Shown here: positions 1 through 42,702 of the stretch, one piece after another
How positions within the stretch are numbered: the stretch's first letter is position 1
How the letters are laid out: every line of letters starts with the position of its first letter
IMG/VR virus record: IMGVR_UViG_3300045988_133767
Coordinates: 1-42,702 of that record
From: a virus
Reading direction: 5' to 3' (one strand)
DNA length: 42,702 nucleotides
The notes under the pieces: model-generated
The model's database searches: none
What the model saw: the letters and a program-made list of their open reading frames with translations, nothing else
What the model was told of the DNA's origin: nothing
Made by a program: the position numbers and the translations under genes

Positions 1-467
1 AATTTGATGCTATGATGGATGCTATGGATGAAGCATTAGTGCCAGTAAGTGGAAGGGTTTTATATTGCGATACATATACAAAAACTTTAATTGACGATGC
101 TATAGCTATAGTTAGAAACAACGGAGATAAAAAACTAGCTAGAAATGTATCAAGAATAGAAGAAGTTGATATAGTTTCTGTACCAACAGCTCTTTTTAAA
201 ACAGAATATACATTTAATGATGGTAAAACATCTGGACAAACTGATGGAGGATTTGTAGCTAAATCAACTGCTAAAGATATAGCAATGATATTATTGCATC
301 CAAGTGCTATATTACCTATAGTTTCTTATTCATTCGCACAACTTCAACCACCAAGTGCATTATCACAAGGCAAATATGTATACTTTGAAGAATCATTCGA
401 AGATGTATTTATCTTAAATAAAAGAGTTGATGCGATACAAATATGTGTTAAAAAATCAGATGCTTAA
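1..467 (+). CDS. major capsid protein, C-terminal part (continues 42200..42702 across the circular junction)
   Basis: The frame starting at base 3 is open to the stop at 465-467. Bases 1-55 are identical to 42648-42702, so this ORF continues the ORF that starts at ATG 42200, giving about 304 aa in total. It lies directly after the scaffold gene. Confidence 0.8.
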   Translation, partial: FDAMMDAMDEALVPVSGRVLYCDTYTKTLIDDAIAIVRNNGDKKLARNVSRIEEVDIVSVPTALFKTEYTFNDGKTSGQTDGGFVAKSTAKDIAMILLHPSAILPIVSYSFAQLQPPSALSQGKYVYFEESFEDVFILNKRVDAIQICVKKSDA

Positions 468-479
468 TAGGTAATTTAA

Positions 480-800
480 ATGGATATTTCTAAGATAAAA
501 ATAAAATTAGGTTTGCAAGCCGATGATTCACAAGATGAATTGTTGGCTATTTTGTTATCAGACGCTATAAATTACATGAGTGTGTATATAGAAAGTTCTA
601 CAATCCCCACTGAGCTTGAATTTATAGCTGAGGAAGTAGCCATAAAAAGATACAGAAGATTAGGGAGTGAAGGGATATCTACAGAAAAAATAGATGTCCT
701 TTCGACTTCTTACAAGTCTGATGATTTTTATGAGTATAAACCACTGCTAAAACAATATAAGGCAAACAATACAAGAATAAAGAAGCTAAGGATGTTATAA
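480..800 (+). CDS. head-tail connector / DNA-packaging protein (gp6-like)
   Basis: 106 aa. The N-terminus (IKLGLQADDSQDELLAILLSDAINYMSVYI) is typical of gp6-like head-tail connector proteins. It follows the capsid gene. Confidence 0.7.
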   Translation: MDISKIKIKLGLQADDSQDELLAILLSDAINYMSVYIESSTIPTELEFIAEEVAIKRYRRLGSEGISTEKIDVLSTSYKSDDFYEYKPLLKQYKANNTRIKKLRML

Positions 801-1121
801 ATGGATTATAGAGATAGTGCAGTTATATATAAAAAAGAATTAATTGAAGATGGTTTAGGTGGCTATACTACAAAAGATGTAGGAATTAAAGAAATTAAAT
901 GCAAGGTAGCACCTTTTACTATTAGTGAAATTGATTCGGCTGGAAGGTTAGCGACTTATTCTAAAAATAAATTGTTTACACAAGAAAAGCTGGATAAATT
1001 ACTGGATCTTGATGAAGATTTTTATGTTTTATATGGAAATAAACATTATAAAAAAGAATCAGTTGCTGACTACAATAAATGCTACATGATTGTTATGGAG
1101 CGTGATGAAATTGGAAATTAA
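801..1121 (+). CDS. head closure / head-tail adaptor protein
   Basis: 106 aa. It is translationally coupled to the upstream gene (TAAATG). Its size and position fit the conserved head-tail joining module. Confidence 0.55.
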   Translation: MDYRDSAVIYKKELIEDGLGGYTTKDVGIKEIKCKVAPFTISEIDSAGRLATYSKNKLFTQEKLDKLLDLDEDFYVLYGNKHYKKESVADYNKCYMIVMERDEIGN

Positions 1122-1458
1122 AATAACCTCAGATGCTGAAAAAATACTAAAAAAATTCAATAACACTGCTACAGTTGAAAAAGATGTAAGCAAATTAGTA
1201 AAAGATACCTTGTATAATATCGAAAGAGATGCTAAAAAGAAATGCCCTGTTGATACTGGAAGGCTTAGAGGTTCTATAACTACTAATATAATTTCTACTT
1301 ATAGTGGTGAAGTAGGAACTAACGTTGAATATGCTGAGTATGTAGAATATGGTACTAGATATCAGTCAGCACAGCCTTATTTTGAGCCAGCAGTTGATGA
1401 AAATGAGGACAAATTTAATGATGCGCTTGATGAAATCATAGAAAGGTTATTAGAATAA
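1105..1458 (+). CDS. HK97 gp10-family tail/neck protein
   Basis: Contains the motif GRLRGSI...NVEYAEYVEYGT that is characteristic of the HK97 gp10 family. ATG 1105 is preceded by GGAG; the ORF track starts upstream at TTG 1090. Confidence 0.75.
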   Translation: MKLEIKITSDAEKILKKFNNTATVEKDVSKLVKDTLYNIERDAKKKCPVDTGRLRGSITTNIISTYSGEVGTNVEYAEYVEYGTRYQSAQPYFEPAVDENEDKFNDALDEIIERLLE

Positions 1459-1850
1459 TGATTTCTGTAGAGTTGCAAGAAAAGTTATATGCATTATTAA
1501 GTACATTGTCTTATCCTGTGCATGATGATGTACCTAAGAATGCTAAATGTCCTTATATTAAGCTTGGTACAAATAGAGGTAATGATAATTCTAACAAGAC
1601 TAATCGAGCTTACAAGGATTATCAATACATAGATGTTTTTTCAGAATACAGAGGCAAAAAAGAAGTAATGCAAATTATGAAACAAGTTAATGACTTGCTT
1701 CAAAACAAAACAATTACACTTGAAAATGAGCAAGCTTTCTTGTATTTAAATTCAAGTGAAATATTAGAGCAAAAAGATGCCGAGGGTAAATATTACCACG
1801 GCATTTTGATTTATAGAATAGAAACTCAAATGAAAGGAGTGATAGTATGA
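1458..1850 (+). CDS. tail completion / tail terminator-like protein
   Basis: 130 aa. Its start overlaps the upstream stop (TAATG). It sits between the gp10-like gene and the major tail gene. The call rests on synteny only. Confidence 0.5.
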   Translation: MISVELQEKLYALLSTLSYPVHDDVPKNAKCPYIKLGTNRGNDNSNKTNRAYKDYQYIDVFSEYRGKKEVMQIMKQVNDLLQNKTITLENEQAFLYLNSSEILEQKDAEGKYYHGILIYRIETQMKGVIV

Positions 1851-2287
1851 AACTAGACAACTTACAATTATTAGCTGTTGAAGGCGATACTGGAGAAGTT
1901 ATAAGAGGTTTAGATATAATTGTATCTGCTGGTGGTAAGGCTATAGGTGGCCAAAAGAACTGTAAAGTATCTATCAAAGCTGATTCCATAGATACATCTA
2001 CAAAAACATCAGGAGATTGGAAAAGAAAAATATCTGGAGCTAAAGAATGGTCAGCTGCTTGCGATGGATTTTATTATACTGGAGATGAAGGTTACGATGC
2101 TGCAGTTGATGCGGTATTAAGTTCTACTGCAGTTGATGTAGTGCTAGCTAATAAAACAAATACAGTAGGATTTAAGGGTAAAGCTTATATAGTAGGCTTG
2201 GATTTAGATGCACCTTATGATGATGCCCTTACATATGATTTAAGTTTCGATGGAAATGGCAAATTAGAAAAAGCTAGTGCTGTTTAG
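1847..2287 (+). CDS. major tail protein (TP901-1/phi13-like)
   Basis: 146 aa with the typical composition (TSTKTSGDWKRKISGAKEWSAACDG...SFDGNGKL). It lies immediately upstream of the chaperone pair and the tape measure gene. Confidence 0.75.
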   Translation: MKLDNLQLLAVEGDTGEVIRGLDIIVSAGGKAIGGQKNCKVSIKADSIDTSTKTSGDWKRKISGAKEWSAACDGFYYTGDEGYDAAVDAVLSSTAVDVVLANKTNTVGFKGKAYIVGLDLDAPYDDALTYDLSFDGNGKLEKASAV

Positions 2288-2296
2288 GAGGAATAC

Positions 2297-2632
2297 ATGG
2301 TACTAAATATAAACGATAAAGATTATGAATTAAAATATACAATAAATATACTTAGTAAAATGTCTGCTAATGGTTTAGATCCAATAAGAAATGCTGAGAA
2401 TGTTACAGGAACTATAGCTAATACAAGAAAAGCATTTTACTATGGATTAGTAGAAGAAAATAGCAAAATAACAGAGGTAACAGCTGGTAAATTAATGGAT
2501 GCTTATATAGCAGAAGGAAATGCAATATCAGATGTAATGAATATAATACAAGATGCTATATTTGAGTCACTGGGAATAGACACAAATGCTGAAACTGAAA
2601 ATAATACAGAAGAAAGTGAAGAGGGAAAGTAG
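2297..2632 (+). CDS. tail assembly chaperone (gpG-like)
   Basis: 111 aa with an acidic C-terminus. It lies between the major tail gene and the tape measure gene and ends 3 nt after a slippery heptamer. Confidence 0.8.
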   Translation: MVLNINDKDYELKYTINILSKMSANGLDPIRNAENVTGTIANTRKAFYYGLVEENSKITEVTAGKLMDAYIAEGNAISDVMNIIQDAIFESLGIDTNAETENNTEESEEGK

Positions 2633-2967
2633 AACTCAAAGAGCTAATTGAGAATCTATATAAAAAGTTAGTGGGTGGTATGAAAATGCCACCTTCTTCT
2701 TTTTGGCATCTAACTATACATGAAGCTAATTTAGCACTAGAAGGGCATAAAAAAGAACAACAAGAGCAATATAACTTAAGTCTATGTTGCTTACAAAATG
2801 CTTTAGGAATGGCATTTGGAGGGGATAAATTCAAGCCTATCAATCCTTTTGAGAGCGCTAAGAGTAAAAAAGAAGCTCATAAAGTAAGCAAGAAACAAAG
2901 AGAAGAAAACTTGACATATATAAATAATTTATTTGAAAAATTTGGAGGTGGTGAAAATAGCAACTAA
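2297..2967 (+). CDS. tail assembly chaperone frameshift fusion (gpGT-like; -1 shift at 2623-2629)
   Basis: The downstream ORF (track 2671..2967) is in the -1 frame and is open back to 2620, with no independent RBS or ATG near 2620. This is the canonical G/GT arrangement upstream of a tape measure gene. Confidence 0.7.
2623..2629 (+). promoter_or_regulatory. -1 programmed ribosomal frameshift slippery heptamer G_GGA_AAG
   Basis: The zero-frame codons are GAG GGA AAG TAG. The -1 frame is open from 2620 to 2967. The X_XXY_YYZ pattern is satisfied, and the heptamer is the same as the lambda G/GT site. Confidence 0.8.
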
Positions 2968-3655
2968 AGTTTTAAATGTAAAGATCAATGCTGATATAGC
3001 TTCCTTCAAAACAAAAATGCAAGATGCTAGAAAATCAATCCAGGATATGTCAGAAAGCATTAAAAAGGCGACTGGCAATAGTAAATTAAGTGATGCATTA
3101 GGAGCTTCTGACTTTGGCAAAAAGCTAGAAGAAGTTAAAACTAAAGCATCTAATTTAGGACAAGTATTTAAAGCATTACCTGGACCAGCAAAAGCACTTG
3201 TTGTTGTAACTGCAGTATTAACAGTTACTAAAAAGTTATATGATGCTGGAAAACAGAGGTTTTTTGATGGACTGAATAACATAAAAGATACAGTCTCCCC
3301 TGTGTTTCAAGGTATGCTCACCTCAATAAATGCAGTTAAAGATGCTTTTAGTGAGTTAACAGGATTTGATTTTAATCTTTCAAGTCTTATAACAACTGGA
3401 GCAAACTTTGAATCACAAATGAAAACAGTTGCTACAATAGCTGGAAGTGTAGGAACTGAATTTGACCAGTTAGTTGCAAAAGCTAGAGAATTAGGAGCTG
3501 CAACTACATTTAGCGCTAGTCAAGTGGGCCAAGCAATGCAATATATGGCCATGGCTGGTTGGTCAACTCAAGAAATGCTTGACGGAGTACAATCAACATT
3601 AAATTTAGCAAAAATAGGGGCTACAGATTTAGGAACAGCAAGTGACATTTTGACT
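2933..3655 (+). CDS. tail tape measure protein, exon 1
   Basis: The coiled-coil N-terminus is followed by the TMP core motif ...ATTFSASQVGQAMQYMAMAGWSTQEMLDGVQSTLNLAKIGATDLGTASDILT. Coding-like sequence stops at ACT 3653-3655. The exact start is uncertain (TTG 2933, or GTG 2948/2951 next to GGAGG 2944-2948). Confidence 0.8.
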
Positions 3656-3943
3656 AAAATATTGGTCGGTTTAGTAGAAATACTATTCAAAAAATATTCG
3701 GTGAATTGCTGGAAGGCTAAGTTAATATTTGTAATTTATGGTATTAATATGCTAATCAGCAACCAAGCCATGGAAAGCCGTAAAAGTACATGGAAGGTTC
3801 AGAGACTAGGAGAATGAATAGGCAAATAATAATTTCTCCCACGAGCGCCGAACACCTTACTATTAAGTTAAAGGTGATGATATAGTCCCATCCTCTTATG
3901 AAAGTAAGAGTTCTAGGATAAAGAGCCTAGATATAAGATAATG
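3656..3943 (+). mobile_element. group I intron 1 in the tape measure gene (ORF-less, 288 nt)
   Basis: The 5' exon ends in U. Exon TTGACT (3650-3655) can pair with GGTCGG (3664-3669) to form P1 with a U.G pair at the splice site. There is a GAAA-tetraloop hairpin TAGTA-GAAA-TACTA. The P7 candidate is GACTA (3804-3808) with TAGTC (3883-3887), set in a GATATAGTCC context. The intron ends in G at 3943, and exon 2 resumes in frame. Confidence 0.8.
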
Positions 3944-4141
3944 GATGATTTAACTGCACTTGGCATGCAAGCAAATCAAGCTGGCGACTTTGCAGATAAA
4001 TTAGCTGCAACTATTACTAGAAGTAATACCGATGTTGTTTTATTCGGTGAATCTATGAAACAAACAGGCGCTATCGCTGGAGCATTAGGTGCTTCTATGA
4101 CAGATTTATCAACTAGTATCGGTCTAATGGCAAATGCGGGT
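3944..4141 (+). CDS. tail tape measure protein, exon 2
   Basis: Encodes DDLTALGMQANQAGDFADKLAATITRSNTDVVLFGESMKQTGAIAGALGASMTDLSTSIGLMANAG, which continues the TMP core motif exactly. There is no RBS before the apparent ATG at 3941. Confidence 0.8.
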
Positions 4142-4402
4142 AGACATACATGCTCGGTTACTAAGAAATTAGTAGCATAAAATACAGGGTTAAAATTGGA
4201 AAGCTAAGTCGAAAGATATGCTAATCAATTACCACTTCTATTAGGGATAATAGAAAGGTTTAGAGACTAGATAAAGTAAACTAGAACAGTTGAAATATCC
4301 ACGAAATCCTGCACCTAAGTTTAGAAAATATGGTGAAGAGATAGTCCGATACTCTTAGGAAACTAGGAGAGATAAGGATAAAGAGCCTTATTGTAACAAT
4401 TG
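4142..4402 (+). mobile_element. group I intron 2 in the tape measure gene (ORF-less, 261 nt)
   Basis: The 5' exon ends in U (GGT). Exon CGGGT (4137-4141) pairs with GCTCG (4152-4156), giving a U.G at the splice site. The P7 candidate is GACTA (4265-4269) with TAGTC (4342-4346). There is a GAAA-loop hairpin CTCTTAG-GAAA-CTAGGAG. The shared 3' block GGATAAAGAGCCT is present, and the intron ends in G at 4402. Confidence 0.75.
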
Positions 4403-4447
4403 ATTAAAGGTTCAAAGGCAGGTATGTCTTTGAAGAATATGTTGGCT
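4403..4447 (+). CDS. tail tape measure protein, exon 3 (45-nt micro-exon)
   Basis: Encodes IKGSKAGMSLKNMLA. This is the conserved G-IKGS-AG-LK motif of TP901-type tape measure proteins, in frame with both flanking exons. Confidence 0.75.
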
Positions 4448-5828
4448 AGAATATTGGTCGGTTTAGTAGAAATACTATTCAAAAAAGATTCGGCAATATC
4501 GGTGAAGGCTAAGTTTATTAATAATTGTAAATATGTTATAATATTTTTAGGGATAGTTAAGGAAGTCGCGAGCCTTAATGACAAGAAAGTTATCCGAGCT
4601 TTCTTCCCTTGTTAAATAAATCGGAAAATAAAAATACTGTCGGAGGTGTTTTTTATTATGAAAAAAATATGTATTTGTTGTGGTTTAGAAAAGGATATAA
4701 CAGAATTTTCTTTTAGAAAAGATACTAATAAGTATAGAAATCAATGTAAAGATTGCAGAAAGCAACAGAAAGCTAAATACGATAAAGAATATAATACCAA
4801 AAACAAAGAACGTAGAAAACAATATAGAAAAGAAAATGAAGCTAAAATAAAAGAACATAATAAACAATATTATGAAAAACATAAAGAAGTTTTAAAGAAA
4901 AATACTTCTGAATATTACCACAACAACAAAGCAAAAGTTTTAGAAAAATGCAAAGAATATAGAGAAAATAATAAAGAAAAAATAAAAATATCACAAAAGA
5001 AATATCGTGAAAGCAATAAAGTGTATTTAAATGAAAAGAGTAAACAGTATTACGAAGAACATAAAGAAGTTTTAAATGAAAGAAGAAAAAATTATCGTAT
5101 AGAAAATAATTTAGAAGTACGTAAATTAGATTACGAATATAGATTAAAAAATAAACACAGATATAAATACACTTGTAAGAATTGTGGCAAAAGCTTCACG
5201 GATTTTAAATTAGGAAGAAAGTTTTGCTCAACTGAATGTTTTAACGAGTATAATCAAGGCAGTAATAATCCTAATTACAATGTGAATTTAACAGATGAAG
5301 AAAGAGCTGAAAATAGAGATACAAAAGAATATAAAGTATGGAGAAAAAAGATTTTTGAAAAATATAATTATACTTGCCAATGTTGTGGGCAACAAGGCGG
5401 AGATATAGTTGCTCATCATTTAGATTCTTTTGATAAGAACAAAGAAAGTAGGCTTGACATAGAAAACGGAATAGTTCTTTGCAAGAAACATCATAAAGAA
5501 TTTCATCATATCTACGGATATGGTAACAATACAAAAGAACAATATGAACAATTTATAAATGATAAGGTATCTAAATAAGATGCCTTTTTATTTTGCAATT
5601 ATTAATAGATACGTTAATACCGAGATAACTTTATAGATTACGAAAGGCTATAAAGTATCGTAGAGCGTAGAGGGTGAATAAATATAATCCCTCCAAGAGT
5701 GTCGAACATCTTAACAAGTAAAGTTGAAGATGAAAATGTACGCCAAACTGAGTTGGAATTGACCAACTGATGAAAATGAAGGAAACTTCCAGAGGTGAAG
5801 ATAAAAAGCTTCACGATAATAACTATTG
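4448..5828 (+). mobile_element. group I intron 3 in the tape measure gene, carrying an HNH homing endonuclease ORF (1381 nt)
   Basis: The 5' exon ends in U (GCT). Exon TTGGCT (4442-4447) pairs with GGTCGG (4456-4461). The first 39 nt of the intron are near-identical to the start of intron 1. The P7 candidate is GCGTA (5665-5669) with TACGC (5739-5743). The intron ends in G at 5828. An ORF with its own RBS occupies 4658-5578. Confidence 0.8.
4658..5578 (+). CDS. intron-encoded HNH homing endonuclease
   Basis: RBS GGAGGTG is followed 9 nt later by ATG 4658. The N-terminus is Cys-containing, followed by Lys-rich repeats (KxYYExHKEVL). There is a zinc-ribbon motif CKNCGK...FCSTEC. The C-terminal HNH motif is CQCCG...VAHHLDSF...NGIVLCKKHHKEFHH. 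Confidence 0.85.
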   Translation: MKKICICCGLEKDITEFSFRKDTNKYRNQCKDCRKQQKAKYDKEYNTKNKERRKQYRKENEAKIKEHNKQYYEKHKEVLKKNTSEYYHNNKAKVLEKCKEYRENNKEKIKISQKKYRESNKVYLNEKSKQYYEEHKEVLNERRKNYRIENNLEVRKLDYEYRLKNKHRYKYTCKNCGKSFTDFKLGRKFCSTECFNEYNQGSNNPNYNVNLTDEERAENRDTKEYKVWRKKIFEKYNYTCQCCGQQGGDIVAHHLDSFDKNKESRLDIENGIVLCKKHHKEFHHIYGYGNNTKEQYEQFINDKVSK

Positions 5829-8483
5829 AATATGGCAAATCCAACAGACCAACAAGACAGAGCTTTACAAGAATTAGGAATGACTGCTGACAAAACAGGA
5901 AGTTATCTAAAAACAACAGCTGACGGATGTACAGATTTAGAAGCTACAGTAAAAGCATTAAGAGAAGGCACAGAAAATATGACAAGAAGTCAAAAAGCAG
6001 CTTTGATAGCTACTGTTGCTGGTAAAAATGCTTTACCAGGAGTTATGTCACTTGTTAATGCATCAGCAGAAGAATACAACAAGCTATCAGAAGCGATAGA
6101 CAATTCAACTTCTACAGTATCAATGTTTAATGAAAATATGAACATCTTAGGTTTAAAAGGCGAAGATGCTACAAAGAGAATAGAAGTCATGAAAGATGTA
6201 TTTTCTAATACTGAAACATCAGCAACAGCATTAGGATTGTCTAGTAAAGACTTAGGATATGCAATATCTTTACTTGGTGATGATTGTAAAGTTAGTTCTC
6301 AATCTGTAGAAGATTTACTCGATGTAGTAGAATCTATGGATAATGCTAGTGGTAAAGTTGATAAATTTTGGAGAAGTGTAGGAAATGCTAAAAACATAGA
6401 AATAGACGGAAAAGCAATAAATCAACTTATAGATTATAACGGAACTTTAAGTACTATAGATAATTCTATAGTTGGACTTAGTGATCATACAGTAGAATAT
6501 GCTAAAGCTCATAATGAAAACTATAAAAACACAAAAGAATATGTTAAATCACTTGTAAAAGAAGGAATGACAATAGACGATGCTAACAGTAAGCTTTCTA
6601 AATATGGAATAGAAGCTGAAAAAATATCATTATCTACATTATCAATGTCTCAAAAGACAGATTACCTAAGACAAGCATTTAAGGGCATGTCAGACGAACA
6701 AATAAAAGCTAAATTGCAAACTATAGGACTTGGAGATAGCTTTGATGAAGTTAACGAAATAGTTGATATGTCAGATGAAAAATATGCAACTTACAAGAAG
6801 AATCTTAAAGAAATTGAAGGATTATCAACTAGATTAGCTGACAGCATTGATGAAACAACAAAATCAACATTTTTAGCATTATCAAGTGCGATAGAAGATA
6901 GTTTAATAGGTGCATTTGAAAAAATGAAACCAGCGCTTATAAACGGCTCTCAAGCACTTACAGACTTTTTCTCAACTTGGAGAAACGGGGATAAAAACAC
7001 TTATACTTTTGATGGATTTGAAAAGGGATTAGCTGACTTAGAAACAAAAGTATCTAATGCAGCTAAAAATATACCTAATTTAATATCAAATGCAATAAGT
7101 GGTGCTAATAGATTTATAAGTGGTGGTTCTTTAGACAGTTTATTAAGCATGGGTAGTAGTATAGTTAAAAACATAGCTCAAGGCATAATAAACAACAAAG
7201 AAGGTTTATCAGCTGCAATAAGTAGTTTGATATCAAAAGTTTGTAGCTGGATTCAAGAAAATGGTCCTATGATCCAAGAAGCTGGCAAAGTTATCTTAGA
7301 AGCTATAGGAAACGGAATAAGAAATAATAGAGATCAAATAAATTCAGCATGCGGTATTATCTATGATGCAATGAACGATTGGTCGGCTGCAAATGCAGAA
7401 AATATGGGTATGCTTGGTGGTTCAGTAGCAGATAAATTTATATGGGGATTCTTAAAAGGCTTTACAATGGATAAATTTGCTGGTATAAAAGGATTTTTTG
7501 CTGGATTATTTAACAGCGACGGACAAGATGCTTATCAACAATGGGGTATTTCTAGTGGGCAAAATTACACCAATGGTATAAACTCAGGACTTGAACAAAG
7601 TAAATCTACAACAAATGCTACTGCAACAGAAATAGGCGATGGCATTTCCCAAAATATAATGAATAAGCTAGAAACTATGAATGCAAGTCAACTAAAAGAG
7701 TTAGAAAAAGAATTAAAATCCTTACAAACAACAACTCAAAATGTAGCTAATGGTATAGGTTCAAGCTTTGGAAAAATTAGAAATACAGTTAGAGAGAATT
7801 TAGTGGGTAGTGTTAACATAGGTAGAAATCAATTTGTCAACCTAGCTAATATTATAAGAAATCAATCTCAAAATGCTAGAAATAGCGCAACAAGAAGCTT
7901 TATATCACTTAGAAAAGTTATAAATACACAAATAACACAAGCTAGAACTGCTGTAACAAGTAAGATGATATCTATTGCTAATGTTGTAAGAACACAGTCA
8001 CAAAATGCACGTAACAATGCTACAAGAAGCTTTATATCACTTAGAAAAGTTATACAAACTCAAATGTCACAAGCTTATAGTTCTGTAAATAGTTATATGT
8101 CTAAAATAGCATCTGCTACAAATAGAACACTTAACACTAAAGTTAATGTTACTAGAACTGTTAATACTGTAAATCAGAGTGCTAGAACAGCTAATTTAAA
8201 AGCTGTAAACACAATGGCATATTCAAACTTAGCATATAGTGCTATAAGAGCTACAAATAATGCTGCTACTGCTAGTTTAGCTAGTACATCAACTTCAAGC
8301 TTTTCTAGTTCAACAGGTGTATCTAGTTCTTCTAATAGCACAGCAAAAGCTACTACAAGAGATATGAGGATAGTAATGCCAGTATATCTTGATAGCAAGG
8401 TCATAGGTGAATCTACTGCAGATATAGTAGATGATAAAATAAAAGTAAAAGCAAGAAGAGAAAACAGGAAGAGAGGTAGATAA
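5829..8483 (+). CDS. tail tape measure protein, exon 4
   Basis: Starts NMANPTDQQDRALQELGM, which completes the ...KNMLA|NMANPT motif. It then runs as a long helical protein with C-terminal tandem repeats. The apparent start at TTG 5826 has no RBS. Confidence 0.85.
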   Translation, partial: NMANPTDQQDRALQELGMTADKTGSYLKTTADGCTDLEATVKALREGTENMTRSQKAALIATVAGKNALPGVMSLVNASAEEYNKLSEAIDNSTSTVSMFNENMNILGLKGEDATKRIEVMKDVFSNTETSATALGLSSKDLGYAISLLGDDCKVSSQSVEDLLDVVESMDNASGKVDKFWRSVGNAKNIEIDGKAINQLIDYNGTLSTIDNSIVGLSDHTVEYAKAHNENYKNTKEYVKSLVKEGMTIDDANSKLSKYGIEAEKISLSTLSMSQKTDYLRQAFKGMSDEQIKAKLQTIGLGDSFDEVNEIVDMSDEKYATYKKNLKEIEGLSTRLADSIDETTKSTFLALSSAIEDSLIGAFEKMKPALINGSQALTDFFSTWRNGDKNTYTFDGFEKGLADLETKVSNAAKNIPNLISNAISGANRFISGGSLDSLLSMGSSIVKNIAQGIINNKEGLSAAISSLISKVCSWIQENGPMIQEAGKVILEAIGNGIRNNRDQINSACGIIYDAMNDWSAANAENMGMLGGSVADKFIWGFLKGFTMDKFAGIKGFFAGLFNSDGQDAYQQWGISSGQNYTNGINSGLEQSKSTTNATATEIGDGISQNIMNKLETMNASQLKELEKELKSLQTTTQNVANGIGSSFGKIRNTVRENLVGSVNIGRNQFVNLANIIRNQSQNARNSATRSFISLRKVINTQITQARTAVTSKMISIANVVRTQSQNARNNATRSFISLRKVIQTQMSQAYSSVNSYMSKIASATNRTLNTKVNVTRTVNTVNQSARTANLKAVNTMAYSNLAYSAIRATNNAATASLASTSTSSFSSSTGVSSSSNSTAKATTRDMRIVMPVYLDSKVIGESTADIVDDKIKVKARRENRKRGR

Positions 8484-10493
8484 ATGTATAAATTCGGTGA
8501 CATAGTATTAGACGATTTAGAAGGCTTTGGCATAAAAGAAATAGACATACCTTTACTACCTCCTTCTGAATCTGATTCTATTGAAACATGGAGCGATAAT
8601 GGAGATATATTTAGTGGAAGTAGAAAGAAGAAGAGAACAATAGATATTAAATTCTGTGTTGAATGTGATGATAAGGATACTTATGATACTACAGTAGATG
8701 CTATAGCAGATGCTTTTGATGTAGATACTCCACAAGCTTTTTACATAGAAGATGAAGAAAAATTTATTTACTGCATTCCAGAGGATGAAGTGGAGTTTGG
8801 AGATGTGGTAATTCGTGATAATAAATGTTATGGCGAGGGAAGTGTGTCCTTAGTGGCATACGACCCTTATTTTTATATAGAAGAAGCCAAAATATTTGAA
8901 GGCGATAAAAAGATTACTTATACAAATGAGGGCAAAAAGTCATGCCCTTGTATAATTAATGTAAATTTAGAGCAAGATGCTTGTTATTTACAAGTAAGTG
9001 ATAGTAATGGTAATGCTATTCTTCTTGGAACTTATCCAAGCCTTGTAAATAAATCAGTTAACGAAAAAGAAAATCAAATAGATGAAGTATGTGAAACAAA
9101 GACTAATTTCTCAAATGGGTCTTTTGTAGATGCAAATAGAGTTGTTACTGGTGGAGTAGATGTATGTGCTGTAAATGAAGGCGGATGGGCAATAGTAGCA
9201 AATGATTACGGCTCAGGAGATAAATGGCATGGACCTTCTATAAGAAGAAATCTTATTCCAGACATAATCGACTTTGAAGTGCAAGGCTACTTTTATTTTG
9301 ATTCAACAGGAAAATTGAAATACAACGAAAATGCAAGTACAAACACAACAACAACTACTAAATATAAAGTAACAGCTACATCAATAGCTTTAAAGGAAAA
9401 AAGACTTTCTAGTAGTAAAACGATAAAAACTATAAAAAAAGGTGTTTATTTGACTGCTAGTCAAGTTACTAATGGCTGGATAAAAACTACTTATAGTGAA
9501 AAAACTGGCTGGGTTAAAATATCTAAAGGTTTAAAGAAGATCACTACAAAAACAAGTAATTATTACACAAATCATACAGCATCATTAAGAAGTGGAGCAA
9601 GCAAGAAAACAAAGTTATTAGCTACAATACCGAATGGTACAGCGGTTAATTATTTAAATATCACAAGTGGGAAATGGAGCAAAGTAACCTATAACGGAAA
9701 AACAGGCTACGTTTGGAGTGAATATCTTACAAAAGGCTCGGATACAACGATAGAAACAGATGAAGATATAGTTGTGGCTGAAAATCAATTAGGCTTGTTA
9801 GAAATGTATGGATGCGATGTAAATGGTGTAAAATTATTCAAGTTTATGTTATGTGATGACCAAAAGTATTTTGAATCAAACTATCCAGTTGTACAAATAG
9901 GAAATAAAACTGTATTAGAAGATAAAGATTTTAAATTGCCAGAAGTAAAATTCACAACAACTACAGAAGGTAGTGGAGATAAGCTTACTATAAAGAAACA
10001 TTACCTTAATATGGGACAATATGGAGATTGGAACGAATTTAAAGGCCATTTTACTATAAAAAGGGAAGGTACAAAATGGAGTGTTGAAGTTGTTAAATAT
10101 AATTCCTCTGGTGAAATAGTTAAAACAATTAAGCCAGAAGATATAAGAGATAGCGATTTTCCAACAGGAAACCTAAATCATATAGATGTTTTCTTTGGCC
10201 AATATGGAGAAGAAAAAGCAGTTGATACAATGACACTTAATAGAATTATTGTAAATAAACTAAATGATACAACTCAAGAAGATACAAACTTATACATTTT
10301 TAAAGCTGGAGATGAAATAAGTATAGATACTTTAAATCAAAAGGTTTATAAAAATGGTGAGCTTTTTATGGATTATATAGATTATGGAAGTTACTTCTTT
10401 AACTTAGAACAAGGTGAAAATACAATAACAATAAATTCAGACAGTCCAATATCTTCTAGTAGTGTAATATTTAATGAAAGGTTTAATAGATAA
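8484..10493 (+). CDS. distal tail protein (Dit-like) with two inserted SH3b-like domains
   Basis: The gene lies directly after the TMP gene (TAAATG coupling). Internal repeats GWIKTTYSEKTGWVKISKG and GKWSKVTYNGKTGYVWSEYL are SH3b-like. Confidence 0.65.
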   Translation: MYKFGDIVLDDLEGFGIKEIDIPLLPPSESDSIETWSDNGDIFSGSRKKKRTIDIKFCVECDDKDTYDTTVDAIADAFDVDTPQAFYIEDEEKFIYCIPEDEVEFGDVVIRDNKCYGEGSVSLVAYDPYFYIEEAKIFEGDKKITYTNEGKKSCPCIINVNLEQDACYLQVSDSNGNAILLGTYPSLVNKSVNEKENQIDEVCETKTNFSNGSFVDANRVVTGGVDVCAVNEGGWAIVANDYGSGDKWHGPSIRRNLIPDIIDFEVQGYFYFDSTGKLKYNENASTNTTTTTKYKVTATSIALKEKRLSSSKTIKTIKKGVYLTASQVTNGWIKTTYSEKTGWVKISKGLKKITTKTSNYYTNHTASLRSGASKKTKLLATIPNGTAVNYLNITSGKWSKVTYNGKTGYVWSEYLTKGSDTTIETDEDIVVAENQLGLLEMYGCDVNGVKLFKFMLCDDQKYFESNYPVVQIGNKTVLEDKDFKLPEVKFTTTTEGSGDKLTIKKHYLNMGQYGDWNEFKGHFTIKREGTKWSVEVVKYNSSGEIVKTIKPEDIRDSDFPTGNLNHIDVFFGQYGEEKAVDTMTLNRIIVNKLNDTTQEDTNLYIFKAGDEISIDTLNQKVYKNGELFMDYIDYGSYFFNLEQGENTITINSDSPISSSSVIFNERFNR

Positions 10494-13400
10494 TGTATAG
10501 AGTAAACACAATTTTTATTTTAAATCGACAAAAAGAAATAATAGATGTTATACCTTCACAGGGAGACAGTTGTTTTTTTGATGATGAATATGAGTTGGAC
10601 CTAGAAACTTTTATTGACACTTATACACTATCTGTAAAAGATGTAAAAAGGTATTCTGATAAGTTAATCGGACTTAACTATATAATTTTTAGATGGAAAG
10701 GCAAAGATAGATTATTTCAAATATTCGAATCTGGAACAACTCACGAGAAAAAGAATGTTATAACTGACATTTACTGTGAAAATACAGGGATAACACTTAT
10801 AAATGAGCCGACTCAACCTCAAGTGATAGTTGGTAATGTAAAACAATTTCTTGATTCCGTACTTATTAATACAGAGTTTGAAGTTGAATACGTTGATAGT
10901 GAGTTACTTAATACAGTGCTTACTATTGAAATCGAGACAAAAACAAACGTATTAAAAGCTATTCAAGATAATATAGCTAGTTTCGGCGCTGAGCTTGAAT
11001 TTACAGTCAAAAGACAAGGTAGTAAGTTAAAGCAGATTATAAATGTATATAAGAAAAAAGGGAAAGTAACAAATAAGATTTTTACATATGGTGATAATGT
11101 AAATAAAATAGGTCAAACCAAAAAATGGTCCGATTTCTGTACAGCATTAATCCCTTATGGAAAAGATGATATAACTATACATTCAGTAGAATGGATAAAA
11201 GAAAAAGGGGATCCAGTCGACAAACCACTTAATCAGGACTTTATTGCAGATGAAGAAGCTTTTAAACTTTATAACAATAATGGTAGACATATATTTGGCT
11301 ACTTTGAAAGTGATGCTAATAATGCATCTGATTTGTTAAAAGAAGCATATGAGGAATTACAAAAACGTTCTAAACCTCAAGCCACATATGAAATGACTGT
11401 TTCTTACGATGATGAACTTGATATAGGTGATACTGTATCAATTAGAGATTTTGGCTTTGGAGTAAAACCATTACTTTTAGAAGCTAGAGTAAATAAACTA
11501 AAATTATCTTTTTCTGATGAAACAAAATGTACAGCAGAATTTAGCAATTATAAAGAAGTTACAAGCAAAATAAAAAATCTATCTAATAAAGACGATTTAT
11601 TAAAAGAAATAATTGAATTTCTTGGTGGTATTGGAATAGGTGATTTGACTGACGAGGATATTGCTAAAATACGAGAATACTTAGAAAAAATGGGAGTAGA
11701 AAAAGAGGAGATAGACAAAATATTTGATGAAATTCAAGATATTATACATCCAAAACCAGACCCTCCCGATGAAGGTGATGGCGACCCTGTCTATATTGAC
11801 ACTTATAAAAATGGAGTATGGCTTGGAGATGATAGATTTTATCAAATAAAGACTTCTAAGGCAGTATCTACTACTGATAAAACTAATGATGAGTATGCAG
11901 AAGCATTAGCATTATATGAGAAATATGACATAGGTAAATATCAAAACAAGGCTAATCTTAACGATTTATCATCTACAGGAAATAAATATAAACTATATCT
12001 TATAGTTGAACATTATGCTAGAAAATTTGGCTTAGATACAAATCTAGTGTATGCAGTCATAATGGGAGAATCTAGAGGTGACCCTTATAGTACTACAGGT
12101 AGTAATGGCGGTTACGGACTAATGCAATGTGAAAGAAGTACATACTTCAAAGAGTGGGGAAATAAGGCACAAACTATAAAATATTTAGACGGCAGCACTT
12201 ATAAATTTCTACCTTCTTATAATACTATGAAACCAGGGATAGGTGGAACTACTACAGTTAACGGAATAACAGTCGACAAAAATATCTTAAATCAGATACG
12301 ATTCGGTTGCTGGGAACTACGTCAAGCTATTGATTATGCGCACGGAAATATATTTGGTGGATTAGTAGCTAACAATATGGGACAAGGTTCATTAAACTGG
12401 ATAGTATCAAAATATGTCTGTGATAAATATGGATATACATTTGTTGATTCTTACTATTTAAGTTCTCAATCTAATCAAACAAAGTTAAAAGTTTATGAGG
12501 AATTAGATAGTTTAAAATTTGATTTTGCAGCTTACAGACAGAAGTTAAAAGACCAAAAAGGATTAGGAACACCGAATAATGTAGAACTATATTTGTGTTG
12601 GTATAAAGTGGTAAATGGCCAATTACCTTATTATTTAGATGCACAGGGCAATAAATTAGGCTATGGAGTTGGTGTATCTACTCCAAAAGGAACAGGTAAA
12701 GCAAGTGCAAGTGATATAAGACAAATTATAGTTGATACGGCAAAAGCTATAGTACAACAACATACAGATAAATTAGCTACTTATGACCAGGAATATAGAA
12801 CATGGAATTTTAAAAAACCTAACAAGAGAAAAGGTAAATTTTACGGAATAGAAAATCCAATATGTTATGATTGCAGTTCTTTGGTTACTTGTTGCTATGG
12901 TGAAGCTGGACTAAAAAGTATATTTCATAGTGATTCATATTGTGCATATGGTACATTGGTTAAATATGCAACGGCTAAAGATGGGTATAAAATGTTTAAA
13001 ATAACTAAAACATCTATAGAAAATATGAAAGTTGGAGATATAATAATGATGTGTAATAAAGAGTGCCCTACAACATTAACTAGAGCGAAAGCTATGGCAA
13101 AGAACTTTACTCATCATACGTTAATTTACTGTGGTAAAGAAAATGGCAAACATATGGTTGCTCATGCTAGAAAGTGGGATTATTGGCCAAAGGCTATAAG
13201 GTATATGCCAGTATACAATGATATCTATAAATACGGATTTTGTTTAAGACCTTATGACCTTGTTCAAGCTGATAACAATAATGTAGAGGACACTCCTGTG
13301 ATCGACAAGACAGATATGAATGAAGTGTATATCAAGGCAGTTAGAAAGGCAAATGCATATGATTTTTATGACGATAATAATAATTTGTTAACTACAGTAG

Positions 13401-14818
13401 AAGGCTTATACGAAGATGATGAAAAAGTTTATCCAAGTTCAATTCCTTATGCACTTGTACATTTTGGATTAAATGATCTAACAGAAAAAGGTATAAACGG
13501 AGTAAAAATATTAGTTAATATATTAAAAAATAAATATAGAAATACACCGATTTTCATACTAAAAGAATTACATACTGGTATAGCATACGAAAATTATGCT
13601 ACTGTAAATACTTCTATAGATACTTATAACACTCAAATAAAAGAGTTTTGTGATAATGAAGAAAATGTATTTTTATTAGATGTTTCTGATAAATTAGAAA
13701 CTTATATAAAAGTATTGAACTCTAATTACACTAATGATGGTTATACCTTCAAGGATGATAGCAGCATTAGTGTTTTTTATGATGCAATAAAAGAAAAATT
13801 ACTATCAACTCCAATAGGTTATAAGAAAAAGGATGATAGCGGTAATACTGGCGGTGGTGACACTGGGGATGATGATGGTAATGCATCTAAAAGAGAAGGT
13901 GAAACAGTAAATATATTATTAGAAAGTACAAAAACTTATACTTGGCCTAAAAAAACAATTAAGTCTCTTACTTTCAGACTTAAAAGTAAAGTTGATAAAA
14001 GTTTTTATGCTAGAATGGTGTTTACTACAGCAGATGAAATTAGTTATACACAAAGTAAAATTTGTTATCTTGAAGGTGTTGATTGTGTAGCTGGGCAACT
14101 AGTACCAAAGCCTAATACAGGTTATAAAATTATAATAATGGCTAATGTAAATACAAGTATTGACTATAAATATTATGGCTCAGTTTCCGTAGATAAAAGT
14201 GAAGGATATGCAAAAACTTATAAATTTGCTGGTGGCGAAAAAGCTGTAAAAACTGCAAAAACATACCTAAATCGAAGCGGATTGCGATATGGAGATAATT
14301 CATATGCAGTCAAGTCTGAGCCTACGAGTTTCCCTGACGATATGGCTGGAAACTTAAATAAATGGTATGATGCTGATGCTAAAAAAGCAAATATAGACTG
14401 TAGTTCTTTGGCCATATTTGTTTATGCGGATATAAGCTATGATAAAAGTCCTTATGCTAATCACAAATTAAAGAAATTAGTTAAAAATTCAAAAACTAGT
14501 TGGGCATTTATGTTGCCTCGTAATGCTGCTATGCAAGCTGAATACTGTGTGAAAAAAGGTTGGGTACTTCATGATATAGATATAATCAATTATTCAAACT
14601 TGGAAGCTGGAGACCTCGTTTTTTTTGATAGAGATAACGGAGAAAATGGTCGTTATATGAACTGTTCTCATGTTGCAATTGTAGTTGGACCAACTGAAGA
14701 TGGTGGTTCAGTTAACATAATAGAATCCACTACAGTTACAAATGGAGTTAGAATAATAGGAATTACAAACAACACAACTGATAAAATATTATTCTGTGCT
14801 AGACCTAAGAAATTATAG
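10493..14818 (+). CDS. tail-associated lysin / tail endopeptidase (Tal-like), multi-domain
   Basis: 1441 aa. It has a prophage-tail-like N-terminus. The lytic transglycosylase motif is VIMGESRGDPY...GGYGLMQ. Two NlpC/P60-like Cys motifs are present (CYDCSSLVTCCYGEAGL and NIDCSSLAIFVYADI...CSHVAIVVG). An SGNH-like segment (ALVHFGLNDL) lies between them. Confidence 0.75.
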   Translation: MYRVNTIFILNRQKEIIDVIPSQGDSCFFDDEYELDLETFIDTYTLSVKDVKRYSDKLIGLNYIIFRWKGKDRLFQIFESGTTHEKKNVITDIYCENTGITLINEPTQPQVIVGNVKQFLDSVLINTEFEVEYVDSELLNTVLTIEIETKTNVLKAIQDNIASFGAELEFTVKRQGSKLKQIINVYKKKGKVTNKIFTYGDNVNKIGQTKKWSDFCTALIPYGKDDITIHSVEWIKEKGDPVDKPLNQDFIADEEAFKLYNNNGRHIFGYFESDANNASDLLKEAYEELQKRSKPQATYEMTVSYDDELDIGDTVSIRDFGFGVKPLLLEARVNKLKLSFSDETKCTAEFSNYKEVTSKIKNLSNKDDLLKEIIEFLGGIGIGDLTDEDIAKIREYLEKMGVEKEEIDKIFDEIQDIIHPKPDPPDEGDGDPVYIDTYKNGVWLGDDRFYQIKTSKAVSTTDKTNDEYAEALALYEKYDIGKYQNKANLNDLSSTGNKYKLYLIVEHYARKFGLDTNLVYAVIMGESRGDPYSTTGSNGGYGLMQCERSTYFKEWGNKAQTIKYLDGSTYKFLPSYNTMKPGIGGTTTVNGITVDKNILNQIRFGCWELRQAIDYAHGNIFGGLVANNMGQGSLNWIVSKYVCDKYGYTFVDSYYLSSQSNQTKLKVYEELDSLKFDFAAYRQKLKDQKGLGTPNNVELYLCWYKVVNGQLPYYLDAQGNKLGYGVGVSTPKGTGKASASDIRQIIVDTAKAIVQQHTDKLATYDQEYRTWNFKKPNKRKGKFYGIENPICYDCSSLVTCCYGEAGLKSIFHSDSYCAYGTLVKYATAKDGYKMFKITKTSIENMKVGDIIMMCNKECPTTLTRAKAMAKNFTHHTLIYCGKENGKHMVAHARKWDYWPKAIRYMPVYNDIYKYGFCLRPYDLVQADNNNVEDTPVIDKTDMNEVYIKAVRKANAYDFYDDNNNLLTTVEGLYEDDEKVYPSSIPYALVHFGLNDLTEKGINGVKILVNILKNKYRNTPIFILKELHTGIAYENYATVNTSIDTYNTQIKEFCDNEENVFLLDVSDKLETYIKVLNSNYTNDGYTFKDDSSISVFYDAIKEKLLSTPIGYKKKDDSGNTGGGDTGDDDGNASKREGETVNILLESTKTYTWPKKTIKSLTFRLKSKVDKSFYARMVFTTADEISYTQSKICYLEGVDCVAGQLVPKPNTGYKIIIMANVNTSIDYKYYGSVSVDKSEGYAKTYKFAGGEKAVKTAKTYLNRSGLRYGDNSYAVKSEPTSFPDDMAGNLNKWYDADAKKANIDCSSLAIFVYADISYDKSPYANHKLKKLVKNSKTSWAFMLPRNAAMQAEYCVKKGWVLHDIDIINYSNLEAGDLVFFDRDNGENGRYMNCSHVAIVVGPTEDGGSVNIIESTTVTNGVRIIGITNNTTDKILFCARPKKL

Positions 14819-14832
14819 AAGGAGGGATTATT

Positions 14833-16701
14833 ATGAGCAATAGCAATATAGAAACTATAACTAGAGAACATGATAATTTCTCTTCTAGTTATAGTGAACT
14901 TGTAAATTTACTTGAAAAAGTAATAGAGAATAAGGAAATAACACAAGATGATAAGTATGACTTGGAAAAAGCACATGCTACCTATACAGAAAATTACAAT
15001 GAAGTTAAAAGAATACTAGAAAATGAAAAGGAAAGTAATTTAAATGATCAACTAGAAGAGGTGGGATATAAAAAATTAGATGCTGATTTAAATAGTGTTA
15101 TGAATATACTCACTAATAATGGTGAAAAAAATACTTTTTATTTAGGCGAAGATGGAAGAATATTAATTGATATGCAAAGCATACCGATGTTAACCTTATT
15201 AGTTCAGAAACTTAGCTTAATAGCAAAAGGACTAGATTCTGATGATGAAGAAAGTAGCATCACTATAGCACCAGAATTCATACAACTTCTTTCAACTTCA
15301 GATATTCTGTTGAAAGCTAAAAATATATTATTAGAAGGCTATACCACTATAAATGGTGGATTTTCTATAGATGAAAGCGGGAATATGACTGCTAATAATG
15401 GTAATTTCAATGGAGCAGTTAATGCACAAGGTAATATGACCGCCGATACTCTTATTGTTAGAAAAATTGTTAGTAAAGATATTATTAATTCGCTTACAAA
15501 TGATATATCTGTAACTATAGCAACAGATGGTGATGATGCATCTGCTGTTATTAGTAGTGCAAAATTCTATACTGCGCAAGGCTTTTTAGATGCTTTGCCA
15601 AAAAATCTTAATGGAAATAGCATATATATAACTCTTGACAAAGAATGTAATGAAAACTTGAATTTGAAGGGATTTTCTAATGGTGATATATATCTGTATA
15701 TGAATATGAAGAATTATAACGGCAATATAGCTGGATATAATTGTACAGCAAAACTATTCATATATGGAGCTACTACTATTACTGGTATTCCAGATGGGGT
15801 AGATAGTCAAAGACCTGCTGTAATGCCAGCATCTATGGTAGGTAGCAACACATATTATTACGGAATGTATTTCTCAAATTGCAATTTTGTTACACTTAGA
15901 AGTATTAATATATATGGTCAAACAACGTCAAATAGTTATTATGCGATAGGAGCAGAACATGGAACAACATTGTTAATGCAAAACTGCAAAGTAATAGGCA
16001 GTCAAAATGGAGTACAAGTTAGAGGCAGCAAAGTTATTATGTATAAGAATTATGGGAAAACAAATAATTATGCTGCTAGAGCCATATATGGTGCTACAAT
16101 ATGCATTCAAGATGGTTCTATTCCTAGCGGTCAACTAGTTCACGATAATTCATCACAAATAATACAAGATAGCAACAAAGTTACTGTAGATAGCACTACG
16201 ACTGAAACTGGAACTAATACTAATACAGGAACTACAACAAGTAAATCAGTTACATTCACTTCTGACTATGGAGATACATATCGTTATACATGGAGCGATT
16301 GGGCACAAGATAACCTAGTCATACAAGGGAAATGGACATCTAACAGTGTAGGAGCATGGTTCTTTGGAAATGACTTTGCTAAATTGCAAGGCAAGACTAT
16401 AACAAAAGTTGTTCTAAAAATAGAACGTACAAGTGGAGGTAGTTCTTCTAATAATGAAGCTAAAATAGTTATGCATAATCATTTAAGTAGGCCTTCTGGT
16501 GAGCCTACTTATTTAAGTTGGAGCAAAACTGCTAATCTTACAATGAATGCAACAACAACAGTTACAATAACAGATAGTGCAGTATTGAATGCGATAAAAA
16601 ACGGAACAATGAAAGGATTTGGATTAAAGCACATATTCGATAAAGATCATTATATGAAATGTACAGGAGTTATAAAAGCAACAATAACTTATCAAGACTA
16701 G
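14833..16701 (+). CDS. tail fibre/spike protein with beta-helix-like repeats
   Basis: 622 aa with RBS AAGGAGG. The central region (NCNFVTLRSINIYGQ...NCKVIGSQNGVQVRGSKV...) resembles a right-handed parallel beta-helix. The gene lies in the baseplate/fibre block. Confidence 0.55.
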   Translation: MSNSNIETITREHDNFSSSYSELVNLLEKVIENKEITQDDKYDLEKAHATYTENYNEVKRILENEKESNLNDQLEEVGYKKLDADLNSVMNILTNNGEKNTFYLGEDGRILIDMQSIPMLTLLVQKLSLIAKGLDSDDEESSITIAPEFIQLLSTSDILLKAKNILLEGYTTINGGFSIDESGNMTANNGNFNGAVNAQGNMTADTLIVRKIVSKDIINSLTNDISVTIATDGDDASAVISSAKFYTAQGFLDALPKNLNGNSIYITLDKECNENLNLKGFSNGDIYLYMNMKNYNGNIAGYNCTAKLFIYGATTITGIPDGVDSQRPAVMPASMVGSNTYYYGMYFSNCNFVTLRSINIYGQTTSNSYYAIGAEHGTTLLMQNCKVIGSQNGVQVRGSKVIMYKNYGKTNNYAARAIYGATICIQDGSIPSGQLVHDNSSQIIQDSNKVTVDSTTTETGTNTNTGTTTSKSVTFTSDYGDTYRYTWSDWAQDNLVIQGKWTSNSVGAWFFGNDFAKLQGKTITKVVLKIERTSGGSSSNNEAKIVMHNHLSRPSGEPTYLSWSKTANLTMNATTTVTITDSAVLNAIKNGTMKGFGLKHIFDKDHYMKCTGVIKATITYQD

Positions 16702-16716
16702 AGAGGAAGTGACGAT

Positions 16717-19665
16717 TTGAGTAATATAACTAATTTAAATAGAGATTACTTAATCAAAATAAATGTAAAAGAAGCAACGATAGATGTACCAAAGATGACG
16801 TTCTGGAATACAGATAAAAAGACTTCAAATATGTTTGTGCAACTTGTTATAAATATGAGTACAAATGAATTAATAAGTCAATACGTAACTGTTCAAAATG
16901 CAACTGATTATAAAATTACATTAAATGTAATAAAACCTAAAACAAAACAATACAAAACAATTGAAGCCACTCTATTAAATGAGGAAAAAGCTTTATTTGA
17001 AATAGATTTACCAGATGAATTTACTGATCAAGTCGGAGATTATAGTTTTGAATTTGAAGTATCTAGTAAGGTAGATAGTAATGACGAAAGTATAACGACA
17101 TCAAATGGTACCTATAAAGTAAATGGAAGTATATTAACTAACTTAAATGAGGAAACATCATCAAGTCCAGATTTACCTATACTTAAGCAATTAATAGAAC
17201 AGGTAAAATCTCTGCAAGGTGGAGATTTAACGGGTTATCAAAAGAAAAATGATGCTGCACAAAAAACTATTGTTGAAGATGGCAAATTATATCTTACTAA
17301 ATTAGATGGTACTAAATTAGATGATGGTACTACTTTACCTACAGGTAGTGGTACTTCTATAGATGATACAAATACTACTACTGATAAAACTTGGTCATCA
17401 AGTAAAATAGATTCGCAATTTAAAGATATTGCGAACATAGGTAAATTAACAGATTTAGATACAACAGAAAAATCTAGTATTGTTGGAGCAATAAATGAGC
17501 TTTTTCAAAGTGTCAGTAATGGAAAACAATTAATCGCTACAGCTATTACTGACAAAGGTGTAAATACAAGTAGCGATGATACATTTCAAGCTATGGCGAC
17601 TAATATAGGTAAAATTAGTAGTGGTAGTAGTATTACATATTCCGTAACAAACAACCTAAGTCATGCAGTTAATAATAATAGCAATACTACAGTAGAAAAA
17701 TATAATTCTTATAGTGCTAATATAACTGTTGAAACTGGTTATAAACTTGATTCGGTTACAGTTACTATGGGAGGAACAGATATTACTTCTAGTTGCTATA
17801 GTAATGGAAATATAAGTATTGAACACGTTACAGGTGATATAATTATAACAGTCGTGACATCTATAATTCCTCCAAATACATATAGTGTAACTAATGCATT
17901 AACTCAATGTACTTCTAATAATAATTCTACAACTGTAATTGAAGGACAAAATTATACTGCTACGATAACTGCAAATACTGGGTATACTATTAATAGTATA
18001 GTTGTAAAAATGGGAAATACAGATATAAGTTCAAGTGCTGTAAGTGAAAATGTTATTACAATTACAAATGTTACTGGCGCCATAGTAATAACTGCAATAG
18101 CATTAGAGAATTCACAATATAGTTTTGGTGTAATGTCTGATATGCATATACCAACTGACGAAACTTCCGATACTGTATACGGAAGTACATATAAAGGGAT
18201 AACTAAATTTACAAATGTAGTTAATAAATTGAAAGATACTGATTTAGATTTTATATGTGCTACTGGAGATATGACAACATATGGAAATGCCACACAATAT
18301 ACTAATGTAGCCAATATAGTGAAGAATTTAAATAAACCGTTTTATTCTTGTAATGGGAATCATGATATGATTTATAATAATGAGAATGATACAAAATGGA
18401 AAACTTACTTTGGTCATAATATGAATTATGTATTTACGAAAAATAATGATGTATTCATATTTATGAATTTAACTACAAGTGGAACAACTATAGATACGCC
18501 ATATACTACTAATGTAGATTGGTTGGAAACCCAATTGAATAATTATAAAAATAAAAGAGTATTTTTATTTATGCATTTGCCTCTAACAGGATATGCTGGA
18601 TTAAAAACAAGTGAAAAATATGGATTTAGTGATGGGTCAACGGAAGATGAAAGAATACTTAGTTTATTAAAACAACACTTAAATGTACATTGTTTTAGTG
18701 GTCATACTCATTATACTTTTGCACTACAAGAAGATTATCCAGATATAATTGTGGCTAAATTAGATTATTATAATATATCATTAATTCACGTTCCTTCACT
18801 TACTCAACCAAGAAATAAAGCTGGAAATATGACAGATTTATCAGTGTCTAATCAACATTTAGAAATGTTTAAAGTTGATGTATATGAAAATAAAATAATT
18901 CTTCATGCATATAATGTAGCTACTGAAGAAGATGTGTACACATACGAAATATCTACAGATGCTGATTATACTAAGGCGAACAGTATAATCACATCAACTT
19001 ATAATGTTAATATAAACGAAGGTCAATCTCAAACATTTACAGTTAAGTTAGAGAAAGCACCTAGTAAAGATATAACAATTGATTTATCTAGTGCAAGTCA
19101 ATATGTATCTGTATCACCTTCTACATTAACATTCACAACTTCAAATTATTCAACAGAACAAACAATAACTGTCAATGCTGTAGATGATGGAACAACAGCA
19201 GATTATACTACATTGGTACATTTAACAAGTAATGATATCCCTAATGTAGATGTAAATATAGCAGTTACTAATACAACAGTAATAGAACCAGTAGTTCAAG
19301 GTTATGATTTTAGCTCCATTAATAGTACTTTAACTGAAAAATTTGTACCTAATGAGGGATATCCATATGTTTATCTTTCAGGAACTGATGCAATCTGTAG
19401 TAATGTAAAAATATATAGTACAGAAAATGCAGTGAATAATGTACTTGGTAATGGCGGATGTATAGGTGGTAAATTCAAAAAATACAAATGGAATAATTCA
19501 ACAAAATGGACTTTCTATAAAGATTATGATGCTACTAGTAGAAGATATTATCCTATTACAAATATTTCTGCTTGTAGTGTTAATATTGAAAAGGCTACAT
19601 GGGCAAATAATACTTACACACCAACAGGAGAAATTGCTTTACAAGCGAATATATCTTTAAGCTAA
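16717..19665 (+). CDS. tail fibre / receptor-binding protein with two Ig-like repeats and a calcineurin-like metallophosphoesterase domain
   Basis: 982 aa. There are two modules of about 75 aa (YSVTN...ITVETGYKLDSVTVTMGGTDITS... and ...ITANTGYTINSIVVKMGNTDISS...). The phosphoesterase motifs are SDMH, GDMTTYG, GNHD, FMH and GHTH, at about nt 18120-18830. Confidence 0.7.
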   Translation: MSNITNLNRDYLIKINVKEATIDVPKMTFWNTDKKTSNMFVQLVINMSTNELISQYVTVQNATDYKITLNVIKPKTKQYKTIEATLLNEEKALFEIDLPDEFTDQVGDYSFEFEVSSKVDSNDESITTSNGTYKVNGSILTNLNEETSSSPDLPILKQLIEQVKSLQGGDLTGYQKKNDAAQKTIVEDGKLYLTKLDGTKLDDGTTLPTGSGTSIDDTNTTTDKTWSSSKIDSQFKDIANIGKLTDLDTTEKSSIVGAINELFQSVSNGKQLIATAITDKGVNTSSDDTFQAMATNIGKISSGSSITYSVTNNLSHAVNNNSNTTVEKYNSYSANITVETGYKLDSVTVTMGGTDITSSCYSNGNISIEHVTGDIIITVVTSIIPPNTYSVTNALTQCTSNNNSTTVIEGQNYTATITANTGYTINSIVVKMGNTDISSSAVSENVITITNVTGAIVITAIALENSQYSFGVMSDMHIPTDETSDTVYGSTYKGITKFTNVVNKLKDTDLDFICATGDMTTYGNATQYTNVANIVKNLNKPFYSCNGNHDMIYNNENDTKWKTYFGHNMNYVFTKNNDVFIFMNLTTSGTTIDTPYTTNVDWLETQLNNYKNKRVFLFMHLPLTGYAGLKTSEKYGFSDGSTEDERILSLLKQHLNVHCFSGHTHYTFALQEDYPDIIVAKLDYYNISLIHVPSLTQPRNKAGNMTDLSVSNQHLEMFKVDVYENKIILHAYNVATEEDVYTYEISTDADYTKANSIITSTYNVNINEGQSQTFTVKLEKAPSKDITIDLSSASQYVSVSPSTLTFTTSNYSTEQTITVNAVDDGTTADYTTLVHLTSNDIPNVDVNIAVTNTTVIEPVVQGYDFSSINSTLTEKFVPNEGYPYVYLSGTDAICSNVKIYSTENAVNNVLGNGGCIGGKFKKYKWNNSTKWTFYKDYDATSRRYYPITNISACSVNIEKATWANNTYTPTGEIALQANISLS

Positions 19666-19743
19666 TAAATATGGAATTTCCAAAGTTTTTTTGTATTTCA
19701 AAAATTGAATAAGTTCACAATTTATAAATATTGCGAACTAATT

Positions 19744-19776
19744 TACAAAGTAAATACAAAGTAAATACAAAGTAAA
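19744..19776. repeat. 3 x 11-bp perfect tandem repeat TACAAAGTAAA
   Basis: Read directly from the sequence. It is intergenic, between the tail fibre gene and the lysis cassette. Confidence 0.9.
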
Positions 19777-19895
19777 AATGGTATTTAAACCATCTTATAG
19801 TATAATAACTGTAAGGGGGTGAAAAAGATGTAAAATGTGAGAATATAAAAAATAAAAACAACTATATATAATTAAAAAAAACTAAATCTATTTTT

Positions 19896-19926
19896 AAAAG
19901 GACTGTAGCGGTACAGTCCTTTTTTA
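19896..19926 (+). terminator. rho-independent terminator after the tail module
   Basis: The stem is GGACTGTA / TACAGTCC with loop GCGG, followed by a T-run (TTTTTTAT). It is preceded by an A-run. Confidence 0.8.
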
Positions 19927-19945
19927 TATAAGAAAGGAATTTTGC

Positions 19946-20179
19946 ATGAATGATGAATGGTTAAAAGACACACTAAAGAGACACGATGAAAGGCTGCAAA
20001 GACATTCTGAAAGAATAGACAAACTAGAAAATACACAGTCTGAAATGGCAGTAAAAATAGAAAATCTATGCAATACCATAGACAAATTAGCAAGCAACTT
20101 AAATAAACTAACTTATGCAATTATAACAGCATTGGTTAGTTTTTTCTTTTATGCAATACAAAATAATTTATTTAATTAA
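19946..20179 (+). CDS. xhlA: XhlA-like haemolysin/lysis accessory protein
   Basis: 77 aa. The N-terminal coiled coil (RHDERLQRHSERIDKLENTQSEM) and a C-terminal transmembrane helix are typical of XhlA. It lies upstream of the holin. Confidence 0.7.
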   Translation: MNDEWLKDTLKRHDERLQRHSERIDKLENTQSEMAVKIENLCNTIDKLASNLNKLTYAIITALVSFFFYAIQNNLFN

Positions 20180-20191
20180 TAGGAGGTAGTT

Positions 20192-20449
20192 ATGTTTGAT
20201 TTAAATTTATTAGGTAGCTATTTAGTTTTAGTAGTAGTAGGTATTTGTGTATGTGTAGGATATGTTATAAAAACAAGTTTTAGTTTTATAGATAATAAAT
20301 ACATACCTTGCATCATGGCACTTTTAGGATGCGCTTTAAACATATGGATAGCTGGATATGTAAGTCCAGAAGTTATACTTGGTGGATTATTTTCAGGGCT
20401 TGCTTCTGTAGGCTTACATCAAGCTTTTAAGAACTTGATAGAAAAATAG
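20192..20449 (+). CDS. holin
   Basis: 85 aa with predicted transmembrane segments and a charged C-terminus (KNLIEK). It lies immediately upstream of the endolysin. Confidence 0.75.
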   Translation: MFDLNLLGSYLVLVVVGICVCVGYVIKTSFSFIDNKYIPCIMALLGCALNIWIAGYVSPEVILGGLFSGLASVGLHQAFKNLIEK

Positions 20450-20546
20450 ATATAAATACTTTATAAGGTGACTGTAAGGTGCTTAGGAAGTGGATAGGAA
20501 GGTCGATTTTTTAAGCATCTTTTATTTTCAGAAAGGATTTGATAAT

Positions 20547-21422
20547 ATGAGTAAAAAATATTTAGTAGCTATAGATGCAGGACATGGTATGCATACAGAA
20601 GGTAAACAATCAGTTCCAATGTCAAAAAATTTATACATAGATGGTGAATTAGTAAGAGCAAAAGGAAAGATCATCAAAGAAAATGAATGGAACAGAGGTG
20701 TAAGTGAATATCTAGCTGCTGCACTAAAAAGATGTGGAATAGATACAATGTTTACTGCAGATATGACAGGTAAAACAGATATTGCCTTGTCTACTAGAGC
20801 AAGTAAAGCTAATAAAGCTAAAGCAGATATATTAATTTCAAATCATTATAATGCAATAGGAAGCTGTGCTAAATGGCAAACTCGAGTTAAAGGGTTATTA
20901 GTATTAAGAACTAAAAATTGTTCTGAAAAATCTATAAAATTAGGAAAATTAGCAGTTAAGCATCTTAAAAAAGACATAGACTATGAATATAGTTATGGTT
21001 TAATGCGCGATGTAGATATGAGTGGATTTACATTAGCTATACTTAGACAAACAACAATGCCAGCAATATTAATCGAGTATGGTTTTATGGATTATTGGAA
21101 TGAAGCAAAACTTATGCTTGATAAAAAACATCAAGAAAAATGTGCTGAAGCAGTTTGTAAGTCAGTATGTGAATATTTCGGAGTAACTTATATAGCAGAA
21201 AAGCAAGAAGCTACTAAAACTAAGTATGTTAGAATATTACAAGATATAAACATACATAGCAAACCAGATTTTGATGCTGCTAATGTAATAGGTAAAGTTA
21301 CTGCTGGTGGAGCTTATACTGTAGTAGAAACTATAAAAAGAACTGGAACAGATATGTATAAATTAAAATCAGGAGTTTATATAACAGCTTCACCAAAATA
21401 TGTAGAAGTATTTGAAAAATAA
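20547..21422 (+). CDS. endolysin, N-acetylmuramoyl-L-alanine amidase (Amidase_3) with a C-terminal SH3-like wall-binding domain
   Basis: The motifs AIDAGHG, ISNHYNA and ILIEYGFMD are present. The likely start is ATG 20547 (MSKKYLVAIDAGHG); the ORF track starts upstream at 20490. Confidence 0.85.
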   Translation: MSKKYLVAIDAGHGMHTEGKQSVPMSKNLYIDGELVRAKGKIIKENEWNRGVSEYLAAALKRCGIDTMFTADMTGKTDIALSTRASKANKAKADILISNHYNAIGSCAKWQTRVKGLLVLRTKNCSEKSIKLGKLAVKHLKKDIDYEYSYGLMRDVDMSGFTLAILRQTTMPAILIEYGFMDYWNEAKLMLDKKHQEKCAEAVCKSVCEYFGVTYIAEKQEATKTKYVRILQDINIHSKPDFDAANVIGKVTAGGAYTVVETIKRTGTDMYKLKSGVYITASPKYVEVFEK

Positions 21423-21430
21423 TTATCGGA

Positions 21431-21470
21431 CGCGACCGATAGCGACCGATAGCGACCGATAGCGACCGAT
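21431..21470. repeat. 4 x 10-bp tandem repeat (C/A)GCGACCGAT
   Basis: Read directly from the sequence. It starts 9 bp after the endolysin stop and is GC-rich relative to the surrounding sequence. Confidence 0.95.
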
Positions 21471-21536
21471 AACATTTAGATAATATGTATAAATATTCCA
21501 GATGTAGTCGATACTCTAATAAAGGAGGTGTCGGCC

Positions 21537-21620
21537 ATGAAAAAAATAGCATTGGAAATAACAGGGCGCATTGCATATCTAGGAATTGGAGTAGCAAGTG
21601 CTATATTAATAATGATGTAA
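21537..21620 (+). CDS. small hydrophobic peptide (27 aa)
   Basis: RBS AAAGGAGGTG lies 6 nt upstream of the ATG. The product is MKKIALEITGRIAYLGIGVASAILIMM, a single predicted transmembrane helix. It is below the ORF-track size cutoff. Confidence 0.45.
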   Translation: MKKIALEITGRIAYLGIGVASAILIMM

Positions 21621-21662
21621 TGGTAGGCTAGGGGAGTATATCTCAGAAGATAATAAATAAAT

Positions 21663-21691
21663 AAGGCTGGAGAAATGAATTCTCTAGCCTT
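21663..21691 (+). terminator. hairpin, possible terminator
   Basis: The stem is AAGGCTGGAGA / TCTCTAGCCTT, 11 bp with one G.U pair. The downstream T-tract is weak. Confidence 0.4.
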
Positions 21692-21724
21692 TAATGTGTT
21701 ATAATAAATGTGGATAAGTTAATT

Positions 21725-21745
21725 TTACTGACATTTTTACTGACA
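21725..21745. promoter_or_regulatory. two TTACTGACA direct repeats (candidate integrase arm-type sites, distal arm of attP)
   Basis: TTACTGACA occurs at 21725-21733 and at 21737-21745. Confidence 0.5.
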
Positions 21746-21901
21746 TTTTAATTTGAAATTTTGTTAAAACGTTGGTATTGCTAATACTATAAGTTTAATA
21801 TAATATAGTTACTAGATATATTAAATATGATTTATTAGTATTTAAATCGGTTTACAATGTTTAAACATCAGTGTTTTTTGATTTATTTATTTTCAAATAG
21901 C

Positions 21902-21960
21902 TTACTGACAATTTACTGACCAGTTAAGTTTTTACTGACAAAACTGACAATTTACTGACT
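21902..21960. promoter_or_regulatory. cluster of five (T)TACTGAC repeats (candidate integrase arm-type sites, int-proximal arm of attP)
   Basis: Copies lie at 21902, 21913, 21932, 21943 (ACTGACA only) and 21952. The last copy overlaps the int stop codon. Confidence 0.5.
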
Positions 21961-23079
21961 TAGTATATTGTCAATTTTGTCAACTGCTATCTTATCATTT
22001 TCCTTAAAAGCGTGCGCGTAGATTTTTAATGTAATAGATATGTCGGAATGACCCACGCGTTCTGATATTGTTTTTACATCTACACCAGATGCAACTAACA
22101 TAGAAACATGAGAATGTCTTAATGCATGTAGCTTTTTAAATTCAAGCCCAATTCTTTTAATAAATCGTTTAAAAGTAATATCTAAATTGTACGGATTATA
22201 ATAATTGTTATTGCTGTTTATGCATACTGTGTCATATTCTTTTTCTTTCATTAAACCTTGTAACTTTAATTTATTTTGTCTTAATTTCTCTTTTTTTAGC
22301 ATGTCAAAAACATGATCTGGCAGAGAAATTTTTCTTATTGATGATTTACTCTTTGGTTGCTTCATGATATATTTACCTTCTATGTATTGTAAATTATATT
22401 GAATTTTTATAGTTTTATTTTCAAAGTCTACACAATCCCATGTTAAACCTAAAACCTCACCGCGTCTTAGACCTCCATAGATCAAAAGCTTTATAGCATT
22501 TTGAAAATATATACTTTCACTTTCTAAAGCGTTTAGTATCTGTTTTATTTCTTCTATCGAATATATTTCTTCTTCGTGTGTTTTATTATTCTTTGGAAGG
22601 ATAATAAAATCAGTAATCTTTTTATTTATCTCTTGTAATCTGTATGCTTCATTTAGTACAGCATTGCATAATTGCATTATTTTTCGTTTTGAGCGATAAG
22701 CTAAATCTTTTTGAAACACATAATTAACAAATGTTTGATATTTATTTACAGTTATGTCACTTAATTTCATATTTCCCCAATAAGTTTCGACATGTTTTTT
22801 TACGATACTTTTCGCACAAGCAATAGTATTTTCAGATATTCCTAACTTGCTATCGTAATATCGATAACAGCGATTTGTAAAAGAAATGTTACTCGGCAAA
22901 GCATAAATATCATTATTTATACTATTTTTAACTTCTATTAATTTTTTATCAGCATCTTTTTTATTTGCGTATGATCCTTGACTCTTTTGTTTCTTTTTGC
23001 CAACTTCATCTATATATTCTACATATACATAATATTTGTCATTTCTTTTACGTATAAAACTACTTAAGATTTTTTTCAT
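21952..23079 (-). CDS. int: tyrosine integrase
   Basis: 375 aa. The C-terminal catalytic signature ALRHSHVSMLV...GHSDISITLKIYAH is present, along with an N-terminal SAM-like arm/core-binding region. Confidence 0.9.
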   Translation of the reverse strand: MKKILSSFIRKRNDKYYVYVEYIDEVGKKKQKSQGSYANKKDADKKLIEVKNSINNDIYALPSNISFTNRCYRYYDSKLGISENTIACAKSIVKKHVETYWGNMKLSDITVNKYQTFVNYVFQKDLAYRSKRKIMQLCNAVLNEAYRLQEINKKITDFIILPKNNKTHEEEIYSIEEIKQILNALESESIYFQNAIKLLIYGGLRRGEVLGLTWDCVDFENKTIKIQYNLQYIEGKYIMKQPKSKSSIRKISLPDHVFDMLKKEKLRQNKLKLQGLMKEKEYDTVCINSNNNYYNPYNLDITFKRFIKRIGLEFKKLHALRHSHVSMLVASGVDVKTISERVGHSDISITLKIYAHAFKENDKIAVDKIDNILSQ

Positions 23080-23142
23080 TGGTAACCCTCCTTATAAAAA
23101 AAGAGCAGCTGGTAAAACTGCCCTGATGTTTATCTATTATTA

Positions 23143-23643
23143 TTACTTACCTAATATTTTATCTACTTCTTTTTGCATTTCTTTTATAATTTTAGCATTT
23201 CCTTCATCGTATTCTTTAAAATACTTTTGAATGTCAGAGTATGACAAATTACCATCCAGATAACTTGAACAACGATCTACTAGTTCGTATCTTCTATCAG
23301 CCAAATCATACCATAGAGATACGATTTTTTCACATTCTTTAGGTATGCTGTTTTCAAATTCAACATCTAGATTTTTTATAGTTAATAACACCTCTGTAAA
23401 GTTTGTTTTCCCTTCTTGAGATTTTACATAAGCATCTCCATCATTTAAAAGATTTTCTACACTATTCCAATCTGCAATTATCTCTTGAAGCTTAACACCA
23501 AATTCATCAAGAAAATCTTGAGTTTCTTGAGATACAACAGTTTTTTGTGTAGTTGTTTTATTTGTAGTAGCTTCATGAGCTTTACAAGCGGTAACACTTA
23601 AACACAACATAGAACATAATATAATACTTAATATTTTCTTCAT
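23143..23643 (-). CDS. prophage lipoprotein (candidate superinfection exclusion factor)
   Basis: The signal peptide carries a lipobox (MKKILSIILCSMLCLSVTAC). The gene lies between int and the repressor gene and is on the lysogenic strand. Confidence 0.7.
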   Translation of the reverse strand: MKKILSIILCSMLCLSVTACKAHEATTNKTTTQKTVVSQETQDFLDEFGVKLQEIIADWNSVENLLNDGDAYVKSQEGKTNFTEVLLTIKNLDVEFENSIPKECEKIVSLWYDLADRRYELVDRCSSYLDGNLSYSDIQKYFKEYDEGNAKIIKEMQKEVDKILGK

Positions 23644-23911
23644 AACTCATCATACTCCCTCTTTTTTATTTTTCTTAAATTGTAGCAGAAAGCTATCAAT
23701 ATAGCATTACTTTCCAACATAATTTGATAAAAAATTAATTTTTCCCCTATATACATGTAAAATATATCAAAATACCTCTTTTGACTTAATGTTTAGTAGT
23801 ATAATAATATTATAAATATTCCAAAAAAATAATATATATAACTTATGACTTGGTGTATAATATATATAAAGAATAAAATAGAACATTTGTTTGTATTAAG
23901 GGGGAATCTAT

Positions 23912-24031
23912 TTGGAAGAAAAGAGTGTATTATTAGAAAGAAAAGAAGAAATATTATTAGTAGACGATGAAATATTAGAAGATATAATAAAAAAAATGCA
24001 AAAACAAGTAGAAAAAAATAAATCTGTGTAA
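23912..24031 (+). CDS. small acidic hypothetical protein (39 aa, TTG start)
   Basis: RBS AAGGGGG precedes the TTG start. The ORF ends at the bidirectional terminator. It is convergent with cI. The evidence is weak. Confidence 0.3.
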   Translation: MEEKSVLLERKEEILLVDDEILEDIIKKMQKQVEKNKSV

Positions 24032-24063
24032 AAAAGAGGGACTTAGAATTAAGTCCCTCTTTT
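24031..24063. terminator. bidirectional rho-independent terminator
   Basis: The 10-bp stem is AGAGGGACTT / AAGTCCCTCT, flanked by an A-run and a T-run. It overlaps the cI stop codon. Confidence 0.75.
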
Positions 24064-24378
24064 CATGCTTATTACAAGCCTTATTATATTGTTAAATTCT
24101 TCATCAGATAATTGGTCTGCTAGCTGAAGTGCTTGCTTTTGCTTTTCTGTTAGATCTTCAATAGGTTTTTTATTTTCATTAATCCCTAACAAATAATCAA
24201 CTGTAACACCGAAAAATTTTGCTAACTTAAACAAAGTATCTGAATCACATTTTCTTCTATTATTCTCCCAGTTGTTTACAGTTTGTTTACTTACGTTCAA
24301 AACTTTCCCCAAATCTTCTTGCGTAATATCTTTTTCCAGTCGCAGTTCTCTTAGTATATCTCCTTGTGTTTTCATCAT
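24049..24378 (-). CDS. CI-like repressor, XRE-family HTH, no peptidase S24 domain
   Basis: The HTH motif is ITQEDLGKVLNVSKQTVNNWEN. The protein is 109 aa. It is divergent from the cro-like gene. Confidence 0.8.
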   Translation of the reverse strand: MMKTQGDILRELRLEKDITQEDLGKVLNVSKQTVNNWENNRRKCDSDTLFKLAKFFGVTVDYLLGINENKKPIEDLTEKQKQALQLADQLSDEEFNNIIRLVISMKRGT

Positions 24379-24538
24379 GTTTTTCCTTCTTTCTCACTCA
24401 TTTCCCTCTATATATAATATTCTACTTTTTGAATACTATTCCCTTCATAAATATAAAGTAATTATAACATATTTAATTATACGAATAATTGTTATTTCAA
24501 GAAAGTATAACAAACAGAAAACTTTTTCAGAAAAACTA

Positions 24539-24567
24539 TTGACAAGTACACGTAACGTATATATAAT
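24539..24567 (+). promoter_or_regulatory. early rightward promoter (TTGACA-N17-TATAAT) with an imperfect palindrome in the spacer
   Basis: TTGACA lies at 24539-24544 and TATAAT at 24562-24567. The spacer TACACGTAACGTATA matches its reverse complement at 12 of 15 positions. Confidence 0.7.
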
Positions 24568-24599
24568 GAAAGTATAAATTAAATCAAGGAGGTGTAAGA

Positions 24600-24842
24600 A
24601 TGAACTTGACGAATTTAAAAATATACAGAAATGTATATGGTTACACTCAAGAAGATTTAGCAAAAGTATTAGGAGTAACTAAAACAAGTTATGCAAATAA
24701 AGAAACAGGAAGAAGAAAAATAACATTAACCGAAGCTAAGACGATGGCTGATTTATTTGACGTCAGCATAGAAGAACTTTTTTTTAGTCACGAAGTCCAC
24801 ATAAAGGATACTCAAGCAAGAAAAGTATGCAGTAATTTATAA
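24600..24842 (+). CDS. Cro-like XRE-family HTH regulator
   Basis: RBS AAGGAGGTG is present. The HTH motif is YTQEDLAKVLGVTKTSYANKE. It is the first gene of the rightward operon. Confidence 0.8.
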   Translation: MNLTNLKIYRNVYGYTQEDLAKVLGVTKTSYANKETGRRKITLTEAKTMADLFDVSIEELFFSHEVHIKDTQARKVCSNL

Positions 24843-24860
24843 TAAAAGGAGATGAAATGT

Positions 24861-25664
24861 ATGGATTACATAAACGAAATGAATAACTTAGTTCAAAATT
24901 TAGAAGTATTCGAAAATGAAGAATTTGGACCAGTAAGAGCAACAACTATAAACAATGAACCTTGGTTTGTTGGAAAAGATATAGCAAGTATATTAGGGTA
25001 TGCAAAACCACAAAATGCAATAGCAAATCATGTAGATGAAGATGATACCCTAAAACAGGGCATCATAGATAAATTGGGAAGAAGTCAGCAAACAACATTA
25101 ATAAATGAATCTGGATTATACAGTTTAATTTTAAGTAGTAAATTACCAAATGCAAAGAAATTTAAACGTTGGGTAACAAGCGACGTACTACCTTCTATTA
25201 GAAAAACTGGAGGATATATACCACACGATGAAAATATGAGTGATGACGAAATAATGGCAAGGGCATTATTAGTAGCACAAAAGACAATAGAAGAAAAAAG
25301 CAAGCTACTTCAACAAGCTAAAGAAACTATAGAGGATATGAAACCTAAAGCTTTAGTTGGCGAATGTTTAGAAGTTTCAAAAGATTCTATTTTAGTTAGA
25401 GAATTAGCTAAAATATTAAAACAGAATGGAATAGATATAGGGCAAAATAGATTATTTGAATGGCTAAGAGATAACGGCTACTTAATAAAAACAGGTAGCG
25501 ATAAGAATATGCCAACACAAAGAGCAATGAACATGAAACTATTTGAAGTTAAGCATACTAACATGATCTGCAATGGAGAAACAAAAATAAGAAAAACAAC
25601 TATGGTTACTGGCAAAGGTATAAATTATTTCATTAATAAGTTTGTTAGCTTAGAAGTTATATAA
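24861..25664 (+). CDS. antirepressor (Bro-N domain plus KilAC/ANT C-terminal domain)
   Basis: The Bro-N motif is FENEEFGPVRATTINNEPWFVGKDIASILGY. The C-terminal region LVRELAKILKQNGIDIGQNRLFEWLRDNGYL is KilAC-like. ATG 24861 lies 9 nt after AAGGAG. Confidence 0.8.
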   Translation: MDYINEMNNLVQNLEVFENEEFGPVRATTINNEPWFVGKDIASILGYAKPQNAIANHVDEDDTLKQGIIDKLGRSQQTTLINESGLYSLILSSKLPNAKKFKRWVTSDVLPSIRKTGGYIPHDENMSDDEIMARALLVAQKTIEEKSKLLQQAKETIEDMKPKALVGECLEVSKDSILVRELAKILKQNGIDIGQNRLFEWLRDNGYLIKTGSDKNMPTQRAMNMKLFEVKHTNMICNGETKIRKTTMVTGKGINYFINKFVSLEVI

Positions 25665-25680
25665 ATTGGAGGTAATTAGC

Positions 25681-25884
25681 ATGGCAGTATATACAGGAAC
25701 AGAACACTTCATAAAAAAAGAAGTAGAAGCAGTATCAGACATATTAAGAGCCAGAGGTTTTAGAGAAGAATGGAGCATCATAACTCCATACCAAGCAGAA
25801 ATAAAGATGTTTCACGTGTTACAAAACAAGTTTGCACTACTTAGAAAACAAGGCAATAACACAGTAGTTGATTATAGCAGATAG
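25681..25884 (+). CDS. hypothetical protein
   Basis: RBS GGAGG precedes ATG 25681. It belongs to the tightly packed early operon. Confidence 0.5.
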   Translation: MAVYTGTEHFIKKEVEAVSDILRARGFREEWSIITPYQAEIKMFHVLQNKFALLRKQGNNTVVDYSR

Positions 25885-25892
25885 GAGGCATC

Positions 25893-25976
25893 ATGTTAGC
25901 AAAATACATAGCAGCAGTAATCATATTTAACATAGGCTTCTTTTTAGGGGCTTGGTGGCACAGCATACATAATTAG
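25893..25976 (+). CDS. small hydrophobic peptide (27 aa)
   Basis: RBS AGGAGG lies 5 nt upstream of the ATG. The product is MLAKYIAAVIIFNIGFFLGAWWHSIHN. It fills the gap between neighbouring genes. Confidence 0.4.
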   Translation: MLAKYIAAVIIFNIGFFLGAWWHSIHN

Positions 25977-25988
25977 GGGGGTGAAAGT

Positions 25989-26315
25989 ATGGCAAGTGAA
26001 TTTGAAAAGATGTTAGTAAGAAACATGGACCAAAGTGAACTACTTCAAACAATATCAGAAAGAATTGACTTAGTTGATATCGTTGAAAAATTTCGTTATA
26101 GCGAAGACTATGCACCATGTGAATATCTAACAATAGAACAATTACAGGAGTATCTACATTGTGGCCGTAACTATGCTTTACAGGTAGCAAGATATGGACT
26201 TAGCACAGGAGAATACACAGTAAATCATATGGGGAGAAAGTATCTAGTAGACAGAATAAGTTATGACAAATATGTCAAAAGAAAACTAGGAAAGTCTTTA
26301 AAGGAGGTACTATAA
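25989..26315 (+). CDS. hypothetical protein, possible HTH DNA-binding
   Basis: 108 aa with RBS GGGGGGTG. The segment LTIEQLQEYLHCGRNYALQVARYG resembles an excisionase or MerR-type HTH, but the match is weak. Confidence 0.5.
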   Translation: MASEFEKMLVRNMDQSELLQTISERIDLVDIVEKFRYSEDYAPCEYLTIEQLQEYLHCGRNYALQVARYGLSTGEYTVNHMGRKYLVDRISYDKYVKRKLGKSLKEVL

Positions 26316-26591
26316 ATGACAAATCAAGAGTTCAGAGTAAAAACATTAGGTTTATTCGCTAAAGCAGAATTTATAAATGAAAATATAGATTTTGCTAAAG
26401 CTGAAATTAACTTATCTTTACAAACCAGTAAAGGTGAAAACTACTACATCATTTCAATATCAATATACGAATACAACACAAAAGTACACTACATCACATT
26501 TACAAGTGCAGCTTACAATGCACTAGACCTATTAAGAGATATATCAGACCTATTAGACAACTATATAGAAGGCATAAGGGAGGTGATATAA
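26316..26591 (+). CDS. hypothetical protein
   Basis: Translationally coupled to the upstream gene (TAAATG). 91 aa. Confidence 0.5.
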   Translation: MTNQEFRVKTLGLFAKAEFINENIDFAKAEINLSLQTSKGENYYIISISIYEYNTKVHYITFTSAAYNALDLLRDISDLLDNYIEGIREVI

Positions 26592-26792
26592 ATGACTATT
26601 ACCTGTTCGCCAGAATACCTAAATAGAGCAGCAAAAGATTATCCAGAGTTTACATTTTTAGAATACATAGCAATGTTACAAACTGGAAGATTAACAGAAG
26701 AACAAGAAGAAATGACATTAGAAGAAGCAAGAGAATTTGCACAAATGGAAAGAGACAGAATAGATCTAGAATATGACATGACACATCAATAA
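26592..26792 (+). CDS. hypothetical acidic protein
   Basis: Translationally coupled to the upstream gene (TAAATG). 66 aa. Confidence 0.5.
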   Translation: MTITCSPEYLNRAAKDYPEFTFLEYIAMLQTGRLTEEQEEMTLEEAREFAQMERDRIDLEYDMTHQ

Positions 26793-26902
26793 AAAGAAAA
26801 GTACCTCTCTAATGGTGACTAGGGAGGTACAAAAGACATATAATAAGTGTTCATTTATTAACGTTTAATTAATTATAACATAAGCAAAGGGGAACTCGGA
26901 AG

Positions 26903-27202
26903 ATGAAAATTCAATTAAAATCAGAAGGAGTTAAAGAATCTGACATAAAAACACTAGAACAAAGATTATTCCTAGTTAGACTTTCTAGAAGTTCAGATGA
27001 TTTAGGCAAACTAGGATTTATAGAAGGGGCTGAATTTGCTCTAAGAAATAGAAAATTTATGACATTAGATATATTTAAAGAACACTATAAAGACACATTA
27101 AAACAAATAGGAAATAGAAAACATGATAGTTACGAAAGCAGTTTATTATATGCTTTACGACTTAATATAGAAGAATTAGAGATGAACAAGGAAGGTGAAT
27201 AA
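26903..27202 (+). CDS. hypothetical protein
   Basis: 99 aa with RBS AAAGGGGAA. Confidence 0.5.
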   Translation: MKIQLKSEGVKESDIKTLEQRLFLVRLSRSSDDLGKLGFIEGAEFALRNRKFMTLDIFKEHYKDTLKQIGNRKHDSYESSLLYALRLNIEELEMNKEGE

Positions 27203-27203
27203 C

Positions 27204-27857
27204 ATGAACTTGCATCAAAAGCTAGTAGAAATAAGAAAAAATATCAAAGGCTTTTCAAAAGACACTAAAGGATATGACTATATATTTGTAAGTGGGACTC
27301 AAATTTTAAGAGCTATTAAAGATAAAATGGACGAGCTAGGAGTGTTATTAGTACCAGAGATAGATTATAGTACATTTCATTGGGAAAAACATGAATATGT
27401 AACAGCAAAAGGAAAAGAAAAATTAGATTTTATAGTTACTGCAAAAATGACATACACATGGATTAATGCCGAAGAACCAACAGATAAATTGGTAGTTCCT
27501 TGGGTTTGTATTGGACAACAAACAGATGATATAAGCAAAGCTATGGGGACAGCACTAACATACAACGAAAGATACTTTCTATTGAAGTTCTTAGGAATAC
27601 CAACAGATGAAGATGATGCTGATTCTAAACCACCAACTGAAGCACAAAGAAGTTATAGCAATAATTATAATTCTAAAAAATTATCGGACAAGCAGTTAGC
27701 TAGATTATATGCACTAGCTAACAAAGCTGGAGTAGATAAAGATTTAGTTAAGCAACAAGTATTTAAAAAATTTAACAAAGAAGTAAAAGACCTAAATAAA
27801 CAAGAATATGATTTGGTTTGTAATGGCTATGAAAAAGCTGCAGAAAAAACAGCATAG
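27204..27857 (+). CDS. erf: ERF-family single-strand annealing recombinase
   Basis: The N-terminus LHQKLVEIRKNIKGFSKDTKG..YDYIFVSGTQILRAIKDKMDELGVLL is typical of Erf. ATG 27204 is preceded by AAGGAAGGTG. Confidence 0.7.
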   Translation: MNLHQKLVEIRKNIKGFSKDTKGYDYIFVSGTQILRAIKDKMDELGVLLVPEIDYSTFHWEKHEYVTAKGKEKLDFIVTAKMTYTWINAEEPTDKLVVPWVCIGQQTDDISKAMGTALTYNERYFLLKFLGIPTDEDDADSKPPTEAQRSYSNNYNSKKLSDKQLARLYALANKAGVDKDLVKQQVFKKFNKEVKDLNKQEYDLVCNGYEKAAEKTA

Positions 27858-27867
27858 AGGTGAGCAA

Positions 27868-28470
27868 ATGAAAGAAATATGGAAAGATATTAAGGACTAT
27901 GAAGGATTATATCAAGTTAGTAACTTAGGGAGAGTAAAATCTTTACCTAGAAAGAGAATAACACCGACTAAAGGTATTTATTATTCAGCAGAAAAAATAC
28001 TAAAACCAGATGAAACAGGGCATGGGTATCTACAAGTTACTTTGTGTAGAGATAGCAAGCTAAAAAAATGCCTTATACATAGATTAGTAGCACAGGCATT
28101 TATACCGAATCTTAATAATTACCCAGAAGTTAACCATAAAGACGAAAATAAAATTAATAATGTATTAGAAAATCTCGAATGGTGCACTTCAAAATATAAT
28201 GCAAATTATGGGACTAGAAAAGAACGACTTAAAGAGAAAAGTATCGACAAACCAGGGAAGGGAGTAATTTGTATTACTACTGGAGAAGTTTTCAAGACAT
28301 TATCAAAAGCATCAAAAGCTACCAAAACAGATGCATCTGATATAAGTAGATGTTGTAAGGGAAAAAGAAAAACAGCTGGTAAACATCTAGTAACAGGCGA
28401 AAAGCTTACTTGGAAGTTTTTACAAGAGGATAACGGACAAATAGAAGGACAGCAAGTAATGGATATGTAG
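27868..28470 (+). CDS. free-standing HNH homing endonuclease (NUMOD4 + HNH_3 + NUMOD1-like)
   Basis: The NUMOD4 segment is WKDIKDYEGLYQVSNLGRVKSL. The HNH_3 segment is HRLVAQAFIPN...EVNHKDENKINNVLENLEW. The C-terminal HTH-like tail is FKTLSKASKATKTDASDISRCCKG. Confidence 0.85.
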   Translation: MKEIWKDIKDYEGLYQVSNLGRVKSLPRKRITPTKGIYYSAEKILKPDETGHGYLQVTLCRDSKLKKCLIHRLVAQAFIPNLNNYPEVNHKDENKINNVLENLEWCTSKYNANYGTRKERLKEKSIDKPGKGVICITTGEVFKTLSKASKATKTDASDISRCCKGKRKTAGKHLVTGEKLTWKFLQEDNGQIEGQQVMDM

Positions 28471-28525
28471 CTAGGTTGGGGAGCAATCCCCTTCCTAGAA
28501 AAGTAATAAATAAGGAGGCTTAGTA

Positions 28526-29413
28526 ATGAGCGACAATCAAAAATATTATTATCTAAAATTAGTAGATAATTTCTTTGACAGAGATGAAATGATAATACTT
28601 GAAAGTATGCCAGATGGTTATTTATATTCAAACATACTTTTAAAACTTTATCTTAGAAGTTTAAAAAATACAGGGAAATTAATGTTTAATGACAGAATAC
28701 CATATAATTCAACAATGCTTGCTAATGTTACTAGGCATCCAGTAGCAGTAGTAGAAAAAGCAGTCGATATATTTAGACAATTAGGATTAGTAGAAATACT
28801 AGACAATGGAGCTATCTATATGCTAGATATTCAAGACTTTATAGGTAAAAGTTCTACAGAAGCAGATAGAAAAAGAAATTACAGAAGAAGAATTGATGAA
28901 GAAAAGAAACAGTTATCAGAAGGAAAAGGGCAAACAACAGGACAAATGTCCCAACAATCGTCCGAAAGTACAGGACAAATGTCCGACCAAATCTCCACCA
29001 TAATTAGAGATAGAGATAGAGATAGAGATAGAGATAGACCTACATATATAGAGATAGATGAAAATTCAAATGGTAAGTTGGTAGGTAATGATTTAAAAGA
29101 ATTTACTAATCTATTTGAAAAAAATATAGGGACAGTAAATCAATTAATAGCTCAATGGCTTATAGAAATGACGGAAACTATAGATTATCCGTTGTTTAAA
29201 AGAGGAGTTGAAATATGTACTGAAAAGAGTAAAACTAACTGGGGTTACTTGAAAGGCATAATAAACAACTGGACCAATAAAAATATATACACTATGGAAC
29301 AATTACAAGCATACAAATTGCAACAAGAACAAAACAAACCTAGACAACAAGATGAATTAAATAAACAGGATCTAGATTTTCTAGACAAAATAGATGAAAA
29401 ATTCGGATTATAA
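28526..29413 (+). CDS. replisome organizer / DnaD-domain replication initiation protein
   Basis: The N-terminus YYYLKLVDNFFDRDEMIILESMPDGYLYSNILLKLYL is phage-replisome-organizer-like. The C-terminus is DnaD-like (NWGYLKGIINNWTNKNI). Confidence 0.8.
   Translation: MSDNQKYYYLKLVDNFFDRDEMIILESMPDGYLYSNILLKLYLRSLKNTGKLMFNDRIPYNSTMLANVTRHPVAVVEKAVDIFRQLGLVEILDNGAIYMLDIQDFIGKSSTEADRKRNYRRRIDEEKKQLSEGKGQTTGQMSQQSSESTGQMSDQISTIIRDRDRDRDRDRPTYIEIDENSNGKLVGNDLKEFTNLFEKNIGTVNQLIAQWLIEMTETIDYPLFKRGVEICTEKSKTNWGYLKGIINNWTNKNIYTMEQLQAYKLQQEQNKPRQQDELNKQDLDFLDKIDEKFGL
28937..29038. repeat. iteron-like repeats inside the replisome organizer gene
   Basis: ACAGGACAAATGTCC occurs twice (28937-28951 and 28970-28984), and each copy contains the palindrome GGACAAATGTCC. 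An (AGAGAT) tandem tract of about 5.5 copies follows at 29006-29038 and encodes RDRDRDRDRDR. Confidence 0.85.
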
Positions 29414-29426
29414 GGAGATGAATAAA

Positions 29427-30173
29427 ATGGATGCAGTTTTATTGGATAGATTAAAAGCTACTTTGGAAAAACATGCTCCAGAACCAGCAAAATATGATTG
29501 TCCTAAATGTGAAGATAGAGGATATATTTTTAAAATACAAGATGGATATGAAGTGGCTGTGCCTTGTAGCTGTTTAGAAAAAAGACAAAGTATCGAAAAA
29601 TTAGCCTTAAGCAACCTTACAGAGGTTTTTAGACAAAAGACGATTAATTCCTTTAAAACTAACAAGGAATGGCAAATAAAGGCAAAGAACGAGGTTTTAC
29701 GATATGTTAATGACTTCTTAAAAAAAGAAACTAATGCTAGTTTAATATTGTGTGGAAATCCTGGAAGTGGAAAGACACATCTAGGAATCGGGGCCATGTT
29801 AGAACTTATAAATAACAATGTTGGGTGTGTGTATAAAGAGTATATATCAATGCTGACTAATCTAAAACAAGTTATCAATGAAGAAGAAGAGTTTATCAGA
29901 GAATTAGAAAAATATATAAATCCAAGAGTTCTATTTTTAGATGATTTTCTAAAGGGAGAAGTTACATCAGCAGACCGAAAATACATATATAAAGTCATAA
30001 ACACTCGATATTTAAAAGGTAAACCAATGATTATATCAACTGAGAAAAGCATAAAGGAAATATTAATGTTTGATGAGGCTGTTGGTTCACGAATTGTCGA
30101 AATGGCTCAAAATAATATAATAACATTCCCTAGAGGAATAGAAAACAACTATAGATTAAGAAATATCATATAA
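29427..30173 (+). CDS. DnaC/IstB-like AAA+ helicase loader
   Basis: Walker A is GNPGSGKTHL and Walker B is VLFLDDF. ATG 29427 lies 9 nt after AAGGAG. Confidence 0.8.
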   Translation: MDAVLLDRLKATLEKHAPEPAKYDCPKCEDRGYIFKIQDGYEVAVPCSCLEKRQSIEKLALSNLTEVFRQKTINSFKTNKEWQIKAKNEVLRYVNDFLKKETNASLILCGNPGSGKTHLGIGAMLELINNNVGCVYKEYISMLTNLKQVINEEEEFIRELEKYINPRVLFLDDFLKGEVTSADRKYIYKVINTRYLKGKPMIISTEKSIKEILMFDEAVGSRIVEMAQNNIITFPRGIENNYRLRNII

Positions 30174-30180
30174 AACAAAA

Positions 30181-30205
30181 GATAGAAGGTGATTAACCTT
30201 CTATC
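30181..30205. terminator. hairpin terminator shared by convergent genes
   Basis: The 9-bp stem is GATAGAAGG / CCTTCTATC with loop TGATTAA. It contains the stop codon of the minus-strand RHH gene. Confidence 0.55.
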
Positions 30206-30330
30206 GATTTTAAAAAGTCTTTCAGTATTTTGTTTATCTGGCTTGATATAGTTCTATCTTCTTCGGAAGCGTATTGTTTTAGTTTTTCTAAAACTTCTTC
30301 ATCTAGAGTTATAGCAATTTTCTTTTTCAT
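30193..30330 (-). CDS. ribbon-helix-helix (CopG/Arc/Mnt-like) DNA-binding protein, 45 aa
   Basis: On the minus strand, RBS AGAGGTG precedes the ATG. The product is MKKKIAITLDEEVLEKLKQYASEEDRTISSQINKILKDFLKSIEG, a typical RHH pattern with an N-terminal beta-strand followed by two helices. It is below the ORF-track size cutoff. An extended -10 element TGATATAAT lies on the minus strand at 30350-30358. Confidence 0.7.
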   Translation of the reverse strand: MKKKIAITLDEEVLEKLKQYASEEDRTISSQINKILKDFLKSIEG

Positions 30331-30388
30331 AATATCACCTCTTAGTGGTATTATATCATGATTTTACATAAAAATAAATCTAAAATAC

Positions 30389-30418
30389 TTGATAAAGTAT
30401 GACAGAGTATGATAAAAT
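30389..30418 (+). promoter_or_regulatory. promoter for the antA operon (TTGATA-N15-TGATAAAAT, extended -10) with direct repeats in the spacer
   Basis: TTGATA lies at 30389-30394 and TGaTAAAAT at 30410-18. AGTATGA occurs at 30396-30402 and 30406-30412, spaced 10 bp apart. Confidence 0.55.
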
Positions 30419-30473
30419 AATACTATCAACAAGGATGGACGGAAATAAAAATAATACAAAGGGAGCTGAGGGC

Positions 30474-31091
30474 ATGGATACTTTAATTAGAATTGAAAAC
30501 GGAGAACAATTAGTATCAGCTAGATATTTACATGAAGCATTAGAAAGTAAAGAAAGATTTAGTAAATGGTTTGATAGAATGTTAAGTTATGGTTTCGAAA
30601 AAAATGTAGATTTTGTGGTGTGTACTAAAAAGTACGCAGCAAATCAATATGGTGGAGAAAAAGAATTAGACGACTATGCTTTGAAACTAGACATGGCTAA
30701 GGAAATATGTATGATACAAAGAAGCGAAAAAGGTAGAGAATTTAGAAAATATTTCATTGAAGTAGAAAAAGCTTATAGAGATTTACAATTCAGAATAGGC
30801 GATAAAAAACATCAACTTGAATGTATGGAGCTATTACAAAGTTATCTTCCAGAAAAACTAAAACAAGAGAAAGTATCTTACATTAAAGCAAATACAGTAG
30901 TAAATAAATGTGTTAGTGATTACTTTGGATTCCCTAAAATGTTAAAGAAAGCTGAAATGAATAACGAAATGCTTATAGTTAGAGAAAATGTATTAGATGA
31001 TTATTTAAAATTATTTGAAGTATTACAAGATAATGGGGAAGTTAAGGATGCATTATATAAAAAATATAGTAAGAAAGTATTAGCGGGATAA
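30474..31091 (+). CDS. AntA/AntB-type antirepressor-like protein
   Basis: From ATG 30474 the product reads MDTLIRIENGEQLVSARYLHEALESKERFSKWFDRMLSYGFEKNVDF, which is AntA-domain-like. The RBS is GGGAGCTGAGGG. Confidence 0.65.
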   Translation: MDTLIRIENGEQLVSARYLHEALESKERFSKWFDRMLSYGFEKNVDFVVCTKKYAANQYGGEKELDDYALKLDMAKEICMIQRSEKGREFRKYFIEVEKAYRDLQFRIGDKKHQLECMELLQSYLPEKLKQEKVSYIKANTVVNKCVSDYFGFPKMLKKAEMNNEMLIVRENVLDDYLKLFEVLQDNGEVKDALYKKYSKKVLAG

Positions 31092-31112
31092 CTTACAAAG
31101 GGAGGAATAATT

Positions 31113-31646
31113 ATGAGCAACAAACCAGTAACAGACTTAGAACGAAAAAAGATAAAGAGATTATACAATAAAGGATTAAGCATACTAAACATCTCTTATG
31201 AGTTAAATAGAAATAAAAATACTATAAAAAAATATGTAAAAGAAATGGGACTTGTTAGAGAAATTCCAGACCTAACTGAACAAGTATTTGGCAAACTTAC
31301 AGTAATAGAATTAGATCAAGAATCAAGTGGTAGAAGAAAATGGATATGTAAGTGTAGCTGCGGAAATACAGTATCCGTCAGAGAATACAACTTGAAATCT
31401 GGAAACACAAAATCATGTGGATGCACTAGAAAAGAAAAATCATCAGTGAGAAATCTGAATGTAAAGCAAGTTAAAACTAGAGATAATCAAGGTGGAGTTT
31501 ACTATTTTCAACCAGGAGAAATAATTTTAAAAGGCAATTACGAAAGCAAGGGCAGTAAAGTAAAAGAATATAAACTAAGTCCTGAAGAACTAGCAGCTTA
31601 TTTAAAAGAACTAGAAACAAAAAAAGTAAAGAGAAGAGGTGAATAG
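31113..31646 (+). CDS. hypothetical DNA-binding protein (N-terminal HTH, central Cys cluster)
   Basis: The HTH-like segment is KRLYNKGLSILNISYELNRNKNTIKKYVKEMG. The Cys cluster is CKCSCGN...SCGC. Confidence 0.5.
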   Translation: MSNKPVTDLERKKIKRLYNKGLSILNISYELNRNKNTIKKYVKEMGLVREIPDLTEQVFGKLTVIELDQESSGRRKWICKCSCGNTVSVREYNLKSGNTKSCGCTRKEKSSVRNLNVKQVKTRDNQGGVYYFQPGEIILKGNYESKGSKVKEYKLSPEELAAYLKELETKKVKRRGE

Positions 31647-31648
31647 CA

Positions 31649-32047
31649 ATGAGTGAAAATATAATCACAGTAAAAAATATAAAAACTGGAGAAGTATTAG
31701 AATTTACAGGCCAAAATGCAGTAGCGAAGTATCTTACAGGTGTATATGGCAAGAAAATATACGCTGGAGCTGTAGCATCAGCTATAAGACAAGAAAAACC
31801 TTATAAAAATACATGGGAAATAAATTTCATTAAAAACGCTAATAAAAAAATATGTGAGTATTGTGGCAAAGAATATACAAGTAATAGAGCAAATCAAAGA
31901 TTTTGTAGTAATACTTGTAGAGAAGAATATCGCGCAGAAGAAAAAAGAGGACCAGCGATAAACAGTGAGGCGAAAATAACAAAAGACAAAGAAATATTAG
32001 TACATAAATTAGTAACAATGTTAGAGCCATACAGAACAGCAAAATAG
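31649..32047 (+). CDS. hypothetical protein with a zinc-ribbon motif
   Basis: The motif CEYCGKEYTSNRANQRFCSNTCREEY has the same pattern as CKNCGKSFTD...FCSTECFNEY in the intron-encoded HNH protein. Confidence 0.5.
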   Translation: MSENIITVKNIKTGEVLEFTGQNAVAKYLTGVYGKKIYAGAVASAIRQEKPYKNTWEINFIKNANKKICEYCGKEYTSNRANQRFCSNTCREEYRAEEKRGPAINSEAKITKDKEILVHKLVTMLEPYRTAK

Positions 32048-32055
32048 GAGGGAAT

Positions 32056-32508
32056 ATGGATAGATATCAGCTAAATAAAAATGGAGAAGGATATACAGAT
32101 TTAACGGCGCTAGAAGGAATTAAGAGAGCAGATAAAGGCAAAATAAATAAACCTAAGACAACAGAAGCGCAAGAGCAAAAAAGCCTTATAGAGTGGGCAA
32201 AATGGCAAGAAAAGAAATATCCAGAGTTAAAAATGCTTATGCATGTTCCGAATGAAGGAAAGAGAAGTAAAAGATATGGAGCAGAATTAAAAAGAATGGG
32301 ACTTAAAGCAGGATTCCCCGATTTAGGTTTATTCGTTCCAAGAAATAACAAATCAGGATTATTTCTAGAAATGAAGGTAGGACGTAACAAATGCACAGAA
32401 AATCAAAAGAAATGGATTAGAAACCTATTAGAGCAAGGTTATGAGGTTAAAGTGTGCTACTCGTGTGAAGAAGCAATACAAGTTATTAAGAAATATCTAA
32501 ATATATAG
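32056..32508 (+). CDS. VRR-NUC domain nuclease
   Basis: The segment EQKSLIEWAKW...HVPNEGKRS...GFPDLGLFVPR...LFLEMK...ENQKKW matches the VRR-NUC (PD-(D/E)XK) pattern. Confidence 0.75.
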   Translation: MDRYQLNKNGEGYTDLTALEGIKRADKGKINKPKTTEAQEQKSLIEWAKWQEKKYPELKMLMHVPNEGKRSKRYGAELKRMGLKAGFPDLGLFVPRNNKSGLFLEMKVGRNKCTENQKKWIRNLLEQGYEVKVCYSCEEAIQVIKKYLNI

Positions 32509-32577
32509 GGGCTTAGGAAATCATGAGTAGTGGGCTGAATTAAATTAAAAATAAAATACAAATTAAGGAGTAAAAAT

Positions 32578-32790
32578 ATGAAAATAACAAAAGAAATGAA
32601 AATAACAAAAGAAATGTTAGATAAGAAAATAAAAGATTACGAAATAGAAGCAAATCATGATTTAACTTTTAGAGAATGGATTGAAATGCTAGAGGATGAA
32701 TTTGAAATAGAACACAGAGATTTAGACAACATGGCAGATGATGAACTAGACAATTATGATACATTTTTATTTGAATTAAGTTTGAAATAA
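32578..32790 (+). CDS. hypothetical acidic protein
   Basis: 70 aa with RBS AAGGAG. The N-terminus contains a duplicated KITKEM. Confidence 0.5.
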   Translation: MKITKEMKITKEMLDKKIKDYEIEANHDLTFREWIEMLEDEFEIEHRDLDNMADDELDNYDTFLFELSLK

Positions 32791-32803
32791 AAGGGTGAAT
32801 AAA

Positions 32804-34240
32804 ATGGAATTTGAATGTGGTAGCATGACATCATTTGGCTGTGAACGTATGGACGGAGTAAAAGAATTAATCATGGCAGAGATAGAAGAAGCGATAGAAG
32901 AGATAAAAGAACAGGATGAAGCAAGAAGACCAGAATTAATAGCAATGATTCAACAAGAGAAAATGTGTACAAATGCTTGTTGCTATGGATGTGAAAAATC
33001 TAATTTATGTGTTTATACTTGCAATAGAGTAGATTGGCCAGATGAAGAAAGAAAAATTAATTATAAAGATGAAGAATTGAGACAAGAAAAACTTTTAGGC
33101 ATCAAATGTTACAACTGTGCAAAAGAAATCAATCAAGAAGGACATAAAGCAAATATTCGAAGTGATGAAGCTGATTGTGTATGGTTATGTGATGATTGCT
33201 TTAAAAAAGCATGTGGAGACCAAAGTAAATTTGAAGATCTAGAAAGAGAAAGATTAAAATACGAATTTAAACAAGAAGAAATAAAACAAGTTGATTATGA
33301 ACAACTGACATTTTTTTTAGGAGGTGACAACATGTTACAGATATTAGAGCTATTCGGAGGAATTGGAAGCCCTAGAGTAGCACTTAGAAATTTAGGAGTA
33401 CCAGTAAAAGCAATAGATTACATAGAAATAGATGAAAAAGCTGTTAGAAGCTATAATGAGATATTCAGAAATGAATTAGAATATAAAACTCAAGATGTAA
33501 GAGGCTGGAATCTTAAACCAGATATACTGATTCATGGTTCACCTTGTCAGAGTTTTAGCATTGCAGGTAAACAACAAGGAGCAGATGAAGGAAGCGGAAC
33601 AGAATCAAGTTTAATGTGGGAAACCATTAATATAATAAAACAAATGGGAATATGGAAGCCTAGAGTAGTTATTTGGGAAAATGTAAAAAATGTTTTATCA
33701 AAGCATATGATAAAAAACTTTAATCGATATTTGGAAGAAATGCAAAAACTAGGTTATACAAATTCATTTGAAATATTAAATGCTATGGATTTTGGATTAC
33801 CTCAAAATAGAGATAGAGTGTTTACTATAAGTTGTTTAGATGGAACATATTTTAATTTCATGGAACTACAAAGAAAACAATTAAGACCACTATCAGACTT
33901 TTTAGAAGATGAAGTTAGTGAAGAGTATACAGTAACTCAACCAAGCATTTTAAGAGGTATAGGTAAAGCAGGCACGATAAAAAGAACAACTGTTATAAAA
34001 GATTTTGCCTATACCATTACTGAAAGACAAGATAGATGTCCAGCACAAGTTATTGATCTAGGAAATAATAAGTACAGATTTCTTACAGATAGAGAGTGCT
34101 GGAGATTACAAGGCTATTCTGATGAAGATTATAATAACGCAGCTAAAGTGAATAGCAAAAGAGCATTATATAAACAAGCTGGAAATAGCATACCAACTAC
34201 AATATTTGAAGCTATTTTTAAAGTACTATTGGATTTATAA
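32804..34240 (+). CDS. DNA (cytosine-5)-methyltransferase fused in frame to an N-terminal Cys-rich domain
   Basis: The MTase motifs are ELFGGIGS (I), PCQSFS (IV), ENV (VI), QNRDR (VIII) and GNS (X). An internal RBS AGGAGGTG followed by ATG 33332 marks the start of the MTase core. The upstream 176 codons are Cys-rich. Confidence 0.85.
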   Translation: MEFECGSMTSFGCERMDGVKELIMAEIEEAIEEIKEQDEARRPELIAMIQQEKMCTNACCYGCEKSNLCVYTCNRVDWPDEERKINYKDEELRQEKLLGIKCYNCAKEINQEGHKANIRSDEADCVWLCDDCFKKACGDQSKFEDLERERLKYEFKQEEIKQVDYEQLTFFLGGDNMLQILELFGGIGSPRVALRNLGVPVKAIDYIEIDEKAVRSYNEIFRNELEYKTQDVRGWNLKPDILIHGSPCQSFSIAGKQQGADEGSGTESSLMWETINIIKQMGIWKPRVVIWENVKNVLSKHMIKNFNRYLEEMQKLGYTNSFEILNAMDFGLPQNRDRVFTISCLDGTYFNFMELQRKQLRPLSDFLEDEVSEEYTVTQPSILRGIGKAGTIKRTTVIKDFAYTITERQDRCPAQVIDLGNNKYRFLTDRECWRLQGYSDEDYNNAAKVNSKRALYKQAGNSIPTTIFEAIFKVLLDL

Positions 34241-34252
34241 GGGAGTGATTAA

Positions 34253-34366
34253 TTGATATTAGCAAGATACAAAGAATTAGTCGAACTGGCTAAGAAATAC
34301 ATAGAAAAGGGATATAGCACATTGGAAGCAATTAAATTAGCTGAAAAGGAATTGGAGGGAGATTAA
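34253..34366 (+). CDS. small hypothetical protein (37 aa, TTG start)
   Basis: RBS AAGGGAG is present. The stop is abutted by the next ATG (TAAATG). Confidence 0.35.
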   Translation: MILARYKELVELAKKYIEKGYSTLEAIKLAEKELEGD

Positions 34367-34534
34367 ATGGAAGAAGTAAAGCAAGCATTACTAACAATAA
34401 AAAAAGAATGCAGTAGCAATGAAGATTGCAACAAATGTCAAGTAAAAAAAATATTAGGTGACTGTGTACAAAGTTTTTACGTTCCAACACCAGAAAATTG
34501 GATACCAGAAAATTGGACTACACAAAGAAGATAA
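34367..34534 (+). CDS. small Cys-containing hypothetical protein (55 aa)
   Basis: RBS GGAGGGAG is present. The product begins MEEVKQALLTIKKECSSNEDCNKCQVKKILGDC... Confidence 0.45.
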   Translation: MEEVKQALLTIKKECSSNEDCNKCQVKKILGDCVQSFYVPTPENWIPENWTTQRR

Positions 34535-34617
34535 ATATAAATAATTGACATAAAAAAAGGAATGCTTTCACATTCCCACAAATATTGACAATATTATTAT
34601 AACAGGAGTGTGGGAGC

Positions 34618-35076
34618 ATGGCTAGTAAAACAATAGAAAAAGATAAAACATTTTCAGATGCAGAAGGTAAGTTATACAATTATAATTCTATGAAAATAGA
34701 GCTAAACAGCTTAAAAATAGATTTAGAGTACCTAGAGGTGGAGTACAAGGGATGCAAAGCTATTAGCTATGCTGATGAAAGAACATCACAAACAAATAAC
34801 ATAAGCAATACAGTCGAAAATGAAGTACTTGCAAAAGAGAGACAGATAATAGAAATAGAAAAAGCGATAAATAAAAAAGAGAGACAAATTAGAAAAATAG
34901 AAAATGCATTAGAATTGTTAAAAGAAGAAGAGAAAAGACTTGTTAGCTTTAGATATTTCTCTAATAGAAAAAAAGCACCAAGCTGGTTAGATGTAGGGGA
35001 GGAAATAGGATATAGTGATAAAAAATGTAGAATTATGAGAAACGATATAATAAACAAAATAAAATCACTTATATGA
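34618..35076 (+). CDS. late-gene transcriptional activator (ArpU/RinA-like, sigma region-4-like C-terminus)
   Basis: 152 aa. The C-terminus RLVSFRYFSNRKKAPSWLDVGEEIGYSDKKCRIMRNDIINKI is typical of the family. It is the last gene before the packaging module. Confidence 0.7.
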   Translation: MASKTIEKDKTFSDAEGKLYNYNSMKIELNSLKIDLEYLEVEYKGCKAISYADERTSQTNNISNTVENEVLAKERQIIEIEKAINKKERQIRKIENALELLKEEEKRLVSFRYFSNRKKAPSWLDVGEEIGYSDKKCRIMRNDIINKIKSLI

Positions 35077-35077
35077 T

Positions 35078-35125
35078 TTCCGTAAAAGTTCCGTAAAGTT
35101 ACCTCATAATTTCCGTAAAAGTTCC
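35078..35125. repeat. three direct repeats TTCCGTAAA(A)GTT
   Basis: Copies lie at 35078-35090, 35089-35100 and 35111-35125. The first starts 2 bp after the activator stop codon. Confidence 0.9.
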
Positions 35126-35340
35126 TTTTTTAGACAGAAAACTATAGTATATTTGTATTATAGGAAAATATAAAGGTTGTTTTCTTTACAAACTCTTATT
35201 GAATGTCAGATAGCCTGGTAACCTATTTGACTAGTATAATTGCTACAGTTTTTTTAAAACATTGGTTTTTTCTTGGCACAGACTTGTGTCCTCCCTAAGT
35301 ATTAAGTATATAATTAACAACTTAGTTATGACAGGAAATG

Positions 35341-35421
35341 GCTGGGGGTAAAACCTCAGCAACGTGCAAGTAATGGAAATCACGCCCCCATGTGATACAG
35401 GTTCGAATCCTGTAGCTTGCT
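35341..35421 (+). ncRNA. candidate structured RNA with a tRNA-like T-arm/acceptor mimic (not a canonical tRNA)
   Basis: A hairpin forms from GCTGGGG / CCTCAGC (35341-35360). GCAAGT (35366-35371) can pair with AGCTTGC (35414-35420). A hairpin ATCAC / GTGAT is present. A perfect T-arm ACAGG-TTCGAAT-CCTGT lies at 35397-35413. The region is GC-rich compared with its context. Confidence 0.3.
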
Positions 35422-35490
35422 AATCGTTAAATGTAATTACTATCATACAACAACAGAAACAGATTTTAATCTCATACTCAATTTGAAAAA

Positions 35491-35517
35491 GAGCCCTTCA
35501 TGGGCTCCTTTTGTTGT
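35491..35517 (+). terminator. rho-independent terminator
   Basis: The stem is GAGCCC / GGGCTC with loop TTCAT, followed by CTTTTGTTG and preceded by AAAAA. Confidence 0.7.
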
Positions 35518-35538
35518 GCAAAGAAAGAGTTGATCTAA

Positions 35539-35820
35539 ATGAGTAGAAAAATATTTCAAAGAAAAGAGTATTCGATTTATAGATGTAGTGACGGATTTGT
35601 TGTACATAATACAAACAAGAAATTTGAAAACGGACATACACATGTAAATAATTTTTATAAAGCTAAGATATTAGTTATTATGGCTATAAAAAGAGAGATA
35701 GACGATAAGCTAAGTAAAAGAGATATAGAAAGTCTTATTAGATTAACAAATGATAATAGATATAGAAATAAATTATTAGAATTAGAAAGGAGTGGTATTA
35801 ATGGCGAAATTGACAGCTAA
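35539..35820 (+). CDS. hypothetical protein
   Basis: 93 aa. It overlaps the terS start. Confidence 0.45.
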   Translation: MSRKIFQRKEYSIYRCSDGFVVHNTNKKFENGHTHVNNFYKAKILVIMAIKREIDDKLSKRDIESLIRLTNDNRYRNKLLELERSGINGEIDS

Positions 35821-36298
35821 ACAAAAGAAGTTTGTAGAAGAATACTTGATAGACCTTAATGCCACTCAAGCAGCAATTCGGGCTGGATATTCTCCTAATA
35901 CTGCACAAGAACAAAGTAGCAGGCTGTTATCAAATGTTATGGTTAAAAATGAAATAGATAAAGCTATGGCTGAAAGAAGTCGAAGGACAGGTATTAATCA
36001 AGATAGAGTTTTAAGGGAGTTAGCAAAGATAGCATTTGTTAATCCAAATGATGTTATAAATTTCAGAGATGCAACTGTAAAAATGACAAGTGAAGAAAAT
36101 TTAGCTGCTATTGCATCTATAAAAGTTAAAAAAATACCTGGAGAATATGGGGATGCTACAGAAAGAGAAGTAAAATTATATGACAAATTAAGAGCATTAG
36201 ATTTGCTAGGCAGACACTTAGGAATGTTTAAAGACAAAATAGAAATCAATGGAGATATGGGAGTTAAAATAGTTGATGATATCCCTGATGAAGAATGA
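35801..36298 (+). CDS. terS: terminase small subunit (Terminase_2/P27 type)
   Basis: The N-terminus reads MAKLTAKQKKFVEEYLIDLNATQAAIRAGYSPNTAQEQSSRLLSNVMV. The RBS is AAAGGAG. Confidence 0.9.
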   Translation: MAKLTAKQKKFVEEYLIDLNATQAAIRAGYSPNTAQEQSSRLLSNVMVKNEIDKAMAERSRRTGINQDRVLRELAKIAFVNPNDVINFRDATVKMTSEENLAAIASIKVKKIPGEYGDATEREVKLYDKLRALDLLGRHLGMFKDKIEINGDMGVKIVDDIPDEE

Positions 36299-37563
36299 AA
36301 CTGACAGAATTAATCGCTCCAAGCTTCTATAAAGTACATCACGACATAAAACAAGGGAAACATACTCATTACTGGTTTAAAGGTGGCCGTGGTAGTACTA
36401 AGTCATCATTTATAGGTACGGAAATACCTCTTAATATGATGAAAGATGCTGAAAAAGGAATATATTCAAATGCTGTTATTTTTAGGCGAGTAAAAGATGT
36501 TCTAAGAAGCTCAGTATTTGAGCAAATATTATGGTCCATAGAAAAACTAGGTGTTACAAGCAAGTGGAAAATAAGTTACTCTCCGTTAAAGCTTACTTAT
36601 ATACCTACAGGCCAAGAAATACTTTTTAGAGGTGCTGACAATCCTAAAAAAGTTAAATCTATAAAAGTATCAAAAGGATATATAAAATATATATGGTTTG
36701 AAGAAGTAGACGAATTTGAGAACTACGATAAGATAAGAAATATAAATCAATCTCTTATGCGTGGTGGACCTAAATTCTTTGTATTTTATTCTTTTAACCC
36801 TCCAGAATCTCAAAGAAACTGGGCGAACATGGAAGTATTAGACGAAAGAACAGATAAATATGTACATCATAGCGATTACAGGAGTGTTCCAAAAGATTGG
36901 TTAGGAGAACAATTTATAATAGAAGCTGAACACCTTAAAAAAGTAAATATAACTAAATATGAACATGATTATTTAGGTGCTGTTACTGGTACAGGTGGAG
37001 AAGTATTCTTAAACGTAACAATAAGAAAAATAACAGATGAAGAAATAAGCAACTTTGACAGAATAAAAAGAGGACTTGACTGGGGTTACGCTCAAGATCC
37101 ATTTGCTTATATTGTTATGCATTATGATAAAACAAGAAAAAGATTATATATATTTAAAGAAATATATCAAACTAGATTATCTAACTCAAAAGCAGCTGAA
37201 AAAATAAAACAATTAGATCCAAACTCTAAAACTATTATTGCAGACTCATCTGAACCTAAATCTATAAAAGATTTAAAAGACTTAGGACTAAAAGTAAGAG
37301 GTGCTAAAAAAGGACCAGATAGTGTGGATTATGGGATTAAATTTTTATCAGAAGAAATAGAAGAAATAATAATAGATAGTGATAGATGTCCTAATACTGC
37401 TAGAGAGTTTTTAGGGTATGAAACTGAAAAAGATAAAGATGGAAACTTTAAAGGTGAGTATCCAGATAAAAATAATCATACGATAGATGCAGCAAGATAT
37501 GCTATGGAAGATGAAATTAGACAAAATAGAATTAAGTCTAAGAAACTTGATTTAGGAATATAG
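36295..37563 (+). CDS. terL: terminase large subunit (PBSX-type)
   Basis: Walker A is GGRGSTKSS. The protein is 422 aa. The start overlaps the terS stop (ATGA). Confidence 0.9.
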   Translation: MKLTELIAPSFYKVHHDIKQGKHTHYWFKGGRGSTKSSFIGTEIPLNMMKDAEKGIYSNAVIFRRVKDVLRSSVFEQILWSIEKLGVTSKWKISYSPLKLTYIPTGQEILFRGADNPKKVKSIKVSKGYIKYIWFEEVDEFENYDKIRNINQSLMRGGPKFFVFYSFNPPESQRNWANMEVLDERTDKYVHHSDYRSVPKDWLGEQFIIEAEHLKKVNITKYEHDYLGAVTGTGGEVFLNVTIRKITDEEISNFDRIKRGLDWGYAQDPFAYIVMHYDKTRKRLYIFKEIYQTRLSNSKAAEKIKQLDPNSKTIIADSSEPKSIKDLKDLGLKVRGAKKGPDSVDYGIKFLSEEIEEIIIDSDRCPNTAREFLGYETEKDKDGNFKGEYPDKNNHTIDAARYAMEDEIRQNRIKSKKLDLGI

Positions 37564-37574
37564 GAGGTGAGAAA

Positions 37575-38978
37575 TTGATATTAATACCAGGATTTGAAGA
37601 AGTAAAAAGACCTATATTTATTACAGATAAAGAAAGACTGGAGCTTGATAATGTGCAAAATATATTAGATGAGCACCAGTGGTTTAAAACTGAAAAATAT
37701 TATAGAAACTTGAAATATTATGAAGGTTATCACGAAATTTTAAATAGGACAATGGAAGATCCTAAAAAACCTAATAATAAAATAGTTGTAAACCTACCTA
37801 GCTTCACAACAGATATAAGAACTGGTTATTTTAGTGGAGAGCCTCTTACTTTTTCTAGTGAAGATGATAATGTAACAGAAACAATAAATAATATCCTTGA
37901 TTACAATGATTTTCAAGATGTAAACACAGAGCTTGACCGATTAACTAGTATATACGGCCATGCTTTTTTAATTTTATACATGGATAAAGAAGCTAATGTT
38001 AGATTTGCGACAGAAACTCCTGATAATATGATTATTGTTTATGACAATAGCTTAGAAAAGAATATTGTAGGAGCTGTAAGATATTATTACTATACTGATG
38101 TATCTGATAATGAGCAAAAGGTTTATATGACAGTCTACAACAAAGATATGATTGAATACTATAACGGCAAAGTAGGAGCACCAGAGTTAGTAGATATAGA
38201 AGAAAACTACTTTGATGGCATTCCTGTTATTGAATTTGTAGAAAATGAAAACCGAAAAGGCTGTTATGAGGATGCAATAAGCTTAGTAGATGCAATAGAA
38301 TCTGTTATTAGTAGTTCAGTTAATGAGATAGAGTACTTTGATAATGCTTACTTACTGTTAAAAAATTTAGCTGGGACAGAAAAAGAAGATATCGACAAGA
38401 TGAAAGAAAATCGAGTTATGTTAGTTGAAGATGATGGCGATGCTGAATTTATTACAAAAACAGTAGATGATGATTATACTCAAAACTTGCTTAATAGATT
38501 AGTTAATGACTATCACAAAGTCACAAAAACACCTAACTTAACAGATGAAAAGTTTGCTGGCAATGTTAGTGGAGTATCGCTTAAATTTAAGTTATTCGCA
38601 CTTGAAAAAGATATGGCTAAGAAAGAGAGTAAATGGAAAAAGTCAATCCAAAGAATGCTAGAGCTTATATGCACTGTTTTAAACATAAAAGGAACAAGCA
38701 TTGATTACAGAACTATCAAGATAACATTTACTAGAGCATTACCAACTAATACATTAGAACAGGCTCAAATGGTTTCTCAGTTATCTGGAATAGTTTCAAG
38801 AGAAACATTATTAGCTCAGTTAGATTTTATCGAAAATCCTAAGCAAGAAATAGAATTGATAGATAAAGAGCAAGAGGAACAAATGAAGAAGTTTGATATG
38901 TATGCTGATAGTGATGTGGTTAGTGATCCAAAAGAGGGAGATAAATCTCAATGGGCAGAAGAGCAAAGTATTACTTAG
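37575..38978 (+). CDS. portal protein (SPP1 gp6-like)
   Basis: 467 aa. RBS AGGAGGTG precedes a TTG start. Its position and size fit a portal, and the C-terminus is acidic. Confidence 0.85.
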   Translation: MILIPGFEEVKRPIFITDKERLELDNVQNILDEHQWFKTEKYYRNLKYYEGYHEILNRTMEDPKKPNNKIVVNLPSFTTDIRTGYFSGEPLTFSSEDDNVTETINNILDYNDFQDVNTELDRLTSIYGHAFLILYMDKEANVRFATETPDNMIIVYDNSLEKNIVGAVRYYYYTDVSDNEQKVYMTVYNKDMIEYYNGKVGAPELVDIEENYFDGIPVIEFVENENRKGCYEDAISLVDAIESVISSSVNEIEYFDNAYLLLKNLAGTEKEDIDKMKENRVMLVEDDGDAEFITKTVDDDYTQNLLNRLVNDYHKVTKTPNLTDEKFAGNVSGVSLKFKLFALEKDMAKKESKWKKSIQRMLELICTVLNIKGTSIDYRTIKITFTRALPTNTLEQAQMVSQLSGIVSRETLLAQLDFIENPKQEIELIDKEQEEQMKKFDMYADSDVVSDPKEGDKSQWAEEQSIT

Positions 38979-39859
38979 GAATGAAAAATCGTGATTACTG
39001 GCATCAAAGAATGTTAGATAGAGACAAGAAAAGTAAGTTATCTGAGGACAAGGCAGTAAAGAAATTAGCTGATGCTTATCACGATTCTTATATGCAAATA
39101 TCAAAGGAGTTAGATAGCTTCTATAATAAATATGCAATAGAAAACAATTTAACTTATGTAGAAGCAACTAAACTATTAACTCCAGTAGAAATGCGAGAAT
39201 ATGGATATAAAGTCCAAAAATTAAAACAGTTATATCAAGCTACTAAAAGTGAAGAAGTGTTAGCACAATGGAAAATAATGAGTGCTAGAGGCAAAGTGAC
39301 AAGGCTACAAAGTTTACTTGATGGAATAGATATAGAGCTTATAAAAAATACACATAATGTACAAATGAATATGACAGAGCATCTAACAGGAATGTATAAA
39401 AGGTCCTATAAAGAAGCTTTAGCTGATGCTGGAGTAACAAACAAAGTATTACCTAAAAGAGCTATCAAAGATGCAATAAGTTATCCTTGGAGTGGTAGAC
39501 AGTTTAGCAGTAGAATATGGAGCAATAAAACAGCTACAATGAATAACATAAGGGAAACACTAACAAAAGGATTAATACAAGGAAAATCAGTACAGAAAAT
39601 GGGACAGGAGCTAAGGAAATTAGAAGGTGCTAGTAAGTATCAAGCTGAAAGGCTTATACGAACTGAGACCAATTTTTTTATGACCAAAGGCCATGTTGAT
39701 GGATATAAAGACAATGGAGTAAAGGCCTTAGAGATATGTGTTGCATTTGATGAAAGAACATGTGCTGACTGTGAAAGCATGGACAGGGAGGTGGTTAAAA
39801 TCGAAGAAGTAAGTTATGGTAGTAATGTTCCACCGTTTCATTGCTTTTGTCGAACCTAA
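38951..39859 (+). CDS. head morphogenesis protein (SPP1 gp7 / Mu F-like)
   Basis: The motifs SSRIWSN, AERLIRTETN and the C-terminal CADCESMDREVV...PPFHCFCR are present. Confidence 0.85.
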   Translation: MGRRAKYYLGMKNRDYWHQRMLDRDKKSKLSEDKAVKKLADAYHDSYMQISKELDSFYNKYAIENNLTYVEATKLLTPVEMREYGYKVQKLKQLYQATKSEEVLAQWKIMSARGKVTRLQSLLDGIDIELIKNTHNVQMNMTEHLTGMYKRSYKEALADAGVTNKVLPKRAIKDAISYPWSGRQFSSRIWSNKTATMNNIRETLTKGLIQGKSVQKMGQELRKLEGASKYQAERLIRTETNFFMTKGHVDGYKDNGVKALEICVAFDERTCADCESMDREVVKIEEVSYGSNVPPFHCFCRT

Positions 39860-39914
39860 TATTTCGCTGTACAATTTTACCTGTCACAGATTATAAAGAA
39901 GGAGAATATTAAAT

Positions 39915-40352
39915 ATGAACATTGGGGGAAATATTAGAAAATACAGAAAAGATAAAAATGTATCAAGAAAAGAATTAGCTAATGAGATAGGATGCTCAGT
40001 TTATGCTATTGAAAAATACGAACAAGGTCAGCGAACTCCAAACATAAACACATTAATGGCTATAGGCAAAGCTTTAGATGTTACTTATACAGATTTAATC
40101 GAAGGAAAAGAGCACAAGGGTTTAAAAGTTACTGTAAAACTTACTGAAACAGATATAGTTGAAAACATTATACGAATGTTGAAACAAGTTGCTCTAGATG
40201 AAAGAATAGATAAAAACATAAGAGATGAATATCTAGCTGATTTATCTGAACAAATAGGTTTTGATATTGTTATTAATGATAAACCAACAGATTTTAAGCT
40301 AGATAAAAATACTCATGATAATATAATGCAAAAGTTTACTAAGGTTGAATAG
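39915..40352 (+). CDS. XRE-family HTH protein inserted in the head module
   Basis: The HTH motif is VSRKELANEIGCSVYAIEKYEQGQRTPNINTLMAIGKAL. The protein is 145 aa with RBS AAGGAG. Confidence 0.75.
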   Translation: MNIGGNIRKYRKDKNVSRKELANEIGCSVYAIEKYEQGQRTPNINTLMAIGKALDVTYTDLIEGKEHKGLKVTVKLTETDIVENIIRMLKQVALDERIDKNIRDEYLADLSEQIGFDIVINDKPTDFKLDKNTHDNIMQKFTKVE

Positions 40353-40363
40353 GAGGATAGTAA

Positions 40364-40870
40364 ATGAATTTTAAACAAGCATTAGAAGAAATGAAAAAAG
40401 GAATACCTATGAAATTACCTTCATGGGGTGGCTATTGGTGTTGGGACAATGAAAAAGAAACTATTATGATGCACTGTAGACCAAAAGATGCAGATGAAGG
40501 ACAAGGTCCTATATTAGATATAAGAGAAACACAAAGAGTTGAATACACCCTAGGCAATGTTTTATCTGATGAATGGGTAATTGCTGACAATAAAAACTGT
40601 ACTTTATTAGGTGGAACTCCTACTTTCGGTTTTAGTGAAGCTATAAAATACTTAAAACGTGGATTAAAAGTGTGTAGACAAGGTTGGAATGGCAAAGGAA
40701 TGTATTTAGCTCATGTAAATTCTTATCAATATAAAGTAGATGGAGAAGTGCATAAAGATAGTTTATTTTTATCACCTTGGATAGGAATGAAAACAGCAGA
40801 TGGGAAATTTGTTCCGTGGTTAGCAAGTCAAACTGATATGTTAGCAGAAGATTGGATGTTTGCTGAATAA
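40364..40870 (+). CDS. tandem DUF2829-like protein (Tad2-like, candidate anti-Thoeris sponge)
   Basis: The second half reads FGFSEAIKYLKRGLKVCRQGWNGKGMYL...MKTADGKFVPWLASQTDMLAEDWMFAE, which is the DUF2829 signature as recalled. The first half (MNFKQALEEMKKGIPMKLPSWGGYW...LSDEWVIAD) is a divergent copy. Confidence 0.65.
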   Translation: MNFKQALEEMKKGIPMKLPSWGGYWCWDNEKETIMMHCRPKDADEGQGPILDIRETQRVEYTLGNVLSDEWVIADNKNCTLLGGTPTFGFSEAIKYLKRGLKVCRQGWNGKGMYLAHVNSYQYKVDGEVHKDSLFLSPWIGMKTADGKFVPWLASQTDMLAEDWMFAE

Positions 40871-40884
40871 AGGGGATGGTAAAA

Positions 40885-41148
40885 ATGGATAGACAAGAAG
40901 TTATAAATATATTCGCTCAAGAAATGGCTAAAACACAAAAGAAAGCAGATAAATTTTATTATGAACAAAATAATAAAGATATGAGTTCTTATTGTGAAGA
41001 TCATGCCTTAGTAATAAAAAATTTAGCTATTAAACTCGGTATATGTGAAGAAGTTTATCAAGAAGCTTATAAAATATATGATTTTAGAAACTCAGGTAAA
41101 AAAGGATACACATTAAAAAATGGGAAAATAGTTAAAATAGAGGGGTAA
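40885..41148 (+). CDS. hypothetical protein
   Basis: 87 aa from ATG 40885. The RBS is AGGGG. Confidence 0.45.
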   Translation: MDRQEVINIFAQEMAKTQKKADKFYYEQNNKDMSSYCEDHALVIKNLAIKLGICEEVYQEAYKIYDFRNSGKKGYTLKNGKIVKIEG

Positions 41149-41151
41149 AAT

Positions 41152-41370
41152 ATGAAACAAAAGGTCAAAAGTAATTTTGAAGAAAAAATGGAGCAAAATT
41201 TAAAAAATTGTTATGAAAAGAAAATAGAAAAATATAAAAAAGAGCATGAAAAAGAAATAGAACATGTAAAATCAATAGAAGAACAACTTAAGGAATCAAT
41301 GGAAGCACAATATGATAAAGACTTAATAGATTATGATGCTCTTTTCAAATCATTAACTAAATGGGCATAA
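41152..41370 (+). CDS. hypothetical coiled-coil protein
   Basis: 72 aa with RBS AGAGGGG. Confidence 0.45.
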   Translation: MKQKVKSNFEEKMEQNLKNCYEKKIEKYKKEHEKEIEHVKSIEEQLKESMEAQYDKDLIDYDALFKSLTKWA

Positions 41371-41549
41371 GGAGGGATAAAATGAGCGATTCTCGTTAGC
41401 TCAATTATATAATGATAAAATAAATGAGTATAATCAAGAATCATATGTACATAGTCAATATATTACAGATGTAATATTAGATGAAATATATAAGCTAACA
41501 AGATATTGAACGATATGGACATTGGACATATTGGGCAAGGAGGTAAACG

Positions 41550-42182
41550 ATGAAAAAAGGTATAAAAATGAATTTACAGTTAATGGCTGATACTGGAGCT
41601 GGTGGTGGAACACCAAGCCAAACAGGTGGTGGAACAATTACTGATACTGGAGCTGGTGAGGGTTCTAATACAGGAGGAACAGGAAATCAAGCACCATCAT
41701 TTGATGATATTTTAGGCGGGAATAAAGACTATCAAGCCGAATTTGACAGAAGAGTAAGCAAGGCTTTACAAACTGCACAAACTAAATGGGAAGCAAATAA
41801 ACAAACTGCTATAACAGAAGCTGTGACAGAAGCTGAAAAACTTGCGAAAATGAAGTCAGATGAGAAAGCTAAATATGAGCAAGAAAAAAGAATAAAAGAA
41901 CTAGAAAAAAGAGAAAGAGATATAACAACTAGAGAGCTAAAGGCTCAAGCTTATGAAACATTAGCAGAAAAGAATTTACCAAAAGAGTTAATTGATACTC
42001 TTAATTTTTCGGATGCAGAAACTTGCAATGCTTCAATAGAAGCGGTTGAAAAGGCATTCCAAAATGCTGTTAAAAAGGCAGTTGAGGAAAGATTAAAAGG
42101 AGCTAAACCTGTAAAACCAGCAGACCAAACCACAGGAGATGTATTTGGATTTAACTTTACAGGTGTAAGACCTAGAAAATAA
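41550..42182 (+). CDS. capsid scaffolding protein
   Basis: RBS AAGGAGG is present. The N-terminus is Gly-rich and is followed by a long charged coiled coil. The gene lies immediately upstream of the capsid gene. Confidence 0.75.
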   Translation: MKKGIKMNLQLMADTGAGGGTPSQTGGGTITDTGAGEGSNTGGTGNQAPSFDDILGGNKDYQAEFDRRVSKALQTAQTKWEANKQTAITEAVTEAEKLAKMKSDEKAKYEQEKRIKELEKRERDITTRELKAQAYETLAEKNLPKELIDTLNFSDAETCNASIEAVEKAFQNAVKKAVEERLKGAKPVKPADQTTGDVFGFNFTGVRPRK

Positions 42183-42199
42183 TAGAAAGGATGATGTAA

Positions 42200-42702
42200 A
42201 TGACAGTAAATTACGCAGAAAGTTATTCAAGAGAATTAGCAAATGCTTATCCATATGTCTTATATTCAGGAGCATTATGGAGTAACGAAAATACAAAAAA
42301 ATATAAAGTAGTAGATGCAAAGACTATAAAAATACCACTTTTATCTACTGGAGGCAGAGTTGACGGAGATAGAACTAAAATTGGAGACTTCTCTCAAAAC
42401 TTCTCAAATGAATGGGAGACTAAAACACTTACTAACCATAGAATTTGGCAAACACTAGTGCATCCACAAGATGTAAATCAAACTAATATGGTAGCATCTA
42501 TAAGTAACATTACAAAAGTAATGAATGAAACTAAAAAGTTTCCTGAGCTAGATGCAATGATGTTCTCTACTATATATAGTTTAAGAAATGCACAAAAAGC
42601 AATAACTGCTGAAACTGCTGATTTAACAGCAAATACAGTATTGACTAAATTTGATGCTATGATGGATGCTATGGATGAAGCATTAGTGCCAGTAAGTGGA
42701 AG
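42200..42702 (+). CDS. major capsid protein, N-terminal part (runs off the window and continues at 1..467)
   Basis: ATG 42200 lies after AAAGGATGATG. The frame is open to the window end. It is not in the ORF track because no stop is reached. Confidence 0.8.
   Translation, partial: MTVNYAESYSRELANAYPYVLYSGALWSNENTKKYKVVDAKTIKIPLLSTGGRVDGDRTKIGDFSQNFSNEWETKTLTNHRIWQTLVHPQDVNQTNMVASISNITKVMNETKKFPELDAMMFSTIYSLRNAQKAITAETADLTANTVLTKFDAMMDAMDEALVPVSG
42648..42702. repeat. 55-bp exact repeat of bases 1-55 (circular-assembly overlap)
   Basis: The two ends match exactly by direct comparison. The repeat lies inside the capsid ORF. Confidence 0.95.

Follow-up and report, generated by a model that had tools for sequence, protein, structure and literature searches.

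Three predicted group I introns in the tape measure gene core of a temperate Clostridia-type siphovirus

We conclude, at a probability of about 0.9, that the tape measure protein (TMP) gene of a temperate Clostridia-type siphovirus is broken up by three group I introns, all inserted within 81 codons of its conserved TP901-type core. The window, i.e. the whole stretch of viral DNA analysed, comprises 42,702 nt, and the features discussed here are listed in Table 1. A preliminary description had read the TMP frame as broken three times and had predicted a spliced product of 1206 aa. The ORF track and the exon joining agree on the breaks, and the four exons joined in silico give 3621 nt and 1206 aa, with the quoted junction peptides recovered. 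PF10145 covers residues 183-387 of the joined protein in a single stretch (E=8.5e-42), running unbroken over the junctions after residues 241, 307 and 322. This core, the length and the expected gene position, with a tail tube gene upstream (1847-2287) and Dit downstream (8484-10493), place the protein in the TP901 family of TMPs. The insertions had also been said to lie within about 800 nt, which holds for the DNA (792 nt between the outermost sites), but in spliced mRNA this distance would shrink to the 81 codons mentioned. The predicted junction-spanning peptides are ...ASDILTDDLTALGM..., ...ANAGIKGSK... and ...NMLANMANPTDQQ..., the last being the product of the 4447/5829 junction. The start codon could be TTG 2933, GTG 2948 or GTG 2951; gene callers applied to relatives (P0043) place it at the GVKIATKV position.

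Table 1. Features of the interrupted TMP gene (window positions; a slash marks an insertion site).
Feature	Position	Strand	Description
TMP exon 1	2933..3655	+	3' end ...GAC ATT TTG ACT (DILT)
Fourth site, s0	3550..3551	+	...QYMA/MAGW...; empty in the window, filled in relatives (P0070, P0073)
Intron 1	3656..3943	+	predicted group I, 288 nt, without ORF, RF00028 105.9 bits
TMP exon 2	3944..4141	+	66 codons, DDLTALGM...GLMANAG
Intron 2	4142..4402	+	predicted group I, 261 nt, without ORF, RF00028 53.9 bits
TMP exon 3	4403..4447	+	45-nt mini-exon, 15 codons, IKGSKAGMSLKNMLA
Intron 3	4448..5828	+	predicted group I by structure, 1381 nt, chimeric
Endonuclease cassette	4539..5616	+	1078 nt within intron 3, GTTA repeat flanks
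Putative HNH homing endonuclease gene	4658..5578	+	likely start ATG 4658
Terminator-like hairpin	5564..5586	+	followed by TTTATTTT; overlaps the endonuclease stop codon in intron 3
TMP exon 4	5829..8483	+	884 codons + stop; N-terminal NMANPTDQQ

Precise removal of the introns restores a continuous TMP frame, and intron-less alleles exist. Homologues without intron 1 (P0002, P0003, L003) and homologues without introns 2 and 3 (P0001, L002, L020 and others) have exons contiguous at the predicted nucleotides, while the intron-free TMP loci L021, L022, L031 and L032 each align in a single segment. The junction residues are likewise contiguous in intact homologues, reading ...ANAGIKGSKAGMSLKNMLSNMSHPTDQQ... 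in P0001 and ...ASDILTDDLTALGM... in P0002 and P0003, as the preliminary description had anticipated. At the level of sequence, these natural alleles prove each predicted junction to the nucleotide. All computational tests that the preliminary description had offered as possible refutations were carried out, and none went against the claim. Occupied sites always present an exon-terminal T and a G as the last intron base, and empty alleles have ACA, ACC, ACG, TCG or TCA at that codon.

These alleles also bear on the idea that the TMP is genuinely split into four polypeptides assembling non-covalently, the spacers being free-standing mobile endonuclease insertions and not introns. Free-standing endonuclease genes can split phage genes, and related records are annotated with two separate 'tape measure' or 'terminase' CDSs. 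However, exons 2 and 4 start exactly where intact homologues continue without a gap, with their apparent start codons sitting in intron sequence, exon 3 has just 15 codons and no ribosome-binding site, and two of the three spacers have no ORF and resemble ribozymes at a level that passes Rfam. We therefore consider a split TMP very improbable.

The group I reading finds support in the splice sites. As the preliminary description had noted, each intron follows an exon-terminal T (U in the RNA), ends in G and contains a guide that can pair with the upstream exon. P1 consists of canonical pairs throughout and has a U.G at the splice junction: UUGACU/AA with UUGGUCGG in intron 1, CGGGU/A with UGCUCG in intron 2 and UUGGCU/AG with UUGGUCGG in intron 3 (the slash marks the splice site). 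The core order P3-P4-P5-P6-P7-P3'-P8-P7', the P3/P7 pseudoknot and a bulged P7 are present in all three, and the ordered P1-P9.1 helices of intron 3, all canonical, match those of introns 1 and 2. Across eight intron types, 272 of 272 within-intron pairs are canonical, a count biased upward by the placement of helices by hand, compared with 59% for strands exchanged among introns. In these eight types, 25 of the 34 helix positions show compensatory double changes, among them positions in P3, P4 and P7 of intron 3. P6-P7 of the intron 3 family came out mis-registered in a global MAFFT alignment that included all intron types, and hand-registered helices were used. Energy folds recover all helices except the pseudoknotted P7. 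Each intron has one hairpin that follows the P7 5' strand and precedes the P3 3' strand (GGAGAA with UUCUCC, GAUA with UAUC and GAGGG with CCCUC, respectively), a likeness in position to the extra P7.1/P7.2 hairpin(s) of subgroup IA. The core motifs AGAGACTAG...GATATAGTCC, previously attributed to every interruption, are exact in intron 1, but intron 2 has GAGATAGTCC and intron 3 has AGAGCGTAG...AATGTACGCC; the sole GATATAGT within intron 3 is coincidental and lies inside the HNH ORF.

Introns 1 and 2 match Rfam model RF00028 above its gathering threshold of 50 bits (E=1.2e-26 and E=4.7e-11, respectively, in a search of the whole window). In intron 1, P2 and P9 are capped by GAAA loops, P7 pairs G(A)GACUA with UAGUCC, all helices are canonical and the energy fold gives P1-P6, P7.1, P8, P9 and P9.1. 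It is precisely absent from the alleles L003, L021, L022, L028 and L030-L033, and its long forms at site 1 in relatives carry an HNH gene related to that of intron 3. Intron 2 is precisely absent from 13 related alleles. Its core is nearly identical to that of the s0 intron of relatives, yet P1, P2, P3 and P8 are re-paired. The intron 2 copy of L003 was missed in a joint L001-L003 Rfam pass owing to speed filters and was found by a narrower search. As a separate observation, the frame of exon 1 enters intron 1 for 54 codons before a stop, and translating ribosomes could disturb its folding.

Two further origins of the interruptions were weighed, namely inteins and metagenome assembly artefacts. 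Intron 1 and intron 2 both have a length divisible by three, as an intein would require, so that inteins are excluded at these two sites only by in-frame stops and the RNA evidence. Stops are in frame in all three insertions (TGA 3815-3817 in intron 1; ends of the read-through ORFs at 4180 and 4615 in introns 2 and 3), in agreement with the preliminary description, and the length of intron 3 is not a multiple of three. Furthermore, Pfam and PHROG searches found no Hint or intein domain in the insertions, the sole protein match being HNH. As for an assembly artefact, the architecture recurs in independent contigs that come from different samples and from ENA (L002), Logan (L003), IMG/VR (L019) and RefSeq (L105). 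The stops, the absent Hint domain and this recurrence already refute both origins, whose probability we regard as negligible.

Intron 3 is the exception in the Rfam search: cmsearch returned no RF00028 match to it in the window, even at E<=10, because the 1078-nt cassette splits the model. Its ORF-less copies in L003, L100 and L103 also score below the threshold (20.2, 21.6 and 24.2 bits, full-length alignments), and its group I membership thus rests on structural criteria. Together with the cassette at an unusual position and the terminator-like hairpin inside the intron, these scores lend some weight to the view that introns 1 and 2 splice while intron 3 is decayed and non-splicing, leaving a gene broken after exon 3 in a defective prophage, or a truncated TMP. 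The cassette position and the hairpin might each reduce how much spliced full-length mRNA is made. However, at least two divergent TMP lineages retain intron 3 at the same position, in copies that have or lack the ORF, with all exons intact and in frame, and compensatory changes maintain P3, P4, P6, P7, P7.1 and P8 among intron 3, the L103 variant and a terminase intron. Exon 4 reads as an intact ORF of 885 codons. For the ORF-less form, the minimum-energy fold (z=-2.7) contains P1, P2, a long-range P3, P4, P5, P6, P7.1, P8 and P9, and it agrees with the fold of intron 1. A decayed intron 3 is therefore, in our opinion, improbable. The hand-built helices, the compensatory changes and the independent energy fold support a complete predicted group I core.

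The 5' part of intron 3 (P1'-P5) is ~83% identical to intron 1 and has the same guide, GGUCGG, and its 3' part (P6-P9) is ~81-83% identical to the intron that lies within the terminase gene of the C. perfringens phage vB_CpeS-1181. Judged by these identities, intron 3 is a recombinant, with an intron 1-like 5' third and terminase-intron-like 3' two-thirds. The cassette is inserted at the boundary of the P5 3' strand and J5/4, not in a terminal loop, and is precisely absent from the 303-nt ORF-less alleles of L003 and L100. The mechanically called ORF starts at GTG 4646 (310 aa), and a GGAGG at 4642-4646 precedes the more likely ATG by 11 nt. The predicted protein has N-terminal CxxC zinc-ribbon-like motifs, a lysine-rich middle and a C-terminal HNH domain. 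It matches PF13391 (E=2.9e-4, 21.1 bits, cut-off 21) and HNH PHROGs (phrog_1271 9.2e-13, phrog_119 1.1e-12, phrog_144 3.8e-12), and over its C-terminal 157 aa it shares 44% identity with the HNH of the long-form site-1 intron. Its presumed activity and target derive from homology and co-conversion. A 310-aa ORF at 20490-21422, considered as a second endonuclease copy owing to its equal length, was rejected, as it is an Amidase_3 endolysin.

Relatives revealed the fourth insertion site, s0. Its introns measure 262-264 nt or ~1.0-1.8 kb, and that of L103 measures 384 nt and has a decayed ORF remnant. The metagenomic phages L100 and L103 have four introns in the TMP gene. Across relatives, the locus contains 0-4 introns per gene with HNH genes, LAGLIDADG genes or both, and also ORF-less, empty and decayed forms. 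In every allele that has introns 2 and 3, identity over exon 3 is 42-45/45, even if that over exon 2 is just 141/198 (71%), but intron-less alleles reach only 29-38/45, also where their exon 2 is up to 192/198 identical. This pattern is, on comparative grounds, a co-conversion signature of homing, with exon 3 apparently accompanying introns 2 and 3 from one divergent TMP gene to another.

We propose the following model, in which the splicing steps derive from standard group I chemistry and not from RNA. In the late transcript, every intron would fold into a P1-P9 ribozyme. An external guanosine would attack the phosphate 3' of the exon-terminal U, held in a U.G wobble with the guide in P1, and the intron-terminal G would then dock in the P7 site before exon ligation. 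Three such events would bring the four exons into a single 1206-aa reading frame. When phages co-infect a cell or a phage meets a prophage, the HNH endonuclease of intron 3 would presumably nick or cut TMP alleles that lack the intron, and repair would copy the intron and flanking exon sequence into the cut allele. The ORF-less intron 2, 45 nt upstream, most likely moves with intron 3 as a composite unit of intron 2, exon 3 and intron 3.

More tentatively, and at somewhat less than even odds, the TMP core may be a four-site hot-spot of recombining intron modules, with a chimeric, retargeted intron 3 and a hitch-hiking intron 2. The chimera would have combined the guide, P2 and P3 front of intron 1 with the catalytic back of the terminase intron, allowing retargeting to a second TTGRCT site in the TMP gene. 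Intron 2 may persist by hitch-hiking on the endonuclease of intron 3 through co-conversion of the composite cassette.

TMP introns are an already described phenomenon, and this locus is an unusually dense example, not a new kind of element. Staphylococcus phage Twort orf142 reportedly contains three self-splicing group I introns with short exons between them; these are said to have been proved to splice, in a host gene and with intron sequences that differ from those of the present TMP. The novelty that the preliminary description saw in a multi-intron TMP was overstated, since B. cereus-group prophages (PMC2504315) and Vibrio phage ICP1 (PMC10448857) precede it. Tourasse & Kolsto 2008 (PMC2504315) describe the group I introns TMP-IVS1, IVS2 and IVS3 in B. 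cereus-group prophages, including lambdaBa01-like ones. As there described, these too occupy three sites in the TP901-type TMP of temperate Firmicutes siphoviruses and vary in presence between strains; most copies are without an intact endonuclease gene, and the subgroup is IA-type. Related introns are found at different sites with re-adapted P1 guides, and different introns share a site. The same pattern applies here, with one guide common to introns 1 and 3 and one core common to intron 2 and the s0 intron. Differences are the number of introns per TMP gene, at most two in the Bacillus prophages as that text describes them but three in the window and four in L100 and L103, and the host lineage, here Clostridia-like. 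We found no sequence relationship between the Bacillus TMP introns and the present intron set, and the match in the KBAB4 plasmid (NC_010182) is uninterrupted across this region.

In ICP1, Barth et al. 2023 (PMC10448857) demonstrated splicing of an HNH-bearing TMP intron by RNA-seq and RT-PCR and reported that TMP is frequently interrupted. An HNH gene in a TMP intron and endonuclease content varying between isolates are common to both systems. Nevertheless, ICP1 is a Gram-negative myovirus with one interruption whose splicing is demonstrated, whereas three introns are predicted here from DNA.

Closer in sequence is the unannotated intron that interrupts the terminase large-subunit gene of vB_CpeS-1181 (MW478292), source of the P6-P9 identity given above. 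It shares with intron 3 a ~100-nt element and a ribosome-binding site, GGAGGTG, both lying upstream of the endonuclease ORF, and compensatory changes separate the two in P3, P6, P7 and P8. It differs in its host gene, in P1, P2 and P5, and in its endonuclease (259 aa, phrog_559/9084). The TMP gene of C. perfringens JXNC-3B plasmid unnamed4 (NZ_CP102306, L105) also contains an unannotated group I intron (65.8 bits, RF00028), with the ANxG/IK site of intron 2 (GLMANSG/IKASQAG), its guide UGCUCG and its P2. P3, P4, P6 and P8 differ, the TMP is ~51% identical, and this single intron has led to annotation as two CDSs.

The host is tentatively a Clostridium-like Firmicute, to judge from sequence matches. 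Megablast against phages and plasmids, covering most of the window from 2933 onward, found no close relative; matches were limited to the 3' part of intron 3 (the C. perfringens phage) and a methyltransferase fragment (Clostridium plasmids). A scan of genome contigs gave relatives at <=53% identity only, from assorted Clostridia and Negativicutes.

Altogether, these findings have consequences for phage annotation. In NZ_CP102306, MW478292 and every IMG/VR relative examined, gene callers split the TMP or terminase gene into several 'hypothetical' or partial CDSs, and once the introns are recognised, one essential tail-length gene is restored. The locus shows all stages of the intron/endonuclease life cycle within one phage population, and could be used as a model to study how homing sites are acquired and how tightly ribozymes can be packed into an essential late gene. 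If the TMP core is indeed a hot-spot of recombining modules, it would be a tractable natural system for understanding how group I introns gain new homing sites and would also show how ORF-less introns escape the cycle of gain, decay and loss.

The tape measure protein (TMP) reading frame breaks three times in the ORF list of the window, and its four exons, once joined, give 3621 nt encoding 1206 aa. The conceptually joined protein reproduces the junction peptides of the preliminary description, the predicted junction-spanning peptides being ASDILTDDLTALGM, ANAGIKGSK and NMLANMANPTDQQ, and matches PF10145 (PhageMin_Tail) without a break over residues 183-387 (profile positions 3-201 of 201, E=8.5e-42). 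This match encloses all three exon junctions, which come directly after residues 241, 307 and 322. Every interruption also has the exon-terminal T, the final intron G and the in-frame stops that had been ascribed to it. The TMP start codon is ambiguous: GGAGGTG abuts GTG 2951, while TTG 2933 has no clear ribosome-binding site. The upstream ORF that overlaps this start is probably a tail-chaperone frameshift product.

Features of the interrupted tape measure gene and other segments of the window
Feature	Position	Details
Upstream ORF	2671-2967	overlaps TMP start
Hairpin	2673-2694	terminator-like
Exon 1	2933-3655	
Site 0	3550/3551	empty in the window
Intron 1	3656-3943	
RF00028 match, intron 1	3646-3910	105.9 bits, E=1.2e-26
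P5, intron 1	3716-3721/3750-3754	GCUAAG...UAUGC
Exon 2	3944-4141	
Intron 2	4142-4402	
RF00028 match, intron 2	4116-4369	53.9 bits, E=4.7e-11
P5, intron 2	4202-4207/4218-4222	GCUAAG...UAUGC
Exon 3	4403-4447	
Intron 3	4448-5828	1381 nt
P5, intron 3	4508-4513/4532-4536	GCUAAG...UAUGU
HNH endonuclease cassette, intron 3	4539-5616	1078 nt; PF13391; phrog_1271 (9.2e-13) and several other HNH PHROGs
HNH protein gene	4658-5578	inside the cassette
Hairpin	5564-5586	terminator-like; overlaps HNH stop codon
Exon 4	5829-8483	
C5 cytosine DNA methyltransferase	32795-34240	

Related proteins and DNA loci show presence and absence of the introns in all combinations. Alleles without intron 1 (proteins P0002 and P0003, Logan locus L003) read ...ASDILT/DDLTALGM..., those without introns 2 and 3 (protein P0001, ENA locus L002, locus L020 and many others) read ...ANAG/IKGSKAGMSLKNMLS/NMSHPTDQQ..., and four loci without any intron (L021, L022, L031, L032) align as a single segment. 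The junction residues are thus adjacent in intact homologues, as the proposed splicing demands, and each insertion is precise to the nucleotide. The wobble position -1 is always T in occupied alleles and A, C, G or T in empty ones. No interruption was seen across the region in 83 more distant TMP loci from wider searches, nor in the best 60 of 938 GenBank phage matches.

Introns 1 and 2 both exceed the 50-bit gathering score of RF00028, the Rfam group I model, and are the only Rfam matches in the 42.7-kb window; for intron 3, which the preliminary description had also assigned to group I, the Rfam search of the window gave no match, even at E<=10. Intron 3 goes undetected because the HNH cassette interrupts it. 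Relatives carry at the same site ORF-less forms of 295-303 nt (L003 9210-9512, L100 and L103) that align end to end with RF00028 at only 20.2-24.2 bits, and intron 3 is outside RF00028 membership by Rfam's own criterion.

A common helix order (P1, P2, P3, P4, P5, P6/6a, P7 with a bulged nucleotide, P7.1, P8, P9, P9.1) is shared by seven sequences, namely the three window introns, ORF-less intron 3, its L103 variant, the relatives' intron at a fourth site (site 0) and an unannotated intron in the terminase large-subunit gene of C. perfringens phage vB_CpeS-1181. All their base pairs are canonical but for a single mismatch, which lies in the L103 variant's small P9a hairpin. When six fixed-register helices were compared across eight intron types, 272/272 pairs were canonical within an intron versus 59% with the 3' strand of a different intron; the helices were hand-picked, and the within-intron figure is therefore biased upward. 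The informative part is the compensatory double changes, found at 25 of the 34 helix positions. Introns 1 and 2, for example, have a P7 of G(A)GACUA/UAGUCC; in intron 3 it reads G(A)GCGUA/UACGCC, and the L103 variant and the terminase intron share A(C)GCGUA/UACGCU. Furthermore, the minimum-energy fold of ORF-less intron 3 (z=-2.7), in which a pseudoknotted P7 cannot show, contains P1, P2, the long-range P3, P4, P5, P6, P7.1, P8 and the P9 hairpins in the layout of intron 1. Based on the modelled helices, the compensatory changes and this independent fold, we conclude that intron 3 possesses a complete group I core. Rfam, core structure, intron-less alleles and PF10145 continuity together support the reading of the TMP gene as split by three group I introns.

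The P5 strands of all three introns resemble the 11-nt GAAA-tetraloop receptor CCUAAG...UAUGG, and GAAA loops cap P2 and P9 in introns 1 and 2, and P2 and the small P9a hairpin in intron 3. This arrangement suggests tertiary clamps, as is typical for compact phage group I introns. The exon 1 frame enters intron 1 for 54 codons (P1-P7), ending at TGA 3815-3817, and the read-through frame of intron 2 stops after 12 codons; ribosomes moving close behind the polymerase could disrupt the folded core of intron 1. In intron 3 the cassette is inserted at the P5/J5-4 boundary, not in a terminal loop. Within the TMP transcription unit, the 5564-5586 hairpin (AAGGTATCT...AGATGCCTT then TTTATTTT) could lower read-through to exon 4; alternatively, it could be one of the signals by which the cassette itself is expressed. 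Cassette position, hairpin and the 54-codon read-through could each limit efficiency. A conserved element of ~100 nt (AGGGATAG.TTAGGAAGTCGCGAGCC...GAAAGT.ATCCGAGCTTTCTTCCCTT...TCGGAGGTG) lies 5' of the endonuclease start in intron 3 (~4550-4657) and in the C. perfringens phage terminase intron (~1585-1696 of MW478292), despite their different endonuclease ORFs; it may form a structured RNA domain at the intron periphery or serve the cassette as an element controlling translation.

Site 0 (...QYMA/MAGW...) is occupied in relatives by introns of 262-264 nt or 1027-1837 nt, with HNH or LAGLIDADG endonuclease genes or both. The 1837-nt form (L023 7601-9437) has tandem HNH (245 aa) and LAGLIDADG (253 aa) genes, while L028 has LAGLIDADG only, and L030 and L033 HNH only. 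A second, divergent TMP lineage (L100, L103) bears introns at all four sites, those of L103 scoring 50.5, 99.8, 55.5 and 24.2 bits in Rfam. In the L103 site-0 intron (reverse complement ~530-660) the LAGLIDADG ORF has decayed to ~16 first and ~12 last codons; it is the ORF found intact in L023 and L028, here an internally deleted remnant in the P9 loop. The RefSeq record NZ_CP102306, a plasmid-prophage of C. perfringens, carries a related intron of 285 nt exactly at site 2 (5457-5741, 65.8 bits). Its TMP gene (JXNC-3B plasmid unnamed4) and the MW478292 terminase large-subunit gene (interrupted at 1505-2710) are each given as two CDSs, the introns being unannotated.

Intron 3 matches intron 1 at 64/77 positions over the first ~80 alignment columns (P1', P2, P3, P4/P5), and over the rest it is ~37% identical to intron 1 versus ~81% to the terminase intron, a match that megablast finds directly (83%). 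Introns 3 and 1 share the guide sequence GGUCGG, with exon targets UUGGCU and UUGACU, respectively. With a front end like intron 1 and a remainder like the terminase intron, intron 3 therefore looks recombinant. Intron 2 shares with the site-0 intron an almost identical P4-P7 core; the two differ, with compensatory changes, in P1, P2, P3 and P8, a pattern that Tourasse & Kolsto reported for Bacillus TMP introns (PMC2504315).

The window appears to be the entire genome of a temperate siphovirus, circularly permuted, with genes for tail tube, Dit, Tal, an Amidase_3 endolysin, a tyrosine integrase, a C5 methyltransferase, a Terminase_3 large subunit and an SPP1-type portal. IMG/VR contig 3300045988_108533 is a near-twin; GenBank phages and PLSDB held no close relative, and a representative-genome scan returned distant TMPs only. 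The links to C. perfringens elements and the low G+C tentatively suggest a Clostridium-like host. In the non-structural half, nucleotide similarity to public records is confined to the methyltransferase gene, which matches a C. botulinum plasmid at 78% and, over 74 nt, a C. perfringens plasmid at 83%.

One gene of Staphylococcus phage Twort carries three introns. TMP introns are already published: B. cereus-group prophages have group I introns at three TMP sites, with related introns re-targeted between sites and, as the text describes, at most two per gene (PMC2504315), and Vibrio phage ICP1 has an HNH-bearing TMP intron whose splicing was demonstrated by RNA-seq and RT-PCR, its authors noting the frequent interruption of TMP (PMC10448857). 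The three introns in one TMP gene (four in relatives) are new, if modestly so, as are the chimeric intron and the clear composite co-conversion cassette.

Alleles carrying introns 2 and 3 are identical to the window at 45/45 exon 3 and 188-194/198 exon 2 positions in the same lineage (L003, L019), and at 42/45 and 141/198 in the divergent one (L100, L103); intron-less alleles reach up to 192/198 in exon 2 and 29-38/45 in exon 3. At the sequence level, this exon 3 pattern reads as a co-conversion tract. Introns 2 and 3 always co-occur in both lineages among the alleles sampled, which would be most simply explained by joint movement of intron 2, exon 3 and intron 3 as a single unit, with the HNH endonuclease of intron 3 as the driver. 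With sequence anatomy, conserved, covarying ribozyme core, exact junctions, HNH homology and co-conversion signature established, splicing of these introns and cleavage by the endonuclease are predicted. By the mechanism established for group I introns, a guanosine would start two successive transesterifications, at the P1 U.G pair and at the intron-terminal G, that ligate the exons into the 1206-aa TMP, and the endonuclease would initiate homing into empty alleles. The ORF-less forms are precise deletions with a GTTA repeat at their flanks; these and the decayed LAGLIDADG remnant of L103 agree with the cycle of gain, decay and loss known for homing elements.

Follow-up and report, generated by a model that had tools for sequence, protein, structure and literature searches.

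An endonuclease-less group I intron in the tape-measure gene of a metagenomic phage: structure, empty alleles and probable route of arrival

Introduction

How does an intron that encodes no mobility enzyme come to interrupt the tape-measure gene (TMP) of a phage, and by what route did it arrive there? We asked this of positions 3656-3943 of the IMG/VR virus record IMGVR_UViG_3300045988_133767, whose entire 42,702-nt stretch (30.6% G+C) is referred to here as the window. A first-pass annotation, made from the letters alone, had described these 288 nt as a compact, ORF-less group I intron that would depend either on a homing enzyme supplied in trans, possibly by the third intron of the same gene, or on reverse splicing. 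The analysis below leads us to conclude, with high confidence, that this element is a group I intron, self-splicing by prediction and belonging to subgroup IA (IA2-like), which was delivered by homing with co-conversion of flanking exon sequence and whose HNH endonuclease gene has since been deleted.

A tape-measure gene with three introns

The gene interrupted by the element is the plus-strand TMP, a siphophage tape-measure gene carrying the domain PF10145. Its first exon (2951..3655) begins with a GTG at 2951, a start shared by identical database proteins (P0004), and its translation ends in ...GTASDILT. Downstream on the same strand are intron 1 (3656-3943, 288 nt), exon 2 (3944..4141; 198 nt, 66 codons, DDLTALGM...LMANAG, with the translation downstream of the site starting DDLTALGMQANQ), intron 2 (4142-4402, 261 nt), exon 3 (4403-4447, merely 45 nt), intron 3 (4448-5828; 1381 nt, encoding an intact HNH protein), and the exon 4 segment of the spliced CDS (5829-8483). 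All three introns are in phase 0, and intron 1 separates the codons of ...SDILT from those of DDLTALGM with the frame kept, as the first-pass annotation had read this junction. The spliced CDS (2951-3655 + 3944-4141 + 4403-4447 + 5829-8483) comprises 1200 codons with zero internal stops. A 264-residue spliced segment spanning all three junctions matches PF10145 at 3e-43, and aligns unbroken to TMPs from 811 phage records (best identity 44%), most of which belong to phages of Clostridia and Staphylococcus.

Intron 2 is recognized by the Rfam group I model RF00028 (53.9 bits, match 4116-4369) and by a covariance model that we built from relatives of intron 1 (referred to as R1; 93.1 bits). Intron 3 was not found by the Rfam models, even at E <= 1, and its limits were set by exon logic together with a weak R1 match on its 3' half. 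The first 46 nt of introns 1 and 3 are 96% identical and have the guide GGUCGG in common, and the 5' exon ends are similar as well (TTGACT for intron 1 and TTGGCT for intron 3); beyond TTGRCT the DNA around the two sites is dissimilar. More broadly, the PF10145 domain contains at least five distinct intron insertion sites within about 100 codons, and several nearby TMP sites, all ending in GRCU, hold related introns whose guides are identical or alike.

When the window is aligned to the closely related contig L124, its end continues into its start, as would be expected if it were a whole phage genome in circularly permuted form, which is probably the case. Megablast found no close relatives of it among 50,697 annotated phage records. 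In the GTDB representative genomes, an exact 21-nt intron pattern had no match, and a TMP-based scan returned relatives at 41-53% only.

Identity and boundaries of intron 1

RF00028 matches 3646-3910 over its full length (model positions 1-253/253) with 105.9 bits (E 1.2e-26), against a gathering score of 50, which answers the covariance-model fold that the first-pass annotation had proposed as a check. R1 scores the intron at 152.3 bits (E 2e-44), and a search with it recovered 137 copies in 100 loci; since R1 models the P3-P7 core only, the assignments of P1, P2, P9, and P9.1 rest on Rfam, the minimum free energy (MFE) fold, and visual comparison. None of the conserved nucleotides or helices of the core has been lost, and the score matches those of the best family members. 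The MFE fold (-69.1 kcal/mol, z = -2.53, with 0/100 shuffles as stable) recovers P1, P2, P3, P4, P5/P5a, P6a, P7.1, P8, P9, and P9.1, and misses the P7 pseudoknot. This conservation suggests that the intron is catalytically competent to splice itself.

Between 3656 and 3943 there is no ORF besides 53 codons that read through from exon 1, so that the intron encodes no homing endonuclease of its own. Its boundaries are exact, as near-identical phages carry empty alleles lacking precisely these positions. The first-pass identification as a compact ORF-less group I intron is thus borne out by RF00028, R1, covariation, the exact empty alleles, and the restored TMP domain. We considered and rejected a group II intron, an intein, a programmed frameshift, and an IStron, since the element is non-coding, matches RF00028 from end to end, and is bounded by a U before its first nucleotide and a G at its last. 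An IStron would have, at the ribozyme's 3' end, a TnpB module or a transposase of the IS200/IS605 type; here P1 to P9.1 fill all 288 nt and an ORF is absent.

Secondary structure and covariation

The pairings proposed for P1, P2, P7, and P9 and the terminal G in the first-pass annotation are all present in the structure described here, in which all positions refer to the plus strand. P1 (3650-57/3662-69, UUGACUAA/UUGGUCGG), supported by RF00028 and the helix map, pairs the last six exon nucleotides UUGACU (TTGACT, 3650-3655) with the guide GGUCGG (GGTCGG, 3664-3669), is lengthened by AA at 3656-57 and TT at 3662-63, and has the wobble pair U3655-G3664 where the 5' splice site lies. Across 8 alleles, position -1 is U wherever the intron is present and A or C wherever it is absent. 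P2 is the hairpin UAGUA-GAAA-UACUA (3672-76/3681-85; thus 3672-3685 overall), found both by RF00028 and in the MFE fold.

The core begins with P3 (3697-3703/3846-3852, UUCGGUG/CGCCGAA, 7 bp), the 3' strand of which follows a conserved CACGAG, and continues with P4 (3707-12/3756-61, UGCUGG/UCAGCA), also supported by covariation. P5 (3716-21/3748-52, GCUAAG/UAUGC) forms a variant of the 11-nt GAAA-tetraloop receptor and is extended by the covarying P5a (3722-29/3740-47, UUAAUAUU/GGUAUUAA), which is closed by the loop L5a (3730-3739). P6 (3763-64/3796-97, CC/GG) and P6a (3768-72/3789-93, CCAUG/CAUGG) show compensatory changes in 7/7 pairs. P7, the presumed guanosine-binding helix, consists of G3802, a bulged A3803, and 3804-08 paired with 3883-88 (G[A]GACUA/UAGUCC); the GACTA (3804-3808) and TAGTC (3883-3887) strands had been proposed before, and one further pair, G3802-C3888, is added here. 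Five of its pairs are invariant in the 19-sequence set, in which the outer pair alternates between G-C (13 sequences) and A-U (6). Between P7 and the 3' strand of P3 lies P7.1 (3809-14/3834-39, GGAGAA/UUCUCC, with a 19-nt loop), which has compensatory changes in 5/6 pairs (19 sequences) and, in relatives, a nested distal helix. P8 (3853-58/3871-76, CACCUU/AAGGUG) shows compensatory changes in 6/6 pairs and leads into J8/7 and the 3' strand of P7 (3877..3888; AUGAUA, UAGUCC), which fit the GAUAUAGUC core that is invariant in both RF00028 and R1.

In the 3' domain, P9 (3893-99/3904-10, CUCUUAU-GAAA-GUAAGAG), which RF00028 and the MFE fold both place at 3893-3910, keeps its pairing through the substitutions seen in the L040, L127, and L129 copies. 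P9.1 (3913-17/3926-30, CUAGG-AUAAAGAG-CCUAG) has a conserved loop and a covarying stem; the same loop recurs on different stems in introns 2 and 3. A DNA pattern for this domain (ATAGTC, N20-40, GGATAAAGAGCC) has matches in at least 120 IMG/VR contigs. The omega G at 3943 marks the 3' splice site, where the empty alleles also place the boundary, and site-1 copies all end in ...AAUG. P10 of intron 1 is weak, with 3-4 bp that include two G-U pairs.

Covariation was assessed for P3, P4, P5, P6/P6a, P7.1, P8, and one P7 pair. In a MAFFT alignment of 19 core sequences, 92.7% of the cells are standard-paired, vs. 26-43% when the partners are slid by 1-3 columns, and both sides have changed in 29 pairs. 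Among 134 relatives the corresponding values are 89.1 and 35-41%, with double changes in 37/38 pairs; this alignment was fitted to R1 and so favors the structure, and the independent 19-sequence alignment agrees with it. P3 illustrates the two sets, with double-sided changes in 7/7 pairs among the 134 sequences and in 4/7 among the 19. Covariation statistics based on shuffling are inflated by the relatedness of the sequences; sliding the partners gives a fairer control, and by that control the result is still clear-cut. A consistent P3-P8 core is therefore present, so that the circumstance named by the first-pass annotation as fatal to its reading, i.e., the lack of any such core, does not apply.

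The receptor motif in P5 and a GAAA loop in L9 tend to occur together (12/15 vs. 43/119 sequences; Fisher p = 0.0016, a statistic that ignores phylogeny). The GAAA loop of P9 thus probably docks into the 11-nt-type receptor of P5, as far as this co-occurrence indicates.

Subgroup assignment

An element inserted between P7 and the 3' strand of P3 is a hallmark of subgroup IA. In intron 1 this insert (3809-3839) is one covarying 6-bp stem with a 19-nt loop, and not the two side-by-side hairpins of classical IA2. The structure map further shows no P5abc-type extension, no P2.1, and a compact P9 accompanied by P9.1. R1 matches the three introns of the Twort orf142 gene over the full model, with 78.6, 61.7, and 44.7 bits for I2, I3, and I1 respectively, and subgroup IA2 has been reported to be heterogeneous (PMC11878797). 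We therefore assign intron 1 to subgroup IA, and probably to IA2. The IA2 membership that the first-pass annotation had guessed is favored by the extra P7.1 and by the Twort orf142 matches, but the P7.1/P7.2 architecture is not the textbook one.

Empty alleles and the co-converted flank

A database search with the spliced protein returned two near-identical kinds of ORF, one stopped by the intron and one reading through ...SDILTDDLTALGM... Those ending just inside intron 1 (P0004, P0005, and others) account for about 262 member sequences and those reading through (P0001, P0002, and P0003) for 24, so that intron-bearing alleles dominate the database clusters. The contigs with P0001 and P0002 (L124, L125, L126, and L139) are about 97% identical to the window, an identity that in L124 extends over about 10 kb of shared sequence, and lack exactly 3656-3943. 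They read ...SDILT directly into DDLTALG... without a break, and the empty site 1 has the sequence TCAGATATTTTAACA joined to GATGATTTAACT (also written …GCCTCAGATATTTTAACA joined to GATGATTTAACTGCA…).

The empty and occupied alleles differ upstream of the site. The 5' flank of the occupied window allele (3640..3655, plus strand) reads GCA AGT GAC ATT TTG ACT, with its last 6 nt forming the exon strand of P1, and the four divergent phages in which the site is occupied (the window, L040, L127, and L129) share AGT GAY ATY KTG ACT. The flank of the empty alleles reads GCC TCA GAT ATT TTA ACA in L124, L125, L126, and L139, and GCT TCA GAT ATT TTG ACC in L137 and L138 (81% protein identity). Between empty and occupied alleles there are seven differences in the 16-nt 5' flank, all of them synonymous, and 0 in the 60-nt 3' flank. 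The switch of the Ser codon from TCA to AGT in the intron-linked flank lies outside P1, and therefore the flank appears to hitch-hike with the intron rather than to be selected for pairing.

Intron 1 matches its L040 and L127 copies at 95% identity and its L129 copy at 90%, in phage genomes that are 66-72% identical. It is thus far better conserved than the genomes that carry it, and has evidently been transferred horizontally. Between the divergent phages, exon identity is 80-88% up to 120 nt from the site, a value that is raised modestly only, and we therefore do not claim long co-conversion tracts between them. From these comparisons we infer the direction and mechanism of the transfer. Co-conversion of flanks distinguishes DNA-level homing from reverse splicing, which leaves the exons untouched (PMC2504315), and the arrival of intron 1 looks like the former because a 16-nt synonymous block travels with the intron. 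The presence/absence polymorphism itself could reflect either a gain in the lineage of the window or a loss in L124 through recombination with an intron-less allele.

A lost endonuclease gene

The site-1 intron of L127 is 1414 nt long, and the 288 nt of the window align with it at 95.1% identity, with one 1,124-nt block absent. This block maps to L5a (3730-3739); in L127, where it lies in the loop closing a long P5a stem, it codes for an HNH endonuclease of 321 aa. The window retains the distal 5' arm of the L127 P5a stem (UGUAAUUUAUGG), of which the partner is gone, and L040 retains the distal 3' arm; in the L129 copy the P5 hairpin is minimal. Window intron 1 is thus, to judge from the alignment, a deletion derivative, with L5a as the apparent scar of the HNH cassette. 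Because the window keeps one arm of the P5a stem and L040 the other, the HNH gene was most likely deleted at least twice, independently.

The HNH protein of intron 3 resembles that of L127 in the C-terminal nuclease domain of about 135 aa only (43% identity over 156 aligned positions), and the N-terminal ~170 aa of the two, likely the DNA-recognition part, are unrelated. A global alignment of intron 3 and the L127 intron fragmented into short blocks, for which reason the 83% figure derived from it was discarded and BLAST segments were used instead. No other homolog of the L127 enzyme was found in the window. The HNH enzyme of intron 3 looks specific for a site other than site 1, and the role of trans helper that the first-pass annotation had suggested for it finds no support in a similarity confined to the nuclease domain.

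Proposed mechanism

We propose that P1 arises by pairing of UUGACU, at the end of exon 1, with GGUCGG, the guide, that the U-G wobble lies at the cleavage site, and that the P3-P8 core folds with a P3/P7 pseudoknot and P7.1, probably braced by docking of the GAAA loop of P9 into the P5 receptor. Free guanosine bound in P7 would attack after U3655. G3943 would then replace the free guanosine in P7, and the 3'-OH of exon 1 would attack after G3943, joining ...SDILT to DDLTALG.... As for its arrival, endonuclease-driven homing at the DNA level would have copied about 16 nt of donor exon as well. The intron's own HNH gene, formerly in L5a, would have been deleted later, so that this copy would persist only through splicing, and renewed movement would be expected only if a co-infecting relative supplied a matching endonuclease.

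Alternative explanations

One alternative to homing by a formerly resident enzyme is that intron 1 is mobilized in trans by the HNH endonuclease of intron 3 in the same gene. The intron 3 protein is intact, the two introns have the guide, the nearly identical first 46 nt, and the TTGACT/TTGGCT exon ends in common, and there is a precedent in T4, where an intron with a defunct I-TevIII is documented to home in trans through a separate HNH enzyme, mobE (PMC2790892). However, the likeness of the intron 3 and L127 enzymes ends at the nuclease domain, the surroundings of sites 1 and 3 diverge outside TTGRCT, the window offers no second relative of the L127 enzyme, and L124 possesses intron 3 with its ORF and yet has site 1 empty, so that the presence of the enzyme did not fill the site; we regard this route as unlikely. 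The guide common to both introns permits a further reading, which we rate as unlikely, namely that the intron 3 ribozyme skips exons 2 and 3 and that the shared P1-P2 module reflects guide-directed transposition. Because the guide is the same, the exon ends UUGACU and UUGGCU are nearly alike, and phase 0 is common to all introns, the ribozyme of intron 3 could conceivably accept exon 1 as its 5' exon and thereby yield an in-frame TMP 81 residues shorter, and the P1-P2 module could record the transposition of one lineage between two TMP sites. Such exon skipping, if real, would mean that a ribozyme generates a variant of the protein by which tail length is set, but the shortened TMP is unlikely to be functional.

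Alternatively, an ORF-less intron could have arrived by reverse splicing into TMP RNA through its 6-nt guide, followed by reverse transcription and recombination. This route has been proposed for ORF-less introns (PMC2504315), and it would suit an intron that has no ORF and a short guide, and whose relatives with the same or similar guides occupy several neighboring TMP sites ending in GRCU. It would nevertheless leave the exons unaltered, but seven synonymous changes reaching beyond P1 accompany the intron in four phages; the empty alleles UUAACA and UUGACC end in A or C, with which a U-G wobble with the guide is impossible; and an HNH-bearing version of intron 1 occupies the same site in L127. 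Reverse splicing, which the first-pass annotation had left as an option, is therefore very improbable, chiefly on account of the 16-nt synonymous block. We consider it scarcely credible that intron 1 is a dead, non-splicing relic in a TMP pseudogene of a defective prophage. A gene with three introns within 2.2 kb and an exon of 45 nt might seem heavily burdened, but the intact core with a score as high as that of any family member, the open spliced frame of 1200 codons, and the maintenance of the intron in several phages (90-95% identity, with substitutions that preserve pairing) all speak against decay, as does the continuity of end and start that the window shows, in the manner of a complete phage genome, on alignment with L124. 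Twort orf142, moreover, is a working phage structural gene with three introns. Homing with co-conversion, followed by deletion of the endonuclease gene, thus remains our preferred account of intron 1.

Comparison with known systems

An endonuclease-less, phage-type group I intron in a TMP is a kind of element that is already known, and what is known of group I introns is unchanged by this one. The Twort orf142 introns I1-I3 were reportedly described by Landthaler and Shub in 1999, and orf142 serves as the phage IA2 reference ribozyme. In both the window and orf142, a single gene for a tail structural protein holds three compact group I introns close to one another with short exons in between, and the P3-P8 core and the GAUAUAGUC strand of P7 are the same. 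Unlike orf142, which encodes a tail tube protein, the gene of the window is a TMP, the P7.1/P7.2 region aligns poorly, and splicing is predicted here, while for orf142 both splicing and exon skipping have been shown experimentally (PMC3073962, PMC11878797).

Within TMP genes, Tourasse and Kolsto (2008; PMC2504315) described group I introns of subclass IA1/IA2 at three sites in prophages of the Bacillus cereus group. Many of these introns (TMP-IVS1, TMP-IVS2, and TMP-IVS3) have no complete endonuclease gene, they are common to unrelated phages, a gene can hold up to three of them, and relatives have become fitted to their different sites chiefly through changes in P1 and the guide (PMC2504315). 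Those of the window are likewise group I introns in a TMP, three per gene, with ORF-less ones among them; the likeness is one of description. In contrast to the Bacillus prophages, the window is of low G+C content with its nearest TMPs in Clostridia phages (44%), and its locus offers an HNH-bearing parent together with exact empty alleles.

The loss of a resident endonuclease has a counterpart in the T4 nrdB intron, which bears a defunct I-TevIII and homes in trans through mobE (PMC2790892). There too the intron's own endonuclease is lost or defective, and the nrdB intron still splices and can be copied when another nuclease cuts nearby. Unlike in nrdB, no free-standing nuclease gene adjoins intron 1, and the sole nearby HNH gene lies within intron 3. 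Among closely related metagenomic phages, the site-1 alleles capture the homing cycle with unusual completeness, as they include an endonuclease-bearing intron, two independently deleted copies, an exact empty site, and a co-converted flank.

The closest annotated relatives of the intron are found in the Clostridium perfringens phages phiCP13O, phiCP34O, CPQ4, and vB_CpeS-17DYC and in the Lactobacillus phage JCL1032 (71-78% over 90-215 nt), which share with it the TMP domain, the 5' P1-P2 layout, and the P9.1 loop. The phiCP13O intron differs in occupying another site (between IKGA and EGGTALRN) and in containing a 267-aa nuclease ORF, and the gene that it interrupts appears in the annotation as two TMPs without an intron. 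Split "tape measure" genes of this kind persist in public records of related Clostridium phages, whereas the TMP of the window phage and its relatives is better annotated as one spliced CDS, of 1200 codons, than as four fragments and a stray HNH gene. The TMP of JCL1032, which contains an RF00028 match, is already annotated as a joined CDS.

Intron insertion sites in the tape-measure gene and intron-core clusters on viral contigs

A comparison of insertion sites drawn from window 3650-5830, L001 (phiCP13O) 1620-2700 and L040 (a divergent phage that also carries an intron at site 1) 6180-6460 revealed that, across phages, at least five distinct intron insertion sites lie inside a stretch of roughly 100 codons in the PF10145 domain of the tape-measure protein. 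With a slash marking the point of insertion, these sites are SDILT/DD, LFG/ES (LMG/ET in L040), ANAG/IKG, IKGA/EGG (phiCP13O, L041), and NMLA/NM. At every one of these sites the 5' exon has U as its last base, and at several its terminal bases are GRCU.

Viral contigs from the IMG/VR loci L090, L077, L063, L008, and L018 contain 3-5 group I intron cores of the R1 type (i.e., matching the P3-P7 covariance model built from relatives of intron 1) within 2-6 kb; there are, for example, five R1 matches each on the L063 and L077 contigs and four on L090.

Introns 2 and 3

Like intron 1, intron 2 (window 4142-4402) is a group I intron that lacks an ORF, and it belongs to the same family; it scores 53.9 bits with the Rfam group I intron model RF00028 and 93.1 bits with R1. 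It has a canonical 11-nt receptor, CCUAAG...UAUGG, in P8, and its P5 additionally contains GCUAAG...UAUGC. Since intron 2 is absent from L040, L127 and L129 (two further phages with a site-1 intron), and the tape-measure allele P0006, it is polymorphic as well. In Pseudoalteromonas phage pYD6-A, a position without annotation matches a 38-nt stretch of intron 2 (window 4334-4371, from the 3' strand of P7 to P9) at 97% identity, which suggests that this distant Gram-negative phage contains a related intron.

Intron 3 (window 4448-5828), a group I intron of 1381 nt, encodes an HNH endonuclease in its P5 loop (ORF at window about 4659-5578); an Rfam search of this intron gave no detection. Judged from sequence comparisons, intron 3 looks mosaic in make-up: the opening 46 nt share 96% identity with intron 1, and some 230 nt leading up to the start of the ORF share 81% with the site-1 intron of L127. 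The final 212 nt match, at 83% identity, an intervening sequence with an ORF that interrupts the gene for the large terminase in Clostridium phage vB_CpeS-1181. The P7 of intron 3 (GCGUA/UACGC) is unlike that of introns 1 and 2.

The P9.1 loop (window 3918-3925, 4377-4384, and 5801-5808 in introns 1, 2, and 3 respectively) is conserved as AUAAAGAG, or AUAAAAAG in intron 3, while the stems beneath it differ among the three introns and covary. This loop may make a tertiary contact. The longer motif GGATAAAGAGCC is present in at least 120 viral contigs.

Exon structure, annotation and genome form

Exon 3 (window 4403-4447), flanked by two group I introns, is only 45 nt long (IKGSKAGMSLKNMLA). As the lengths of exons 2 and 3 are both divisible by three and every intron is in phase 0, any exon skipping would keep the reading frame.

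In public records, intron-split tape-measure and terminase genes are entered as two separate CDSs (L001 955-4121, phiCP13O; L002, vB_CpeS-17DYC; L141 839-3793, vB_CpeS-1181), accompanied by a hypothetical protein or no feature, and the group I introns between them lack annotation.

Both ends of the window (1-60 and 42640-42702, the latter reaching the last nucleotide, 42702) align to overlapping positions (3051-3105) of L124, a phage 97% identical to the window over up to about 10 kb; from this overlap, the window has the look of a complete phage genome that is circularly permuted and whose termini overlap slightly.

What the first reader, a model, noticed from the sequence alone, without database searches (positions are those of the whole stretch)
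4142..4402. Intron 2: second ORF-less group I intron with a different guide sequence
The 261-nt element lies between ...GLMANAG and IKGSKAG.
- P1 candidate: exon CGGGT (4137-4141) pairs with GCTCG (4152-4156), with a U.G pair at the splice site.
- It shares the AGAGACTAG and GAGATAGTCC core and the 3' block GGATAAAGAGCCT with intron 1.
- Its 5' end differs, consistent with adaptation to a different insertion site.
Basis: seen in the sequence. Interest (0 to 1): 0.65.

Follow-up and report, generated by a model that had tools for sequence, protein, structure and literature searches.

The report
Self-splicing intron in phage tail gene
Window 4142-4402 is a genuine 261-nt group I self-splicing intron with no ORF, interrupting the tape-measure (tail-length) gene of a temperate gut phage; this is a known kind of element, made more interesting because its catalytic core is shared with a sister intron elsewhere in the same gene.

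Summary
Rfam's group I intron model matches 4116-4369 above its curated threshold. Removing 4142-4402 joins ...GLMANAG to IKGSKAG... in frame. Thirteen related phage contigs without an insert there align gaplessly across exactly this junction. P1 is exon CGGGU (4137-4141) paired with GCUCG (4152-4156), with U.G at the splice site, and the last intron base is G4402. A 73-pair P1-P9.1 model with the P7 pseudoknot holds across 27 homologues: 88% of cells are paired and 57 pairs show compensatory changes. No ORF longer than 22 aa lies inside the intron.

The kind is already known. Tourasse and Kolsto (2008) described group I introns at three tape-measure sites in Bacillus cereus-group prophages, including homologous introns with different guide sequences. 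A B. anthracis phage carries a related intron 1 nt from this site.

Three results go beyond the finding:
- The intron is a mosaic. Its core (nt 46-168) is almost identical to an intron at codon 200 in sister phages. Its P1-P2 and P9 match other introns in this part of the gene.
- One prophage shows core gene conversion between the two co-resident introns.
- Exon substitutions cluster around the intron sites.

Splicing itself remains untested. Interest is modest.

The parts
3944..4141 (+). Tape-measure exon 2 (DDLTALG...GLMANAG), whose last 5 nt form the 5' strand of P1
   Evidence: In-frame spliced CDS. PF10145 spans all the junctions. phiSM101 TMP aligns without a gap across the junctions.
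4142..4402 (+). Intron 2: 261-nt ORF-less group I intron (subgroup IA architecture)
   Evidence: Rfam RF00028 53.9 bits, gathering score 50. Covariation on 27 sequences. Intron-less alleles align gaplessly at 4141|4403. No internal ORF above 22 aa.
4137..4156 (+). P1 hairpin: exon CGGGU plus A4142 paired with U4151 plus IGS GCUCG (4152-4156), with U4141.G4152 at the 5' splice site
   Evidence: The -2/IGS pair is G-C here and C-G in the site A, B and D introns (column pair 9/23 is CG 14, GC 10).
4157..4176 (+). P2, 8 bp with a GAAA loop; 30 nt here are identical to the site-C intron of L355
   Evidence: (7 of 8 pairs with compensatory change).
4185..4191 (+). P3 5' strand (pairs with 4305-4311)
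   Evidence: 89.7% of cells paired, 5 of 7 pairs compensatory.
4194..4259 (+). P4-P5-P5a-P6-P6a domain
   Evidence: In L480 all of P6a is replaced on both strands and all 8 bp are kept.
4265..4269 (+). P7 5' strand GACUA (guanosine-binding helix), pseudoknotted with P3; pairs with UAGUC at 4342-4346
   Evidence: 100% paired in all 27 sequences.
4270..4299 (+). P7.1/P7.2 extension typical of subgroup IA
   Evidence: P7.1 93.5% paired, 3 of 4 pairs compensatory; P7.2 weaker at 64%.
4305..4311 (+). P3 3' strand
4312..4335 (+). P8 hairpin
   Evidence: 97% paired. Positions 4324-4325 in the loop vary among copies.
4336..4346 (+). J8/7 (AAGAGA) and P7 3' strand UAGUC
4352..4369 (+). P9, 7 bp with a GAAA loop
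   Evidence: all 7 pairs compensatory. The A4357G variant keeps a G.U pair.
4373..4390 (+). P9.1 hairpin with the conserved loop AUAAAGAG (the GGATAAAGAGCC block)
   Evidence: (96% paired, 5 of 5 pairs compensatory).
4402..4402 (+). Terminal guanosine (omega-G), the 3' splice site
   Evidence: Sequence. It is the only junction that satisfies U at -1, a terminal G and the reading frame.
4403..4447 (+). Tape-measure exon 3 (15 codons, IKGSKAGMSLKNMLA) between intron 2 and intron 3; most of it lies in the exon stretch that travels with intron 2
   Evidence: (13 of 45 nt differ from the otherwise near-identical L017).

Best explanation
Window 4142-4402 is a group I (subgroup IA-type) self-splicing intron without a homing-endonuclease gene. 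It sits between codons G301 and I302 of the tape-measure protein gene of a temperate siphophage of gut Bacillota.

Inferred mechanism, from established group I chemistry. The pre-mRNA folds into P1-P9.1. An exogenous guanosine bound in P7 attacks after U4141, which is held in a U.G wobble by the guide GCUCG. The freed exon then attacks after G4402. This joins GGU|AUU and restores the conserved ...GLMANAG-IKGSKAG... segment, without which no full-length tape measure can be made.

At the DNA level the intron is an optional element. It is present or absent among near-identical phages, and it travels with about 24 nt of upstream and 33-42 nt of downstream exon sequence, which looks like co-conversion.

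It is a mosaic. The contiguous core, nt 46-168 (P3 inner pairs through P7.2), is almost identical to that of an intron at codon 200 ('site A') in sister phages. P1-P2 and P9 match introns at or 9 nt from site C that have different cores. The most likely cause is gene conversion between paralogous introns in the same gene. The target-specifying periphery stays with the site while the core is homogenised.

Shown: anatomy, covariation, exact junction, polymorphism, mosaicism. Inferred: splicing activity, how the intron moves, and the direction of conversion.

The confidence given (0.88) is for the main claim, a genuine splicing-competent group I intron. The gene-conversion sub-claim I put at about 0.65.
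For: Identity as a group I intron.
- Rfam RF00028 scores 53.9 bits against a gathering score of 50, E = 4.7e-11.
- The spliced CDS is in frame, 1200 aa, with PF10145 at residues 177-381 across all junctions.
- phiSM101 TMP aligns ungapped across the junctions, and 987 phage records match the spliced N-terminus.
- Thirteen related IMG/VR contigs with no insert at this site (L004-L017 apart from L003, four of them fully intron-less) align gaplessly at 4141|4403.

Structure.
- With 73 pairs on 27 sequences, 88.3% of cells are paired, against 68% in shuffles (0/500) and 31-45% with slid partners.
- 57 pairs show changes on both sides. The covariation score is 0.556 against 0.20 in shuffles.
- Intron 2 matches 75 of 76 columns that are at least 85% conserved among 24 relatives.

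Variation among 14 natural copies (97-100% identical). It is confined to J2/3, the P8 loop, one A-U to G.U change in P9, and a whole-helix swap of P6a that keeps all 8 bp.

Guide sequence. IGS position C4153 pairs with exon G at -2 here. The site A, B and D introns have G pairing with C.

Abundance. The exon-2 read-through ORF is indexed in 73 blocks of public assemblies. These include a human gut metagenome and a 734-kb bacterial contig, so the phage also occurs as a prophage.

Co-conversion.
- Window and L017 differ at 37 positions in 1300 nt of CDS. Eight lie at 690-723 and 22 at 879-1008, around sites B, C and D.
- L484 has intron 2 but not intron 3, with a breakpoint in the last 5 nt of exon 3.

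Mosaicism.
- Segment identities are given.
- The informative-site test gives Fisher p = 0.0016 and 0.0001.
- In L480, intron 2 and the co-resident site A intron are 100% identical over nt 46-168.
Against: - No RNA data exist, so splicing is inferred.
- The Rfam score is only 4 bits above threshold, because the model misaligns P1/P2.
- P10 is weak: only 2 bp can form with the 3' exon.
- P7.2 is poorly supported (64% paired).
- The covariation alignment is a MAFFT alignment projected from a structure derived on this sequence, which favours the structure. The slid-partner and shuffle controls address this only in part.
- The contigs carrying intron 2 are close relatives, so they are not independent observations.
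- The nuclease, if any, that mobilises this ORF-less intron is unknown.
- Exon-flank divergence could also come from ordinary homologous recombination with a diverged phage rather than endonuclease-driven homing.
Confidence: 0.88

Rival explanations
1. The similarity to the site A intron reflects a single ectopic transposition, by reverse splicing or illegitimate homing, from codon 200 to codon 301. The periphery (P1, P2, P8, P9) then adapted by mutation while the core was held by purifying selection. This is the 'adaptation via peripheral domains' model that Tourasse and Kolsto proposed for B. cereus TMP-IVS1/IVS2.
For: - The two target sites resemble each other (ATGGCT|ATGGCTGGT against AATGCGGGT|ATTAAAGGT).
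- The IGS needs only one change.
- The same pattern of conserved core and divergent periphery was reported in B. cereus (PMC2504315).
Against: - The core is identical even at unpaired, weakly constrained positions, while the periphery is only 25-79% identical.
- P1-P2 is 39/43 identical to the intron of L355, and P9 is 20/21 identical to L261b. Both have different cores, so convergence would be needed at 8 of 8 informative P1-P2 positions.
- L480 shows a discrete P6a patch copied between co-resident introns.
Confidence: 0.2
2. The element is a decayed, non-splicing relic of a group I intron. The tape-measure gene of this phage is broken (a defective prophage) or is expressed as separate fragments.
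For: - The Rfam score is close to threshold.
- P10 is weak.
- Gene callers annotate separate ORFs.
Against: - 75 of 76 conserved family positions are retained.
- All helices are intact.
- Substitutions among the 14 copies preserve pairing.
- The exons stay open, in frame and under synonymous-only change: 1 amino-acid change among the 22 substitutions around sites C and D.
- The same arrangement recurs in many roughly 42-kb phage-sized contigs.
Confidence: 0.04
3. The intron is a real ribozyme but spreads only by hitch-hiking on the HNH endonuclease encoded in intron 3, 45 nt downstream. This would be collaborative homing: cleavage near site D and co-conversion carry intron 2 along.
For: - Sites C and D are 45 nt apart.
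- 13 of the 14 sequences with intron 2 also have an intron at site D (in L478 a 303-nt ORF-less derivative).
- One run of exon substitutions spans both sites.
Against: - L484 carries intron 2 without intron 3, and its exon sequence switches to the intron-less type between the two sites. The two introns are therefore separable.
- The cleavage site of the HNH enzyme is unknown.
- The contigs are not independent.
Confidence: 0.3

Closest known systems
TMP-IVS1 / TMP-IVS2 group I introns of Bacillus cereus-group prophages (Tourasse & Kolsto 2008, PMC2504315)
   Same: - ORF-less group I introns in the conserved N-terminal domain of a siphophage tape-measure gene.
- Several insertion sites per gene.
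- Two homologous introns about 80% identical at different sites, with a conserved P3-P7 core, divergent P1/P2/P8/P9 and different guide sequences.
- Presence and absence vary among related prophages.
- A related intron in Bacillus phage Tavor_SA (KY963369) splits FAQNG-L|KGSDAG, 1 nt from this site.
   Different: - Different host clade: a low-GC gut phage whose TMP is closest, at about 40-44% identity, to Clostridium and Clostridioides phage TMPs.
- Only about 56-72% nucleotide identity to the Bacillus intron.
- The insertion point is offset by 1 nt and the IGS differs (GCUCG against GCCC).
- Here the core is essentially identical to the sister intron, and a conversion patch is caught in one prophage. 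This points to recombination rather than only gradual adaptation.
Three self-splicing group I introns in orf142 of Staphylococcus phage Twort (Landthaler & Shub 1999; recalled from memory)
   Same: Multiple small ORF-less group I introns of the phage IA type interrupt a single phage gene.
   Different: - Twort is a large virulent myophage and the host gene is different.
- Splicing was shown experimentally there but not here.
Phage T4 td / nrdB / sunY introns and domain shuffling between them (Bryk & Belfort 1990; recalled from memory)
   Same: - Subgroup IA phage introns with shared core sequences.
- Recombination between the conserved cores of different introns in one genome.
   Different: - In T4 the recombination was seen as laboratory deletions between introns in different genes.
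- Here it appears as natural gene conversion between introns about 0.6-2 kb apart in one gene, with both introns retained.
Collaborative homing of ORF-less introns with a separately encoded endonuclease (Bonocora & Shub 2009; Zeng et al. 2009; recalled from memory)
   Same: An ORF-less group I intron lies next to a homing-type endonuclease gene that could mobilise it through co-conversion.
   Different: - Here the candidate nuclease sits inside a neighbouring intron rather than free-standing.
- No cleavage data exist.
- L484 shows the two introns can be separated.

Membership tests
Group I intron (Rfam RF00028) | Covariance-model score at or above the curated gathering score | tested here: met
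   53.9 bits against 50, E = 4.7e-11, full model 1-253 matched at 4116-4369.
Group I intron (Rfam RF00028) | 5' splice site after a U that forms a U.G wobble in P1 with an internal guide sequence | tested here: met
   U4141.G4152 lies within a 6-bp P1. UG is found at that column pair in 21 of 27 sequences, and the adjacent pair covaries (CG 14, GC 10).
Group I intron (Rfam RF00028) | Terminal guanosine (omega-G) at the 3' splice site | tested here: met
   G4402 precedes ATT AAA. It is the only junction consistent with the frame and with the intron-less alleles.
Group I intron (Rfam RF00028) | Conserved core P3-P8 and P4-P6 with a P3/P7 pseudoknot, supported by compensatory changes | tested here: met
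   73 pairs, 88.3% of cells paired, 57 pairs with changes on both sides, 0/500 shuffles as good, slid controls 31-45%. P7 is 100% paired.
Group I intron (Rfam RF00028) | Precise excision restores an uninterrupted host gene | tested here: met
   In-frame 1200-aa TMP. Gapless alignment to 13 alleles without an insert at this site and to phiSM101 TMP.
Group I intron (Rfam RF00028) | GTP-dependent self-splicing of the RNA | not testable with these tools
   No RNA or biochemical data are available. This needs RT-PCR and an in vitro splicing assay.
Subgroup IA (phage-type, IA2-like) | Extra P7.1/P7.2 helices between P7 and P3' | tested here: met
   P7.1 (4270-4273 with 4296-4299) is 93.5% paired with 3 of 4 pairs compensatory. 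P7.2 is weaker at 64%. The IA2 label rests on homology to the B. cereus TMP introns that their authors classified as IA2. It was not classified independently here.
Mobile group I intron with its own homing endonuclease gene | An endonuclease ORF (LAGLIDADG, GIY-YIG, HNH or similar) inside a peripheral loop | tested here: not met
   The longest ORF wholly inside the intron is 22 aa. By contrast intron 3 encodes a 306-aa protein with a weak HNH_2 match, and site A introns in relatives carry LAGLIDADG-type ORFs.

The most novel reading that the evidence does not exclude
The tape-measure gene of this phage population holds a small family of paralogous group I introns: at least five insertion sites within 116 codons and up to four introns per gene. 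Their catalytic cores would undergo concerted evolution by gene conversion, while site-specific modules (P1-P2 and P9-3' tail) stay with their insertion sites. Intron 2 would then be a natural chimera, and the system would show how group I introns are retargeted by module exchange rather than by point mutation of the guide.
Probability: 0.55. Interest if true: 0.5.

Novelty: new member of a known kind. Interest (0 to 1): 0.33.

Why it matters
For annotation: the tape-measure gene of this widespread gut prophage is intact, not fragmented. Gene callers split it into four or five pieces, and the 79-aa read-through 'protein' they call appears in 73 blocks of public assemblies. Recognising the introns corrects tail-length and host-range inferences that are drawn from TMP sequences.

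For biology: near-identical phages differ only in which of five sites are occupied, with exon substitutions clustered at those sites and a core-conversion event caught in one prophage. They form a convenient natural series for studying how ORF-less group I introns spread, hitch-hike and exchange domains. The phenomenon itself has been described since 2008 in Bacillus prophages.

Tried and rejected
- Megablast of the locus against cultured phages found no close relative. The only useful hit was an 83% match of the 3' end of intron 3 to an intron splitting the terminase gene of Clostridium phage vB_CpeS-1181.
As a result the organism carrying the prophage (GCA_039061085.1) could not be named.
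- Of the three metagenome hits, one (L476) was a chance match in a GC-rich gene.
- Rfam at a relaxed threshold does not detect intron 3, whose core is interrupted by a 1-kb ORF.
- No custom covariance model was built, because the roughly 280-column model would exceed the calibration limit. nhmmer plus MAFFT were used instead, so peripheral helices of distant homologues are imperfectly aligned. The P9 identities to site A introns are underestimates because of a register shift.
- Strict hitch-hiking of intron 2 on intron 3 was considered and weakened by L484.
- An internal ORF, a twintron and an intein were considered and dismissed: there is no ORF, there is a single ribozyme core, and the insert is non-coding.

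Full report
**Setting**

The window is a 42.7-kb temperate siphophage genome with 31% GC. It encodes:
- a tyrosine integrase (21952-23079, minus strand);
- an amidase endolysin;
- a Terminase_3 large subunit;
- an SPP1-type portal;
- a C5 DNA methylase;
- a Tad2-like protein.

The finding lies in the tail tape-measure protein (TMP) gene. Reading the sequence and joining four exons gives a 3603-nt ORF with a single terminal stop. The exons are 2951-3655, 3944-4141, 4403-4447 and 5829-8483. The spliced product carries Pfam PF10145 (PhageMin_Tail) at residues 177-381, E = 1.4e-42, across all three junctions. The three inserts are:
- intron 1 (3656-3943, 288 nt);
- intron 2 (4142-4402, 261 nt), the finding;
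- intron 3 (4448-5828, 1381 nt), which holds a 306-aa ORF with a weak HNH_2 match.

Yes.
- The exon ends ...GCA AAT GCG GGT at 4141 and resumes ATT AAA GGT at 4403.
- CGGGU (4137-4141) pairs with GCUCG (4152-4156), with U4141.G4152 at the splice site. A4142-U4151 extends the helix.
- The last intron base is G4402.
- Rfam's group I model matches 4116-4369 at 53.9 bits against a gathering score of 50, E = 4.7e-11. Intron 1 scores 105.9 bits.
- AGAGACTAG and GGATAAAGAGCCT each occur exactly twice in the window, once per intron.
- GAGATAGTCC is exact only in intron 2. Intron 1 has GATATAGTCC.
- The longest ORF wholly inside the intron is 22 aa. The 79-aa ORF 3941-4180 is exon 2 reading 12 codons into the intron as far as a UAA in J2/3.

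**Exact junction**

- The TMP of Clostridium phage phiSM101 aligns to the spliced protein without a gap at any junction. The motif reads IGLMANSGIKASQAG against IGLMANAGIKGSKAG.
- 987 phage records match the spliced N-terminus.
- IMG/VR holds close relatives of this TMP. Four are intron-less (L005, L006, L015, L016). Nine others have introns elsewhere in the gene but none at this site.
- At the DNA level all thirteen align gaplessly across 4141|4403.

**Structure**

RNAalifold on seven introns recovered P1, P2, P3, P4, P5, P5a, P6, P6a, P7.1, P7.2, P8 and P9.1. I added P7 (GACUA 4265-4269 with UAGUC 4342-4346, pseudoknotted with P3) and P9. All 73 pairs are canonical in intron 2.

I projected this structure onto a MAFFT alignment of 27 distinct introns. 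These came from related and unrelated phage contigs and from Bacillus phage Tavor_SA. The result:
- 88.3% of cells pair, against 68.0% in column shuffles (0/500) and 31-45% when partners are slid by 1-3 columns.
- 57 of 73 pairs show changes on both sides.
- The covariation score is 0.556, against 0.20 in shuffles and 0.08-0.13 for slid partners.
- P7 is paired in every sequence. P7.2 is the weakest helix at 64%.

Intron 2 agrees with the family consensus at 75 of 76 columns that are at least 85% conserved in 24 relatives. The P7.1/P7.2 extension places it in subgroup IA. P10 is weak: only A4403-U4151 and U4404-A4150 can form.

**Natural variation**

The 79-aa read-through ORF is indexed in 73 blocks of public assemblies. 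Among them are a human gut metagenome contig of 42.8 kb and a 734-kb contig of NCBI genome GCA_039061085.1, so the phage also occurs as a prophage. With the IMG/VR and metagenome hits I compared 14 copies of intron 2, all at the same site and 97-100% identical. Differences are limited to:
- nt 37 and 42, in J2/3;
- nt 183-184, in the P8 loop;
- nt 216, A to G, which turns an A-U pair into G.U in P9;
- in L480 only, 11 changes that replace both strands of P6a and keep all eight pairs.

**Guide sequence and other sites**

The TMP of this phage population carries introns at five or more sites:

| Site | Position | Where seen |
|---|---|---|
| A | after codon 200 (YMA\|MAGW) | sister phages |
| B' | after codon 223 | L475 only |
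| B | after codon 235 | intron 1 |
| C | after codon 301 | intron 2 |
| D | after codon 316 | intron 3 |

Occupancy ranges from none to four introns per gene. The introns at sites A, B and D use the IGS GGUCG against exon (U)G(G/A)CU. Intron 2 uses GCUCG against CGGGU. The single IGS difference is therefore compensatory with exon position -2.

More distant TMPs have introns in the same small region:
- L355 (51% amino-acid identity): exactly at site C.
- L261: 9 nt upstream.
- Tavor_SA: 1 nt downstream.
- L290: 2 nt downstream.

The conserved GLMANxGIKGS segment is thus a recurrent target.

**Mosaic origin**

Intron 2 is 82% identical overall to the ORF-less site A intron, but the identity is very uneven.
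- nt 46-168 are identical except in P6a and, against some copies, nt 70.
- P1-P2 is 79% identical, P8 42%, P9 43% (an underestimate because of a register shift) and the 3' tail 25%.
- P1-P2 is 39/43 identical to the L355 site-C intron, whose core is only 54-59% identical.
- P9 is 20/21 identical to L261b.

I counted informative sites at which the site A intron and L355 differ:

| Region | Intron 2 matches site A | Intron 2 matches L355 |
|---|---|---|
| nt 1-43 | 3 | 8 |
| nt 44-170 | 39 | 10 |
| nt 211-261 | 5 | 14 |

Fisher's test against the central region gives p = 0.0016 for nt 1-43 and p = 0.0001 for nt 211-261.

In prophage L480, both introns sit in the same gene. There intron 2 has acquired the site A version of P6a, and the two introns are 100% identical from nt 46 to 168. 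I read this as gene conversion of the core between co-resident paralogous introns, with the target-specific periphery retained. The alternative is transposition from site A followed by adaptation of the periphery. That is the interpretation given for the analogous B. cereus introns. It is less likely because it needs convergence on another intron's P2.

**DNA-level mobility**

L017 lacks introns at sites B, C and D but is otherwise nearly identical to the window. Over 1300 nt of spliced CDS there are 37 differences. Eight fall at 690-723 around site B, and 22 fall at 879-1008 around sites C and D. Only one of those 22 changes an amino acid.

L484 has introns 1 and 2 but not intron 3. Its exon 3 is window-like until the last five bases and then switches to the L017 type. 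So intron 2 travels with about 24 nt of upstream and 33-42 nt of downstream exon sequence, and it is separable from intron 3.

This is the pattern expected from homing with co-conversion, or from recombination with a diverged donor. Which nuclease, if any, starts the process is unknown. Intron 3's HNH protein, 45 nt away, is a candidate, but L484 argues against strict dependence on it.

**Comparison with what is known**

Tourasse and Kolsto (2008, PMC2504315) reported the following for Bacillus cereus-group prophages:
- group I introns at three TMP sites;
- IVS1 and IVS2 80% identical, of subclass IA2, with a conserved P3-P7 core, divergent P1/P2/P8/P9 and different guide sequences;
- patchy distribution among related prophages.

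The intron in B. anthracis phage Tavor_SA is 71.5% identical to the 3' 160 nt of intron 2. It lies 1 nt from site C.

No cultured phage has a close copy of intron 2. Other distant relatives lie in Streptococcus thermophilus phages near the start of the genome, and between the portal gene and the next ORF of Clostridioides phage CD1801.

The finding is therefore a new member of a known kind. What is additional is the sharply bounded shared core, the conversion patch caught in one prophage, and the dense presence/absence series.

**Verdict**

Splicing itself remains to be shown. Interest is modest.

Noticed in passing
window 3656-3943: Intron 1 is a 288-nt ORF-less group I intron (Rfam 105.9 bits) after codon T235, with IGS GGUCG pairing with exon UGACU. 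In relatives L008, L009, L013 and L480 the same intron carries a roughly 1.2-kb insertion, which in L480 encodes a 321-aa HNH-type ORF.
   Followed up: partly
window 4448-5828: Intron 3 is 1381 nt and holds a 306-aa ORF (4658-5578) with a weak HNH_2 match. Rfam does not detect it. Its first ~95 nt are 84% identical to intron 1, and its last 213 nt are 82-83% identical to an intron that splits the terminase large-subunit gene of Clostridium perfringens phage vB_CpeS-1181. L478 carries a 303-nt ORF-less derivative in which nt 92-1158 are deleted.
   Followed up: partly
L475 810-1183 (minus strand): A variant of the same phage lacks intron 1. Instead it has a different 374-nt intron 12 codons upstream (after AKIG, codon 223), whose 3' end resembles intron 3. 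This is a fifth insertion site in the gene.
   Followed up: partly
L007-L014, L017, L478-L481, L486 (CDS position 600|601): Sister phages carry an intron after codon 200 (YMA|MAGW). It occurs as a 262-nt ORF-less form or with an inserted ORF (1.0-1.8 kb in total). In L478, L481 and L486 the ORF is a 247-aa protein with a weak LAGLIDADG_3 match. Some TMP genes therefore hold four introns.
   Followed up: partly
L290, L280, L261, L281: More distant TMP genes (37-58% amino-acid identity) carry introns at further positions. These include around codon 271-279, and 9 nt upstream or 2 nt downstream of site C. The PF10145 domain is a general hot spot for group I introns.
   Followed up: partly
window 40364-40870: An ORF with a strong Pfam Tad2-like (Thoeris anti-defence 2) match, E = 8.5e-28, lies between an HTH regulator gene and the scaffold gene. 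Relative L484 has an Acb2/Tad1-hairpin family protein at the equivalent place.
   Followed up: no
window 21952-23079 (minus strand) and 32795-34240: A tyrosine integrase and a C5 cytosine DNA methylase are present. The phage is temperate, and a near-identical TMP locus lies in a 734-kb contig of genome GCA_039061085.1, whose organism was not identified.
   Followed up: partly
window 4178-4180: The exon 2 reading frame runs 12 codons into intron 2 and stops at a UAA in J2/3. Ribosomes on unspliced RNA would therefore traverse P1-P2 but stop before the catalytic core. The consequence for splicing is unknown.
   Followed up: no

What the first reader, a model, noticed from the sequence alone, without database searches (positions are those of the whole stretch)
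4448..5828. Intron 3 carries an HNH homing endonuclease in a peripheral loop
This 1381-nt intron has ribozyme halves at 4448 to about 4640 and at about 5580 to 5828. They flank an ORF with its own RBS (4658-5578) that encodes an HNH enzyme. The enzyme has a zinc-ribbon motif and a Lys-rich repeat region (KxYYExHKEVL).

HNH enzymes within phage group I introns, such as I-HmuI and I-TwoI, are nicking homing endonucleases. The likely target here is the intron-less tape measure allele of related phages, which would give marker exclusion in mixed infections.
Basis: partly seen in the sequence, partly recalled or inferred. Interest (0 to 1): 0.75.

Follow-up and report, generated by a model that had tools for sequence, protein, structure and literature searches.

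The report
Mobile intron with HNH nuclease gene
A phage tail-length (tape measure) gene is interrupted by a self-splicing group I intron that carries its own DNA-cutting enzyme gene. Related phages show the intron has recently moved between genomes, but this kind of selfish element is already well known.

Summary
Confirmed. Window 4448-5828 is a 1381-nt group I intron, the third of three in a TP901-type tape measure gene. Its borders are fixed by P1 (U·G), the terminal G, and 11 related phage contigs whose gene is continuous at exactly this point. Covariation across six phage introns supports P3-P9.2 across the ORF (93% paired, 34/60 compensatory pairs).

The 306-aa ORF (4658-5578) lies in the distal P5 loop, closed by an 18-bp helix. 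It has a Cys4 zinc ribbon, nine 15-aa basic repeats, a second zinc ribbon with a NUMOD3-like motif, and a C-terminal HNH domain with intact catalytic residues (pN/pS 0.14).

Mobility is supported by intron-plus/minus and ORF-plus/minus alleles, by a ribozyme 98-100% identical in phages whose exons are 73-78% identical, and by two independent ORF deletions.

The enzyme is not an I-HmuI relative, so "nicking" rests on analogy only. Cleavage and splicing are untested. Multi-intron tape measure genes are already described, so this is a new member of a known kind.

Extra observation: the ORF looks like a self-contained cassette (TGnTATAAT, conserved structured leader, SD, terminator-like hairpin). 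Its head also precedes GIY-YIG and other nuclease-like ORFs in other phages.

The parts
4403..4447 (+). Exon 3 of the tape measure gene, a 45-nt micro-exon between introns 2 and 3. Its last 6 nt (4442-4447, UUGGCU) form the exon strand of P1.
   Evidence: In-frame splice model. A 45-nt equivalent is present in the intron-less alleles L022 and L023. P1 pairing is 6/6.
4448..5828 (+). Group I intron 3 (1381 nt), from the first base after U4447 to the terminal G5828.
   Evidence: The natural ORF-less allele (L003, 303 nt) gives a full-length RF00028 alignment at 20.2 bits, E=0.013.
4451..4461 (+). Internal guide sequence. 4456-4461 (GGUCGG) pairs with the 5' exon (P1). 4451-4455 (AUAUU) pairs with the 3' exon 5829-5833 (P10).
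   Evidence: 6/6 and 5/5 pairs.
4464..4477 (+). P2 hairpin UAGUA-GAAA-UACUA.
4489..4509 (+). 5' strands of P3 (4489-4495), P4 (4499-4504) and P5 (4507-4509). Their partners lie beyond the ORF at 5700-5706, 5618-5623 and 5613-5615.
   Evidence: Covariation in P3 and P4: 100% of cells paired, with 4/7 and 3/6 pairs showing compensatory change.
4514..4531 (+). 5' strand of an 18-bp extension of P5. It pairs with 5592-5609 and closes the loop that holds the ORF cassette.
   Evidence: 18/18 pairs. Recovered in the MFE fold of a mini-construct. Analogous closing helices with different sequences are visible by inspection in L001, L057 and L115.
4534..4542 (+). TGTTATAAT, an extended -10 promoter-like motif at the head of the ORF cassette. 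The promoter role is inferred.
   Evidence: Conserved as TRTGNTATAAT about 7 nt upstream of the leader in all 12 cassette heads extracted here, in different introns and one apparently free-standing copy. One head (L119) lacks the TG and one (L001) reads TATTAT. It is the only such site in the window. The simple -35/-10 scan did not call it.
4549..4609 (+). Conserved structured leader, a three-way junction. Stem A is 4549-4552/4606-4609, stem B 4557-4562/4573-4578, and stem C 4583-4589/4599-4605, with invariant loops AAGUCGCGAG and (U)AUCCGAG.
   Evidence: 98.8% of cells paired, 5/17 pairs compensatory; slid controls 37-72%. No Rfam match.
4642..4646 (+). Shine-Dalgarno GGAGG, 11 nt upstream of the ATG.
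   Evidence: CGGAGGT is invariant across the cassettes.
4658..5578 (+). 306-aa ORF. Domain order: Cys4 zinc ribbon (aa 5-33), nine 15-aa basic repeats (43-170), second zinc ribbon with FCSxEC motif (173-194), NUMOD3-like GSNNPNYN (201-208), and a C-terminal HNH domain (about 220-306: C240, C243, H253, H254, N270, C275, H278, H279, H283).
   Evidence: pN/pS against the L007 allele is 0.14.
5564..5595 (+). Intrinsic-terminator-like hairpin (9-bp stem 5564-5572/5578-5586) overlapping the stop codon, followed by a T-run.
   Evidence: (2 found against 0.7 expected). Every other complete cassette inspected also ends in a hairpin plus T-run. It is retained in the ORF-deleted allele L011.
5592..5623 (+). 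3' strands of the P5 extension (5592-5609), P5 (5613-5615) and P4 (5618-5623).
5624..5743 (+). Catalytic core 3' half. P6 is 5624-5659, P7 5' strand 5665-5669, P7.1 5670-5693, P3 3' strand 5700-5706, P8 5707-5732, J8/7 5733-5738, and P7 3' strand 5739-5743.
   Evidence: a G-C to A-U compensatory change in P7; 8/12 compensatory pairs in P6, 4/5 in P7.1. Region 5616-5828 is 82% identical to the Clostridium phage vB_CpeS-1181 TerL intron.
5751..5828 (+). Peripheral 3' domain: P9 (5751-5768), P9.1 with a GAAA loop (5778-5789), P9.2 (5795-5814), a conserved GAUAAYAA tail, and the terminal G5828.

Best explanation
Window 4448-5828 is a self-splicing group I intron of subgroup IA type, with a P7.1 hairpin between P7 and P3'. 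It interrupts the conserved PhageMin_Tail domain of a siphovirus tape measure gene between codons 322 (Ala) and 323 (Asn).

The ribozyme is split by a 1.08-kb gene cassette lodged in the distal P5 loop. An 18-bp helix brings the two halves together. The cassette reads like an independent expression unit: a TGnTATAAT box, a structured leader, a strong SD, a 306-aa ORF and a terminator-like hairpin.

The protein is a modular site-specific HNH nuclease. Zinc ribbons, basic 15-aa repeats and a NUMOD3-like motif would bind a long DNA target. The single C-terminal zinc-HNH active site would cut it.

In a cell co-infected with a related phage whose tape measure gene lacks the intron, the enzyme would cut near the empty site. 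A monomeric HNH most likely nicks one strand, but this is not shown. Recombinational repair from the intron-bearing genome would then copy the intron plus a short tract of flanking exon into the recipient.

Splicing restores the tape measure mRNA, so the element costs the phage little. After fixation the ORF decays by deletion while the ribozyme persists.

Shown here: the intron anatomy, borders and covariation; intact catalytic residues and purifying selection; presence/absence polymorphism; lateral spread; and ORF-deletion derivatives. Inferred: self-splicing, cleavage activity, target site, nick versus double-strand break, and promoter and terminator function.
For: Borders and splicing frame.

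Ribozyme.
- The natural ORF-less allele gives a full-length RF00028 alignment.
- Covariation over six phage introns gives 93.1% paired cells against 32-42% in slid controls. 34/60 pairs have compensatory changes and 0/500 shuffles reach the observed value. This includes P3 and P4, which join the two halves across the ORF.
- Both halves are 81-82% identical (blastn; megablast and database hits 82-84%) to the TerL intron of Clostridium phage vB_CpeS-1181, which carries an unrelated ORF at the same spot.

Enzyme.
- HNH residues are invariant.
- HNH families are hit.
- The AF2 model has an HNH domain at pLDDT>90, and Foldseek top hits are zinc-HNH nucleases with probabilities about 0.9-1.0. These include the nicking enzymes GVE2 HNHE, Gme HNH and T5 SciA.
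- pN/pS is 0.14 over 35 synonymous and 25 non-synonymous differences.

Mobility.
- Alleles exist with and without intron 3 in phages 90-99% identical in the adjacent exon.
- The intron 3 ribozyme is 98-100% identical in L011/L012 and 97% in L007, while the first 500 nt of exon 4 are only 71-78% identical.
- In L011, identity extends only 24 nt upstream and 17 nt downstream of the site.
- All intron-3-plus alleles examined on the 5' side (window, L003, L011) share the 5' exon end GTTGGCT, and none of the 11 intron-3-less alleles has it.

ORF decay.
- L003 lacks 4539-5616, a span bounded by the direct repeat ATATGTTA/ATACGTTA.
- L011/L012 lack about 4525-5553 but keep the last four codons, the stop and the hairpin of this ORF.

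Dispensability. L003 (a locus on a 41-kb phage contig carrying portal-to-tail genes) and L011/L012 carry the ORF-less intron. Many relatives carry no intron 3 at all.
Against: - No experiment supports splicing or cleavage.
- Rfam does not detect the intron in the window, and the ORF-less allele scores 20.2 bits, below the 50-bit gathering score.
- The Pfam HNH match is marginal: 21.1 against a cut-off of 21 for HNH_2, and 14.6 against 21.4 for HNH.
- Foldseek E-values are only about 1e-2, because the query was the whole multi-domain model.
- The enzyme has no detectable relationship to the characterised nicking intron HNH enzymes.
- The intron-less alleles found differ from the intron-plus exon context at several bases next to the site. 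It is not known whether any of them is a cleavable target.
- A terminator-like hairpin inside an intron of an essential late gene is awkward for read-through of the tape measure mRNA.
Confidence: 0.8

Rival explanations
1. The HNH cassette is an independent selfish gene that merely lodges in the intron. Its cleavage target would be something other than the empty intron-3 exon junction. Candidates are the ORF-less version of the intron (the P5 loop DNA) or a nearby exon site such as the intron-2 site 45 nt away. In that case it would spread itself into resident introns, or mobilise introns 2 and 3 together (collaborative homing).
For: - The same cassette head (TGnTATAAT, leader, SD) precedes unrelated nuclease ORFs in different introns, and in one apparently intergenic location (L068).
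- The same ribozyme in vB_CpeS-1181 carries a different ORF at the same spot.
- ORF-less intron 3 alleles exist that could serve as targets.
- Introns 2 and 3 co-occur or are co-absent in most alleles.
- A closely related HNH domain (45% identity) sits in intron 1 of L016/L018/L123.
Against: - Both ORF-less alleles look like deletions rather than empty sites. L011 keeps the ORF's last codons, and the L003 junction lies in an 8-bp direct repeat.
- L007 has intron 3 plus the ORF without intron 2 at its site, so the two introns are separable.
- The N-terminal DNA-binding part differs between the intron-1 and intron-3 enzymes, as expected if each is tuned to its own exon site.
Confidence: 0.12
2. 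The ORF is a decaying or inactive relic. The intron would now be inherited only vertically, or through ordinary recombination between phages.
For: - ORF loss has happened at least twice.
- One zinc ligand is substituted, H278 where most homologues have Cys.
- The Pfam score is marginal.
Against: - The full-length ORF is conserved in at least five contigs, with pN/pS 0.10-0.14 and no change in catalytic residues.
- The intron is 98-100% identical in a 73-78% identical exon background, which implies recent transfer.
Confidence: 0.06
3. The HNH protein serves the phage or the intron rather than itself. It might be a terminase-associated HNH needed for DNA packaging (HK97 gp74 or GVE2 type), or a maturase that helps the intron fold.
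For: The closest structural neighbours include the packaging-associated GVE2 HNH endonuclease. Free-standing homologues sit next to structural genes in other phages, for example just upstream of the tape measure gene in Bacillus phage Staley.
Against: Close relatives with otherwise collinear structural modules lack the ORF altogether (L003, L013, L015-L023) or have deleted it (L011/L012). It is therefore dispensable for both packaging and splicing.
Confidence: 0.02

Closest known systems
Group I introns in the tape measure gene of Bacillus cereus-group prophages (TMP-IVS1, IVS2, IVS3; Tourasse & Kolsto 2008, PMC2504315)
   Same: Several subgroup IA introns lie at up to three sites in one tape measure gene. 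Related introns sit at different sites with adapted P1, different introns sit at the same site, and distribution among related phages is patchy. All of this is seen here.
   Different: The host group differs (an uncultivated low-GC phage; nearest isolates are Terrisporobacter and Clostridium phages). Here there are four sites in the phage group. At least five different nuclease ORFs occur across the alleles. Homology with the Bacillus introns was not tested.
I-HmuI / I-HmuII / I-BasI / I-TwoI / I-PfoP3I: nicking HNH homing endonucleases in phage group I introns (PMC3428280; PMC2988022)
   Same: An HNH nuclease encoded inside a phage group I intron in an essential gene, with a modular 'beads on a string' build that includes a NUMOD-type motif. 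The expected role in homing and marker exclusion is the same.
   Different: In that group the HNH domain is near the N-terminus; here it is C-terminal and of the zinc-bound PF01844/PF13391 type. No sequence match to I-HmuI was found in the PDB at E<=1, and it is not among the Foldseek top 50. Nicking is not shown.
TerL group I intron of Clostridium phage vB_CpeS-1181 (MW478292, about 1538-2707; annotated only as split terminase CDSs plus a hypothetical protein)
   Same: It has the same ribozyme scaffold (81-82% identity by blastn in both the leader and the 3' half). It also has the same leader and SD directly upstream of the ORF, and the ORF is in the same P5 loop.
   Different: It lies in a different host gene, so P1 differs. 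It carries an unrelated 259-aa ORF that matches PHROG homing-endonuclease families but no Pfam family.
T4 td, nrdD and nrdB intron endonuclease genes (I-TevI, I-TevII, I-TevIII)
   Same: The intron ORF sits in a peripheral loop with its own promoter inside the intron and an RNA structure around the RBS. I-TevIII is an HNH enzyme, and in T4 itself it is inactivated by a large deletion.
   Different: In T4 the promoters and RBS hairpins were mapped experimentally; here they are inferred from conservation. The T4 enzymes are GIY-YIG, or a dimeric HNH that makes a double-strand break. The leader sequence here is unrelated and is shared across nuclease families.
Phage Twort orf142, one gene with three group I introns (Landthaler & Shub 1999; recalled from memory, not read here)
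   Same: A single phage gene split by three self-splicing introns.
   Different: The gene and host differ. No comparison was made here.

Membership tests
Group I intron | The 5' splice site follows a U that forms a U·G pair with the internal guide sequence in P1, and the intron ends in G. | tested here: met
   U4447·G4456 lies within a 6-bp P1. G5828 is the last base, and P10 is 5/5.
Group I intron | Conserved core helices P3-P8, including the P3/P7 pseudoknot, supported by covariation. | tested here: met
   On alignment A2 of six phage introns, 93.1% of cells are paired against 32-42% when slid. 34/60 pairs show compensatory change. P3, P4, P7 and P7.1 are 100% paired.
Group I intron | Match to the Rfam RF00028 covariance model at its gathering score (50 bits). 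| tested here: not met
   There is no hit in the window, because the ORF splits the model. The natural ORF-less allele gives a full-length alignment but only 20.2 bits, E=0.013. Introns 1 and 2 of the same gene score 105.9 and 53.9 bits. This is a detection threshold, not a structural criterion.
Group I intron | Precise removal restores an intact host gene, and intron-less alleles exist. | tested here: met
   The spliced ORF is in frame, with one continuous PF10145 match at E=1.7e-40. Eleven contigs are continuous at the site.
Group I intron | Guanosine-dependent self-splicing. | not testable with these tools
   This needs in vitro transcription with GTP, or RT-PCR of infected cells.
HNH (beta-beta-alpha-metal) nuclease superfamily | The His...Asn...His catalytic motif on a beta-beta-alpha fold, here with a zinc site. 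| tested here: met
   H253, H254, N270 and H279 are invariant in 26 homologues. C240, C243, C275 and H278 are the zinc ligands. The AF2 model has beta strands 250-254 and 271-275 followed by helix 276-286 at pLDDT>90. Foldseek top hits are all HNH domains with probability about 0.9-1.0. PHROG HNH families hit at E~1e-12.
HNH (beta-beta-alpha-metal) nuclease superfamily | Pfam gathering score for an HNH model. | tested here: inconclusive
   HNH_2 scores 21.1 bits against a cut-off of 21.0. HNH (PF01844) scores 14.6 against 21.4. The homologue in L016 scores 29.6 for PF01844.
I-HmuI-type nicking intron HNH endonucleases | Sequence or structural relatedness to I-HmuI, with an N-terminal HNH domain ('subset 2'). 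| tested here: not met
   A PDB sequence search at E<=1 does not find I-HmuI. It is not in the Foldseek top 50. The HNH domain is at the C-terminus. The subset definition comes from PMC3428280.
I-HmuI-type nicking intron HNH endonucleases | Cuts one strand only, near the intron insertion site. | not testable with these tools
   This needs purified protein and strand-specific mapping.
Homing endonuclease gene (functional class) | Encoded within the mobile element, with cognate empty sites in related genomes. | tested here: met
Homing endonuclease gene (functional class) | Evidence of lateral spread of the element with short co-converted flanks. | tested here: met
   The intron is 98-100% identical against 73-78% for the first 500 nt of exon 4 in L011/L012. 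Identity extends 24 nt upstream and 17 nt downstream of the site.
Homing endonuclease gene (functional class) | Site-specific cleavage of the intron-less allele. | not testable with these tools

The most novel reading that the evidence does not exclude
The head of the ORF cassette (TGnTATAAT, about 7 nt, a three-way-junction leader with invariant loops AAGUCGCGAG and AUCCGAG, then CGGAGGUG) may be a portable expression and regulatory module. It is not in Rfam.

Unrelated homing nucleases share it: this HNH family, a GIY-YIG enzyme, and ORFs that match PHROG homing-endonuclease families. It occurs in different group I introns and in at least one apparently free-standing gene of low-GC phages.

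The loop of stem C is complementary both to a spacer segment (UCGGAUAA) and to the SD (UCGGAGG). This suggests a switch that sets when the nuclease is translated relative to splicing, or a 5' stabiliser for a transcript started inside the intron.

If so, nuclease ORFs are being swapped behind a conserved riboregulator, and the unit of mobility is the cassette rather than the intron.
Probability: 0.3. Interest if true: 0.6.

Novelty: new member of a known kind. Interest (0 to 1): 0.4.

Why it matters
This adds a well-documented case, not a new principle. Group I introns with homing endonuclease genes in phage structural genes are established, and several introns in one tape measure gene have been described before.

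The value lies in the natural series of alleles found around it:
- four insertion sites within about 0.6 kb of coding sequence;
- intron-plus and intron-minus alleles;
- ORF-plus and ORF-deleted alleles;
- the same ribozyme carrying different nuclease genes;
- the same nuclease domain attached to different DNA-binding parts.

Together these show every stage of the invasion, fixation, ORF-decay and loss cycle in one phage group. They also give ready-made substrates for testing target recognition by a C-terminal zinc-HNH enzyme with basic repeats.

Practically, annotation pipelines split this tape measure gene into several ORFs plus a 'hypothetical protein', so recognising the introns repairs the gene model.

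Tried and rejected
- Rfam on the window (gathering threshold) and on 4380-5900 (E-value mode) finds no group I hit for intron 3. Only four chance-level hits (E 2-7) to small unrelated RNA families were returned. Detection needed the natural ORF-less allele.
- The PDB sequence search found no nuclease relative.
- The scan of 185,579 reference genomes for the tape measure protein found no relative, so no host could be assigned.
- I tested whether the sequence over the -10 box (AAATATGTTAT) mimics the intron-less homing site, as the I-TevI operator does. The 11-mer with one mismatch or fewer occurs 7 times in the window against 6.4 expected, so this is not beyond chance.
- My first 3' border for intron 1 (3937) was wrong. 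Intron-1-less alleles place it at 3943|3944.
- My first estimate of the segment missing in L003 (4539-5605) was an artefact of overlapping BLAST hits. The correct span is 4539-5616.
- The exact 14-mer search for the leader in IMG/VR returned mostly chance hits. A 16-mer plus a downstream CCGAG filter was needed.
- The maturase and packaging-HNH readings were rejected because close relatives lack the ORF.
Full report
**1. What is at 4448-5828**

The window encodes a tail module. Its tape measure gene (TTG 2933 to stop 8483) is broken into four pieces.

- Rfam finds group I introns at 3646-3910 (105.9 bits) and 4116-4369 (53.9 bits), but nothing in 4448-5828.
- Reading the sequence and checking by coordinates gives, for the third interruption:
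  - a 6-bp P1 between exon bases 4442-4447 (UUGGCU) and 4456-4461 (GGUCGG), with the splice-site U4447 opposite G4456;
  - a GAAA-capped P2;
  - a terminal G at 5828;
  - a 5-bp P10.
- Joining 2933-3655, 3938-4141 (my first model of exon 2, corrected to 3944-4141 in section 5), 4403-4447 and 5829-8483 gives one open frame.
- The N-terminal part of that frame matches PF10145 (PhageMin_Tail) as a single stretch, profile positions 3-201 of 201, E=1.7e-40. Intron-less homologues at about 44% identity cover the whole junction region.
- Corrected to 3944-4141 for exon 2, the spliced protein is 1206 aa.

**2. Natural alleles fix the borders**

Protein and DNA look-ups recovered 21 related loci. I mapped them with blastn and by extracting the junction.

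| Configuration | Loci |
|---|---|
| Continuous at the intron 3 site | L002, L013, L015-L023 |
| No intron at all (exon 3 equivalent exactly 45 nt) | L022, L023 |
| Intron 3 with the ORF | L004, L007, L008, L014 |
| Intron 3 without the ORF | L003, L011/L012 |

- The three intron-3-plus alleles whose 5' exon I inspected (window, L003, L011) end in GTTGGCT, the sequence P1 needs. None of the 11 intron-3-less alleles does. They end in TTATCG, TTGTCA, TTGTCG or TTTACT.

**3. The two halves form one ribozyme**

- *ORF-less allele.* In L003 the intron is 303 nt. It equals window 4448-4538 plus 5617-5828 and is 100% identical over both parts.
- *Rfam on that allele.* In E-value mode Rfam aligns it end to end with RF00028. 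The score is only 20.2 bits (E=0.013), but the alignment recovers P1, P2, P3, P4, P5, P6, P3' and P8, with a P7.1 insertion.
- *Relatives in isolate genomes.* The 3' half has many relatives inside split genes:
  - TerL of Clostridium phage vB_CpeS-1181 (82%);
  - a tail gene of Clostridioides phage phiCDKH02;
  - the tape measure gene of Caldibacillus phage CBP1;
  - a helicase gene of crAss-like phage cr6_1;
  - the DNA polymerase gene of Leptolyngbya phage Lbo-JY46.
- *Covariation.* I cut out the ORFs, aligned six introns from P3 to the 3' end (A2) and counted a hand-drawn structure:
  - 93.1% of 334 cells form standard pairs, against 32-42% when partners are slid by 1-3 columns;
  - 34 of 60 pairs show changes on both sides;
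  - 0 of 500 shuffles reach the observed values.
- *Helices spanning the ORF.* P3 (4489-4495/5700-5706) and P4 (4499-4504/5618-5623) pair across the ORF. Both are 100% paired, with 4/7 and 3/6 compensatory pairs. P7 shows a G-C to A-U switch.
- *Caveat.* The structure was drawn from the window sequence, which favours it in the slid control. The number of compensatory pairs does not depend on that.

**4. Where the ORF sits**

- The segment missing from L003 is 4539-5616. It lies between the 5' and 3' strands of P5.
- In the window an 18/18-bp helix (4514-4531 with 5592-5609) extends P5 and closes the insert.
- Helices of different sequence do the same job in L001, L057 and L115.
- 'Peripheral loop' is therefore right: the ORF is in the distal P5 loop.
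- In cr6_1 and Lbo-JY46 the ORF lies upstream of P3 instead.

**5. The protein**

*Domain order.*

| Residues | Feature |
|---|---|
| 5-33 | Cys4 zinc ribbon |
| 43-170 | Nine tandem 15-aa repeats, K-x-Y-[YR]-x-x-N-K-E-x-[ILV]; residues 31-165 are 32% K+R |
| 173-194 | Second zinc ribbon, CxxCGK...FCSxEC |
| 201-208 | NUMOD3-like GSNNPNYN, then LTDEER |
| about 220-306 | HNH domain, ending in YGYGNNTKEQYEQF |

*Catalytic residues.* In a 26-member alignment, C240, H253, H254, N270, G271, H279, F282 and H283 are invariant. The window protein has H278 where most homologues have Cys.

*Domain support.* Pfam support is marginal, but PHROG HNH families hit at 1e-12. An AlphaFold model (mean pLDDT 76.5) has confident zinc ribbons and HNH domain, with low-confidence helices through the repeats.

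*Structural neighbours.* Foldseek against the PDB returns only HNH domains at the top: GeoCas9 HNH, phage GVE2 HNHE, Cas5-HNH, Cap5, T5 SciA, EcoKMcrA and Gme HNH. E-values are about 1e-2 and probabilities about 0.9-1.0.

*Relation to I-HmuI.* I-HmuI does not appear there, nor in a PDB sequence search at E<=1. The enzyme belongs to the HNH superfamily but not to the I-HmuI group, whose HNH domain is N-terminal.

*Selection.* The window and L007 alleles differ by 35 synonymous and 25 non-synonymous changes (pN/pS 0.14), none at catalytic positions.

*Modularity.* The C-terminal 157 aa are 45% identical (E=6e-36) to the ORF carried by intron 1 in L016/L018/L123, whose N-terminal part is different. 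The N-terminal zinc ribbon is about 40% identical to that of a PF01844/HNH_5 ORF carried by a fourth intron in L013. Some homologues in isolate phages are free-standing genes.

**6. Evidence for homing and for the ORF life cycle**

- In L011/L012 exon identity to the window is 76% (exon 1), 83% (exon 2) and 73-78% (first 500 nt of exon 4). The intron 3 ribozyme parts are nevertheless 98-100% identical.
- In those loci, identity runs only 24 nt upstream and 17 nt downstream of the insertion site before dropping.
- L007 shows the same pattern: ribozyme 97%, exon 4 71-78%.
- L011/L012 have lost the ORF but keep AAGGTATCTAAATAA, which is its last four codons and stop, plus the hairpin that follows.
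- L003 has lost 4539-5616 between the direct repeats ATATGTTA (4531-4538) and ATACGTTA (5609-5616). These are two independent deletions.
- Relatives without the ORF or without the intron rule out an essential role in packaging or splicing.

**7. The ORF is a cassette**

- *Shared head.* The 110 nt upstream of the ATG are shared with the vB_CpeS-1181 intron, although its ORF is unrelated.
- *Other copies.* Pattern searches of IMG/VR found the same head in other contigs. Their ORFs are:
  - this HNH family (L119, L123/L060, L057, L149);
  - a GIY-YIG enzyme (L115; Pfam E=2e-11);
  - zinc-ribbon-rich ORFs like that of vB_CpeS-1181 (L068, L097; PHROG 'homing endonuclease' for L001, no Pfam hit).
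- *Conserved order.* TRTGNTATAAT, about 7 nt, a three-way junction, an A-rich spacer, CGGAGGUG, ATG. Every complete copy ends in a hairpin followed by a T-run.
- *Leader structure.* The three leader stems are 98.8% paired, with 5/17 compensatory pairs.
- *Loop complementarity.* The loop of stem C is complementary to a spacer segment over 6-9 bp in 7 of 10 sequences (P<=0.03 against shuffled spacers). In the window it is only 5 bp. It can also pair with the SD, over 5 bp in most copies and 8 bp in L119 and L097.
- *Precedent.* A promoter inside the intron and RNA structure around the RBS are the known arrangement for the T4 intron endonucleases. The promoter, terminator and switch roles here are inferences.
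- *Open problem.* How tape measure transcripts read through a terminator-like hairpin is unexplained.

**8. Context and novelty**

- No close isolate exists for the window phage. The best hits for its Dit protein are Terrisporobacter phages at 34% identity, and no reference genome carries the tape measure gene.
- Tape measure genes with group I introns at three sites have been described in B. cereus-group prophages. That work also reported related introns at different sites and patchy distribution.
- Intron-encoded HNH enzymes that nick are well characterised.
- The finding is therefore real and well supported, and it is a new member of a known kind.
- What is less ordinary is the density of variation in this phage group, and the shared cassette head.

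Noticed in passing
window 3656-3943 and 4142-4402: Two more group I introns lie in the same gene (Rfam 105.9 and 53.9 bits), leaving a 45-nt exon (4403-4447) between introns 2 and 3. The 3' border of intron 1 is 3943|3944, not the in-frame G at 3937. Intron-1-less alleles read ...GATATTTTRACN|GATGATTTAACT.
   Followed up: yes
window 3647-3734 versus 4439-4538: Introns 1 and 3 share about 84% identity over their first 90 nt, including an identical guide sequence (UUGGUCGG) and P2. Their 3' parts belong to different ribozyme types. Intron 3 looks like a chimera, or the two introns have exchanged 5' ends. Both 5' exons end in TTGRCT.
   Followed up: partly
relatives L007, L013, L015-L020, at the position equivalent to window about 3549/3550: A fourth insertion site exists in the same tape measure gene. 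It is occupied by an intron about 82% identical to the window's intron 2. In L013 and L015 that intron carries a 245-248-aa HNH_5 ORF, and in L015 also a 253-aa ORF with LAGLIDADG-like motifs (seen by eye, not scanned). L020 has an insertion of similar size whose ORFs were not examined.
   Followed up: partly
L011/L012 about 4947-6220; L016/L018/L123: The nuclease gene moves between introns of this gene. In L011/L012 intron 2 carries a 341-aa ORF (DUF723/CapR/DUF2726 hits) while intron 3 is ORF-less. In L016/L018/L123 intron 1 carries a 321-aa HNH ORF with the same cassette head as intron 3.
   Followed up: partly
window 4534-4657 and 5564-5595; L001, L057, L060, L068, L097, L115, L119, L123, L149: A conserved cassette head (TGnTATAAT, three-way-junction leader, CGGAGGUG) and a terminator-like tail frame unrelated nuclease ORFs in several phages. 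The leader is not in Rfam. The loop of its third stem is complementary to a spacer segment and to the SD.
   Followed up: partly
window 5564-5595: A 9-bp hairpin plus T-run sits inside an intron of an essential late gene. How transcription of the tape measure gene passes it is unexplained.
   Followed up: no
window 4334-4371: The 3' end of intron 2 matches 38 nt of Pseudoalteromonas phage pYD6-A at 97% in an unannotated stretch. This may be a related intron in a distant host group.
   Followed up: no
protein P0122 (214 aa, 773-nt ENA contig): A protein 97% identical to about a third of this HNH ORF carries a precomputed GAPDH C-terminal domain hit (PF02800). It may be a chimeric contig or a fusion at a contig end.
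   Followed up: no
window 7845-7967 and 7977-8099; 5028-5081 and about 4850-4900: Two internal direct repeats were seen. One is a repeat of about 123 nt in the C-terminal part of the tape measure gene (73-79% identical between copies across loci). The other is a repeat of about 54 nt inside the HNH ORF that encodes the two KQYYExHKEVL copies.
   Followed up: no
L001 (MW478292) 839-3793: The public annotation of Clostridium phage vB_CpeS-1181 lists two 'terminase large subunit' CDSs and a hypothetical protein. They are one TerL gene split by a group I intron carrying a putative endonuclease ORF.
   Followed up: partly

Follow-up and report, generated by a model that had tools for sequence, protein, structure and literature searches.

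The late structural operon of this phage encodes a 168-aa protein of the Tad2 (DUF2829) family that consists of two modules, with the Tad2 fold in both of its halves. We consider it probable, with some reservation, that both modules together make a sponge for ADPR signals produced by TIR proteins, carried as a moron in a head-gene slot. Few phage counter-defences are as widespread as the Tad2 sponges, and the range of their known ligands is still growing. No description or test of a covalent two-domain Tad2 form was found in the literature searched.

The window (the whole stretch of 42,702 nt that was analysed) derives from a temperate siphophage of ~42.7 kb. The hosts of the phage are probably gut Clostridia, within the Lachnospiraceae. 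Megablast of positions 38900-42702 against GenBank phages returned no match, and relatives of this region in GenBank phages are recognizable at the protein level only. As the first-pass annotation of this DNA had placed them, an HTH gene and the gene for the 168-aa protein lie between the genes for head morphogenesis and scaffold proteins. Two small downstream open reading frames noted at the same time are also present. The slot, its borders and its contents are as follows.

38951-39859, + strand: Mu-F-like minor head (head morphogenesis) protein, 302 aa; PF04233 E=4.7e-16, phrog_115 E=5.9e-85; left border of the slot.
39847-39875, + strand: weak promoter-like site TTGTCG-17-TACAAT, 9/12 consensus positions; such sites occur at chance frequency overall.
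39860-39914, + strand: junction of the Mu-F gene and the slot, with the ribosome-binding site AAGGAG.
39915-40352, + strand: XRE-family HTH protein, 145 aa; HTH_3 E=8e-12 over residues 7-61.
40349-40889, + strand: mobile block of ribosome-binding site and tandem Tad2-like gene, common to otherwise unrelated phages (blastn).
40364-40870, + strand: two-domain Tad2-like protein, 168 aa, a member of phrog_1048; PF11195 in two stretches.
40876-41148, + strand: small protein p90, 90 aa (87 aa if started at the ATG at 40885); similarity to DUF6075 below threshold (E=5e-4; 20.4 bits, cut-off 23.8).
41152-41370, + strand: p72, a small, charged, probably helical protein of 72 aa.
41550-42182, + strand: DUF4355 head scaffolding protein; PF14265 E=1.6e-26, phrog_172 E=5.4e-47; right border of the slot.

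Assignment of the 168-aa protein to the Tad2 family is supported by profiles and by structure. The protein matches the PF11195 'Tad2-like' model in two stretches (E=8.5e-28, 97.1 bits, cut-off 25) and phrog_1048 end to end (E=1.9e-55). An AlphaFold2 model of the full protein (pLDDT 87, pTM 0.74) shows the elements expected of Tad2, a helix at the N-terminus and then an antiparallel sheet, with short helices in the loops; helix and strand order is identical in the two halves. By Foldseek, this model matches all solved Tad2 structures (E about 1e-6 to 1e-7), among them 24 Tad2 chains (probability 1.0; TMt 0.59-0.85). With two domains in 168 aa, the protein departs from the typical Tad2 form, which is a single domain of about 90-105 aa that assembles into a homotetramer. 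Among the predicted structures in BFVD, none matches the two-domain model over its whole length (TMq at most 0.44), and PADLOC returned no match for the protein. The exact sequence is present in NCBI nr as 'MAG TPA: Protein of unknown function (DUF2829)'. The identical protein was found on 79 contigs among the matches listed in the homology search, and the contig collection has it in 108 index blocks. The parts of the protein are as follows.

40364-40582, + strand: N-type domain, aa 1-73, a diverged DUF2829 copy.
40583-40624, + strand: inter-domain linker, aa 74-87, with N78 and G84 invariant and G83 nearly so.
40625-40867, + strand: canonical short Tad2 domain, aa 88-168 (PF11195).
40682-40693, + strand: GWNG motif, G107-G110; W108 and N109 equal W25 and N26 of SPO1 Tad2 and W21 and N22 of HgmTad2.
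40709-40813, + strand: hypervariable C-domain insertion, aa 116-150, of similar shortness to that of SPO1 Tad2; mean pairwise identity 0.22.
40817-40837, + strand: WLASQTD motif, W152-D158, equal to W73, S76, T78 and D79 of SPO1 Tad2 and W87, L88, S90, T92 and D93 of HgmTad2.

The first-pass annotation had read the protein as two DUF2829-like halves, the second of them canonical, and had quoted from the latter RQGWNGKGMYL and PWLASQTDMLAEDW. Both strings are in the translation, and the canonical nature of the second half holds up, as the C-half alone matches PF11195 with E=4e-24 (85.4 bits). The claim for the first half needs qualification. Taken alone, the N-half spans profile positions 1-72 of 73 but scores only 19.2 bits (E=0.0019), below the cut-off of 25. 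Its membership is seen in the fold: the AlphaFold2 model of the N-half (pLDDT 90.5) has one meaningful PDB match, the SPO1 Tad2 chain 8smf_G (TM 0.61/0.62, probability 1.0, 16% identity). Profile-profile comparison of the two halves by hhalign gave a probability of 89.5%, over 22 columns only. When the N-half profile was compared with PDB sequences, Tad2 matched without significance (E about 0.5), and a nanobody came out on top by chance. This result and the sub-threshold Pfam score count against the two-module reading. In the model, pLDDT exceeds 90 in the linker region, so the two domains may have a fixed orientation to each other.

The known sponge pocket is found in the C-domain only. This domain is 45% identical to SPO1 Tad2 and 40% identical to ModTad2, and its matches to PDB sequences (ModTad2, SPO1 Tad2, HgmTad2 and SptTad2) range from E=1.7e-14 to 8.5e-12. 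In SPO1 Tad2, ligand and water contacts are made by W25, N26, I63, T65, D67, H71, W73, S76, T78 and D79 (bioRxiv 10.1101/2023.05.01.538930), and in HgmTad2 ligand contacts are made by W21, N22, G23, W87, L88, S90, T92 and D93 (bioRxiv 10.1101/2023.11.15.567273). The aligned residues of the C-domain are W108, N109, G110, T144, D146, W152, L153, S155, T157 and D158. Eight of the ten mapped SPO1 Tad2 contacts are identical; I63 is replaced by M142, and H71 aligns to the region of F149/V150. Judged by alignment, the C-domain thus keeps the residues that contact 3'cADPR (1''-3' gcADPR) in SPO1 Tad2 and HgmTad2, and an anti-Thoeris sponge role is plausible because these residues are retained. ModTad2, which acts on type II and not type I Thoeris, is narrowly the top sequence match, and the ligand of the C-domain is therefore not assignable.

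Inhibition of Thoeris (types I, II and IV), CBASS and Pycsar has been demonstrated for members of the Tad2 family (bioRxiv 10.1101/2025.08.24.671296). The ligand might instead be a CBASS cyclic dinucleotide or the cCMP or cUMP of Pycsar, bound at the interface of paired protomers (as in HgmTad2 and ModTad2) or by the N-type domain. Tad2 homologues inhibit both systems through a second pocket (bioRxiv 10.1101/2023.11.15.567273; bioRxiv 10.1101/2025.08.24.671296), and the extra basic residues of the N-type domain, K17 and R54 (invariant) and R58 (nearly so), would suit phosphate-rich ligands. However, cyclic dinucleotide binding needs a beta2-beta5 insertion of 35-41 residues (HgmTad2 and SptTad2; bioRxiv 10.1101/2023.11.15.567273), and the tandem protein lacks it. 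W108 and W152 are 44 aa apart; the equivalent distance is 66 aa in HgmTad2 and 48 aa in SPO1 Tad2, for which no binding of cyclic dinucleotides was seen. The tandem protein also fully retains the residues of the canonical ADPR pocket, arguing that this pocket is in use. We therefore regard a sponge for these other nucleotides as unlikely.

The same family includes reported anti-CRISPR proteins. AcrIIA7 (= HgmTad2) and pdAcrIIA7 are DUF2829 proteins that match the C-half with E=4e-13 and 2e-12, and binding of tracrRNA through K58, K66 and K71 was reported in 2026 (PMC13133391). By analogy, the basic groove of an oligomer would bind tracrRNA and block assembly of the Cas9 ribonucleoprotein. Two of the three lysines have counterparts in the C-domain (K98 and K111), but the equivalent of K66 is Q106, the N-domain lacks most of the basic residues, and the same residues align to basic ones in SPO1 Tad2, ModTad2 and HgmTad2, so that they are non-discriminating. 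Li et al. (bioRxiv 10.1101/2023.11.15.567273) did not reproduce the anti-CRISPR activity, which needs micromolar protein. In pdAcrIIA7 an extension of 48 aa at the N-terminus is enough to abolish it, whereas in the tandem protein a whole extra domain precedes the core, an extension of 87 aa that comprises the N-type domain and the linker. We judge an AcrIIA7-like role very improbable.

The N-type domain has invariant residues of its own, namely K17, L18, P19, W21, G23, W25, W27, D52, I53, R54, T56, T62 and W71. Across 40 family members, mean pairwise identity is 0.71 in the N-domain, 0.75 in the C-domain core and 0.22 in the C-domain insertion. The insertion falls into discrete types in the family alignment, and one phage (L011) has the segment swapped. 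Despite its divergence from Tad2, the N-domain is thus under strong purifying conservation. It does not carry the gcADPR contact set: only W21, G23 and T62 are kept, and the other positions are occupied by G22, V59 or R54, and N65. The WNG Asn is replaced by Gly (G22) and the pocket Asp by Asn (N65), the terminal Trp (W71) is kept, and an invariant loop, D52-I53-R54-x-T56, is added.

These losses (the WNG Asn, the second Trp and the pocket Asp) might indicate that the N-type domain is a structural pseudo-protomer, such that the duplication hard-wires the Tad2 oligomer with half the functional pockets and no new specificity. The conserved and confidently modelled linker, suggestive of a rigid N-C unit, is in keeping with this idea. 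Yet the conservation of the N-domain equals that of the ligand-binding core, and the domain has an invariant polar and aromatic set of its own (W21, W25, W27, D52, R54, T56 and T62). It is also found as a stand-alone protein, and it persists where the C-domain has lost pocket residues, the opposite of what a mere scaffold predicts. A purely structural role accordingly seems improbable to us.

The N-type profile matches 605 cluster representatives (50% identity), nearly always at the protein N-terminus. A motif census on the 50%-identity representatives includes frameshifted and truncated sequences and is of qualitative use only. Stand-alone N-type proteins of 74-75 aa include P0234 (74 aa), read on 24 contigs, and gp24 of phage RG-TP1. 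In P0138, P0154, P0172 and P0184 the domain is joined to degenerate C-domains, and the gene for P0184 lies directly behind a Sequestin gene. We considered whether the stand-alone genes are split tandem genes and rejected this, as the ORF behind P0234 in phage L178 is not a Tad2 C-domain; by eye it has a DUF4406-type look, with no Pfam match in the gene table. A C-domain reading frame was likewise not found after gp24 in RG-TP1. N-type motifs were not found in the supplements of the 84-sponge screen, in which 18 Tad2 homologues, possibly with tandem proteins among them, were tested. Overall, the constant part of the tandem family in evolution is the diverged N-domain, not the canonical Tad2 domain.

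The N-type domain may provide a second pocket of different specificity, or the asymmetric half of hybrid N:C pockets. A bolder proposal, which we put forward tentatively and think doubtful as a whole, is that the domain (KLPSWGGYWxW ... LDIRETQRVEYT ... LSDEW) is a separate Tad2-derived sponge module with its own ligand, perhaps an immune or second-messenger signal of gut Clostridia beyond those of known sponges, which adds specificity or forms N:C pockets; in that case the slot between Mu-F and scaffold genes, with the HTH gene as its anchor, would be an island of anti-defence genes. If this module is real, the tandem protein would be the first covalently hard-wired asymmetric sponge oligomer. 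If the island is real, its other cargo (DUF6275, DUF4406/Nuc_deoxyri_tr2-like proteins, phrog_2428, p90 and p72) become candidate new inhibitors.

The genomic evidence shows that the Tad2-like gene is a horizontally mobile moron, independent of the HTH gene. Matching blocks were identified by blastn in phage L009 (40349-40887, 91.3%), L047 (40349-40889, 91.1%) and L010 (40349-41384, 94.1%), and a recombinant, L011, matches 40351-40696 and 40829-40889. The 91-94% nucleotide identity of the block contrasts with terminase, portal and Mu-F proteins that are 25-36% identical in the same phages; where block 40349-40889 is 91% identical, the portal and Mu-F proteins are 25-26% identical. The suggestion of a moron-type insert in the head module is thereby borne out for the tandem gene. 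The site has the features of a hot spot: gene content varies at a fixed position between conserved core genes, and the Tad2-like gene is common to unrelated phages. At the junction with the Mu-F gene, the stretch CCTGT.AC.GATTATAA.GAAGG.GA is kept in sister phages independent of the gene that follows. A structural role in head assembly was rejected, given homologues in lysis cassettes and replication regions and sister phages that lack the gene. Among the 74 distinct upstream neighbours of Tad2-like family members, 10 are Mu-F or minor-capsid-2 genes; other members are found in lysis cassettes, in replication regions or at the same Mu-F/scaffold site.

Whether the two small downstream genes belong to the insert, as had been suggested, depends on the phage. 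In L010 the tandem gene (Tad2x2), p90 and p72 form one block (window 40349-41384, 94%), with p90 100% and p72 69% identical. In L009 the tandem gene moved alone, in L047 and L011 a p72-like gene (50-52% identity) lies directly behind it and p90 is absent, and in L169 and L174 neither small gene accompanies it. Thus, p90 is an occasional and p72 a frequent co-traveller. For p90, neither PHROG nor PADLOC gave a match, leaving the sub-threshold DUF6075 similarity as the only family match; p72 had no match in PADLOC.

The HTH gene does not move with the tandem gene. The 145-aa protein comprises an N-terminal HTH (aa 7-61) and an uncharacterised C-terminal domain of ~80 aa, and PADLOC detected generic HTH similarity only. 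The shared DNA begins at 40349, in the last bases of the HTH gene (stop codon TAG at 40350-40352), and therefore excludes that gene. An HTH domain occurs in only 1 of the 74 upstream neighbours, so co-conservation with the anti-defence gene is not seen. In the close relatives L006 and L174 the HTH gene is interrupted by an HNH endonuclease gene, and in L006, L174 and L175 the C-terminal 88-90 aa of the HTH protein are a separate ORF. Conversely, the HTH protein occurs at 77-95% identity upstream of quite different cargo in sister phages L171-L173 and L175, all without Tad2. The first-pass annotation's view of the HTH protein as a dedicated regulator consequently fails. Instead, in the lineage of the source phage the slot has the HTH gene as its resident first gene, and this gene is not specific to the Tad2-like one.

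The HTH protein may conceivably be an Aca-like regulator of the whole slot. Under this scenario, the HTH gene and the genes downstream form a regulated anti-defence operon, with the HTH protein repressing a promoter at the Mu-F/HTH junction and so controlling any cargo. The HTH gene is the constant first gene, the junction upstream of it is conserved, the variable cargo includes two kinds of anti-Thoeris sponge, and a promoter-like site with 9/12 positions lies at 39847-39875. Against this, the HTH domain is disrupted or absent in L006, L174 and L175, yet cargo is still present; the region upstream of the HTH gene differs in L003; and beyond the lineage of the source phage the tandem gene has no HTH neighbour. 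Furthermore, promoter-like sites number 19 versus 15.3 +/- 3.3 in shuffled sequence, which is chance level, and a scan of the junction for inverted repeats found no convincing palindrome that could serve as an operator (the best is 71%, imperfect). We thus find an Aca-like operon possible, with the balance of evidence against it. Since no element exceeded chance in the promoter, terminator and repeat scans, no dedicated promoter or operator is claimed.

Returning to the two-module ADPR sponge that we favor, we predict that the tandem protein oligomerises during infection, and the most economical oligomer would be a dimer that mimics the Tad2 homotetramer. The C-domain pocket would sequester a TIR-made alarm signal of ADPR type, such that Thoeris-type effectors would never be switched on. 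Given the SQTD pocket motif, 3'cADPR of type I Thoeris would be the first candidate ligand; His-ADPR and N7-cADPR are further possible ligands. The context of the slot is compatible with such a function: in sister phage L172 a PF21825 (Sequestin family) protein occupies the slot behind the same HTH gene. Members of the Sequestin family are experimentally shown 3'cADPR sponges, and fusions of two sponge domains, Acb4-Tad2 and Tad2-Sequestin, are documented and functional (bioRxiv 10.1101/2025.07.12.664507). A point against the proposal is timing. A sponge needs early expression, but the gene sits in a late structural operon, where a scan of the locus detected promoter-like sites only at the frequency expected by chance and terminator-like sites not at all.

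The family is large; its proteins form at least 3,600 clusters at 90% identity. In species-representative genomes we identified 290 matches, the closest of them 66% identical to the tandem protein, and the best 80 of the 290 loci are almost all from gut Clostridia of humans and animals. If the N-domain binds a signal of its own, more immune signals would be known as phage-sequestered, and the domain would offer a handle on TIR or other nucleotide signalling in Lachnospiraceae. If it is a mere scaffold, the protein is an ordinary Tad2 homologue of unusual architecture. The slot also provides a guilt-by-association route to new anti-defence genes of gut phages.

Among known systems, SPO1 Tad2 (gp34.65; PDB 8SME, 8SMF and 8SMG), the founder of PF11195, is the natural reference for the C-domain. 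The two have the same fold (TMt up to 0.85), the GWNG and W..SQTD pocket residues in common and a similarly short insertion. However, SPO1 Tad2 is a single domain of 89 aa that forms a homotetramer, whereas in the 168-aa protein a diverged Tad2-like domain is fused in front. The best PDB sequence match is ModTad2/MoTad2 (PDB 9EIB and 8V3E; E=1.7e-14), a sponge for His-ADPR and cUMP; it is also single-domain, acts against Thoeris of type II, though not of type I, and has SVSD in the pocket in place of SQTD. HgmTad2, identical to AcrIIA7 (PDB 8KBI-8KBM), and pdAcrIIA7 (PDB 9KZR) have the DUF2829 core and a near-identical C-terminal motif, GWLASQTDMLANDW. Unlike in the tandem protein, their insertion is long and binds cGG and cGAMP (bioRxiv 10.1101/2023.11.15.567273). 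What pdAcrIIA7 has in addition at its N-terminus is a two-helix 'head' of 48 residues and not a second DUF2829 domain.

The full-length homologues in databases, annotated as phrog_1048 or 'DUF2829 domain-containing protein', are 53-56% identical and include gp19 of the R. gnavus phage phiRg507T2_3 and a homologue in Dorea phage DO134P1. These entries have no functional annotation and do not describe the two-domain anatomy. The arrangement of the slot resembles acr-aca loci, in which a conserved HTH gene likewise adjoins variable anti-defence cargo. In those loci the HTH gene is downstream, whereas here it is upstream, dispensable in relatives, without an operator that could be found and not tied to the Tad2-like family at large. 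Also comparable are the fused sponges Acb4-Tad2, Tad2-Sequestin and Sequestin-Acb4 of Tal et al. (bioRxiv 10.1101/2025.07.12.664507), which have two sponge-type domains in one polypeptide and for which the proposed logic is that one gene blocks more than one signal. Those fusions join unrelated families; the domains of the tandem protein descend from one fold, and the partner of its canonical domain, the one with a known sponge pocket, is a diverged Tad2 subtype and a candidate sponge.

The window comprises the whole genome of a temperate siphophage, circularly permuted and about 42.7 kb long, with genes for a C5 DNA methylase, TerS, TerL and an SPP1-type portal among others. Between the Mu-F-like head gene and the DUF4355 scaffold gene lies a slot of four tightly packed ORFs, all on the same strand. 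Reading the ORFs from the window confirmed the coordinates, sequence strings and gene order of the first-pass annotation.

21952-23079, minus strand: integrase
24049-24378, minus strand: CI-like repressor
38951-39859: Mu-F-like head protein, left border of the slot
39915-40352: XRE/HTH protein, 145 aa (HTH_3, E=8e-12)
40364-40870, plus strand: Tad2x2, 168 aa
40876-41148: p90, small ORF
41152-41370: p72, small ORF
41550-42182: DUF4355 scaffold protein, right border of the slot

We have little doubt that Tad2x2 encodes a real two-domain protein of the Tad2 family of phage sponges, carried as a mobile moron. The protein matches PF11195 ('Tad2-like') at 97.1 bits over two stretches, and phrog_1048, a family of unknown function, covers it end to end (E=1.9e-55). 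By sequence, its C-half (aa 88-168) matches every solved Tad2 (ModTad2, SPO1 Tad2, HgmTad2/AcrIIA7, pdAcrIIA7 and SptTad2; E=1.7e-14 to 8.5e-12), with 45% identity to SPO1 Tad2 and 40% to ModTad2. AlphaFold2 models the full-length chain with good confidence (pLDDT 87, pTM 0.74), and 24 Tad2 chains are the only significant PDB matches of this model.

In SPO1 Tad2, 3'cADPR is contacted by W25, N26, I63, T65, D67, H71, W73, S76, T78 and D79 (bioRxiv 10.1101/2023.05.01.538930); the ligand contacts of HgmTad2 are W21, N22, G23, W87, L88, S90, T92 and D93 (bioRxiv 10.1101/2023.11.15.567273). Alignment places W108, N109, G110, T144, D146, W152, L153, S155, T157 and D158 of the C-domain opposite these residues, and the only SPO1 Tad2 contacts changed are I63 (M142; likewise M76 in HgmTad2) and H71. 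HgmTad2 and SptTad2 contain a long insertion that binds cyclic dinucleotides, whereas the C-domain lacks one, as its W108-W152 spacing is only 44 residues, versus 48 in SPO1 Tad2 and 66 in HgmTad2. The predicted pocket would sequester a TIR-derived ADPR signal; its SQTD motif is shared with SPO1 Tad2 and HgmTad2, which bind the type I signal, and differs from the SVSD of ModTad2.

Divergence is far greater in the other Tad2-like copy, the N-half (aa 1-73). On its own it covers PF11195 from end to end yet scores 19.2 bits, short of the threshold of 25; hhalign relates its profile to that of the C-half at 89.5% probability over the first 22 columns only (helix alpha1 and the W-N/G-G turn), and the profile has no significant match among the Tad2 sequences in the PDB. 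Its AlphaFold2 model (pLDDT 90.5) has SPO1 Tad2 as the single meaningful PDB match (TM 0.61/0.62, probability 1.0), and helices and strands follow the same order as in the C-half. By alignment, W21 (W108 in the C-half), G23, T62 (S155) and W71 (W164) are retained, G22 replaces N109, N65 replaces D158, and the second Trp is gone. The N-half also has an invariant set of its own: K17, L18, P19, W21, G23, W25, W27, D52, I53, R54, T56, T62 and W71.

Among 40 family members, mean pairwise identity is 0.71 in the N-domain, 0.75 in each part of the C-domain core (aa 88-115 and 151-168) and 0.22 in the C-domain insertion between them (aa 116-150; window 40709-40813). In both family alignments (A1 and A2) this insertion comes in a small number of distinct types that recombination exchanges; in one recombinant locus (L011) the middle differs, whereas both sides are 89% identical to the window. 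Since the equivalent region forms a second ligand pocket in HgmTad2 and ModTad2, the type of insertion may follow the kind of signal that the host uses.

What stays constant across the family is the N-type domain. A profile search of 1.84 billion proteins, taken as cluster representatives at 50% identity, returned 605 representatives, in which the domain is nearly always N-terminal in proteins of about 135-200 aa. It occurs alone (74-75 aa) in the homologues P0234 (24 contigs, up to 72 kb) and P0195 and in gp24 of the induced R. gnavus prophage RG-TP1. Joined to a canonical Tad2 domain, as in the window, it is found in 70 of the 73 closest IMG/VR relatives and 112 of the 116 top homology matches bearing the N-type motif. 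In P0138, P0154, P0172, P0184 and P0158 it precedes a shortened or degenerate second domain without the WNG and W..S..D residues. Persisting alone and beside a decayed partner, the domain appears to be no passive scaffold. The possibility that stand-alone genes (P0234, RG-TP1 gp24) are split tandem genes was rejected after checking the downstream sequence. Tandem or adjacent DUF2829 domains may also exist outside Clostridia phages, since a single tblastn segment in Vibrio phages VH7D, ValKK3 and relatives (~247 kb) spans query residues 31-165 at ~32% identity; it adjoins an anti-sigma factor gene.

Metagenome contigs commonly encode the identical 168-aa protein, which the homology search placed on 79 contigs and which occurs in 108 index blocks of the contig collection. 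The Mu-F/scaffold region of close relatives varies in content. DNA similarity to otherwise unrelated phages (TerL 28% identical, portal and Mu-F 25-36% identical to the window's) starts at 40349, right at the end of the HTH gene (TAG stop 40350-52). The shared DNA ends at 40887-40889, just beyond the Tad2x2 stop, in L009 and L047, and extends at 94% to 41384, past p72, in L010. Homologues occupy the same Mu-F/scaffold site in Dorea phage DO134P1 and a place between holin and endolysin in R. gnavus phage phiRg507T2_3; downstream neighbours across the family include scaffold proteins, endolysins, DUF6275 and others.

The first-pass annotation had joined the Tad2-like gene to a dedicated HTH regulator as one cassette. 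This pairing does not hold: the shared DNA begins where the HTH gene ends, and among 74 distinct upstream neighbours in IMG/VR loci a single one, from a close relative, has an HTH domain, the commonest being minor capsid protein 2 (7), YjcQ (4) and Mu-F (3). The HTH gene belongs to the slot, and at 77-95% identity it remains first after Mu-F in sister phages with wholly different cargo. A scan of the sequence found no terminator-like site, and promoter-like sites at chance-level frequency.

Behind the HTH gene, L171 and L173 each carry a 67-aa ORF, accompanied in L171 by a Rha-like regulator and in L173 by a T5orf172/MUG113-domain protein that weakly matches a homing endonuclease in PHROG. The cargo of L172 comprises a Nuc_deoxyri_tr2-like protein of 247 aa, a member of PF21825, DUF6275 and a Rha-like protein, and that of L175 is a phrog_2428 protein. 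The HTH gene is itself split in L006 and L174, where an HNH/NUMOD3 homing-endonuclease gene (281-294 aa; L006 6843-7989, L174 2058-3240) replaces the HTH-coding 5' part. Because an intact ORF for the regulator's C-terminal 88-89 aa stays in these loci, and the C-terminal 90 aa are encoded alone, with no HNH gene, in L175, this domain may be functional in its own right.

PF21825 is the Sequestin family, members of which have been experimentally shown to be 3'cADPR sponges (bioRxiv 10.1101/2025.07.12.664507). With a Sequestin-family protein behind the same HTH gene in L172, the slot alternates, judging by family membership, between two putative kinds of anti-Thoeris sponge, Tad2-like and Sequestin. 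Of all the contextual evidence, this alternation speaks most strongly for an anti-defence role of Tad2x2.

In L183-L186, a Sequestin gene lies directly upstream of the gene for P0184 (N-type plus degenerate C-domain), overlapping its start by 4 nt, in the early/replication region near a D12-class methyltransferase and DnaB; the two look like a two-gene sponge pair. DUF6275 (PF19791, phrog_918) turns up repeatedly, in various phages, beside genes for tandem Tad2-like proteins, for stand-alone N-type proteins and for Sequestins (L003 6866-7132; L172 4465-4731; L178-L180 and L182 3531-3836; L183 2033-2317), which makes it a candidate anti-defence gene through guilt by association. The same accessory positions as those of sponge genes are occupied by the Nuc_deoxyri_tr2-like protein of L172 (PF15891; 3453-4196), immediately behind the HTH gene, and by a 99-aa ORF behind the stand-alone N-type gene of L178 (3238-3537), DUF4406-type by look and with no gene-table Pfam match.

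Elsewhere in the window, a 481-aa C5 cytosine DNA methyltransferase (32795-34240; PF00145, E=7.6e-55) likely serves in anti-restriction; methylase variants differ among relatives at this place. Two group I introns break up the tape-measure gene (2933-8483), with Rfam RF00028 matches at 3646-3910 (105.9 bits) and 4116-4369 (53.9 bits). Exons 2933-3817 and 3941-4180 carry consecutive parts of PhageMin_Tail (profile positions 3-65 and 65-130), and ORF 5826-8483, without a Pfam match, is taken to be the last exon because in the relatives L003 and L008 a single unbroken gene encodes 1200 aa. Between the second intron match and ORF 5826-8483, about 280 bp past the former, comes an HNH_2 ORF (4646-5578, 310 aa); L004 and L006 have another HNH insertion at this place.

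The analysis establishes the family and fold of Tad2x2, the pocket residues that it keeps, how it is conserved and that it is mobile. We propose that its product oligomerises, and that a dimer would recreate the four-domain Tad2 assembly. Of the three Tad2 interface types, one would then pair like with like (N:N' and C:C') and two would be N:C, so the dimer would have either a C:C pocket of the canonical kind along with a novel N:N pocket, or a pair of asymmetric N:C hybrids. A role as a sponge for nucleotide signals is probable; that Thoeris-type ADPR signals specifically are the target is favoured somewhat less strongly, and a separate ligand for the N-domain seems rather unlikely.

Tad2 sponges of widening ligand range are well documented (bioRxiv 10.1101/2023.11.15.567273, 10.1101/2025.08.24.671296), as are fusions joining unrelated sponge families (bioRxiv 10.1101/2025.07.12.664507). 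The Tad2x2 sequence is already public, labelled 'DUF2829'; in the searchable literature, neither a Tad2-Tad2 tandem nor the N-type subtype was found described or tested, although the 18 Tad2 homologues screened in bioRxiv 10.1101/2025.08.24.671296 might include one. pdAcrIIA7 also has an additional part, but this is a two-helix head, whereas that of Tad2x2 is a second DUF2829-like domain.
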